A DNA stretch of 40,000 bases from an uncultured Eubacteriaceae bacterium (GCA_945867155.1 CAMBHL010000003.1:160099-200098), one strand, 5' to 3'; shown: positions 1 through 40,000, counted from the stretch's first letter. Made by a program: numbers and translations. The notes: generated by a model from the sequence alone, not told the origin.

Positions 1-374
1 ACCACGATGAACTTCGTCCAACCGTATGCCTTGTTCAGCTCGTACATGGTCTTGATGTAGGTATAGGTTTTTCCGACGCCGGTCTCCATCTCGATGGTCA
101 GGTTGTATTTGCCCTCGAGCGACTGTGACGGCTCGATCTGACCGTCACGCTGGATCTTCCGGATATGCTCAAGTATCTGTCCGTCGGACAGCTCCGGCAC
201 GATTTTGGCGTTCGCCCAGCCGGTGAAGTCATCCGCATCCATGATGATCTGATTTTGTTCGCTGCCTCTGTCTATCATGTAGGATGGCGTGAGGTACGGC
301 TGTCCGGCGAAAACGTCCACGACGGCCTTGGCGGCGTCAGCCTGAAACTTCTGGTGCTTGAATTGCAGTTTCAT
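1..374 (-). CDS. res: Type III restriction endonuclease Res subunit (SF2 helicase-nuclease). Only the N-terminal ~124 codons are present; the gene continues past the left edge of the window.
   Basis: Open frame absent from the ORF track because it has no stop in the window. ATG at 374-372 is preceded by GGAGGT (revcomp of 381-386), directly after the mod stop. My translation is [27 protein letters not shown]...[34 protein letters not shown]. The ETGVGKT helicase motif I and the N-terminus are typical of Type III Res proteins. Confidence 0.8.
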   Translation of the reverse strand, partial: [124 protein letters not shown]

Positions 375-386
375 TCTGCCACCTCC

Positions 387-2249
387 TTAAATAACCTTGA
401 CTCTTGTATCCGGCGCAAGCAGCTTGAAAATCTCGCCGACATTGATCTTTGCCGGACTGTTGGCGAAGCTGGAGTCGCGGAACACGGCACGCAACGGCTG
501 ACGTTTGGCAATGGTCTTGATAACTGACTCCGGCACGTTCTCATCAAAGCAAGCAATTAAATCGCCGTCATTGTAAGTGTGTACCGTGCAGCCTTCGATG
601 GTTTCAGAAGTGTACGGAAGCGACAGCGGAAGTCCCCATTCGAGCAGGCAGCCAAACAATAAATCCAAATCAGTACGGTCAGATTTAACGTTGGACTCCA
701 TCATCGTGAGCATGTCCTGCGTGTAATCTCCCGCGGCGTAATAGACATTATTCATGTTGGAGTCATCGATCTTTAGATCGCGGAAGCCGTCGTCAAACTT
801 TGCGTCAGGATTGTCCTCGTGAATCTTCTTTGCAGCGCGGCGGATGCGTTCCTTGCCGATTTCGCAGATGTTCTTGTAGCCGGCTTTGAATGCCTCGCTC
901 TTTTCGTCCGTCTCTTCCCGCAACTGCACCATGATGAACTTGCGGTGTCCACCGTCCTCGGCGTTCAGCTGCATGACGGCGTGGGCAGTCGTAGCGGAGC
1001 CAGAAAAGAAGTCGAGGATGATGTCATTTTTTTCTGTTGCATGGTAAACAAGGCGCCGTATCATTTCTACTGGCTTTACCGTATCAAATCCATTATTTGG
1101 CAAAAGTGTTTTGAGTTCGCTCTTTGCACTTTCCGCTGTTCCTATTTCTTTCGAAAAAAATCCCCAGAACGGCTGCGTCGATTCATTCCTTTCATATTCT
1201 GGACGCATTTTTATAATTGCTTTTCCATTTTCGATATACAAATCTCCTGCTTGCCTGTATTCGGCAACTTGGTCTTGACCAAGTTTCCACTGTTTCCCCG
1301 CAGGCGGAGAAACAGTGGAAACTCCATCCGTAATATCAAAAATCATGCTTTTCCGACCGCGAACGCCATTGGCATTCATGACCTCGATAGGATATTTGCG
1401 ATATACTCCTCTATCATCCTTTTCCGGATATTCTTTTTCTCCAAGTTGGATTAAATGAAACCTCCGCTTTTCTTGATTCGAGTATACAAGAATCATTTCT
1501 TCTTTCGGTTGGAGTTTATTGTAGGATGTTTTTGTATTTTGCGATTTTGTTTTCGACTCCCAATAAATTTCTCCTATAAAATGACTTTCACCAAATATCT
1601 CGTTGGCGATCGAACGCATATTAAAATTCTCGTTATAATCAATCGAAATAAAAATAACCCCATCCTCACTCAGCAAATTTCTCGCTAGCATCAGCCTTGA
1701 GTAAATCATCGAACACCAGTCAGAATGATATCGCCCTGCAGATGCCGAATTTTCGCGTTGATAATTTACATTCCCATCCTCATCAAAATACCCCGTTCCT
1801 TCGTTATAATCCTCATTGTCCATGATGAATGAATCTGGGTAAATAAAGTCGTGCCCCGTATTGTAGGGAGGATCTATGTATATCATCTTGACCTTGCCGA
1901 GATAGCTTTCCTGCAGGAGCTTCAGGACTTTGAGATTGTCTCCCTCAATATAAAGATTCTCGGTCGTATCCCAATTGACGCTGTCTTCCTTGCACGGGCG
2001 CAGGGTTTTGCGGATAGGACGGTTCGCCTCCACGATGGATGCTTTTTTGCCAACCCATGTAAACTCATAGGCCTCGTCACCGTCGATCACGCTGTCGGAC
2101 AGCATCTGCTTCAACAAATCGAAATTGATGGCTTTCTTCAAATGCCCGTTTTCATCCCGTGCCTCTGTGACGCAGTTTGGGAACAGCGCGGCGATCTTCT
2201 TGACGTTCTCCTGCTGGATGTCTTCGGATTCCATTCTCATTTTATCCAT
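387..2249 (-). CDS. mod: Type III R-M Mod subunit, beta-class N6-adenine (or N4-cytosine) DNA methyltransferase
   Basis: 620 aa ORF. Motif IV IYIDPPYNTG lies at aa ~123-132 and SAM motif I FFSGSATTAHAV at aa ~414, so motif IV precedes motif I (beta class). It sits immediately upstream of res. Confidence 0.85.
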   Translation of the reverse strand: MDKMRMESEDIQQENVKKIAALFPNCVTEARDENGHLKKAINFDLLKQMLSDSVIDGDEAYEFTWVGKKASIVEANRPIRKTLRPCKEDSVNWDTTENLYIEGDNLKVLKLLQESYLGKVKMIYIDPPYNTGHDFIYPDSFIMDNEDYNEGTGYFDEDGNVNYQRENSASAGRYHSDWCSMIYSRLMLARNLLSEDGVIFISIDYNENFNMRSIANEIFGESHFIGEIYWESKTKSQNTKTSYNKLQPKEEMILVYSNQEKRRFHLIQLGEKEYPEKDDRGVYRKYPIEVMNANGVRGRKSMIFDITDGVSTVSPPAGKQWKLGQDQVAEYRQAGDLYIENGKAIIKMRPEYERNESTQPFWGFFSKEIGTAESAKSELKTLLPNNGFDTVKPVEMIRRLVYHATEKNDIILDFFSGSATTAHAVMQLNAEDGGHRKFIMVQLREETDEKSEAFKAGYKNICEIGKERIRRAAKKIHEDNPDAKFDDGFRDLKIDDSNMNNVYYAAGDYTQDMLTMMESNVKSDRTDLDLLFGCLLEWGLPLSLPYTSETIEGCTVHTYNDGDLIACFDENVPESVIKTIAKRQPLRAVFRDSSFANSPAKINVGEIFKLLAPDTRVKVI

Positions 2250-2251
2250 TA

Positions 2252-3136
2252 TCAGTTTCCTCCTTGCAGTTGCTTTCTATAATCGCCAATTTGGTAGATG
2301 GCTGCTTTCAGAACTTGCAAACATATTAATGCTGTCTGCATATCTGGGGTAAATCTCGTAGCCAATTGAGAATAGGGATGAATATAATTCCTGAAATCTC
2401 GAACCACATGACTGAATTTCTTCACATCTTGTTTCAAGAATCCCAATTCAGCAGCAACATCAATGTAGTTACTAAGTGTCCATTCTTGAAATTTCTTCGT
2501 GCTTCCATCTTTGCTCTTAGGCGCACAGTTAGCTTGATTAAATAATCGCGGATATGAAGTAGCAACACCCAGTAATATTCCTTCCATAATGCCACCTATC
2601 ATAATTACAGACGATAGAGGTGCATTAGATGCCACACAGTTTTCTGCTTCTTTCAATCGCTCTTTTATTAGTTCATTTAATTCGGCTGAAAGGCCTATAC
2701 TTTCTATGTTGATATTAAATGTCTGACTTAAGAACTCATCAGTTGTTTCTATAGTCTGCTTTTTCGAAGAGTCCACGATTACCCGGTCATGCTTTTTAAA
2801 TGTTATTACATCGTTATTGCGAACAACCTCCCATTTATCAAAAGCAAGATACTGATTAAAATGTGCTATCTGTTTGTCGAGGTAATCAATCCGTTCTATG
2901 TAATCAATAACTGCAAATACCTTCTTAATACACTTATCAAGTTCTGGCGTCCCATTTATGGCAGCAAGTTTCTGATCTGTATAGACCCATCTTGAAGGAA
3001 ATCCTTGACCATACACATCATCAAATCCCAGATCATTGAAAAAGTCGACTAACTGCGGTCCACTTCGATAATCCCCAGTATTGTCACCATTTATTATTTT
3101 TCTAAGTTCCTCAAGCGTACGCTTGCTTAATTGCAT
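2252..3136 (-). CDS. Uncharacterised 294 aa protein, candidate HEPN-type (AbiJ-like) effector with an unknown N-terminal domain
   Basis: The C-terminal helical region holds VRDFRNYIHP (R246-x6-H253, nt 2378-2401), which fits the HEPN Rx4-6H spacing. The N-terminus (SGPQLVDFFNDLGF...PSRWVYT) resembles, from memory, N-terminal domains found on AbiJ-type proteins. The gene is visibly AT-rich compared with its neighbours. Confidence 0.45.
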   Translation of the reverse strand: MQLSKRTLEELRKIINGDNTGDYRSGPQLVDFFNDLGFDDVYGQGFPSRWVYTDQKLAAINGTPELDKCIKKVFAVIDYIERIDYLDKQIAHFNQYLAFDKWEVVRNNDVITFKKHDRVIVDSSKKQTIETTDEFLSQTFNINIESIGLSAELNELIKERLKEAENCVASNAPLSSVIMIGGIMEGILLGVATSYPRLFNQANCAPKSKDGSTKKFQEWTLSNYIDVAAELGFLKQDVKKFSHVVRDFRNYIHPYSQLATRFTPDMQTALICLQVLKAAIYQIGDYRKQLQGGN

Positions 3137-3792
3137 GTATCAAGTCCCTCCAGTTCTTTCCTGAGCTTCTTCAGCTCCGCGTTCATTTCCATCTGTCGGT
3201 TCAGCTGCTTTTCCTTGCGAATCTTTGCCTGCAGCTTACTTATTTGTTTTTGCAATTCGTCCCGGCGGTCATCCCTCGCTACGGATTCCTTCAGCGTTTC
3301 CTGCGGTGTCGATGTTTGCAGGGTATCGCCCGCAATCTGACGAACGAAGTTCTCATAAACAGCATCTATGTTCAGGCCGTCCAGATGTACTGGCAGTTCA
3401 TTTTCTAATACCCATCCGGTCTGGTAATATCGGTCAACCTTGAACGCGGCTTTACCGCTACCTGCGGCTTCCTTGTAACCGATCACTGCTTTGTATTTCC
3501 CGTCATATTCCAGTACAAACAAGATGTGGTACGGTATCTCACGGTCGATCTGCCTGAGCACATTCTCGTCAAGCGTGTCCTGGTTCAGGCGGACAAGCAA
3601 TACCTCAATCTCTGTGACGGCTTTCCCCTCCGCCAGATTGACAGTGGACGGCGCAATTTTGTTCGCCCAGTAGATAATCCGTATCTGGTCAACAAAGCTG
3701 CGCTTCAGAGCCGGGCTGATGGTCAGATTGTCATAAAACTTCTGTTTAGGGATCCGCTTGTTGAACTCCGTGGATTTCGGCAATCCCAGCAT
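3127..3792 (-). CDS. DUF4391-family protein with a C-terminal coiled-coil tail
   Basis: 221 aa. The N-terminus MLGLPKSTEFNKRIPKQKFYDNL...IRIIYWANKIAPSTVNL...REIPYHILFVLEYDGKY matches my recollection of the DUF4391 family. The last ~50 aa are K/E/Q/L-rich heptad-like sequence. Its stop overlaps the start of the downstream gene by 10 nt. Confidence 0.6.
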   Translation of the reverse strand: MLGLPKSTEFNKRIPKQKFYDNLTISPALKRSFVDQIRIIYWANKIAPSTVNLAEGKAVTEIEVLLVRLNQDTLDENVLRQIDREIPYHILFVLEYDGKYKAVIGYKEAAGSGKAAFKVDRYYQTGWVLENELPVHLDGLNIDAVYENFVRQIAGDTLQTSTPQETLKESVARDDRRDELQKQISKLQAKIRKEKQLNRQMEMNAELKKLRKELEGLDTCN

Positions 3793-3803
3793 ATGCTCCT
3801 CCT

Positions 3804-6800
3804 TTACATTACCACGAGGAAGGTCACCAGTTCAAAGTCATCGATGCCTTTTACCTCCGAAAGCAAGGCAGATGTGCCGCCGCTCTTGAAGAGGCTGTCG
3901 ATGTCGCTTTCCTCCTTGGTATCTATGATTGAATTGATGGCATCGGACAGCAGCGCTGACATTTCACTCATGTTCCTGCCATCATCGGTTTTTTTATTAA
4001 AACGGTCGCAGACCTCCACAATCGGTTCAGCTTTTCCACGGCACAGAAGCCTCATATCATCAAGCAGCTTCTTCGGATTCAGATAGTCGCAGACGATTTC
4101 ACCTTCCAGACTGATATAGACCATATAGAACGGATGAATGCGATTCAGACTGTCAATGTTCACACCATTGTTGCGATTCTTCAGTACGAAAAGCACTCCT
4201 TCTGGCAGGTCTTCCGTCTTCTTCACCACGGAATGCAGACCGAATGGCATGTGGTCGAGATCCGGATGCGTTTTGATGTATTCGAGAAGATCAAGTCTAA
4301 ATTCATTAAGACCGAGATCCATGATGGATATCCCGCCTGACATGTCTTCCAGATCCACCACTTCGGTCTGCAACTTCTTAAGCTGTTCGCGGCGATATTC
4401 CAGGTCTCCTTTTTCTTCCGGGCTGATCGGATTGTCGTCACCGGTAGATGTCAGAACGGAAATTTTCATCCTCGTTTCCACACGGGCTTTCAGATTAATG
4501 TACTCGTCAAGCGTCAAATCCGGCCAGAAGTTCACGAGCTGGATCTGCTTGTTCCTGCTGCCAATTCGATCTATACGTCCAAACCGCTGGATAATACGCA
4601 CTGGATTCCAGTGAATGTCGTAGTTGACGCAGTAGTCGCAGTCCTGCAGGTTCTGGCCTTCGGAGATGCAGTCGGTTGCGATCAAGATATCGATGTCCTT
4701 CTTGCTCCCCGGCATAAGGACGTCTCGATCCTTGGAAACCGGCGAGAAGCATGTGAGGATGTTGTTGAACGTCGCCTTGAAGTTCTTCAGCGTGGTTCTG
4801 CCGTCGACCGTGCCACTGATCATACCGGTATTTAGGCCGTACTTTTCCATAACATACCGGCTGACATTGTCGTACAGATACTCCGCTGTATCAGAGAATG
4901 CTGTGAAAATCAGCACCTTCCTGTTGCCAGGGTTGATCGGATTCTCAATCTTCTGTGAGATGAGCTTGTAGAGCTCCTGCAGCTTCGTGTCATGTTCCGG
5001 CGTAATATCCGCAATCATGAGAATCAGAAGTTCGAGCGTATCCGCATCCTTTTGCAGCACGTCCTTCCAGCTCTTGTAATCCATATCGACAAGGTCAATC
5101 TTCACTTTACGTCCGACAGTGAAGTAGTCGGTGTTCTGGTCCTCCATGTCGAAATCGTCGGAATCAGCTTCATACATGTCGATGTTGGCTTTTCCATATT
5201 TCTCGTACTGAGTGATTCCCTCGATTGTCTCCATAATGAATTTGCGGATGCGTTCCAGTGTAAGCCGGAAGGATGAGACCGAGCTTTCCAGCCGCTTGAG
5301 GAGATTGACACTCATCAGCCTGCGGATACCTTCTTCACGTCCAGACTGCGTCAGATTGTTTCCCTTGTGATGTGTCAGATCAATATATTTCTGCATCTTG
5401 CTCGGGAAGATATAGGCAGAAGGCGTGTAAATCTCCAGCTGAAGCTGAGAAAGCTGTTCATATATTTCGTTGTAGTTAATGGCGCTCGGAAGATCCGTCA
5501 GGCTCGGCCTAAGTGAGATTGGTTTGCGCCGTTCCGGGAACTTGCCGATCTTCTCCGTGTTGTAGTATTTCTCGATATGTTTTCGTGACCGTGCAATGGT
5601 TACAGAGTCGAGCACTTCAAAGAAATCAAAATCCAGTCGGCGCAGCAGGTTATCCGTTGTCCGTTCCTCAGCTGGGAGCTTGCTCCAAGCGTTGAATGCG
5701 GTCTGGGCCTGGCGGAATATCTCGTCGATCGACTTTGACGTATTCAACTTCTCATCAATCAACTCCGGCGTTCCTTCATATGCTAGAGCAAGTTGATTCT
5801 TGAGGTCGTTAAAGCGGTTATTGACAGGAGTTGCTGACAGCATGAGTACTTTCGTCTTCACTCCAGCGCGTACAACTTTATTCAGAAGTTTTAGATAGCG
5901 GTTTTCCTTCTGGTCCTCACCGGAAAGTTCTCCGCCGTTTCGGAAGTTATGCGACTCGTCAATAACCACAAGATCATAGTTTCCCCAGTTGAGCCGGTCG
6001 AGATCAAGCCCGTTTGATGTGCCATGGTCACGAGAAAGATCCGTATGGAAAAGGACATCGTATCGCAGCCTGTCAGCGGCAATCGGATTGTTGACGTAGT
6101 TGTCCTTGTAGGTATTCCAGTTCTCCGCCAGCTTCTTCGGGCAGAGAACAAGCACGGACTTGTTTCTGTTCTCATAGTATTTGATGACAGCGAGAGCCGT
6201 GAACGTCTTTCCAAGACCGACGCTGTCAGCGAGGATGCAGCCGTTGTACTTCTCTAGCTTGTTGATTATGGCGAGCGCAGCATCCTTCTGGAAATCGTAA
6301 AGCATATCCCAGATTTTGCTGTTCTTAAAACCGGTTGCTTCGTTCGGCAGCACGTCCTCAGAGACGTCCTCCAGAAATTCACTGAATACGTTATAAAGCG
6401 TAATGAAGTAGATCAGCTCCGGCGAATTTTCATTATAAGCAGTCGTAATGTTTTCCAAAACAACATCAGTGACGTCCTGCAGCTTTTCTTTATCGTTCCA
6501 AAGAGAATCGAAGACCTGCAAGTACTGCGCCGCGAATGGAGTCTCGAGGCTGTTCACCATATTGTAGCTATTGTTGCCACGTTCGCATCCAATATCTACC
6601 GTCGTGAATCCGTTCAAAGGCATGTAAGCTATTTTTTCAGTTCCAGAGTCGGTAACCATAAATCCGGCCATGTTCTCGCCAGTTGTATTTGATTTAAATG
6701 TGGCCTTTCTCCTGATCCAGTCGGCGCACTCTTTTGCGATTGCCTTCTGCGTCATTTCATTACGCAGCTTAATTTCAAATTCCGTGCCGTAAAGACTCTG

Positions 6801-7037
6801 CTCACGAGTAAGCCGAGGAATATAAAACTCGCGCTTCTGCTTTTTCGATTTCTCTGTTACAAAGGTCGGCGATGTGAAGATGAAGCGGAACTCATCAATG
6901 CTTTCGAGCTGCTTTTTCAATTCACTATAGGCATACATAGAAAAGCAAGCCGCTGCCACGGAAACCTTGCTATTCCGCTTTATCGTTTTTTCCATGTCAT
7001 CTCGAACGATGTTCGTGACATTATCAAATACCTTCAT
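3804..7037 (-). CDS. SNF2-family (SF2) helicase/translocase, ~1077 aa, with unassigned N- and C-terminal extensions
   Basis: Motif I is ADSVGLGKTFTALAV, motif II DLVVIDESHNFRN, motif III MLSATPVNN, and the helicase-C block is ATDCISEGQNLQDCDYCVNYDIHWNPVRIIQRFGRIDRIGS. The start is placed at ATG 7037 (MKVFDN..., upstream GGAAGGCGAG). The track ORF extends to a GTG at 7148, but those 37 extra codons look like a relic (see findings). Confidence 0.85.
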   Translation of the reverse strand: MKVFDNVTNIVRDDMEKTIKRNSKVSVAAACFSMYAYSELKKQLESIDEFRFIFTSPTFVTEKSKKQKREFYIPRLTREQSLYGTEFEIKLRNEMTQKAIAKECADWIRRKATFKSNTTGENMAGFMVTDSGTEKIAYMPLNGFTTVDIGCERGNNSYNMVNSLETPFAAQYLQVFDSLWNDKEKLQDVTDVVLENITTAYNENSPELIYFITLYNVFSEFLEDVSEDVLPNEATGFKNSKIWDMLYDFQKDAALAIINKLEKYNGCILADSVGLGKTFTALAVIKYYENRNKSVLVLCPKKLAENWNTYKDNYVNNPIAADRLRYDVLFHTDLSRDHGTSNGLDLDRLNWGNYDLVVIDESHNFRNGGELSGEDQKENRYLKLLNKVVRAGVKTKVLMLSATPVNNRFNDLKNQLALAYEGTPELIDEKLNTSKSIDEIFRQAQTAFNAWSKLPAEERTTDNLLRRLDFDFFEVLDSVTIARSRKHIEKYYNTEKIGKFPERRKPISLRPSLTDLPSAINYNEIYEQLSQLQLEIYTPSAYIFPSKMQKYIDLTHHKGNNLTQSGREEGIRRLMSVNLLKRLESSVSSFRLTLERIRKFIMETIEGITQYEKYGKANIDMYEADSDDFDMEDQNTDYFTVGRKVKIDLVDMDYKSWKDVLQKDADTLELLILMIADITPEHDTKLQELYKLISQKIENPINPGNRKVLIFTAFSDTAEYLYDNVSRYVMEKYGLNTGMISGTVDGRTTLKNFKATFNNILTCFSPVSKDRDVLMPGSKKDIDILIATDCISEGQNLQDCDYCVNYDIHWNPVRIIQRFGRIDRIGSRNKQIQLVNFWPDLTLDEYINLKARVETRMKISVLTSTGDDNPISPEEKGDLEYRREQLKKLQTEVVDLEDMSGGISIMDLGLNEFRLDLLEYIKTHPDLDHMPFGLHSVVKKTEDLPEGVLFVLKNRNNGVNIDSLNRIHPFYMVYISLEGEIVCDYLNPKKLLDDMRLLCRGKAEPIVEVCDRFNKKTDDGRNMSEMSALLSDAINSIIDTKEESDIDSLFKSGGTSALLSEVKGIDDFELVTFLVVM

Positions 7038-7135
7038 TAACTTTTCTCGCCTTCCATATGTAATCTCTTTATCATATACGACCTGTTGATGAAAGTAAGC
7101 ATTATGCGTCAGGATAAAGATCTGTTCAATGTACC

Positions 7136-7185
7136 AATCACGAGTCACAACCTATCAAATATCTAATCACGAGTCTCAACCCTAT
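7136..7185. repeat. Imperfect 20/21-bp direct repeat with a 29-bp period at the island border
   Basis: Copy one is aatcacgagtcacaacctat at 7136-7155. Copy two is aatcacgagtctcaaccctat at 7165-7185, with 1 mismatch and 1 extra base. The first copy overlaps the GTG at 7148. Confidence 0.7.
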
Positions 7186-7295
7186 AAAACAGCTCGATCG
7201 ATAAGTTCCCCCAGAGGGTTTTTTCTTAATTGAACCATCCTTTTGCAAAAAGTCAGGTGTGCAGGAATGGCTTAAAATAAGGCTTTTCTCACTCC

Positions 7296-8675
7296 TTAGT
7301 CCCTGACCCTTGACATCAATGCTACCGTCTCAACATGCCCAGTCCCCGGAAACATATTAACCGGTGTTGCTTCAATCAGTTCATATCCGGCTTTTTTCAA
7401 AATCCCCACATCCCGGGCCAATGTTGCAGGATCACAGGAAACGTACACGATTTTGGGGATACGGCAGGCGATCAAACTGTCGAGCAAGGTTCGCGCACAA
7501 CCCTTTCTCGGCGGATCAACGACAGCGACGTCGGCGCGGCTGCCCTGCCTGATCTGTTCGGGCATCACGTCCTCTGCCTTGCCGCAGATAAAGGAAATAT
7601 TTTGAATGTGGTTGCGCTTCGCATTTTTGCGTGCATCTTCGACGGCTTCTGGAACGATTTCAACGCCAAGCACCCGTTCGGCGTCCTTAGCCATGCAAAT
7701 ACCGATGGTACCAGTCCCACAGTACAAATCCCAGAGGGTTTCTGTCCCCGTCAAAGCTGCATACCTTTTTGCCTTTTCATAAAGCTTTTCTGCCTGAATG
7801 GTATTAACCTGGAAAAAAGACTGGGGTGAAATGTTAAAGGTGTAGCCGCACAATCTTTCTTCGATAAACGCTTCGCCGGCTAAAAGCTCCGTCTTCGTTC
7901 CCAAAACGCGATTGTTGGGCTTGGTGTGGATATTGAGCATAAGGCTCTTCAATTGTGGCAGGCCTTCAAAAATTTGCACAGTCTGTCTTTTCTGCTCGGA
8001 TGATAAATCGTGACTGACAACCGGCACCACCATCACGTCGCCTTGGCGGTTCGTTCGGAGCAGAAAACCGCGCACATCCCCTCGCCGGCTTTTTTCATCG
8101 TAAGGTGTGAGCTTAAGTGCCGCCATCCATTTCCGACACACCGCCAAGACCGGTCCCAAAGGCCGCTTTTGATTCAGACAGTCGCCAATGGGTACCACTG
8201 CATGACTGCCCTTTTGAAAAAAGCCAATTCCCGCATCTGACACTTTGAGCTGCGCTTTATTGCGATAGCGGATTGGCTGCTCCATCCCGATTGTCGACCG
8301 AACTTTCTCAGCCGCATCTGTCAACCCACCAATATGTTTAAATGCGTTGATCACCGTCTGTCGTTTGAGCTCATTTTCGCAGGACGCTGTCAAATGCAGC
8401 CATTGACAGCCACCGCATTTTGGAAAAGCTGGACAATCCGGCGTCTTTCGGTTCTTTGAGTCCGCAAGGATCTGACTCATTTTGCCTTTCAGATATTGCT
8501 GTTTGACCGCCGTCAATTCAACCTCAACGGTCTCGCCAACAACCGCCCCATCGACAAAAAGGGCCTGCCCCTGAACGTGGCCGACCCCTTCTCCCCGCCG
8601 CGTCATGTCGGAAATGGTCACCTCAAGGTGATCGCCGACGCGGTGAGGGTTTATTGGTTTGTGCTTTTTTTTCAT
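7296..8675 (-). CDS. rlmD: 23S rRNA (uracil-5-)-methyltransferase, RumA/RlmD family
   Basis: 459 aa. It has an N-terminal TRAM-like barrel, a Cys cluster (CPAFPKCGGCQW) for 4Fe-4S, the SAM motif DLYCGTGTIG and the catalytic VDPPRKG...VSCDPATLARD. Confidence 0.85.
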   Translation of the reverse strand: MKKKHKPINPHRVGDHLEVTISDMTRRGEGVGHVQGQALFVDGAVVGETVEVELTAVKQQYLKGKMSQILADSKNRKTPDCPAFPKCGGCQWLHLTASCENELKRQTVINAFKHIGGLTDAAEKVRSTIGMEQPIRYRNKAQLKVSDAGIGFFQKGSHAVVPIGDCLNQKRPLGPVLAVCRKWMAALKLTPYDEKSRRGDVRGFLLRTNRQGDVMVVPVVSHDLSSEQKRQTVQIFEGLPQLKSLMLNIHTKPNNRVLGTKTELLAGEAFIEERLCGYTFNISPQSFFQVNTIQAEKLYEKAKRYAALTGTETLWDLYCGTGTIGICMAKDAERVLGVEIVPEAVEDARKNAKRNHIQNISFICGKAEDVMPEQIRQGSRADVAVVDPPRKGCARTLLDSLIACRIPKIVYVSCDPATLARDVGILKKAGYELIEATPVNMFPGTGHVETVALMSRVRD

Positions 8676-9124
8676 CAGTCTTCGTCCGTTTTGGGATGGT
8701 TGTCCATGGTGCGGATCGCCTGCTTGCGAAGGGTCGCCTTTATGGCCGAAAACGTCTCATCGCTGATGATATGTTCGATCCCGCAGGCATCATTTTCTGC
8801 AATTTCCGGCGAGACATTTAAAAAGTTGCGAATGAACTTCGTAATCGTCACATGTCGGTCATACACTTCTTTCGCCGTTTCAAGGCCCGCTTCGCTGAGG
8901 TAGATCCGGCCGTAGCGTTCGTGGCGCACCAGCCCCCGGTCCGCCATTTTTTTAACCGCATCGGTGGCGCTCGCCTTGGTCACGCCCATGGCCTGAGCCA
9001 GGTCTGTGATGCGCACACCCGTGTTGCTGCCCAAATAATTCAAGTAAATTTCTTCCAAATAATCTTCGATGGATTCGGTAAAGCGTTTTCCTGTTTTACC
9101 GCTTACTTCTGGTCGATACACCAT
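8675..9124 (-). CDS. DtxR/MntR-family metal-dependent transcriptional repressor
   Basis: SIEDYLEEIY...ITDLAQAMGVTKASATDAVKKMADRGLV...RHVTITKFI is typical of the DtxR family. The start is set at ATG 9124 with RBS GAGAGGAAAG, not the track start at 9178. Its stop overlaps the rlmD start (TGATG). Confidence 0.8.
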   Translation of the reverse strand: MVYRPEVSGKTGKRFTESIEDYLEEIYLNYLGSNTGVRITDLAQAMGVTKASATDAVKKMADRGLVRHERYGRIYLSEAGLETAKEVYDRHVTITKFIRNFLNVSPEIAENDACGIEHIISDETFSAIKATLRKQAIRTMDNHPKTDED

Positions 9125-10988
9125 GTTTCTTTCCTCTCTTTCGGTTGCGCGTGGTCTTTTTATGATGATTTTCAGCATGCCGGGGATGAATGAGGCAGCG
9201 CGGGCCCGGGCCGATGAGATCTTCCCGGCCGCTGCGCTTCAAAGCTTCAATGACGAATTTTCTGTTCTTCGGGTCGCGGTACTGGAGCAGCGCCCGCTGA
9301 AGGCGCTTTTCGTACCCCTTCGGCACGTGAATCGGCTTGAGGGTCTCTAAATCCAGCCCGGTGTAGTACATGGCCGTCGCCCGGGAACCCGGCGTCGGGT
9401 AGAAATCCTGAACCTGCTCCGGCTCAAGATGATGATCCCGCAGGTATTCCGCGAGAGCCACCGCATCTTTTAACGTCGAGCCCGGATGGCTCGAAATAAA
9501 ATAAGGCACCACGTATTGATTGAGGTGTTCCGCCTTGTTGCACGCGTTGAAACGGTCCACAAAGCACCGGTATTTCGAAAAGGACGGCTTTCCCATGTAA
9601 TGGAGCACCCGGTCTGAAATGTGTTCCGGCGCCACGCGCAGCTGACCGCTGACGTGGTGGCGCACCAGTTCTTTGAACGCGGCATCGCTGGGATCAGCCA
9701 TTAAATAATCGTAGCGGATGCCCGAGCGCACGAAAACCTTCCGAACCCCCGGCACCGCGCGCAGGGCTTTCAGCACCTCGCAGAAATCCCGTTCATTCGC
9801 GTCGAGATTCGGACAGACGTCCGGAAACAGGCATTCCCGGTTCGGACACGGTCCGGTTTTCAGCTGTTTCGAACACGCCGGATGCAGGAAGTTCGCCGTC
9901 GGCCCACCCACATCGTTGATGATTCCCTTAAACTGCGGGTCCCGGGTCATCTGCTCCGCTTCCCGAAGCATGGAGGCCCGGCTCCGGCTCGAAATGATCC
10001 GGCCCTGATGCATGGCGATGGCGCAGAAAGAACAGCTGCCAAAACAGCCGCGGTTGGACGTGATGGAAAACCGCATTTCCGACATGCCGGTGATCTCCGG
10101 TCCGGGATTGAGCTGAAGCCCAGTGTAAGGCAGGTCGTAGACGTCATCCATTTCCTGGGTGGTCAGGGGCATCTGGGGCGGGTTCTGCACAAAATAACGG
10201 CCGCCGCAGCCCTGCACCGCCAGCTGGTCTTCAAAGGGGTTGCTGCTTAAATCGATGAGGCGGGTCATCTGAGCAAAAGCCTGTTTCCCTGTCCCGTTCC
10301 GTTCTGAAACGGTCTCGAAGGACGGGAGGACGATGCTGTCGTCCGGTGCGGTGTCGAGCATGACGCCCGTACCCCGGATATAGGTGATCTGATCGATGGG
10401 CAGGCCGGCGTCGAGGGCCTCCGCCACTTCGATGATCGCTTTTTCGCCCATGCCGTACACCACGAGGTCCGCGCCGGAATCAAAAAGGATCGGCCGCCGG
10501 ACCCGATCCTGCCAGTAATCATAATGGGCGAAGCGCCTGAGACTGGCTTCGATGCCGCCGATCACGATCGGCACCCGGCCGTAAGCTTCCCGAATCCGGC
10601 CGCAGTACGTGATCACCGCCCGGTCCGGCCGCGCCCCGGTTTTCCCTCCCGGCGTATAAGCGTCGTCGTGCCGGCGTCTTTTGTTAACCGTGTAATGACA
10701 GACCATGGAGTCCATGTTGCCCGAGGACACCAGAAACGCCAGCCGGGGCTGTCCTAAAACTTTAAAAGCGTTGACGTCGTCCCATTTGGGCTGAGCGATC
10801 ACCCCGACCCGGTAGCCTAAATCGGCCAGCACCCTGGCGATAATGGCCGGGCCAAACGCAGAATGATCGACGAAAGCATCTCCGGAAACGAAGACGAAAT
10901 CGCAGGCGTCCCAGCCTAAAGCCTGGATTTCTTTCTGATTTCGCGGAAATGGAAGCCGTTCGTCAACCGTCATTTTTGATACATTCAT
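9096..10988 (-). CDS. ygiQ: YgiQ-family radical SAM protein (UPF0313)
   Basis: ALGWDACDFVFVSGDAFVDHSAFGPAI is a YgiQ-type N-terminus. The radical SAM cluster is CFGSCSFCAI, and the tail is basic. The start is uncertain: ATG 10988, ATG 10973, or the TTG 11018 used by the track. Confidence 0.8.
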   Translation of the reverse strand: MNVSKMTVDERLPFPRNQKEIQALGWDACDFVFVSGDAFVDHSAFGPAIIARVLADLGYRVGVIAQPKWDDVNAFKVLGQPRLAFLVSSGNMDSMVCHYTVNKRRRHDDAYTPGGKTGARPDRAVITYCGRIREAYGRVPIVIGGIEASLRRFAHYDYWQDRVRRPILFDSGADLVVYGMGEKAIIEVAEALDAGLPIDQITYIRGTGVMLDTAPDDSIVLPSFETVSERNGTGKQAFAQMTRLIDLSSNPFEDQLAVQGCGGRYFVQNPPQMPLTTQEMDDVYDLPYTGLQLNPGPEITGMSEMRFSITSNRGCFGSCSFCAIAMHQGRIISSRSRASMLREAEQMTRDPQFKGIINDVGGPTANFLHPACSKQLKTGPCPNRECLFPDVCPNLDANERDFCEVLKALRAVPGVRKVFVRSGIRYDYLMADPSDAAFKELVRHHVSGQLRVAPEHISDRVLHYMGKPSFSKYRCFVDRFNACNKAEHLNQYVVPYFISSHPGSTLKDAVALAEYLRDHHLEPEQVQDFYPTPGSRATAMYYTGLDLETLKPIHVPKGYEKRLQRALLQYRDPKNRKFVIEALKRSGREDLIGPGPRCLIHPRHAENHHKKTTRNRKRGKKHGVSTRSKR

Positions 10989-10995
10989 GTTCAAA

Positions 10996-11760
10996 TTATA
11001 CCATACTTGGTATGCCAATGTTCTGCAAAATCAGAAAAACAATCATAAAAAAGGCCTGGTTCATCTCGATGGTCATGCCGATGGTGTCCCCGGTGATCCC
11101 GCCGATTTTGCGCTTCAAATCCCACATCATGATCAAGTTGAGCACGGCCGAGATCCCGAAGGCGGCCAGCAGGCGCAGGGACAGCCAGCCGCAGACGGCG
11201 GCGATTGCCGCCGCGTACACTGCCACATGCCAGCCTTTGGTGATTTCCGTGATGCGCCGGCCGAGGCCGCCGCCCCCTTCCGCGTAGGATGAGAGCCAGC
11301 AGGTTTGAATGGCGGCGTACCGCCCCACAATCGGAACGAAAACCAGCACGGTTAAAAAATGCCCAGCGATGAGCCGCCGGTAGCCGATCCACAGGGTCAT
11401 CATCAAGAGCACGAGGCCGATTGCGCCGAAAGAGCCCAGCCGGCTGTCTTTCATGATCTTCATCATTTTGTCGTGATCCCGGGCTGAAAAGACCCCGTCA
11501 ATGGTGTCGGCAACCCCGTCGAAGTGCAGGCCGCCGGTCAGCCAGATGTAAAAGATCAAAATCAGAATCGCGGCGATTTCCGGCATGCGCAGCCAGGAAA
11601 CGCACCACCCGAATCCCCAGAGTGCCGCGCCGATCACCGCGCCAATGACGGGCATCAAAAGCATGCAGCGGTAAAACTCCTCTTCGCTGACGTCCTTCAG
11701 CTGAATCGGAATCCGCGTGTAAAAAGACAAACCAATTAAAAATTCACGAAAAAAATTCAC
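10996..11760 (-). CDS. cobS: Adenosylcobinamide-GDP ribazoletransferase (cobalamin 5'-phosphate synthase)
   Basis: LSFYTRIPI, LTGGLHFDGVADTIDG, MKDSRLGSFG and GGITGDTIG all align with CobS. The start is placed at GTG 11760 (AAGGA 6 nt upstream), because the track start 11793 overlaps the upstream terminator. Confidence 0.8.
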   Translation of the reverse strand: MNFFREFLIGLSFYTRIPIQLKDVSEEEFYRCMLLMPVIGAVIGAALWGFGWCVSWLRMPEIAAILILIFYIWLTGGLHFDGVADTIDGVFSARDHDKMMKIMKDSRLGSFGAIGLVLLMMTLWIGYRRLIAGHFLTVLVFVPIVGRYAAIQTCWLSSYAEGGGGLGRRITEITKGWHVAVYAAAIAAVCGWLSLRLLAAFGISAVLNLIMMWDLKRKIGGITGDTIGMTIEMNQAFFMIVFLILQNIGIPSMV

Positions 11761-11782
11761 ATCTAATCCTTTCTCTTTGGCG

Positions 11783-11821
11783 CAAAAAAACAAAAGACTG
11801 ACGGTCGATCCCCTCAGTCTT
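11783..11821 (-). terminator. Rho-independent terminator downstream of ptsH
   Basis: Minus-strand stem AGACTGA (11820-11814) pairs with TCAGTCT (11801-11795) across a 12-nt loop. A T-rich run TTTTGTTTTTTT follows. Confidence 0.6.
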
Positions 11822-11844
11822 TCTGCATTCGCCCTATTGCGTTA

Positions 11845-12117
11845 TTATTCGTCCGGCAGCCCGAACTTATTGTCGATCAGTGCGGTCAAACGGTCCATCG
11901 CCGCTTTTTCATCGTCGCCGTTGACTTCGAGCAGGATTTCATCGCCCTTGGAAACTGCCAAAATCATGACGCCCATGATACTTTTCGCATTGACGCGCGT
12001 CGACCCTTTGCTGATATAAATTTCGCTTGAAAACTCATTTGCCGTTTCGACAAAAAGCGACGCTGGTTTTGCATGGAGCCCCGCTTTATTCTTTACCACT
12101 ATATTTTTTGTAAGCAT
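11845..12117 (-). CDS. ptsH: Phosphocarrier protein HPr
   Basis: 90 aa from ATG 12117 (RBS AAGGGGTGG). It carries the active-site GLHAKPAS (His15) and the regulatory NAKSIMGVM (Ser46). Confidence 0.85.
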   Translation of the reverse strand: MLTKNIVVKNKAGLHAKPASLFVETANEFSSEIYISKGSTRVNAKSIMGVMILAVSKGDEILLEVNGDDEKAAMDRLTALIDNKFGLPDE

Positions 12118-12149
12118 TGTTCCACCCCTTATATATTCTGTCATAATCG

Positions 12150-12178
12150 ATTATACACGATTTCATTATTTATTTCAA
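12150..12178 (-). promoter_or_regulatory. Sigma-A-type promoter for ptsH
   Basis: On the minus strand, TTGAAA (12178-12173) and TATAAT (12155-12150) are separated by a 17-nt spacer. Confidence 0.5.
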
Positions 12179-12216
12179 GTCTAATCGGGTATCTTAATTC
12201 AGTATAGACAATTTTT

Positions 12217-13011
12217 TCACAATTTCACGCCAAGGGCGTCAAAATAGGTCTGCACCACTTCCAGATCTGGGAAAATCGCTTCGGTCTTCTGACGCATTTC
12301 TTCGTCAGGTTTTTTGAGATCCGGTACCATGATCGGCCTGAGCTCCGCCGCGTAGGCCGCGCGCACGCCGTTGTAGGAATCTTCGATGACGAATCCCATT
12401 TCCGGCGGAATCGAAATGGCCTCCGCCGCCTTCAGAAAAATATCCGGCGCCGGCTTGCTGCGCTTGACCATATCTCCGCAGACCAGAACGTCGAAGTACT
12501 GAATGATGTTCACATCTGTCAATTCCTTCCGCACGGTCTTTTCCCGAGTCGATGAGGCCAAAGCCACGGGTACACCCCGGGATTTGAGATCCTGAAGCAG
12601 TTCGACGGCGCCTTTTTTTAAGGGCAGACCGTGACGTTCGTCGTAGCGGGCGAAGAAAATGGTCCGCATCTCATCTTCGTACTGTTCAAAGGGAAAATCC
12701 TTCCCGTAATAGTCGTCAAAGGTCCGGCGCGTCGCCTGAAAGTTAGTCCCAAGGCAGGCCACGATCACTTTTTCGATATCCGGAATACTGTGGCGCTTGG
12801 CCACTTGCTGCCAGGCGTACAGCACTTCCCGTTCAGAATCAAAAATCACGCCATCCATATCAAAGATCACGCCGCAAAAAGGCGCCGGATTCCGGGCGAG
12901 CGCCTTTTTCAAAGCGTAATCCGCGTATTCCGTTTTGGATAGACAGACCGGTCCCATTTCCGTCGGCACCATTTCCCTCTGGGTCAACCCTTCCGTTTCT
13001 TTTTTTTGCAT
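12217..13011 (-). CDS. HAD-superfamily hydrolase (beta-phosphoglucomutase/phosphatase-like)
   Basis: It has HAD motif I (VIFDMDGVIFDSE), motif II (ALASST) and a C-terminal EDSYNGVRAA. The start is set at ATG 13011 (RBS AAGGGAG). The track's longer N-terminus overlaps the divergent + strand gene. Confidence 0.75.
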   Translation of the reverse strand: MQKKETEGLTQREMVPTEMGPVCLSKTEYADYALKKALARNPAPFCGVIFDMDGVIFDSEREVLYAWQQVAKRHSIPDIEKVIVACLGTNFQATRRTFDDYYGKDFPFEQYEDEMRTIFFARYDERHGLPLKKGAVELLQDLKSRGVPVALASSTREKTVRKELTDVNIIQYFDVLVCGDMVKRSKPAPDIFLKAAEAISIPPEMGFVIEDSYNGVRAAYAAELRPIMVPDLKKPDEEMRQKTEAIFPDLEVVQTYFDALGVKL

Positions 13012-13080
13012 AAGCTCCCTTTTCTTTTCTTGCAGTGTTCCCCGGCATTTTGCTATAATAAAAGCAAATTGGAGGTTATT

Positions 13081-13320
13081 ATGGAACAAACAAAAATCAC
13101 CAAATCCATGGGGATTCTCGAGGCCGTCAAACTGCACCCCGACATTCAGCGCTACTTCGCCATGGCCGGCATGTCCTGTTTTGGCTGCATGGCCGCCCAG
13201 TACGAAAATATCGAAGAAGGCTGCCTCGCCCACGGCATCGACCCGGACGTTTTCGTCCGCAATCTCAATTTCTTTATTTCGGGTCAAAAACCCACGGAAG
13301 ACAATCTACCTTCTGCCTGA
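13081..13320 (+). CDS. DUF1858-type small redox protein (hybrid-cluster-protein-associated CxxC domain)
   Basis: 79 aa from ATG 13081 (GGAGG 5 nt upstream). MGILEAVKLHPDIQRYFAMAGMSCFGCMAAQYENIEEGCLAHGID contains a CFGC motif. Confidence 0.65.
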   Translation: MEQTKITKSMGILEAVKLHPDIQRYFAMAGMSCFGCMAAQYENIEEGCLAHGIDPDVFVRNLNFFISGQKPTEDNLPSA

Positions 13321-13331
13321 TTTCTGCCGTT

Positions 13332-14255
13332 TTACTGATTCAAGCCGTCATGGACTTGAATCTTTTTTATTTTCTGGCCGGCGGCTTCTTCCCGGATCTT
13401 TTTCAAATCTTCGACCGAGAACGCATAAGCTTTGCCGCAGAAATGGCAGCGCACTTCAATGGGTTCGCCGTCTGCGATCATGGCGTCCAGCTCTTTGAGA
13501 CTGATCGCTGAAAGCGCCCGGCTGACCCGATCTTCGGAGCAGTCACACACGAAAGCGGCCGGGAGTTTGCCCGTCCATTCGATCCCCATCGGTTCAAGAA
13601 TGGCCTCTAAAATATTTTCCGGGGTCATGCCTTTTTCAAGCATCGCCGTGATCGAATCGATTTTTTCGATCTGGGCTTCCAGCTGGGACACCGTCGCTTC
13701 CGAAGCGTCGGGCATCAGCTGAACAATAAAGCCCCCGGCGTTTTCCACCGAACCATCGGCTTTGACCCGAACCCCGAGGCCTACGGCTGACGGCGTCTGT
13801 TCCGACACATTGAAATAATAGGCCAGATCTTCTGCGATTTCGCCGGAAATCAAATTGCAGATGCCGTTGTAGGGTTCTTTGAGCCCCATATCCCGAATGA
13901 CTGTCAGGGTGCCGTTTCCAATCGCGCCGCCCACATCGAGTTTGCCCTTCGCATTAATTGGCCGGTCTGCTTCTGGATTCACGGCATAGCCCTTCACTTC
14001 GCCCCGGCTGTTGGCCGTCACTGTGAGGCCCCCCGCCGGTCCGTCGCCGCTGATCTGAAGAGTCAGGACATCGTCTTTCCCCTTCATCATGCTGCCCATC
14101 ATGGCGCCCGCCGCGAGGAGCCGTCCTAAAGCCGCCGTCATCACCGGCGTCGTGTCGTGCAGGGTCCGCGCTTTTTCGACCAGTTCCGTTGCGTCGATTG
14201 CAAAAGCGCGGATGCTCGCCTGTGCTGACGTCGCTGTTACAATATAATCTGACAT
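13332..14255 (-). CDS. hslO: Hsp33 redox-regulated chaperone
   Basis: 307 aa with the C-terminal zinc/redox switch CDCSEDRV...CHFCGKAY. The N-terminal domain is typical of Hsp33. Confidence 0.85.
   Translation of the reverse strand: MSDYIVTATSAQASIRAFAIDATELVEKARTLHDTTPVMTAALGRLLAAGAMMGSMMKGKDDVLTLQISGDGPAGGLTVTANSRGEVKGYAVNPEADRPINAKGKLDVGGAIGNGTLTVIRDMGLKEPYNGICNLISGEIAEDLAYYFNVSEQTPSAVGLGVRVKADGSVENAGGFIVQLMPDASEATVSQLEAQIEKIDSITAMLEKGMTPENILEAILEPMGIEWTGKLPAAFVCDCSEDRVSRALSAISLKELDAMIADGEPIEVRCHFCGKAYAFSVEDLKKIREEAAGQKIKKIQVHDGLNQ
13338..13370 (+). terminator. Candidate rho-independent terminator for the DUF1858 gene, embedded in the 3' end of convergent hslO
   Basis: Stem ATTCAAG (13338-13344) pairs with CTTGAAT (13355-13361) across a 10-nt loop, followed by TCTTTTTTATTTT. 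Confidence 0.45.
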
Positions 14256-14385
14256 CGCATCCCTTTCTTTTTTTCTTATTTAAGTCACAAACCTTGGCGT
14301 TTATTATATCAAATGCGCCAAACAAATAAAGTGCAAATTGAAATTTTTCAAGTTTTCACCAAAAATAAATCCGATCAGGCCGACT

Positions 14386-14535
14386 TTACTTTTTCTGCGA
14401 ATCATTTTTATCTTCACGTTTCGCTTTACGAAAATACCAAATCGCTAACAAAATAAAAGCGCCGACCACCAAAATCCGAATGCCCGAAAACAGGGCGAAA
14501 ATAATGAGTGCCAGCGCAATAATCAATTCAATCAT
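14386..14535 (-). CDS. Small hydrophobic protein (49 aa), below the ORF-track size cutoff
   Basis: My translation is MIELIIALALIIFALFSGIRILVVGAFILLAIWYFRKAKREDKNDSQKK. A GAGAGG RBS lies 7 nt upstream, and the gene starts 10 nt after the thioesterase stop. Confidence 0.45.
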   Translation of the reverse strand: MIELIIALALIIFALFSGIRILVVGAFILLAIWYFRKAKREDKNDSQKK

Positions 14536-14545
14536 GAGAGGCCTC

Positions 14546-15310
14546 TCATTCGTGATTGGGTTTCCGGGACGCCGGACGCAGCGTCATGCCGATCTGGCAC
14601 AGCAGCAGGCCGTCCTGATTCTGAATATCCATCCGGCAGTGGGTGTCGTCTGTCTTTTTGTAGCAGACCGTCACCACGTCGCCGAATTTCGCCTGTTCCT
14701 TGTACAAAATGTCGAAATCCGCCACTTCTACTTTCGAAATCAAGTCTGCCGGAATCGCTTCGAAGGCCCAGGCCAGGTAGCGGACGTTGTTGACGTGTCC
14801 GTTGTAGTCGATGTCCAAATAGCGCACGGCAAACTGGCGATGACTGTCCCAATCGGCGACACGCTTGAGCCGCGGAATCCGGTATTTGTCGCCGTCTTCT
14901 TTAAATTGATAAACATTGTTAATTTCATTGTCGCCGACCCGGACGATGTGGTCTTTATCAAAATCCATCATCATCCAGTGAGACTGCCCTTTAACCATGG
15001 TCTTCCCGTCCTCGTCTTCCAACACGAAGCCGCGGTTGGCGATAAAGCCCTGGGCCGCGCCTGCCCAGGTGCCGACCCGCACCGTCTGAAGAAATTTGGG
15101 ATAATCGATGATTTCGATGTGATACTTGACCACGATCCACGCCAGATGCATCCGGTCCAGTTCATAGGGGCCGGCTTTCAGAGCCGCACTGTGCTCCAGG
15201 GCAATTTCCTGAAAGTAATTCAGAACGCTGACCGGAGAAGCGCAGTAATTCTGGAGACAGTCATAGGTATAGATTTTCTGATCCTGATAAAAAATATTCG
15301 ACTTGTTCAT
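14546..15310 (-). CDS. Acyl-ACP thioesterase (FatA/B-like, double hotdog)
   Basis: 254 aa from ATG 15310 (RBS GGAGGAA). It shows the ...LQNYCASPVSVLNYFQEIALEHS... and ...DIDYNGHVNNVRYLAWAFE... signatures. Confidence 0.75.
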   Translation of the reverse strand: MNKSNIFYQDQKIYTYDCLQNYCASPVSVLNYFQEIALEHSAALKAGPYELDRMHLAWIVVKYHIEIIDYPKFLQTVRVGTWAGAAQGFIANRGFVLEDEDGKTMVKGQSHWMMMDFDKDHIVRVGDNEINNVYQFKEDGDKYRIPRLKRVADWDSHRQFAVRYLDIDYNGHVNNVRYLAWAFEAIPADLISKVEVADFDILYKEQAKFGDVVTVCYKKTDDTHCRMDIQNQDGLLLCQIGMTLRPASRKPNHE

Positions 15311-15343
15311 TGATTCCTCCGTCGCAGCCTTGCCGCTGCGTAA

Positions 15344-15376
15344 CAAAAAACCGCTGCATCAGAACGGTGCAGCGGC
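15344..15376 (-). terminator. Rho-independent terminator downstream of gshA
   Basis: Minus-strand stem CCGCTGCA (15375-15368) pairs with TGCAGCGG (15358-15351) across a 9-nt loop, followed by TTTTTTGTTA. Confidence 0.7.
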
Positions 15377-15381
15377 TGATA

Positions 15382-16806
15382 TCAAGTTAAATCCGGGACC
15401 GCAGCTTTATAGCGGATCAGCGCTTCTTCATACGCGCCAGATGGATGCTGAAGACGTTCGAGGCTTCCCGCCTTGTACTGCTTCGCCAGATGGGACATGC
15501 CGTAAACGTAGCCCTGATCTTCGACCAGACGGACAAGGGCCGCGGCGTGATCGTCCCGCACGTCGCCCAGACGCGCCTGCATGCTCGCGACGGCTGCGTC
15601 CTTTCCCAGGTTCAAGGTCCGGTTCATGCAGTCGATATCCTGAACGATTTCCCGGGCCCATTCTTTGGCCAAAATAGCTTCGCCGTTTCGATGCAGCACG
15701 AGAAAGGCGTCCTGTCCCTGTTCAGCCACACGCCATTCGTTGTCGTCAGCCTCTTTTCGGTCACTGTTTTCGCCAATGACCGGCTTCAGCAGACAGTAGA
15801 GCAGCAGCAGGTGGACGATGTCCATGTCCAATTCGCTGATGCCGTTAGGATCAAAGGGATTGAGATCCATCGTCCGGATTTCGATGTACCGGATGCCGTC
15901 TGCCTTGAGAGAGCCCAGCCAGTTTTCCTTGGGATGGGCCGGTTTGAGCCGGGCCTGGGCGTAAAATTCCTTCGGTTCCGACAATTTGCCCTGAGCGACA
16001 AAGCCTTCTAAGTCGTCGATAAAATGCGCAATGCTGTCGTACCGGGGATACAGGGCTTCGTTGTTTTTGTAGCCGGGCGAACCGCTTCTGAATGAAATGC
16101 CCTTTTTCGAGTAATGGCTTCCCCGGTCGTCAGACCAGGGCATGAGCTTCAGACAGGATGGCATAAACGTATCGTGGGCCGCAATGGAAGCACCGGTTAA
16201 AAAAATTAAAAACCATCGGTACGTCAAATAGTTCTTCGCGATTTTCAAATACAGCCGGTTTTTAAAATCCTGATACTCAAGGGTTGGCGTATGCTGCCGC
16301 ACGCTTTGAAACAATTTCTGAACGGCCTCTTCCCCCAGCGAATAGTTAAAATGGATGCCCGAAAACATCTGTTTTTTGGCTCCGTACTTTTTCACGAGGT
16401 TCTGTCGGTACTGCATCGCCTTTTCAGCTCCAGGCGCGCCGGCATAGCGGGCAACGGGGATGTCTTTGTCATCGGGCAGCACACAGGGAATGGAGTTCGG
16501 CCAAAGGTATTCATCTTTGGGCAGAACCGCGTTGACCATGTCAGTAAGGGCGCCGAGGGTCTGGTACGCTTCGTGCACCGATGGGCACGGCGGCGTCACA
16601 ATTTCAACCTGGCTTTCCGAAAAATCCGTCGTGACGTAGGCATTGGTTAATTTATTGCCCAAGGCTGCCGGGTGCGGCGTGAGGGCCAGCTGGCCGTCTG
16701 CGTGGGCCCGGAGACTCTCCCGTTCAACGCCGAAATTGCCGGACAGCATCTCATCCGGCATCAGCGCTGCTTTAAATGTGTCAATGGTAAAAATTTCGTC
16801 TTTCAT
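15382..16806 (-). CDS. gshA: Glutamate--cysteine ligase (proteobacterial GshA type)
   Basis: 474 aa. FGVERESLRA...HPAALGNKLTNAYVTTDFSESQVEIVTPP aligns with the GshA N-terminal signature. Confidence 0.8.
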   Translation of the reverse strand: MKDEIFTIDTFKAALMPDEMLSGNFGVERESLRAHADGQLALTPHPAALGNKLTNAYVTTDFSESQVEIVTPPCPSVHEAYQTLGALTDMVNAVLPKDEYLWPNSIPCVLPDDKDIPVARYAGAPGAEKAMQYRQNLVKKYGAKKQMFSGIHFNYSLGEEAVQKLFQSVRQHTPTLEYQDFKNRLYLKIAKNYLTYRWFLIFLTGASIAAHDTFMPSCLKLMPWSDDRGSHYSKKGISFRSGSPGYKNNEALYPRYDSIAHFIDDLEGFVAQGKLSEPKEFYAQARLKPAHPKENWLGSLKADGIRYIEIRTMDLNPFDPNGISELDMDIVHLLLLYCLLKPVIGENSDRKEADDNEWRVAEQGQDAFLVLHRNGEAILAKEWAREIVQDIDCMNRTLNLGKDAAVASMQARLGDVRDDHAAALVRLVEDQGYVYGMSHLAKQYKAGSLERLQHPSGAYEEALIRYKAAVPDLT

Positions 16807-16854
16807 AACCCCTGCCTGTTCAAATTGAATGAAATCAGCAATGGCCGGGAGCCG

Positions 16855-17148
16855 TTAAATCCATGTATCCTTTGCTTTAACGCCGGTCCAGTATTTGTCG
16901 ATGTCGGTGTAGACGTATTCGATGGTTTCGCCTTCCCCGGCTTCCATGAGCCGCGCGTTGGAAGGATCAGGGATTGTTTCCTTGATCTGGGATTTGTGCA
17001 CGTAATAGCGGCCGAGCACGTCTTTCGCTTCTTCCGCCACCGCATCCTTGTCTTTTCCTGAGAACGGTTCGATTTCCGGCAGATCCGGGAAATGGCAGAC
17101 GACGCGGTCTGCTTCCTGTTTGTAAACAGCAGGGTAAATTTTTAACAT
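16855..17148 (-). CDS. HicB-like (UPF0150) domain protein with no adjacent HicA
   Basis: 97 aa from ATG 17148 (RBS AAGGAAGG). MLKIYPAVYKQEADRVVCHFPDLPEIEPFSGKDKDAVAEEAKDVL resembles the HicB N-terminal fold. No C-terminal DNA-binding domain is visible. Confidence 0.5.
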   Translation of the reverse strand: MLKIYPAVYKQEADRVVCHFPDLPEIEPFSGKDKDAVAEEAKDVLGRYYVHKSQIKETIPDPSNARLMEAGEGETIEYVYTDIDKYWTGVKAKDTWI

Positions 17149-17183
17149 GGTGTTACCTTCCTTTATCTCATTTCTATTTAAAT

Positions 17184-18305
17184 TCAAGCCAAAATCTGCT
17201 GCGCCTTATCGAGGGCAGCGGCGATGACGGCGTCCATATCGTAATACTTGTATTCGCCGAGACGGCCGCCGAAAATGACGTGTGCTTCCTGATCGCCCAG
17301 GGCCTTGTACTGTTCGTAAAGGGCGCTGTTCTTGTCATCGTTGACCGGGTAATAGGGTTCGTCCCCGGGCTGCCATTCCGACGAATATTCCCGGGAGATC
17401 ACGGTCTTGGGCAGATCGTTTCCGGCTTCGTCTTTGCCGAATTCAAACCATTTGTGTTCGATGATCCGGGTCCACGGCGTTTCGGCGTCGGTGTAATTGA
17501 CGGCCGCGTTGCCCTGGAAGTTGTCCGTATCCAGCACTTCGGTTTCGAAGCGGACCGAACGGTATTCCAAATGGCCGAGGCGGTAATCGAAATACGCGTC
17601 GATGGGCCCGGTGTAGACCACACAGTCGGCCATGGCGTCGAAAGCCGCCTTGTCTTTCAAATAATCCTGATTGAGTTCAATGCGGTCCACGTCGGCGATC
17701 ATGTTTTCTACCATTTTCGTGTAGCCGCCGACGGGAATGCCCTGGTGCAGGGCGTTGAAATAATTGTTGTCAAAAGTCAAGCGCACCGGCAGCCGCCTGA
17801 TGATGAAAGCCGGCAGTTCCGTGCACGGGCGCCCCCACTGCTTTTCAGTGTAGCCTTTGATGAGCTTTTCGTAGATGTCCGTCCCCACCAGGCTGATGGC
17901 CTGTTCTTCGAGGTTCTTGGGGGATGTAATCCCCGCTTCCTTACGCTGGGCTTCGATTTTCGCCGCGGCTTCCTGGGGCGTGACCACCCCCCACATCTTG
18001 TTGAACGTGTACATGTTAAAGGGCAGCGAATACAGTTCGCCCTTGTAGTTCGCCACCGGGGAATTCGTAAAGCGGTTGAACACCGCAAAACGGTTCACGT
18101 ACTGCCATACGGCTTCGTTGTTCGTGTGGAAGATGTGGGCGCCGTACTGGTGCACGTTGATCCCTTCCACCTTTTTGGTGTACACATTGCCTGCAATGTT
18201 CGGCCGCTTGTCGATCATCATCACGGTCTTTCCGGCCGCTTTCGCTTCGTGGGCGAAAACGGCGCCGTAAAGACCTGTTCCGACGATTAAATAGTCGTAT
18301 TTCAT
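17184..18305 (-). CDS. glf: UDP-galactopyranose mutase
   Basis: It has the FAD-binding motif YDYLIVGTGLYGAVFA and NVHQYGAHIFHT, and is Glf-like over its full length. The start is set at ATG 18305 (GGAGAA RBS). Confidence 0.9.
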   Translation of the reverse strand: MKYDYLIVGTGLYGAVFAHEAKAAGKTVMMIDKRPNIAGNVYTKKVEGINVHQYGAHIFHTNNEAVWQYVNRFAVFNRFTNSPVANYKGELYSLPFNMYTFNKMWGVVTPQEAAAKIEAQRKEAGITSPKNLEEQAISLVGTDIYEKLIKGYTEKQWGRPCTELPAFIIRRLPVRLTFDNNYFNALHQGIPVGGYTKMVENMIADVDRIELNQDYLKDKAAFDAMADCVVYTGPIDAYFDYRLGHLEYRSVRFETEVLDTDNFQGNAAVNYTDAETPWTRIIEHKWFEFGKDEAGNDLPKTVISREYSSEWQPGDEPYYPVNDDKNSALYEQYKALGDQEAHVIFGGRLGEYKYYDMDAVIAAALDKAQQILA

Positions 18306-18332
18306 CCTGTTCTCCATTACTGTTTATTGACG

Positions 18333-18491
18333 CTAAATCAGATGCATCAAGCCTGAAACCGCCGCGATCACCACGGCAATTCCCAAAAGTCCCACCAGCA
18401 GTCTGATCAGGCAGCCTGTCAGCTTCAGTTCAATTCTGATCACCAACAGTGCGACAATCGCTGCCACAATGTAAGAAATGATATTGTTCAT
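18333..18491 (-). CDS. Small hydrophobic protein (52 aa), below the ORF-track cutoff
   Basis: My translation is MNNIISYIVAAIVALLVIRIELKLTGCLIRLLVGLLGIAVVIAAVSGLMHLI, with two predicted TM helices. The RBS is weak. The ORF fills an otherwise empty 209-nt gap. Confidence 0.35.
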   Translation of the reverse strand: MNNIISYIVAAIVALLVIRIELKLTGCLIRLLVGLLGIAVVIAAVSGLMHLI

Positions 18492-18526
18492 ATTATAACA
18501 CTTTCTCAGGCTTTCACAAATCGAGA

Positions 18527-19186
18527 TTAACGCTTCCTGATAATTTCTCCTGAATTTTTCACGATCGATTCCGGGGCGACGACGCCGCGCACGCAGGTCG
18601 TCGGGTAAATGTTCGTGTGAGGTCCAATCACGCTCCCGGGATTGAGCACGGCGTTGCAGCCCACTTCGACGTAGTCCCCGAGCATGGCGCCGAATTTTTT
18701 CCGGCCGGTTTCGAGATTGTCTTCCCCGTCGTGCACCCAGACGTGCTGACGGTCTGCCCGGACGTTGGACGTGATGGAACCGGCGCCCATATGGGCGTGA
18801 AATCCCAGAATACTGTCCCCCACGTAATTGTAGTGAGGCGTTTCGACGTTATCGAACAAAATGACGTTCTTGAGCTCCACGGAGTTGCCAACAACGCAGT
18901 TTTCGCCGACCAAGGCTGATTCCCGGATAAAGGCGCAGTGGCGGACCTGGGTGTGGGCGCCGATGATGCACGGCGCGCCGATGTAAGCCGACGGAAAGAC
19001 CTCGGCCGTTTTGTGAATCCAGATACCTTCTTTCGGATGATCGTATGCTTCTTCAGAAAGGGATTTCCCCAATTCTAAGATCAAATCGTGAATACCTTCC
19101 AGGGCTTCCCAGGGATAGGTGAACTGCTTTAAATAATCAGCAGCCTGGGTATGATCGAGATCGAATAAATTTTGGATGGTTATCAT
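18527..19186 (-). CDS. Left-handed beta-helix (hexapeptide repeat) protein resembling the GlmU C-terminal domain, a putative acyl/nucleotidyl transferase
   Basis: 219 aa with repeated [LIV]-G-x4 hexapeptides (IGAPCIIGAHTQV, VGENCVVGNSVEL, VGCNAVLNPGSVIG). Confidence 0.6.
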   Translation of the reverse strand: MITIQNLFDLDHTQAADYLKQFTYPWEALEGIHDLILELGKSLSEEAYDHPKEGIWIHKTAEVFPSAYIGAPCIIGAHTQVRHCAFIRESALVGENCVVGNSVELKNVILFDNVETPHYNYVGDSILGFHAHMGAGSITSNVRADRQHVWVHDGEDNLETGRKKFGAMLGDYVEVGCNAVLNPGSVIGPHTNIYPTTCVRGVVAPESIVKNSGEIIRKR

Positions 19187-19197
19187 TGCACTTTCTC

Positions 19198-20661
19198 CTA
19201 ATGCCGGCGGTACCTTCGGGTACTGCGGTTTGTTGTTTTTTCAGACGGAATGTTTTGGGTGCTCCGGCTCTGGCGGAGCTGGCGGGCGATTTCTGCCGCC
19301 TGACTCGACGTGTCGGAAGCGTTGCGGGAGACCGGGCGGGAAGCCACCGTCGTCCTTTTATAGGGCTTCAGGGGCGTGGACTGCATCCTGGCCCGCTGGC
19401 TCGCCGACCTTCTCGCTGAAACCATGCTCCTGGGCCGGGCCGGGGCGCTGCCGATAATGGATTCAATTTCCGAAATTGGGATGTGGCGCGTGTTGGCTGT
19501 CAGGAAGTCTTTATCGTGTTCGGTGGCGAACAGCGCCACGCCGAGCGCCAGCCAGAACGTGTTGTAGTTGATGCCCAAAATCAGCTGGTCGATGATCGCG
19601 AAAAGGGCGTAAGCTGAAGACACAAAGAGCAGGTAATATTCTTCCCGCTGATACATTTTCCACAGCCCGTAGATCACGATCGCCATAAACAAAATGCTGA
19701 AGATGATCCCGTATTCCTGAAGCACCAGAATATACAGCGAGTCAATAAAATTGTAGCCGGGATTGAACACCCCGCCGTCTGTGGACATCGGGAAAGCCCG
19801 CGGCCACCATTTGACCCCCCGGGTCGTCAGCGAGGTGTATTCCAGACGGAGCCGCCCCGAAAGGGTCGCGTTCAGATTCGCCCACTTGGTCACATTGGGA
19901 TCGTAATGATACCCGGCCCACAGACAGACCGCGCCAAAAATCAAAGGCGAAATCACCAAAAACATCCACAGTGGCTTCAGCTTGTCCGCCGGAATCGTGC
20001 GGTACTGGGACAAATAGGCGAAAACCATGACCAGAATCGTCAGATAAAAGGGCAGTCTGGAATTGGTCAGAATGAACAATGCCACGTTGGCCGGACCGAG
20101 AATGAGCAGCTCCAGCTTTCCGAGTTTTTCCTTGCGAATGTACACCACAAGGGCGCTGATGTTGAACAAAAGGGTCGGCCCGAAAGAGGCGTAGCGGAAG
20201 CCCACCCAGTGCCGGGGTCTGGCCACGTAGGAATCAAAATGATTCTGAATGATGCCCGCGAAGGAGCTGAACACGATGACCGCCAGCAGAATGGAACTGA
20301 CCACGATCGTGAGCTTGACCACTTTTTCAAAGTCGATGTCCCGGGCGCAGATGATGAACACCACGATCCACGTGACCGAATCGGTCACCACATCCCCGAT
20401 GGTAAAGTTGATTACCAACAGAAAAGCAAAGCCCAAAAGCACCCCGAGCTTTTCTTTGGTGGACCGGGGCGTGTTGATGATTTCCTTGCAGATCAACAGC
20501 AGAATGCTCAAAATCAACAGCTTCGTCCCCATCGCGAACTGATAGTCGACGACGAAGAACGACGTATTGATAATCGAGACGAAGAGATAAACCGTGTACG
20601 AAATGAAGAACAGCCAGCTGTTTAAATCCGTGTTGACAAAGCGCTTGAGTTCCGCTTTCAT
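19198..20661 (-). CDS. Polytopic membrane protein, a putative Wzy/O-antigen-polymerase-like enzyme, with a long Arg/Ser-rich C-terminal tail
   Basis: It has ~10 or more hydrophobic segments followed by a 97-aa basic tail. ATG 20661 lies 2 nt after the upstream stop. The polymerase call rests on topology and context only. Confidence 0.5.
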   Translation of the reverse strand: MKAELKRFVNTDLNSWLFFISYTVYLFVSIINTSFFVVDYQFAMGTKLLILSILLLICKEIINTPRSTKEKLGVLLGFAFLLVINFTIGDVVTDSVTWIVVFIICARDIDFEKVVKLTIVVSSILLAVIVFSSFAGIIQNHFDSYVARPRHWVGFRYASFGPTLLFNISALVVYIRKEKLGKLELLILGPANVALFILTNSRLPFYLTILVMVFAYLSQYRTIPADKLKPLWMFLVISPLIFGAVCLWAGYHYDPNVTKWANLNATLSGRLRLEYTSLTTRGVKWWPRAFPMSTDGGVFNPGYNFIDSLYILVLQEYGIIFSILFMAIVIYGLWKMYQREEYYLLFVSSAYALFAIIDQLILGINYNTFWLALGVALFATEHDKDFLTANTRHIPISEIESIIGSAPARPRSMVSARRSASQRARMQSTPLKPYKRTTVASRPVSRNASDTSSQAAEIARQLRQSRSTQNIPSEKTTNRSTRRYRRH

Positions 20662-20663
20662 GC

Positions 20664-21164
20664 TCACCACGTCTTCACGAAGGCTTTAAGTTTGTCGATG
20701 GAAGACACCGACTTTTTGGTATTTCCGTTCACCTGGTAATATTTCGGTGTGCCGTTGGTGTTTTTCGACAAAACGCCTTTTCCCCGGATATTAAAAGCGA
20801 TGGACGTGCAGTAGCGGTCCTGATCAAAGCCAAAGACCACCGACGGCGACGTCTGGTCTTTCTGAACCACCGTGATTTGGTTGTTTGCCGAATCTTCTGA
20901 CACCGTGTACGCCGATTGATCCAGTGCGTTTACAGCCTGAAGGACATCGTCGTAAGACTGATTTTCGGCCGCCGCTCCCTGATCTTTCATGAACACGTCC
21001 TGGAACAGCGCTGTGGTTTCGTAATGGTGCGAACTGCCGGATGACGTTTTCTTCGAAGTTGTCGTCTTCGCCGATGACGCCCCGCCGCAGCCGGCCATCA
21101 CCAAGACCATCAATGCCGTTAAACCCAAAGCCCAAATCTTATTTTTTTTGATCATGTTTTTCAT
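20664..21164 (-). CDS. Lipoprotein of unknown function
   Basis: It has a signal peptide with lipobox LVMAGC, followed by a Ser/Thr-rich linker. The RBS is AGAGGAGAG. Confidence 0.65.
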   Translation of the reverse strand: MKNMIKKNKIWALGLTALMVLVMAGCGGASSAKTTTSKKTSSGSSHHYETTALFQDVFMKDQGAAAENQSYDDVLQAVNALDQSAYTVSEDSANNQITVVQKDQTSPSVVFGFDQDRYCTSIAFNIRGKGVLSKNTNGTPKYYQVNGNTKKSVSSIDKLKAFVKTW

Positions 21165-21174
21165 CTCTCCTCTT

Positions 21175-21825
21175 TTATCTTCGCTTCCGGCTCACCGCCC
21201 GTTTGGGGATGAAAATCCGGTAAATCATATAACCGACGAAAGTTCCCAGGGTATTGTTGAAAATATCATCGAATTCAAACAGCCCGCAGTGGAAGACGTA
21301 CTGCATCACTTCGATGGACAAAGAACACGCAAAGCCAAACAGCAGCGTCTGCCAGAAACAGCGTCTGCCCCGGGCCAAGGGGAACAAAAACCCCACGGGC
21401 ATGAGCATCGCGATGTTGAGGAAAATCTGCTTGGCTAAATACCAGCTGTGCTGGGCCAGCATGCTCTTGTATTCCCAGAACAAATTGAGGTTCGCCTGGG
21501 ACGCCGCTGTCGGCACTCTGGAAAACACCGTCGAGCCGAACATCAAATACAGATACAGAATCAAAAGCCAGCCAAAAAGCAGCTGACTCGGCCGGATGCG
21601 CCGGCGGAAGCACATGACGATGCCCGCCACAAGGGAAACCGTTAAAATCAAAAGGCCGACCCGAACCATGTTCGGCGTCCAGACGGGATGATACCCTTCC
21701 CAGACGTTGCCAGCCCAGGCTTTCAAATCCGTCCGCTCAAGCTTCGCCGCCAAAGCGTTTAAGCCCCGCGTCAGCAAGGCAAAAAAATTCGTGGTTCTCA
21801 TAACAATTGTCCTGCCTATCTTCAC
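21175..21825 (-). CDS. VanZ-family membrane protein
   Basis: SLSIEVMQYVFHCGLFEFDDIFNNTLGTFVGYMIY is the VanZ-like signature. The start may be ATG 21801 rather than GTG 21825. Confidence 0.7.
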   Translation of the reverse strand: MKIGRTIVMRTTNFFALLTRGLNALAAKLERTDLKAWAGNVWEGYHPVWTPNMVRVGLLILTVSLVAGIVMCFRRRIRPSQLLFGWLLILYLYLMFGSTVFSRVPTAASQANLNLFWEYKSMLAQHSWYLAKQIFLNIAMLMPVGFLFPLARGRRCFWQTLLFGFACSLSIEVMQYVFHCGLFEFDDIFNNTLGTFVGYMIYRIFIPKRAVSRKRR

Positions 21826-21873
21826 TTTGTCTAAGCATTATAGATAATCTTATTTAATGCTTCCTGAATCTTC

Positions 21874-21900
21874 AAAAAAAAAGCTCTTCCGAAGAAGAGC
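21874..21900 (-). terminator. Rho-independent terminator after the tRNA pair
   Basis: Minus-strand stem GCTCTTC (21900-21894) pairs with GAAGAGC (21889-21883) across a 4-nt loop, followed by T9. Confidence 0.75.
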
Positions 21901-21912
21901 GTAATTTTAAAA

Positions 21913-21987
21913 TGGAGCGGAAGACGAGATTTGAACTCGCGACCCTCGCCATGGCAAGGCGATGCTCTACCACTGAGCCACTTCCGC
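21913..21987 (-). tRNA. tRNA-Gly (anticodon GCC), CCA encoded
   Basis: I folded the cloverleaf by hand. The acceptor is GCGGAAG/CTTCCGC, the anticodon arm TCGCC-TTGCCAT-GGCGA, and the T-loop TTCAAAT. Confidence 0.9.
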
Positions 21988-21991
21988 AAAA

Positions 21992-22082
21992 TGGTGCGAG
22001 GAAAGGGATTCGAACCCTCACCGCTGTATAAGGAGCGACAGGTCCCTCAAACCTGCGTGTCTGCCTGTTCCACCATCCTCGC
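21992..22082 (-). tRNA. tRNA-Leu (anticodon GAG), long variable arm, CCA encoded
   Basis: The acceptor is GCGAGGA/TCCTCGC, the anticodon arm CAGGT-TTGAGGG-ACCTG, the variable arm CGCT...AGCG, and the T-loop TTCGAAT. Confidence 0.85.
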
Positions 22083-22111
22083 AAACCAGTTGTTCATAAC
22101 AGAACGATATT

Positions 22112-22140
22112 ATTATAGCGAACTGTTATGAAGATTGCAA
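22112..22140 (-). promoter_or_regulatory. Near-consensus sigma-A promoter for the tRNA-Leu/tRNA-Gly unit
   Basis: On the minus strand, TTGCAA (22140-22135) and TATAAT (22117-22112) are separated by a 17-nt spacer, ~30 nt upstream of the tRNA-Leu 5' end. Confidence 0.65.
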
Positions 22141-22147
22141 GTGTTTT

Positions 22148-22762
22148 TTATAAAATTTCCGTGATAAATTTTTCGACGTTCTGTTCCAACGTTTTTTCGT
22201 CCCGGCTGTTGTCGACGATCCAGTCCGCCCGGCAGATCATTTCATCGTCCGGCATCTGCAGATTTAACATCTTCTGCGCGAGCTTTTCGCCGATGTGATC
22301 CCGGGCCATGAGCCGGGCGACGCGCACCGGCGTGTGGCAGATCACCACGAGGATCTGATCCACGTAGCGTTCCTGATGGGTTTGGAAAAACATCGGGCAA
22401 TCATAGACCACAAGCGGCGTCCCGGCCTTTTGGTGATCCGCAATTGCTTCTAAAATGACCTGTTGGAGAATGGGATACTGAATGGCTTCGAGAGCCGCCT
22501 TCACATCAGGATCTTCCGTCATTTTGCGCCGGAGCAGGCCGCGGTCAAGCGCCCCGTCCGGGGTCAGCACCCCTTCGCCAAACCGCTCGACAATGAGCGG
22601 CAGAGCTTTTCCGCCCGGGGCGGTGATGGCGTGGGCCAGCTGGTCCGCGTCCACCACCGGGCAGTGATACTTCTCTTTTAACAATTTTGAGACCGAACTT
22701 TTTCCAGAGGCAATCCCTCCAGTGAGGCCGACGACAATGGATTTTCGTTTATTTGATGGCAT
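22148..22762 (-). CDS. coaE: Dephospho-CoA kinase
   Basis: The P-loop is VGLTGGIASGKS and the gene sits in the typical position after polA. The start is taken as ATG 22762; the track start is 22780. Confidence 0.85.
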   Translation of the reverse strand: MPSNKRKSIVVGLTGGIASGKSSVSKLLKEKYHCPVVDADQLAHAITAPGGKALPLIVERFGEGVLTPDGALDRGLLRRKMTEDPDVKAALEAIQYPILQQVILEAIADHQKAGTPLVVYDCPMFFQTHQERYVDQILVVICHTPVRVARLMARDHIGEKLAQKMLNLQMPDDEMICRADWIVDNSRDEKTLEQNVEKFITEIL

Positions 22763-25421
22763 ACCACGAATCTCCTTCATGAGCGTCGACCACCAACGGC
22801 ACGGCCAGCTGCACCGTATTTTCCATTTCTTCGATCAAAAGGGCCAGCACGTCGTCCGCTTCGTCCTTCGGCGCGTCGATGATGAGTTCATCGTGAATCT
22901 GCAGAATCAAGTGAGAGCGCAGACTTTCTTTCTGCAGGCGCTTGTACACGCGGATCATGGCCATTTTCATGATGTCCGCCGCCGTGCCTTGGATCGGCGT
23001 GTTCAGCGCGATGCGCTCGCCGCTTTTGCGGATCATGCCGTTGCGGGACTGAATTTCCGGAATGTTGCGCCGGCGCCCGAACAGCGTCGTGACGTAGCCC
23101 TTTTCCTTGGCCGAGGCCACGATGTTTTCCATATAAGCCTGCACTTTCGGGTAGCGGGCGAAATACATGTCGATGTAGTTCTGGGCCTGCTGGCGGCTGA
23201 TGCCCAGCTCTTTGCCGAGACTGAAAGCCTGTTTGCCGTAAATGAGACCGAAGTTGACGGCCTTCGCGTGGCTGCGCTGTTCCCGAGTCACCTTTTCGAG
23301 GGACACGCCGAAAATTTCAGAAGCTGTTCTCGCGTGGATGTCCTCTTCCCGCTTAAAGGACTGGATCAGATTTTCATCGCCAGTCAAATGGGCCAGCACC
23401 CGGAGCTCGATCTGGGAATAGTCCGCGTCGAGGAGCGTCCGGTCCGGGCTTTCAGGAATAAAGACCTTGCGGATTTCCCGGCCGAGGTCCGTGCGCACTG
23501 GAATGTTCTGGAGGTTGGGGTCTGAAGATGAAATCCGCCCCGTCGCCGTCACCGTCTGGTTGAAATGGGAGTACACCCGTTGGGTCTTCGGGTCGACGTA
23601 TTTAATCAGGCCGGCACCGTAAGTGGAGTCCAGCTTTGTGACCGTCCGATACTCGAGAATCGCCGGCACGATGTCGTGATAAGGGGCCAGCTGTTCCAGC
23701 ACTTCCACCGACGTCGAATAGCCGGTTTTCGTCTTTTTGATGGCCGGCAGCTGAAGTTCTTCAAACAGCACCTGGCCCAGCTGCTTCGTGGAGTTGATGT
23801 TGAATTCGCGGCCTGCCGCGTTGTAAATCTGATCGGTCAGATCGTGAATCCGGCTTTCAAAGGTTTTTGACAAATCCTTGAGCTGGTCCACATCGATCTG
23901 AAAGCCGATGCTTTCCATGGACGCCAGGACTTCAATCAGCGGCATTTCGATGTCTTCGTAAAGCCGAGTCATGCCCTGTTCTTCGAGGCATTGGCGCAGT
24001 TCTTTTTCCAAATCGATGAGAACCTGGCATTCTTTGGCCATCTGGGGCGCCATCACTTCCGGCGCGAGATCCCCGAGCTTTTTCCGCTTTTTTCCCTTGC
24101 CGAACAAACTTTCTTCGTCAGGGATGCTGCGGTCGAGGTATTTGCGGGCCAGGTCCGACAGGGCGTAGCGCCGGTCCGTCGGTTCCAGCAGATAGGCTGC
24201 GATGTAGGTGTCAAAGCCGAGATTCGCCACAGATGCCCCTTCGGCTTCAAAAGCGTGGATCAACGTCTTCAGGTCGTGGCCGGTGACGGCCAGGTCGTCG
24301 GCGTTGGGCAGATCGTCAAATTCATGGATAAAACGGCGAATGAGCTTGGGATCGTCCATGACCCAGATTGTCTTGAAGTTGCTGACCGCCAGATACGCCG
24401 CGTCTTCTTCTTCCCGAAGGTGCAGGGCGATCCGGTCCCATTTTGCGATCTGCAGCTGAAGGAAATACAGATCCTTTTCTGAATCCAGATGAGAAAAAGG
24501 CACCGCTTCTCCCCCATCAGTGCCCAAAGTTTGGGGCTGGCCTTTGGTGCGTTCCACACTGCGGATGATCGACGAAAATTCCAATTCTTTTAAAGTCGCC
24601 ATGACATCCGGATTAAAGAGATCATTCATCGCCAGGGCTTTGTCGTCTGTTTTGACCGGCGCCTTAACGTCGATGCGCCCGAGGAACAGACTCAAATAGG
24701 CGTTGTCCTTTCCCGCTTCCACTTTTTCTTTCTGCTTGCCTTTGAGCTCGTCGATGTGAGCGTACAGGCCGTCCACGGTCTTGTATTTTTTAACGAATTT
24801 CAGAGCCGTCTTTTCCCCAATGCCCTTGATGCCGGGGATATTGTCCGAGGTATCCCCCATGAGGGCCTTCACCTGGATGAGGTCCGCCGGTTCCACCCCG
24901 TACTTGTCTTCAATGGCCGCCGGGTCCATTTCCACAAACTGAGAACCGCTCCGGGTCGTCGTGTACAAAATGTGGATGTTGTCTTCGACGAGCTGGAAGG
25001 AGTCCCGATCCCCGGTGATGATCTGGACCAGCACCGGTTCGTCCCGATGGGCAAAGGCCTTAGCCACGGTCCCGACAATGTCGTCCGCTTCGTACCCCGG
25101 CAGGGTCAGCACCGGCACCTGCATTTCCCCGAGCAGTTTCTTCATCAAATCCAGCTGGGTGATGAGCTCGTCAGGCATTTTGTCCCGGCCAGCCTTGTAG
25201 TCATCGAATTTTTCGTGGCGGAAAGTCGGTTCCGGCAAATCAAAGGCCACCCCGAGATAATCGGGCCGCATCTCATTCTGAATCTGCTGGAGCAGCTTGA
25301 CGAAGCCATACACCGCGTTGGTCGGCACCCCTTTGGAATTCGCCATGCCGCGAATGCCGTAAAACATCCGGAATAAAATGCTGTTGCCGTCGATTAATAT
25401 GGCCTTTTGCTTTGCCGCCAT
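22749..25421 (-). CDS. polA: DNA polymerase I
   Basis: 890 aa. It has a 5' nuclease domain (GDTSDNIPG), a 3'-5' exo-like region, and polymerase motifs DYSQIELRVLAH, RSHAKAVNFGLIYG and QIHDELI. Confidence 0.95.
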   Translation of the reverse strand: MAAKQKAILIDGNSILFRMFYGIRGMANSKGVPTNAVYGFVKLLQQIQNEMRPDYLGVAFDLPEPTFRHEKFDDYKAGRDKMPDELITQLDLMKKLLGEMQVPVLTLPGYEADDIVGTVAKAFAHRDEPVLVQIITGDRDSFQLVEDNIHILYTTTRSGSQFVEMDPAAIEDKYGVEPADLIQVKALMGDTSDNIPGIKGIGEKTALKFVKKYKTVDGLYAHIDELKGKQKEKVEAGKDNAYLSLFLGRIDVKAPVKTDDKALAMNDLFNPDVMATLKELEFSSIIRSVERTKGQPQTLGTDGGEAVPFSHLDSEKDLYFLQLQIAKWDRIALHLREEEDAAYLAVSNFKTIWVMDDPKLIRRFIHEFDDLPNADDLAVTGHDLKTLIHAFEAEGASVANLGFDTYIAAYLLEPTDRRYALSDLARKYLDRSIPDEESLFGKGKKRKKLGDLAPEVMAPQMAKECQVLIDLEKELRQCLEEQGMTRLYEDIEMPLIEVLASMESIGFQIDVDQLKDLSKTFESRIHDLTDQIYNAAGREFNINSTKQLGQVLFEELQLPAIKKTKTGYSTSVEVLEQLAPYHDIVPAILEYRTVTKLDSTYGAGLIKYVDPKTQRVYSHFNQTVTATGRISSSDPNLQNIPVRTDLGREIRKVFIPESPDRTLLDADYSQIELRVLAHLTGDENLIQSFKREEDIHARTASEIFGVSLEKVTREQRSHAKAVNFGLIYGKQAFSLGKELGISRQQAQNYIDMYFARYPKVQAYMENIVASAKEKGYVTTLFGRRRNIPEIQSRNGMIRKSGERIALNTPIQGTAADIMKMAMIRVYKRLQKESLRSHLILQIHDELIIDAPKDEADDVLALLIEEMENTVQLAVPLVVDAHEGDSWYAIK

Positions 25422-25442
25422 CCTGTCCTCCTGTGTTTTGTT

Positions 25443-26459
25443 TTAATCTCTGTACCCGTTGGGGTTCTGTTTCTGCCAATTCCACGAATCCCGACACATG
25501 TCTTCGAGGGTGCGAGTCGCCGTCCAGCCCAACACTTTTTTCGCTTTGTCCGCGTTGGCCCAGAATTCCGGCAGGTCGCCGGCGCGTCTCGGCCCGAATT
25601 CGTATTTGATTTTGAGGTCATTGGCCTTTTCAAAAGCTTTGACGATTTCCAAGACGGAATATGGGGTGCCCGTGCCCAAATTAAAGATATTCGTTCCCGG
25701 ATGATCCGCGATGTATTCCACGGCCTTGACGTGGCCTTCGGCGAGATCCATCACGTGGATGTAGTCCCGGCGGCACGTGCCGTCCGGCGTGTCGTAGTCG
25801 TTGCCGAAAATCGTCAGGTGATCCAGCTTGCCCACAGCCACCTGGGAAATATAGGGCATCAGGTTGTTGGGAATCCCCTTGGGATCTTCGCCGATCATGC
25901 CGCTTTCGTGGGCGCCGATGGGATTGAAGTAGCGCAGCAGCACGAGATTCATGTCCGGATCAGCGGCCACCGCGTCGGTGAGAATCTGTTCCATCATGTA
26001 TTTGGTCCATCCGTAGGGGTTCGAGCAGCTGCCCCGGTGCATCGTTTCGACGTATGGAATCGCGTTTTCCGCGCCATACACCGTCGCTGATGACGAGAAC
26101 ACGAAGTTCTTCACCCCGGTCGCTTCCATGCATTCCAAAAGCGTCAGGGTCGTGTCGATGTTGTTGCGGTAGTAGAACAGCGGTTTTTTCACCGATTCGC
26201 CCACGGCTTTAAGGCCTGCGAAATGGATGACGCAGTCGATGTCGTTTTCCTTAAAGATTTTCATCATGGCATCCCGGTCCTGGACGTCCGCTTCGTACAA
26301 GGTCACCGGCTTGCCCGTCAGTTTTTCCACCCGGCGCACTGCTTCCGGCGACGCGTTGTAATAATTATCTGCGATCACGACGTCGTGGCCGCTGTTGAGC
26401 AAAGCCAAAGCCGTATGACTACCAATGTAGCCGGCACCGCCAGCAAGTAATATTTTCAT
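25443..26459 (-). CDS. galE: UDP-glucose 4-epimerase
   Basis: The NAD motif is LAGGAGYIGSH and the catalytic motif YGWTKYMMEQ (YxxxK). It is GalE-like over its full length. Confidence 0.9.
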   Translation of the reverse strand: MKILLAGGAGYIGSHTALALLNSGHDVVIADNYYNASPEAVRRVEKLTGKPVTLYEADVQDRDAMMKIFKENDIDCVIHFAGLKAVGESVKKPLFYYRNNIDTTLTLLECMEATGVKNFVFSSSATVYGAENAIPYVETMHRGSCSNPYGWTKYMMEQILTDAVAADPDMNLVLLRYFNPIGAHESGMIGEDPKGIPNNLMPYISQVAVGKLDHLTIFGNDYDTPDGTCRRDYIHVMDLAEGHVKAVEYIADHPGTNIFNLGTGTPYSVLEIVKAFEKANDLKIKYEFGPRRAGDLPEFWANADKAKKVLGWTATRTLEDMCRDSWNWQKQNPNGYRD

Positions 26460-26564
26460 GGAAACCTCCTAATGATTATCGTAATATCGTTTGTATTATA
26501 CCCCATTTGTCCTTTCCGTGCCAACTTCAAGCAATATTTATCTTTGATTGTGCTGTTTCGTCTC

Positions 26565-26594
26565 TTGTTTCCCCAATCGTAAACGTGCTACAAT
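26565..26594 (+). promoter_or_regulatory. Candidate promoter for the MtnK-like gene with an extended -10
   Basis: TTGTTT (26565-26570) and TGcTACAAT (26586-26594) are separated by an 18-nt spacer. Confidence 0.4.
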
Positions 26595-26634
26595 GATAAA
26601 ATATAAAAATAAGAAAGAGAGATGGAGGACGAAC

Positions 26635-27882
26635 ATGGACTACAAAAACTTAACGCCGGAAAGCGCTGCAGCTTACATCAAAAACGAAACCGATCTGTTT
26701 CCGGAAGACGCGGACTTAGACGTCTACGAAATCGGCAGCGGCGGCAACAACGCCAACGACGGCGACGGTTTTATCAACTTTGTCTTCCGCATTACGGGCA
26801 CCAAAACCCATCACTCCGTCATCCTCAAGCAGGCTCGAGACTACGCCCGAACCTTTAAAGGAGACACCCCTTTTATTCCCGAACGCAACGCGACTGAAGC
26901 GAAGCTCATGGCCATCAAATCGGCTATTACCCCGGATTACATCCCAGAAATCTACCGCGTCGACGAAACCAACCACCTTTATATCTGCGAAGACTGCGGC
27001 AATCTCAAGATCTGGCGTTTCGCCCTCGACGCCGGCAAAATTTATCCGAAAATTCCGAAGATGGTCGGCGAACTCGTGGCCAAAAACAATTTTTACACCT
27101 CAGAGCTCTATTTAGAGCCCGAAGTGCACCAGAAGCTCGAAGCCACGTTCAACAACGCGACCATGCGCAACCTTTTCGAAAATATTTTATTCCTGCACAT
27201 TATCACCACACCTGAGGAAAAAGATCCGGTTCGCCTCGAAATGGCCAATGTTATCTGGCAGGACCACGCATTCCGCACGGAAATGCTCAAGCTCCGCCAT
27301 ATCTACATGGCCAAATCGGAATGCCTGATCCATTCGGATCTGCACACATCCAACATCATGGTCGACGCCGACCACATGAAGACCATCGACATGGAATACG
27401 CCTTCATGGGACCGTGCTCCGCCGATTCCGGCTACCTCATCGGCAATTTCCTCTATCAGTACCTCCGCTGGTTCTACTGCCCAGCCACTGAAGACAGCAC
27501 GCCGGAAGAAATGCGGGCCTACGCCCTCGACTGCATCCGGGATTTCTTAAACACGTATTTCGACGTCTTCAAGGCCTGCTGGGCCAAAGACGTTCGGAAA
27601 ATTTACCAGGGCTTTGACGATTACCGGGATTATCTTCTCGACCGTTACTTCCACGAAACCGTCGGCTTTATCGGCTGCCAAATCATGAGCCGCATCGGCC
27701 GGGACACCGCGACCCCGGACATCGACACCATCCCGGACAAAAACGACCAGTACGAAGCCTGCCGAATTCTGTTGCTCATCGCCCAGTACCTGGTACTCCA
27801 CCGGGAAGAAATCACCGATACCGACGATCTGATCAAGACGGTCGTTGAACTCACTGAAACGTCAAGGAAAGCGCTGCATTAG
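26635..27882 (+). CDS. S-methyl-5-thioribose kinase-like protein kinase-fold enzyme (MtnK/APH family)
   Basis: 415 aa from ATG 26635 (GGAGG 6 nt upstream). EIGSGG...INFVFRI, ILKQA, LIHSDLHTSNIMV and IDMEYAFMGP align with B. subtilis MtnK. The Gly-rich loop carries an extra Asn/Asp/Gly insertion. Confidence 0.65.
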   Translation: MDYKNLTPESAAAYIKNETDLFPEDADLDVYEIGSGGNNANDGDGFINFVFRITGTKTHHSVILKQARDYARTFKGDTPFIPERNATEAKLMAIKSAITPDYIPEIYRVDETNHLYICEDCGNLKIWRFALDAGKIYPKIPKMVGELVAKNNFYTSELYLEPEVHQKLEATFNNATMRNLFENILFLHIITTPEEKDPVRLEMANVIWQDHAFRTEMLKLRHIYMAKSECLIHSDLHTSNIMVDADHMKTIDMEYAFMGPCSADSGYLIGNFLYQYLRWFYCPATEDSTPEEMRAYALDCIRDFLNTYFDVFKACWAKDVRKIYQGFDDYRDYLLDRYFHETVGFIGCQIMSRIGRDTATPDIDTIPDKNDQYEACRILLLIAQYLVLHREEITDTDDLIKTVVELTETSRKALH

Positions 27883-27903
27883 GCGAAATAATTTCTAGAA
27901 ATG

Positions 27904-27939
27904 CAAGAGCCGCTGTGATTGTTATCACAGCGGCTCTTG
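27904..27939. terminator. Bidirectional terminator hairpin between convergent genes
   Basis: A perfect 16-bp stem pairs CAAGAGCCGCTGTGAT (27904-27919) with ATCACAGCGGCTCTTG (27924-27939) across a 4-nt loop. Confidence 0.75.
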
Positions 27940-29027
27940 TTATGCCCTTTGCTTATCTTTTTTGATAAGTGGATACTGACGGTACATGAAAAACGACCGA
28001 ATCACTGGAATATGCGGGATCACTGCAATAGCTATAACTGCCAGAACGACGCGGCAAAGAATTAAACCTGTAGTATAAAACTTCATGCTGCTGATTTTAA
28101 GTGCTCCGCAAAGCTTGTCCATAACGCGAAACGTCTTTAATGTATTTAAGTCAAGAATATGGGTGCACAAAACAATGAGTGAGAGTTCTCCTAATTTTGA
28201 GAACCATTTTGTAAATTCTTTAAAACATTTTTCAAGCCAAAGGCTCACATAGCAAATCGCATAGCACCCGGCCACACTGCCAATAACCGCAATCGCTGGA
28301 TTGTCTGCTGTCGCCGTATTCAGCCAAAACGTACTGATTCTAGCAGAAAGCCCCCAGACGATAAGGGCAAAAGCAACGTGAAACCACTTTCCTTTTTGAA
28401 TCAATTTATGGCGGTGCATCCATTCGCCAGTCCAGTAAAAAAACATGCTGACCAAGGCGGCTGGGATGGACCAGGGCAAATACAGATTAAATTTTTCGGT
28501 TAAGACAAACCCTAGAGCGCAAAAACCTGCAAAAAGCACCGTACAAGCCAAATCTGAAAAATGGTACCGATCTGTTAAATTCCTCAATCCCGTGTACAGT
28601 AAGTTCGCCACAAACATACACGGCAGAAACCAAATGGCGCCTATCGCCATAATATTCACCTGTGTCTTCCCGATAACCGTTGTTGCTGTACCAATACCGT
28701 AACAAGCCGCGATTACGCCTTGACGAAAGGTTGGAAAATAAGGCTGCAAAAATGATTCGGTCTTTTTACCGCAATCATCGAAAAGATGATCATCAAAACA
28801 CTGGTAATGATGTAGGGCAGTAAAAGATTATCAAACCCACCTGAAATGACTTTTTGGATCGGTTTCTGCCGGTGCAGATAGCCTGACAAAAAGAAAAAAA
28901 TTGAAACATTTACGATATAAATTGCATAAAAAATTGTTCGTCCGAAAGTCACGTCAATGGTATGACCCGTGATGATCAATAAAATGCCTATAACTCTGGC
29001 ATCGTCAATCCATTTTACCCGCTCCAT
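27940..29027 (-). pseudogene. Acyltransferase-3 family membrane O-acyltransferase, split by a frameshift into two overlapping ORFs
   Basis: The N-terminal ORF (28713-29027/29096) has the family start RVKWIDDARVIGILLIITGH. The second ORF (27940-28749) continues with ...GAIWFLPCMFVANLLY... in another frame. The frames overlap at 28713-28749, next to A5/T5 runs. Confidence 0.6.
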
Positions 29028-29054
29028 AAACATCCTTTCACTGGAATTTCCGCA

Positions 29055-29091
29055 AAAAGCCCTCTTGCAAACAATTTGCAAAAGGGCTTTT
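29055..29091 (-). terminator. Terminator hairpin downstream of the ChW lysozyme gene
   Basis: An imperfect 17-bp stem pairs AAAAGCCCTCTTGCAAA (29055-29071) with TTTGCAAAAGGGCTTTT (29075-29091). T-runs flank it on both strands. Confidence 0.65.
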
Positions 29092-29119
29092 TTCATTTGA
29101 TACTTAATTTATTTTTTAG

Positions 29120-31741
29120 TTAAAAATTCGAATACGTTTTATTCATATCAATACCGCCGGAAAGTCCAGGCACGCTTCCGGTGTCGCTGTACTGCCAGAT
29201 ATCGATGTGATTGTTATAGGATGGTTTCGAAGAGCTGTTCCAGAAATACGGATACTGCGCGTACCAGATCTTGTAGTTTTTAATCATGCTGTAATCCAGA
29301 TGATTGTTTAGCCAGTTCTGATTGGCGTAGATCATCGGCGTATAACCAGCTTTTTTCACTTCTTCGCAGAAAGCGATGGCATTCTTCGACTGCTGGGTTT
29401 TGCTCAGATACGCAATCTTGCTGTCTTCCAAGTCGATGCAGATCGGCATTTTAAGGCTCCGGCCGTTAAGCAGGCTGATCGCATAATCCGCTTCCTGGCG
29501 GGCTTCGTTTTCATCATCCGCGTAGCTGTAGACGTAAACGCCAAAAGGCATGCCTGCGGCTGTCGCATTGGTGTAGTTATTGTTGAACTGCTTGTCCATC
29601 GCGCCGTTGCCCGCATGGCCCCAGGCGATGCGCAGCATCGCAAAGGAGTAGCCCGCGTTTTTCGCTTTGCGCCAGTTGTCAGCACTGATGTAGCCCTGCC
29701 ATTCGGAAACGTCGACCCCTAAACCGTTGGTCTTGACTACACTATTGTTAATTTTGATATACGCGTTACTTGTATCCCCTGGCGCCGATGCGTTTTTAGG
29801 CAAGACACAAACCTGAACGGCTTCCACGCGAAGACCACCATTGGAAGTTCCAGCCCAGTCTCCATCCTTCGCCCAACCGAGCCAACCGTAATTCTGAACG
29901 TGGACACGGTACCAGACACTCATGGATGAAGCAGCCGAACCGTTAAGCTTCAACTGAACCGCTTCCAAACGTTTATTTTCTCCTGTAGTTCCGGAAAATT
30001 TATCTGTATCTTTACTACTGATCCAATCTTGAGAGCTTCCAATATCCTGAATATATGAATGATAAGAAATATTAGAATCTCCTAAAACCTGATCTGAGAA
30101 TTTCACCTGAAGAGCTTCAACTCTCAGAGCCTGTCCTGTTGTACCAGAAGTCTGTCCTGCGGATGTCCAATCCATCCAGCCTTTATTCTGAACGTGGGTT
30201 CTGTATGACACCGTATAAGCTTTGGTCAAATTGTCTTGGGTAAGTTCTGCTGTTGAGATACTTCCGAGGGCATTTGGTGCCGCATCGCCTTTGGGCACCA
30301 GTTTAATAGCGATGGCTTCAGCTCTTAAACCGAGGCCTTCTGACCCAGCCGACTCGCCGTTTTTCGCCCAGCCAAGCCAGCCGTAGTTCTGAACATGAAC
30401 GGCATAATAGATATCATATTGTTCGCTGAGGGAATCATTCAATTTAATTTGAACCGCTTCAAGGCGTCTAGCTTGCCCCGTTGTGCCGGCAGTCTGGTTA
30501 TTGTTGACCCAGTTTTGCCAGCCTGTACCTTGAAGATGAGCACGATACGTAATACTTGTAGCTGTATTATTTAAATTGTCCGCCGTGAAATTAATTTTTA
30601 AAGCTTCAAGACGAAGGGATTTTCCCGTTTCGCCGGCCACAGCCCCGTCCTGAACCGTTTTCGTCCAGCCGGTATTCTGCTGATGGACACTGTATTGAAC
30701 GTGGGGATTCGAAACGTCCGACGCCGTATAAACGTGTTTGAATGCACTGCCCAAAGGCTGAGGTGCTGTCGCCCCTTTGTTCACGATGATGACTTCGACC
30801 CCTTCGATCCGTTTTGAAAGGCCGACAGAACCACAGGTTTCCCCGTTTTTCGCCCAATTGACCCAGCCGTAATCCTGGACATAGGCGCAGTAGTAAATAT
30901 CGTATTTACTGGCGTCTGTTCCTGTCAAGTTAATTTTAAAGGCTTCAAGCCGCAGGCTCTGACCGATCGTCCCAGCGAGTTCTCCATTGCTTTTAGCGCT
31001 TTGCCAGCCGATATTTTGAACATGAGCGGAATACGAGACACCGAGGGTCGACGTATCCTGACCTGTTTTAATCGAAAGGCCTTCCAGCCGCAGGTCCTGA
31101 CCGATGGTGCCGGCCACCTGACCGCCGCTTACCGCATTGAGGGTGCCTTTATTTTGAACATGAGCCTGCACTTTTAATGACGTATTTACGTCACTGCTGT
31201 AATTTTGAGGTGTTCCGATACTGATGGTAAATTTCTGCCCTGCCGTATTATTCTGCTGGTACAGCTGGACATTGGTGCCATCCGTCGTGATATTGCCGCC
31301 GGCTACATCCATAACCTTTGTACTCGAGCAGGCTGGCTGCAGGGTGTAGGTTCCGTCCGATTCCAAATTTAGCGTCCATTTTTGGGCATCCGAATCATTT
31401 TCGTCGTACACTTGAATATTGGTGCCGTTTTTGTCGCTGGCGCCATTGACGTCCAGTGCTTTCTGTGCCCCCTTGTTTAATATTTTGTACTGGCCGTTTC
31501 CGATTGGAATAAATTCCCAGTATTGATCCTGACTATACTGATTTTTTTCAAGAATAATCACGTTGTTAACATTTCTTGAAACTGCCTTGTCTCCCACCAA
31601 AATCTGAGCCGTAAAACTATCCTGAGGCAAATCTGCCGCTTTCACTGTTCCTGTTGCAAACAGCATTGCAAACAAGAAAATGCTCAAAAAAGAAAAAAGA
31701 CCTATTATCGAACTGTACGCTATGCGTTTTATTCCGCTCAT
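29120..31741 (-). CDS. Secreted or anchored cell-wall hydrolase: signal/anchor, Ricin-type beta-trefoil lectin, 9 ChW repeats, GH25 lysozyme
   Basis: The start is set at ATG 31741 (AAAGGATGG RBS). Q-x-W-like trefoil motifs are QYWEF, QKWTL and QKFTI. Nine repeats follow the pattern Y.aHVQn.GW....G..aGT.G...RLEA. The C-terminal GVDVSEWQG...DIWQYS is typical of GH25. Confidence 0.8.
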   Translation of the reverse strand: MSGIKRIAYSSIIGLFSFLSIFLFAMLFATGTVKAADLPQDSFTAQILVGDKAVSRNVNNVIILEKNQYSQDQYWEFIPIGNGQYKILNKGAQKALDVNGASDKNGTNIQVYDENDSDAQKWTLNLESDGTYTLQPACSSTKVMDVAGGNITTDGTNVQLYQQNNTAGQKFTISIGTPQNYSSDVNTSLKVQAHVQNKGTLNAVSGGQVAGTIGQDLRLEGLSIKTGQDTSTLGVSYSAHVQNIGWQSAKSNGELAGTIGQSLRLEAFKINLTGTDASKYDIYYCAYVQDYGWVNWAKNGETCGSVGLSKRIEGVEVIIVNKGATAPQPLGSAFKHVYTASDVSNPHVQYSVHQQNTGWTKTVQDGAVAGETGKSLRLEALKINFTADNLNNTATSITYRAHLQGTGWQNWVNNNQTAGTTGQARRLEAVQIKLNDSLSEQYDIYYAVHVQNYGWLGWAKNGESAGSEGLGLRAEAIAIKLVPKGDAAPNALGSISTAELTQDNLTKAYTVSYRTHVQNKGWMDWTSAGQTSGTTGQALRVEALQVKFSDQVLGDSNISYHSYIQDIGSSQDWISSKDTDKFSGTTGENKRLEAVQLKLNGSAASSMSVWYRVHVQNYGWLGWAKDGDWAGTSNGGLRVEAVQVCVLPKNASAPGDTSNAYIKINNSVVKTNGLGVDVSEWQGYISADNWRKAKNAGYSFAMLRIAWGHAGNGAMDKQFNNNYTNATAAGMPFGVYVYSYADDENEARQEADYAISLLNGRSLKMPICIDLEDSKIAYLSKTQQSKNAIAFCEEVKKAGYTPMIYANQNWLNNHLDYSMIKNYKIWYAQYPYFWNSSSKPSYNNHIDIWQYSDTGSVPGLSGGIDMNKTYSNF
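29804..31180 (-). repeat. Nine tandem ChW (clostridial hydrophobic, conserved Trp) repeat modules within the CDS
   Basis: The repeat cores are VQAHVQNKG, YSAHVQNIGW, YCAYVQDYGW, YSVHQQNTGW, YRAHLQGTGW, YAVHVQNYGW, YRTHVQNKGW, YHSYIQDIGSSQDW and YRVHVQNYGW. They are divergent at the DNA level. Confidence 0.8.
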
Positions 31742-31836
31742 GTAACCATCCTTTCGAAAAAAATCATTCACTTTTAATTATAACGAAAATTTTAGGATAG
31801 TAAAGCTCCTTTCCAATTTCTTAAACCTTTTTATTC

Positions 31837-31865
31837 TTGAAATATAAAGTGAGCATGTGTAAAAT
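31837..31865 (+). promoter_or_regulatory. Candidate sigma-A promoter for gtrA
   Basis: TTGAAA (31837-31842) and TAAAAT (31860-31865) are separated by a 17-nt spacer. Confidence 0.45.
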
Positions 31866-31889
31866 AAAAACATTATCAAGGAGTTATTT

Positions 31890-32324
31890 ATGAAAAAGAA
31901 TATTAAAACCCTTTATTTAAACCATAAAGAAATTGTCAATTACCTGATCGTCGGCGTTCTTACGACTCTTATCAGCCTGGCCGTTTATTATTTTTGTGTT
32001 TCCACTTTCTTGAATCCCAGAAATGCCTTTCAGCTTCAGGCAGCCAACGTCATCTCCTGGATTATTTCTGTTCTTTTTGCTTACTTCACCAATCGTAAGT
32101 ACGTTTTTGAAAGCAAAAATCCCCATATCCTCAAAGAAGCCTCTGCCTTTTTCTTAGCCAGAGTCAGCACACTTCTGATGGATATGGGAATCATGTTTTT
32201 ATGTGTAACTTTAATGGGCATGAACGATAAAATTGCCAAGCTCATTTCTCAAGTCGTCGTTATCGTAAGCAATTATGTTTTCAGTAAATTGTTCGTCTTT
32301 AAAAAAGGACAGACAAAACATTAA
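31890..32324 (+). CDS. GtrA-family membrane protein (polyprenol-linked sugar translocation)
   Basis: 144 aa with 4 TM segments. The family pattern is present: YLIVGVLTTLISL...ISWIISVLFAYFTNRKYVF...VVIVSNYVFSKLFVF. The RBS is AAGGAG. Confidence 0.75.
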   Translation: MKKNIKTLYLNHKEIVNYLIVGVLTTLISLAVYYFCVSTFLNPRNAFQLQAANVISWIISVLFAYFTNRKYVFESKNPHILKEASAFFLARVSTLLMDMGIMFLCVTLMGMNDKIAKLISQVVVIVSNYVFSKLFVFKKGQTKH

Positions 32325-32357
32325 TAAATTCTTCCTTATTATTTTTTTTACTAATTT

Positions 32358-33419
32358 TTAAAATAAATCAAAGGATCTTTGTTGGTCTGGTTTTTTAATT
32401 CGAAAAATACGGCATAATACTCTTGACTGCAAAGACAAAACGGTTCCTGATGTAGCCCAAACAATTTTTAAAAATACAACAAAATAATTTTGAACTCTTG
32501 TTTTGAATATAGGCGTATATTTAACTACTTTCCACCACACCGGCCAGATATAGCATTGTTCAAGCGAATGAAAACACAAAAAAACCAGCGAATAGCGTCC
32601 GAAAAAATCCAACAATGCTGAAAATGGATTCCTTATATGCCGTGCACAATGTGTCGCAATATAAATAATTAAATAACTTCCAGCACAACTTCCTATTATT
32701 GTAGGAAGAAGATCAGCATAGAAAGTCCCACCCATATCAAGTGTCATAACAAAAAGTGTATTTTTCCTTGAAAGGAACCAGATAAATAATGCCAGCACTG
32801 CTTTTTGCCAATTCATTTCGTCCAGCCAATGATGCTTTTTGCACAAAAAACCAATATGAAGAAATAAAGTTGCACATAAAGCAGGTTGCAAACTGAGCGG
32901 AAAAACACCCAGATGGTGATGTGACCAAATACCAAAACAAAAGGCAGCAAGAACGAAGGAAGTGGTAAACGCTTCTTTTTGACTAAATAATAAATAAAAC
33001 AGCTCCGAAAAGAAAAGCGCGAGCAAAAACCATAGCGGTCCAACCCCCACCATTTTATTAATGTCTTGAGAATACCCCAGCATGATCCGTATGAAACTAT
33101 CTCTCAAAGACAAAGATACTGGGTAACTCCGATAATAAATCTGTTTGATGAGCATCATAAGAGCTAATAAAATAGAAGTAAACCAATAAGGAATAATTAA
33201 AGATTTAATTCTCTTTTTGATAAAATCATCAATTTTTCTCTTTTTAAAAAAATATCCACTAATCATAAAAAATAATGGCATATGGAAACTGTAAATGATT
33301 GGCTGCAGATGTTTCATTTCACCGACATGTCCAATCACAACCAGCAAAATTCCGATTCCCTTTGCAATATCTAAACGAATATCTCTTTGTTTACTCTGTC
33401 TTATTTTAGTTAATTCCAT
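32358..33419 (-). CDS. Acyltransferase-3 family membrane O-acyltransferase
   Basis: The protein is polytopic. The N-terminus RDIRLDIAKGIGILLVVIGHV and FHMPLFFMISGYF are family hallmarks. The gene is strongly AT-rich. Confidence 0.75.
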   Translation of the reverse strand: MELTKIRQSKQRDIRLDIAKGIGILLVVIGHVGEMKHLQPIIYSFHMPLFFMISGYFFKKRKIDDFIKKRIKSLIIPYWFTSILLALMMLIKQIYYRSYPVSLSLRDSFIRIMLGYSQDINKMVGVGPLWFLLALFFSELFYLLFSQKEAFTTSFVLAAFCFGIWSHHHLGVFPLSLQPALCATLFLHIGFLCKKHHWLDEMNWQKAVLALFIWFLSRKNTLFVMTLDMGGTFYADLLPTIIGSCAGSYLIIYIATHCARHIRNPFSALLDFFGRYSLVFLCFHSLEQCYIWPVWWKVVKYTPIFKTRVQNYFVVFLKIVWATSGTVLSLQSRVLCRIFRIKKPDQQRSFDLF

Positions 33420-34563
33420 TTCTTTTTAACGCCTTTTGATAAAACGCCTCTAACTGCTTAATATTAAATTTCATATCATAACCATTTTCCTGAATAGCTT
33501 CAATCGGCGTCCTACGGTCATTTTTATCTTTCATCATAGTAACTGCTGCATTTACCCAATGATCGAGATCATTTTCCTCTATGCCCAGGAATTGAACATT
33601 TCCAGAAATATCTGCCTGACGGCTGACTTGATCCGAAACCAAACACTTCAAACCCGCCGCCTGTGCCTCAATCAAAGAAACAGGCAGGCCTTCAAAATGA
33701 GAAGGCATAAAAAAGACATCCATCGCCTGCAGAAGCTGAGGCACATCGGAACGCTTGCCTAAAAACAGCACACTGTCTTCCAATTTTAACTGACGCACCA
33801 ACTCCTGCATTTTTTCAAAATATTCCCCAATGCCAATGAGCATTAATTTGGTGTTGGCATTTTTTTGGTGCAGACGTTCAAAAGCATGAATGAGAAAGAC
33901 GTGATTTTTCTGATAGTCAAACCGTCCCACATGTCCCACGACGAATTGATCTTCAAGATGATATTCAGTCCTTAGCTTTTGCCGCACCTCCGGATTATAC
34001 TGATATTTTTCAACATCGATAGCATTTTTGAAAGTAAAATATTCCGGCGTACGGCACAGCTTTTTGCCGAAGAGCCATTCTCCCGCTTCTTCAGAACACC
34101 CGATATAATGGGTCGCCACGCGACGAATCTGCTTTCTTTCTTTTTCTAAATAAAGATAATGCAATAAATCTTTAAGGCCATGAATTTCCAGCTGATGCCA
34201 GGTATTGTGGCTGTGAGCCACCCGAACCGGCACGCCGTACTTTTTGGCAATCTTTAAGACCTCAGCTCCCAAAGCATTCATATGCGTATGGACAATATCG
34301 TAATGATGAGACTTAAAAAAAACTTCCAGTGATTTTCTACTCTGAAACAATCCACTTTTAAGTGGTGTATAATAATAAATACTCGCTCCCTTTTTTCTTA
34401 AATATCTTGAAGCTTCTGTTTTATCTTCATTTTGTGTATCATGCATAAGTAAAAAATCAATATGAAACCTTTCCTGATCAATATTGTCAAAAATATTAAG
34501 CATAACACTTTCTGTCCCACCTTTTATTAATAGCTGATTAAATACAAATAATATTTTGACCAT
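33406..34563 (-). CDS. GT4-family (GT-B) glycosyltransferase
   Basis: It carries the C-terminal EX7E-type motif MPSHFEGLPVSLIEAQAAGLKCLVSD. Confidence 0.8.
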   Translation of the reverse strand: MVKILFVFNQLLIKGGTESVMLNIFDNIDQERFHIDFLLMHDTQNEDKTEASRYLRKKGASIYYYTPLKSGLFQSRKSLEVFFKSHHYDIVHTHMNALGAEVLKIAKKYGVPVRVAHSHNTWHQLEIHGLKDLLHYLYLEKERKQIRRVATHYIGCSEEAGEWLFGKKLCRTPEYFTFKNAIDVEKYQYNPEVRQKLRTEYHLEDQFVVGHVGRFDYQKNHVFLIHAFERLHQKNANTKLMLIGIGEYFEKMQELVRQLKLEDSVLFLGKRSDVPQLLQAMDVFFMPSHFEGLPVSLIEAQAAGLKCLVSDQVSRQADISGNVQFLGIEENDLDHWVNAAVTMMKDKNDRRTPIEAIQENGYDMKFNIKQLEAFYQKALKRNGIN

Positions 34564-34605
34564 ATTGCTCCTTTTTCATAATTAAGAAGATGATAATTAA
34601 CAATC

Positions 34606-35514
34606 TTAGATAACCATTATTCGATCTTTTAAAGCTTTCAATAATTCTGGATCTCTCACAAAATCAAACTTTCTTGCAAATAAACATCCACTTTTCATCA
34701 ACATAGGAACATCTTCGATAGTGTAAATATAAGGATATCCCCTCGTCCAATCAATCGCACGGCAAACATCAAAATAAGTATCCTGAATATAGGGATGTTT
34801 CTCACTGCGATTAGCCACATAGCGTTTAAAACAATCTACGCTATTCAAAAAAACCGTCTGTAGAAAGATTTCATCAACACAAAATCCATCTTTAAAATAT
34901 TTTTTAATAAATGTTCTTTGAGATAAAACATATCGTGCAAAAGTATCGGTGATATCAAACCATTGGGAGCCAATTCCATATTGTATTTTGCCGTCTATGC
35001 GGCTAACACCGGCAATTTTTTGAAAAACTATGCCTAGTTTTCTCACGATTCTACCCAAAAAATTATCACGGCCCATTTTATTTTGAAAGGGATAGTAATA
35101 TTTCACCCGATTAGTAATCAAATCAGGATTGTTGTCAATACTAATGAATTCTTCTCCGGCATGTTGATCATAGAAAGACAAAATTTCGTCAATCGGTTTT
35201 AATGGAAAATCCTGGCCACTTAAAAAATGATAATATTCGTAATGACCTTTACTCGTAGCCGCTTCAATCAAAATGAGTTCAGCACAAATTAATGTGTCTC
35301 CGCCCCAAGAAGCGGAAATACGTTCAGTAAAGAACAAATTTCCTTTACTGATATAATTTTTTAAGCATAAAAATTCTTCTTCGCATTTTTTATCAATTAA
35401 CACAAAAAAATCACATCTAGGATGGTCCAATGCAAAAAGCATTTCGCCAACCTGATGCATATTTTTATGGGCTAAAATCAAAAAAGCATGCTTTTTTTCT
35501 ATTTGATCACTCAT
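34606..35514 (-). CDS. GT14-like (Core-2/I-branching beta-1,6-GlcNAc-transferase family) glycosyltransferase
   Basis: AFLILAHKN...DFFVLIDKK...ISASWGGDTLICAELILIEAA...YYHFLSGQDFPLK matches the Branch-domain pattern as I remember it. Confidence 0.6.
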   Translation of the reverse strand: MSDQIEKKHAFLILAHKNMHQVGEMLFALDHPRCDFFVLIDKKCEEEFLCLKNYISKGNLFFTERISASWGGDTLICAELILIEAATSKGHYEYYHFLSGQDFPLKPIDEILSFYDQHAGEEFISIDNNPDLITNRVKYYYPFQNKMGRDNFLGRIVRKLGIVFQKIAGVSRIDGKIQYGIGSQWFDITDTFARYVLSQRTFIKKYFKDGFCVDEIFLQTVFLNSVDCFKRYVANRSEKHPYIQDTYFDVCRAIDWTRGYPYIYTIEDVPMLMKSGCLFARKFDFVRDPELLKALKDRIMVI

Positions 35515-35541
35515 AATTTATTTTTATAGAATTTTTATCCA

Positions 35542-36150
35542 TTAAAACTTAAACGTATCCTTGATCCCCATCCATTTCTGGTCTTTGTCGGACAAATTGA
35601 GAGGTGTGCCGTCGCTCAAGATGTAACCGTCTGCGCTGCAGCTACCCTGGTATTCGCCGACCACCTGGGGCCATTCGATGCCGATTTCCGGATCGTTCCA
35701 AGCCATGCCGCCTTCATCGTTGGGATGCCAGAAATCATTAACTTTGTAGCAGAATTCTGCGACATCTGACAGCACAAGGAAACCATGGGCGAAGCCTTCG
35801 GGAATCAAGAACTGCTTTTTATTTTCTTCGGTCAGTTCAACCCCATACCATTTGCCGTAAGTCTTCGAATCTGCACGCAGATCGACGGCCACGTCAAAAA
35901 CGTCGCCGCGAATGGCGCGCACCAGTTTGCACTGAGGGTAATGTTTTTGAAAATGCAGTCCCCGGAGCACGCCCTTGGTTGACATCGACTGGTTGTCCTG
36001 CACAAAGTCGATATCAAATCCGGCTTCTTTCATGTCATTCTGATTGTAAGTTTCCATAAAATAACCCCGTTCATCGCCGTGAACGGCGGGTTCTATAATG
36101 CACAGGCCTTCAATGCCGCCGACGTTTTTTTCAACTTTAATCTGTCCCAT
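35542..36150 (-). CDS. rfbC: dTDP-4-dehydrorhamnose 3,5-epimerase
   Basis: GDERGYFMETYN, RGLHFQ and IPEGFAHGFLVLSD are RmlC signatures. Confidence 0.9.
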   Translation of the reverse strand: MGQIKVEKNVGGIEGLCIIEPAVHGDERGYFMETYNQNDMKEAGFDIDFVQDNQSMSTKGVLRGLHFQKHYPQCKLVRAIRGDVFDVAVDLRADSKTYGKWYGVELTEENKKQFLIPEGFAHGFLVLSDVAEFCYKVNDFWHPNDEGGMAWNDPEIGIEWPQVVGEYQGSCSADGYILSDGTPLNLSDKDQKWMGIKDTFKF

Positions 36151-36171
36151 TTTGCGCTCCTTTTTCTATTT

Positions 36172-37128
36172 CTATTCCTGACAATCTTTTAAAATTTTAA
36201 GATAACGGCTCAAAGCGTCTGTCCAGTCCGGCAGCGGTTTAAAACCATTCGCTGCGAGTTTCAACTTGTCCAACCGGCTGTTAAAGGGCCGCTTTGCTTT
36301 AGAAAGGCCATATTCTTCCGTCGTCACTGGCGTGACTTTTGTCGTATAGCCCGTCTGACGGTAAATTTCCTTCGTGAAATCGTACCACGAAATGTAGCCG
36401 GTCTTGGTGCCAAAACCGTTGTCTTCCGCAAGTTCGCTGTTCGTCGCATGATAGGTGCCGTAGCGGTCGGTTTCAATCATGTCGACCAGCAGCCGTGCGA
36501 GATCGTACGTATAAGTCGGTGTGCCGATTTGATCGTTGACGACCCGGACTTCGTCGTGGGTTTTGCCGACTTTCAGCATAGTCTTGATGAAATTATGGCC
36601 GTTGATGCCGAACACCCAGGCAATCCGGACGATAAAATATTTTGTCAAGTATTTTCGAACCGCTTCTTCCCCGGCCAGCTTTGTCTGCCCGTAAACATTG
36701 AGGGGCTTGAAATCCTTCTGATCCGGCTGCCACGGTGTGGTGCCCTGACCATCGAACACATAGTCCGTGCTCAGATAAACCATTTTGGCACCCACATCCG
36801 CGCAGGCTTTGGCAATATTTTCAGTACCGGTGACGTTGACCGCTTCAACTTTTGCGCGGTTTTCTTCGTCTTCCGCCGCGTCCACTGCTGTCCAAGCGGC
36901 ACAGTGCACCACCACATCGGGCTGCAAATCTTGAATGACGCGGCTGACCTGGGCCGAATTCGTAATATCCAGACTGACGTAGGGCATGTTCGCCACAGGA
37001 CTGCCGTCATCCATTCCGGTATACTGCTCAGCCAAATCGGAGCTGATACCTTCATAGCCCCTCTTGGCGAGCTCGTTCATTACATCGTGGCCGAGCTGTC
37101 CTGCGACGCCTGTTACTAAAACTTTCAT
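36172..37128 (-). CDS. rfbD: dTDP-4-dehydrorhamnose reductase
   Basis: VLVTGVAGQLG, STDYVFDG and YGQTKLAGE (YxxxK) are present. At 318 aa it is somewhat long for RmlD. Confidence 0.85.
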   Translation of the reverse strand: MKVLVTGVAGQLGHDVMNELAKRGYEGISSDLAEQYTGMDDGSPVANMPYVSLDITNSAQVSRVIQDLQPDVVVHCAAWTAVDAAEDEENRAKVEAVNVTGTENIAKACADVGAKMVYLSTDYVFDGQGTTPWQPDQKDFKPLNVYGQTKLAGEEAVRKYLTKYFIVRIAWVFGINGHNFIKTMLKVGKTHDEVRVVNDQIGTPTYTYDLARLLVDMIETDRYGTYHATNSELAEDNGFGTKTGYISWYDFTKEIYRQTGYTTKVTPVTTEEYGLSKAKRPFNSRLDKLKLAANGFKPLPDWTDALSRYLKILKDCQE

Positions 37129-37139
37129 CGTTTCCTCTT

Positions 37140-38114
37140 TTATTTTCTAAATACAATTTCAAAAATATCTTTGAAATAACTTTTTTTATAATCAAATAAA
37201 TATCGGCGGTATTGATTAAAAGCAAAAATCTGAGATAATTGCCGGTGTTCTAAAAATTCAATTCTTTTCCTTAAAAAATGAGTATAGCCTTTTATATCAA
37301 GGGGATAGCTTTTTTCTTCAATTTGGTAGCGTTCCATCAGCGTGTTCATGAGCTCCAGCTGCCTGTGATATTTTTTGATATCGCTGAGATACCGCTCTTT
37401 GGTATTTTTCATGACTTCTTTTGTCTTTGCCGTACTGGAAACGGGCATACCGCCCAGTGCATTACTGGCCTGGCGATACTTCATCAAAGATTTGGGAATG
37501 GGTACAATTTCGCCGATCGTTAATGACACAAGCGCCAGCCATTCATCGTGGAAATCACCATAAAACGGCGCAGCCTTTTCATAGACTTGTTTCTTAAAGG
37601 CACAGGCACTGCCCTGCACCACATTGCTCGCATACAATCTTTTATAATCATGATTGAGAAACAGCCTATAATCAAATTCTAATGTATTCTTCCAAAAAGA
37701 AGGATACAGCGGTTTGAGATCCTGATCGACCAGCGCCGCATCGTGAAAGACCATCGCCGCTTCCGGATGCTCTTCAAAAGCATGCATCATGACTTCAATC
37801 TTCTCCCGATGCCAGACATCATCCTGATCACTTAAAAAAATGATATCGCCATGACACAGACCAATCGCTTTTTCAAAATTTTTGACAAAGCCCAAATTTT
37901 GCGCATTCCGTTCAATGTGCACCGTCCCCGGCCAATCCGCCAGGCACTTATCGGCAATACCCATTGTATCGTCTGACGATCCGTCATCGCAAATGACAAT
38001 CTCATCGGGCAGGCAGGTCTGACCCGTGATGCTGTTCAGCTGTTCTTCAAGAAAACGGCTGCCATTGTACGTACACATCGCAACCGAAATGGTTTTTTTC
38101 TTATCGGTTTCCAT
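37140..38114 (-). CDS. GT2-family glycosyltransferase (rhamnosyltransferase-like)
   Basis: ISVAMCTYNGSRFLEEQLNSI...ICDDGSSDDT...FLSDQDDVW is a GT-A fold with a DxD motif. The gene is embedded between rmlB and rmlD. Confidence 0.8.
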   Translation of the reverse strand: METDKKKTISVAMCTYNGSRFLEEQLNSITGQTCLPDEIVICDDGSSDDTMGIADKCLADWPGTVHIERNAQNLGFVKNFEKAIGLCHGDIIFLSDQDDVWHREKIEVMMHAFEEHPEAAMVFHDAALVDQDLKPLYPSFWKNTLEFDYRLFLNHDYKRLYASNVVQGSACAFKKQVYEKAAPFYGDFHDEWLALVSLTIGEIVPIPKSLMKYRQASNALGGMPVSSTAKTKEVMKNTKERYLSDIKKYHRQLELMNTLMERYQIEEKSYPLDIKGYTHFLRKRIEFLEHRQLSQIFAFNQYRRYLFDYKKSYFKDIFEIVFRK

Positions 38115-39120
38115 ACATCTGCTGATAATAATTCTGATATTCCCCGTCGATAATCGGCTGCCACCAGTCTTCGTGATTCAGGTACCAGTCGATTGTCTTT
38201 TTAATGCCATCTGCGAATTTCGTTTCCGGCAGCCATCCCAATTCACGGTGAATCTTCGCTGGATCGATAGCATAGCGCCGGTCATGGCCCTTGCGGTCGG
38301 TGACATGTTCGATCAGGCTTTCCGGTTTGCCCAGCGCTTTGCAGATGAGCTTGACGATGTCGATATTGGCCATTTCGTTGTGGCCGCCAACGTTGTAAAT
38401 TTCGCCAACTTTGCCTTTGTGGATGATGAGATCGATAGCCCGGCAGTGATCTTCGACGTAGAGCCAGTCTCTAACATTTTTGCCGTCGCCGTAAACCGGC
38501 AGTTTTTCGTCGTGAAGGGCGTTGATGATCATCAGCGGAATGAGTTTTTCCGGAAAATGATACGGCCCGTAGTTGTTAGAGCATCTGGAGATGGTCACGG
38601 GCAGACCGTAGGTTCTGTGATAAGCCAAGACGAGCAAATCGGCCGACGCTTTAGAAGCCGAGTAAGGGCTCGACGTGTGAATCGGCGTTTCTTCTGTGAA
38701 CATCAGATCCGGCCGATCGAGGGGCAGATCTCCGTACACTTCATCGGTAGAAACCTGGTGATAACGGGTAATGCCGTATTTCCGGCAGGCGTCCATCAAA
38801 ACCGACGTGCCGAGGATGTTCGTCTTTAAGAAAATCGACGGGTCTTCGATGGATCGGTCTACATGAGATTCCGCCGCGAAATTGACCACGACGTCCGGTT
38901 TTTCTTCTTCAAACAGCGCGTAAACCGTCGGACGGTCGCAGATATCCGCCTTGACAAATTTAAAATTCGGCGCATCGAGAATGTCTTTTAATGTCGACAA
39001 ATTGCCGGCATAAGTCAATTTGTCGAGACAAATGATCTGGTCTTCCGGATGGGCGGAACGCCAATGAAAAATAAAGTTGCTGCCAATAAAACCGGCCCCG
39101 CCGGTGACAATAAGTTTCAT
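38101..39120 (-). CDS. rfbB: dTDP-glucose 4,6-dehydratase
   Basis: IVTGGAGFIGSNF, VSTDEVYG and YSASKASADLLV are RmlB signatures. Confidence 0.92.
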   Translation of the reverse strand: MKLIVTGGAGFIGSNFIFHWRSAHPEDQIICLDKLTYAGNLSTLKDILDAPNFKFVKADICDRPTVYALFEEEKPDVVVNFAAESHVDRSIEDPSIFLKTNILGTSVLMDACRKYGITRYHQVSTDEVYGDLPLDRPDLMFTEETPIHTSSPYSASKASADLLVLAYHRTYGLPVTISRCSNNYGPYHFPEKLIPLMIINALHDEKLPVYGDGKNVRDWLYVEDHCRAIDLIIHKGKVGEIYNVGGHNEMANIDIVKLICKALGKPESLIEHVTDRKGHDRRYAIDPAKIHRELGWLPETKFADGIKKTIDWYLNHEDWWQPIIDGEYQNYYQQMYGNR

Positions 39121-39129
39121 GCTTTCTCC

Positions 39130-40000
39130 TTAATATTTTATCTGTCCGTCAGCGACGCGCTTCAAGTGCGCACCGTAGGGACTCTTCCCGTATTTTTCTG
39201 CCGATTCCCGCAGCTGGGCTTCATCGATCCAATGATTGATGTAAGCAATTTCTTCTGGTGCTGAAATCGCGATGCCCTGGCGCTTTTCGATGGTGCGTAC
39301 AAAATCAGCTGCATCGACTAAGCTGTCCATGGTACCTGTATCGAGCCAGGCGTAACCACGCCCCAAAAGCTTCACGTTGAGGGCGTCCGCGTTTAAATAC
39401 ATTTCGTTGAGTGTTGTGATTTCCAGTTCTCCCCGTGCCGAAGGCTGCACTTTTTCAGCCCGCGCACTAACCCCGGACGGATAGAAGTAAAGCCCAGTTA
39501 CCGCGTAATTGGATTTCGGCTGTTCTGGTTTTTCTTCGATGGAAAGTACCTTGCCGTCTGCATCAAAATCCACGACGCCGAAACGTTCGGGATCTGAAAC
39601 GTAATAACCGAAAACCGTCGCCTTGCCCTGTTCGGCGTCTTTTACAGCAGCCCGAAGCAAAGTTCCAAAACCGTTGCCATAAAAAATATTGTCGCCGAGC
39701 ACCATGGCACAGGGTTCATCACCAATGAATTCCTTGCCTAAAATAAAGGCCTGGGCCAGTCCGTCCGGTGACGGCTGGACTTTGTAAGACAGTGTGATGC
39801 CAAATTGGCTGCCATCTCCAAGCAAAGCTTCAAAACGCGGCGTATCTTCCGGGGTTGAAATAATCAAAATATCCCGGATGCCCGCCAGCATCAATGTCGA
39901 CAGCGGGTAATAAATCATCGGTTTATCGTAAACTGGCAGTAATTGTTTGGAAGTGACCGTCGTCAGTGGATACAACCGTGTGCCGGACCCTCCTGCCAAA
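39130..40000 (-). CDS. rfbA: Glucose-1-phosphate thymidylyltransferase; the extreme N-terminus lies beyond the right edge of the window
   Basis: [13 protein letters not shown] sits at the window edge and the rest is RmlA-like throughout. The track's 'M' at 39999 is a TTG inside the conserved G-rich loop, so the true start lies outside the window. Confidence 0.9.

Follow-up and report, generated by a model that had tools for sequence, protein, structure and literature searches.

Gene X, which resides within a Type III restriction-modification (R-M) island of an uncultured Eubacteriaceae bacterium, encodes a two-domain protein that, on balance, we take to be an autonomous, phage-triggered, single-protein abortive-infection RNase carried as cargo by the island, RNase activity, toxicity, trigger and a role in defence all being predicted properties. 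The gene was analysed within a 40,000-nt stretch of DNA (GCA_945867155.1, CAMBHL010000003.1:160099-200098), which in its full length is referred to as the window; positions are counted from its first letter.

Gene X is embedded in a Type III restriction-modification operon

The island is organized in the gene order SNF2-DUF4391-X-Mod-Res, with reading frames that overlap or abut:

3804-7148, minus strand: first gene of the island, coding for an SNF2-family helicase whose N-terminal region is HKD/PLD-like (PADLOC C3a139 'HKD+Snf2', E 1e-121; Pfam SNF2-rel_dom and Helicase_C)
3127-3792, minus strand: DUF4391 gene (221 aa), directly upstream of gene X and backbone partner of the SNF2 gene (Pfam PF14335, E 2e-63, full length)
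3147-3151, minus strand: Shine-Dalgarno sequence GGAGG of gene X, situated 10 nt ahead of the gene X ATG and still inside the DUF4391 gene, at its 3' end (read from the sequence)
2252-3136, minus strand: gene X (294 aa; AbiJ-type N-terminal domain, linker and putative divergent DUF4145-like HEPN domain; ORF call, ATG start)
2259-2263, minus strand: Shine-Dalgarno sequence GGAGG of mod, to which the final Gly-Gly codons of gene X give rise and which is followed after 9 nt by the ATG of mod (read from the sequence)
387-2249, minus strand: Type III R-M methyltransferase gene mod (620 aa), directly downstream of gene X (PADLOC MTase_III, E 1.3e-210; Pfam N6_N4_Mtase, E 6e-37)
1-374, minus strand: 5' part of the Type III res gene (ATG at 374-372), which runs off the window edge; the product begins MKLQFKHQKFQADAAKAV and carries a Walker A motif

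The start of res in the window aligns with the N-terminus of 1014-aa ResIII/RE_endonuc proteins from related loci. At the other end of the island, the true start of the SNF2 gene is probably the ATG at 7037; SNF2 homologues are 1072-1078 aa long and a promoter-like site is present by this gene at 7129-7101. RlmD, the product of a neighbouring housekeeping gene, clusters with Pseudoramibacter sequences.

In full agreement with the preliminary description, the ORF coordinates place a 294-aa reading frame in a 10-nt overlap with the DUF4391 gene and leave 2 nt between its TGA and the ATG of mod, such that intergenic space is absent on both sides. No promoter-like and no terminator-like site was detected on the coding strand in or near gene X, the nearest terminator-like sites being those at 3881-3867 in the 3' end of the SNF2 gene and at 1609-1588 in mod. 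Since the Shine-Dalgarno sequences of gene X and mod both reside within the respective preceding gene and promoter- and terminator-like sites are lacking nearby, gene X appears to be co-transcribed and translationally coupled with its neighbours.

Gene X stands out by its base composition. The values given earlier for two sampled lines were reproduced (38.3% GC at 2401-2460 and 55.0% at 421-480), and the contrast holds for the gene as a whole, with a GC content of 37.5% and a GC3 of 0.32 compared with 45.7% and 0.54 for mod, 49.5% and 0.62 for the DUF4391 gene, and 47.1% and 0.60 for the SNF2 gene. Across the 40 kb, only 7.9% of 885-nt segments are as AT-rich as gene X. Note that the centre of mod (nt 1317-1688), presumably its target-recognition part, is equally AT-rich (0.34-0.39), so that the contrast is one with the backbone genes and not with all of mod. 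In nearly all loci examined, the GC content of cargo genes including gene X lies 5-14 points below that of the backbone genes. Together with the variable contents of the slot described further below, this suggests that gene X is AT-rich because it is a horizontally exchanged cassette.

An AbiJ-type N-terminal domain is joined to a predicted HEPN-type domain

Structural models and alignments divide the gene X product as follows:

2771-3136, minus strand: N-terminal domain (aa 1-122), mostly helical with a terminal beta-hairpin (AF2 pLDDT 91-97 over aa 1-110; homology)
2687-2770, minus strand: linker (aa ~123-150), modelled with low confidence and poorly conserved (pLDDT 48-55 at aa 121-140; alignment columns variable and gapped)
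2267-2686, minus strand: predicted C-terminal HEPN-type domain (aa ~151-290; AF2 model, Foldseek, sub-threshold Pfam DUF4145)
2582-2584, minus strand: codon for E185, an invariant (100% conserved) acidic residue in helix 2 (GSxLEGxLL; helix 173-194)
2378-2401, minus strand: motif RDFRNYIH (R246 to H253; translated from the sequence)

The N-terminal domain, which contains the string SGPQLVDFFNDLGFDDVYGQGFPSRWVYT, had been likened to those of AbiJ-class proteins, and homology searches bear this out. When aa 1-124 were compared with plasmids by tblastn, 'abortive infection family proteins' were retrieved from Acinetobacter plasmids and from one cyanobacterial plasmid. Residues 1-122 are 36% identical to the N-terminus of the Acinetobacter plasmid protein WP_087528902.1 (pairwise E 2e-22), and the N-terminus of WP_015186316.1 is matched with 33% identity (E 3e-14). 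WP_087528902.1 itself is recognized by Abi_C (E 3.5e-22) and by the PADLOC AbiJ model (E 8e-31), as is WP_015186316.1 (2e-17 and 4.5e-23, respectively). Gene X and these proteins can be aligned over the N-terminal domain only, where they have the signature YRSGPxLVxFFNxLGFxDxYGQGFPSR in common. A different effector has the same region in common with gene X: residues 5-119 correspond to positions 3-128 of the PADLOC model for the Stk2 kinase, which spans 500 positions (E 1.8e-14). The region is also matched by PHROGs 14300 and 4972 (E ~1e-10). A tblastn search of the domain against 50,697 phage records gave no match, and only 22 matches, mostly fragments, were obtained when homologues of the Acinetobacter N-domain were sought by a word-indexed search. 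According to Pfam the domain is not AbiJ NTD3, NTD4 or NTD5. By its set of partners (AbiJ, DUF4145 and kinase) it fits the published description of AbiJ-NTD1, its putative class; the combination of AbiJ-NTD1 with DUF4145 was already listed in 2013 (PMC3710099). The N-terminal domain is presumed to be a sensor or an autoinhibitory module.

An AF2 model of the isolated C-terminal domain, built on an alignment of diverse sequences (pLDDT 96.0, pTM 0.90), predicts a four-helix up-down bundle (helices 151-169, 173-194, 236-250 and 266-290) with an insert at 196-231 between helices 2 and 3. With the full-length and the domain models as queries, Foldseek ranks HEPN proteins first in the PDB at E-values of 0.07-1, among them the toxins 7ae6/7ae8, 5yep and 7bxo as well as TT1696, AF0298, the HEPN domain of sacsin, YutE and MtlR. 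For the C-terminal domain, the top 13 matches are all HEPN-fold proteins (7ae6/7ae8, 1ufb, 1jog, 7bxo, 6m6u/w and 2hsb), but with E-values of at least 0.07; TM values reach 0.57/0.68, for 1ufb (TT1696; prob 1.00). The modelled fold is thus of the HEPN type, as the preliminary description had proposed from the motif, with PDB matches that are nearly all HEPN proteins.

The family to which this domain is closest is DUF4145 (PF13643), one of the HEPN families in clan CL0291, for which both an occurrence in R-M operons and fusions with AbiJ-NTD1 are on record (PMC3710099). Gene X scores 17.2 bits (E 0.005) against it as a whole protein and 19.6 bits (E 0.001) as a domain alone, which is below the gathering threshold of 23.1 bits. 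DUF4145 is matched at E<=0.1 by 24 out of 42 diverse relatives (best 8e-5), and no other Pfam family recurs; a precomputed PF13643 match is present in three of the best 120 homologues. Judging from these profile scores, the domain is best described as a divergent relative of DUF4145 and not as a clean member. Abi_C was not matched in gene X by Pfam at E<=1, nor was AbiJ by PADLOC, and alignment of the C-domain profile with one Abi_C domain (a single sequence) by hhalign yielded a probability of 0.5%. At least 25 unrelated N-terminal regions, TPR repeats being one example, can precede the C-terminal domain. As the N- and C-terminal domains each pair with other partners, gene X appears to combine a sensor/regulator and an effector module that are shuffled independently.

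The motif is highly conserved and has an unusual spacing

The sequence VRDFRNYIHPY is invariant in close homologues. Among 122 diverse C-terminal domains (representatives clustered at 50% identity), R249, N250, H253 and E185 are conserved in 100% and R246 in 96% of the sequences. The stretch from R246 to H253 lies where the HEPN definition of PMC3710099 places the motif. Its spacing can be read in two ways, both of which had been pointed out before and agree with the translation. R246, which is followed by an aspartate, is separated from H253 by six residues, a spacing within the canonical Rx4-6H. The invariant pair R249-N250, on the other hand, is separated from H253 by only three residues (RNYIH), which is shorter than Rx4-6H. 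E185 lies in helix 2, where many HEPN domains have a conserved acidic residue close to the motif (PMC3710099). When the C-domain profile was aligned with one HEPN-like neighbour protein by hhalign, RDFRN fell in register with RKIRN-EFAH at a probability of 5%; this weak profile alignment suggests, with low confidence, that the gene X motif may be a one-residue contraction of an RxxRNxxxH signature.

These features bear on the question whether the domain is catalytic at all. If it were not, gene X could encode a HEPN-like regulator or adaptor of the island that binds RNA, a nucleotide or protein. Such a role would accommodate the position of the invariant RN pair outside Rx4-6H and the only moderate profile and fold scores, and some HEPN families (MtlR, NTase-associated) are indeed non-catalytic (PMC3710099). 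However, the absolute conservation of R249, N250, H253 and E185 is what a catalytic site predicts, R246 and H253 are spaced within the canonical range, and the DUF4145 protein RAZR, with an implied spacing of x7, is an active RNase (PMC13017515). Furthermore, the genes that fill the same slot are effectors and not regulators. We therefore give a non-catalytic role little credence and retain the view that gene X encodes an abortive-infection RNase.

The gene X family is large, widespread and not annotated

In a collection clustered at 90% identity, 3452 homologues of gene X were found at E<=1e-3, the best 120 of which are full length, 63-93% identical and stem from very different phyla. An exhaustive profile search yielded 2730 representatives after clustering at 50% identity, and 490 stretches encoding relatives turned up when genomes, one for each species, were scanned with a pattern. 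No source provides a product name for gene X. NCBIfam has no match for it, and for the C-terminal domain there is no defence annotation in PADLOC, NCBIfam or PHROGs. Sequence searches of the PDB with the gene X protein, the C-domain profile and the N-domain profile returned nothing significant, the best matches being DUF3826 (E 1.1), FAM118B (E 0.035) and an intron endonuclease (E 0.2), and a Foldseek comparison with viral structures (BFVD) gave only noise. The family is therefore new in the sense that it is unannotated, while a HEPN Abi-type gene in an R-M operon is an already known category: HEPN genes within R-M operons were catalogued in 2013 (PMC3710099).

With its low GC content, its patchy occurrence and ~65% identity across phyla, gene X is clearly mobile, and HEPN proteins are common as toxins of toxin-antitoxin systems (PMC3710099). 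Both observations would suit an addiction toxin which retains the mobile R-M island by post-segregational killing and has no anti-phage role. A conserved antitoxin partner was not found, though, the neighbours vary between contexts, and an R-M system is already an addiction module itself, which renders such a selfish function very unlikely. Two kinds of antitoxin were considered and rejected. For an RNA antitoxin as in Type III toxin-antitoxin systems (AbiF/AbiV-like), positions 1-8000 lack tandem repeats of relevance and match nothing in Rfam; as to a dedicated protein antitoxin, a 112-aa ORF follows gene X in just 7 out of 79 loci, and the window does not contain it.

Gene X occupies a slot with exchangeable contents

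To describe the slot between the DUF4391 gene and mod, the census was anchored on DUF4391 rather than on gene X and covered 68 complete loci. The slot contains gene X alone in 19 loci, is empty in 11 and holds other genes in the remaining 38. The latter belong to at least 25 families, including TIR, ThsB-TIR with a membrane protein, Schlafen AlbA_2 with a REase-like domain, a trypsin-like peptidase, DUF4365 and an AbiJ_NTD4/PDC-S32 protein. Even on backbones with a DUF4391 protein 83-89% identical to that encoded in the window, the slot contents differ. Gene X is thus exchangeable cargo, one of many interchangeable defence-effector genes at this slot. While its nature as a variable insertion had been anticipated, the statement that it is hard-wired into an R-M operon proved overstated. 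Among 50 genome loci of the family, i.e., those with at least 3 kb on both sides, an R-M gene is directly adjacent in at least 11 and present within 5 kb in at least 24, counts that are lower bounds, and no R-M gene was recognized within 5 kb in the other 26.

The contexts of the family members range accordingly from tight association with R-M genes to independence from them. In the nearest relatives (at least 58% identity), which stem from Dialister (90%), Lachnospiraceae, Ruminococcus, Angelakisella, Flexilinea and Lentisphaeraceae, the SNF2-DUF4391-X-Mod-Res frame is present in 12 out of 13 genome loci, frequently with RhuM, Fic or other genes between mod and res. Next to the Limisphaerales copy lies only RhuM, and an R-M neighbour is absent. 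In other lineages gene X overlaps or abuts mod on either side (Res-Mod-X in loci L049, L059 and L092), and relatives also follow Type IIG enzymes at a distance of 0-4 nt. Distant copies come after Res-Mod, Type IIG (Eco57I/MmeI-like) or Type ISP enzymes; others reside amid defence genes for ApeA-HEPN, OLD-like ATPases, a reverse transcriptase or a MORC-like ATPase. The N-terminal domain with its Abi_C-type partners is found in equally different surroundings. A 5.6-kb Acinetobacter plasmid with just seven annotated features carries the gene for an AbiJ protein that has this N-terminal domain; the gene adjoins rep and no R-M genes are present, while an AbiJ-type gene on the Allocoleopsis plasmid pMIC7113.05 lies within an R-M operon (hsdS-Abi-hsdR).

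Members of the family lie time and again directly beside a gene that bears a methyltransferase, be it Type III Mod (on either side), Type IIG or Type ISP, and this could reflect functional coupling instead of co-location alone. Such coupling may resemble that of PrrC: the gene X product would be held silent by Mod/Res, or by SNF2-DUF4391, and fire as an RNase when a phage anti-restriction factor perturbs the complex. The frame conserved in nearest relatives, the coupling to mod observed here and the abutting or overlapping mod and Type IIG genes elsewhere are in line with a guard of this kind, for which PrrC in EcoprrI sets a precedent and which follows a logic proposed for 16 HEPN clades (PMC3710099). 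The 26 well-flanked loci in which an R-M gene was not recognized within 5 kb argue against obligate dependence. Moreover, on the same backbone the slot is often empty or holds unrelated effectors bearing sensor domains of their own, the N-terminal domain is also paired with other effectors on tiny plasmids without R-M genes, and neither an ABC-ATPase module nor any other ATPase domain was found in gene X in any library searched. Taking both sides together, we regard guarding of the R-M complex by gene X as unlikely, if still worth reckoning with. A further conceivable arrangement is a modular sensor-effector platform, in which the SNF2-DUF4391-Mod-Res backbone would detect foreign DNA or an anti-restriction attack and signal to whichever effector fills the slot, with the AbiJ-type N-terminal domain as receiver. 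We see only a slim chance for this; were it true, Type III R-M would have its own equivalent of the ancillary effectors known from CRISPR type III or CBASS.

Proposed mode of action and implications

According to the reading that we prefer, i.e., an autonomous effector, the AbiJ-class N-terminal domain would sense a phage component and/or keep the enzyme inactive. Once released, the HEPN domain would probably dimerise and cut RNA (tRNA, rRNA or mRNA) in a metal-free reaction, and this cleavage would halt translation in the infected cell. In the Type III island, DNA restriction would then be backed up by suicide or dormancy at the RNA level, brought about by co-location and co-expression, with no mechanistic dependence on the R-M enzymes. 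A 'multi-pronged' defence of this kind was proposed in 2013, and PrrC is an experimental example (PMC3710099). Several observations speak against the preferred reading: the DUF4145 scores are below threshold, the Foldseek E-values are weak, the C-terminal domain has no defence annotation, the invariant RN pair has a spacing of x3, and the close and repeated association with methyltransferase genes could point to functional coupling.

If gene X does encode an active phage-triggered RNase, the catalogue of abortive-infection effectors gains a widespread one that takes just a single gene, from a family that is large (2730 representatives at 50% identity, from many phyla) yet invisible to current annotation. 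Gene X also offers a natural test of catalysis by a contracted RNxxH motif. SNF2-DUF4391-Mod-Res Type III islands, which appear to rotate suicide-type effectors at two fixed junctions, are a practical place for finding new effectors, and they lend themselves to asking if R-M and Abi genes that share a locus work together or are just inherited together.

Comparison with known systems

In overall layout, gene X resembles AbiJ of Lactococcus lactis and the Abi_C family (PF14355). Like these, its product has ~280-295 aa with an AbiJ-NTD followed by a C-terminal HEPN domain, and the N-terminal domains are homologous. The HEPN domain of gene X, however, is DUF4145-like and not Abi_C, which makes the protein AbiJ-like rather than a member of the family. 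The motif differs as well, reading RDFRNYIH in gene X and RNKMSDAH (Rx6H) in the Acinetobacter AbiJ-type protein. The mechanism of AbiJ itself is unknown (PMC13064643). The defence protein Stk2 has the N-terminal module in common with gene X and the Acinetobacter AbiJ-type protein, while its effector is a Ser/Thr kinase and not a HEPN domain.

PrrC of the EcoprrI Type Ic locus is, like gene X, encoded by a HEPN gene embedded in an R-M operon and has been proposed to provide a second defence at the RNA level (PMC3710099). It differs in its ABC-ATPase N-terminal domain and in being masked by the Type I enzyme and triggered by T4 Stp, whereas gene X has an AbiJ-type N-terminal domain, resides in a Type III island and belongs to a family that often occurs without R-M genes.

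With regard to the effector domain, a closer parallel is RAZR (DUF4145; PD-T7-4), a single-protein abortive-infection RNase that is activated by phage proteins and in which an Arg and a His are essential (PMC13017515). Its N-terminal domain is a zinc finger and not of the AbiJ type. From the numbering of R146 and H154, the Arg-His spacing of RAZR is x7, compared with x6 (R246) or x3 (R249) in gene X; R246 and H253 of gene X may correspond to R146 and H154. RAZR is activated by ring assembly, which is not to be assumed for gene X. Finally, HepS, the HEPN solo protein of Gifsy-1, both recognizes a structural protein of the phage and, as an anticodon nuclease, brings about abortive infection (PMC13043305). 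Unlike gene X, HepS is prophage-encoded and forms a single-domain tetramer with a canonical Rx4H motif, and the likeness between the two is one of proposed function. In this respect HepS serves as a functional model for an autonomous HEPN effector.

Base composition of the mod gene and a second low-GC region

An AT-richness equal to that of gene X, the gene for an AbiJ-type N-terminal domain joined to a C-terminal HEPN-type domain, was also found within the Type III mod gene of the island. GC lies at 0.34-0.39 in the centre of mod (window 1317-1688, aa ~187-311), as compared with about 0.48-0.53 at both ends of the gene. The AT-rich segment belongs to the stretch that the N6_N4_Mtase profile leaves unaligned, which makes an exchanged target-recognition domain its probable identity. 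GC also drops at window 27940-39999, to a minimum of 0.31 near 34300. This second low-GC region corresponds to a surface-polysaccharide cluster with dTDP-rhamnose genes, glycosyltransferases and acyltransferases, and is unconnected with the gene X finding. The cluster is adjoined by a gene for an 883-aa ChW-repeat/GH25/ricin-lectin protein.

Start of the SNF2 gene

As listed, the SNF2 ORF has a GTG start and encodes 1114 aa; its homologues comprise 1072-1078 aa. The first ~37 codons (window 7037-7148) weakly match the C-terminal part of AAA_13 and contain a promoter-like site (7129-7101). Judged from these sequence features, the ATG at 7037 is probably the true start, and the 5' extension may be a leftover of another gene.

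Variant forms of gene X and a downstream ORF

The representative search with the gene X family yielded one chimeric protein, P0139 (281 aa), in which an SNF2 helicase N-terminal region (first ~130 aa) is combined with the gene X HEPN domain (last ~146 aa). It reflects either a deletion joining SNF2 and gene X or an assembly artefact. In several related loci, first-ATG ORF calling recovers only a shortened gene X product of 111-201 aa, consisting mainly of the C-terminal domain.

Shortened gene X calls
L022: 9400-9885
L029: 8695-9195
L033
L048

In L022 and L029, tblastn matches cover nearly the whole protein despite the short ORF calls. The pattern suggests that the reading frames are shifted or decaying, or that other start codons are used.

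A conserved 112-aa ORF begins -3 to +7 nt from the gene X stop in 7/79 genome loci. It lacks a Pfam family in these loci and does not occur in the window. The preceding gene X copies are distant (about 52-56% identical), and the ORF may encode a lineage-specific partner.

112-aa ORF after gene X
L087: 9856-10194
L039, L043, L086, L090, L093, L095: same position

Cargo junctions of the islands

In the DUF4391-anchored metagenome loci L099-L178 and in loci L019-L031, SNF2-DUF4391-Mod-Res islands accept low-GC cargo at no fewer than three junctions, SNF2/DUF4391, DUF4391/Mod and Mod/Res. TIR, Schlafen, protease, DUF4365 and AbiJ_NTD4 genes occupy the DUF4391/Mod junction, and RhuM, Fic/Bro-N and other small genes the Mod/Res junction. 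Some of these loci carry two mod genes in tandem.

Some related islands also harbor a GmrSD-type (DUF262) Type IV restriction gene 3' of res (L012: 15432-17252; L140), a further stacking of defence genes.
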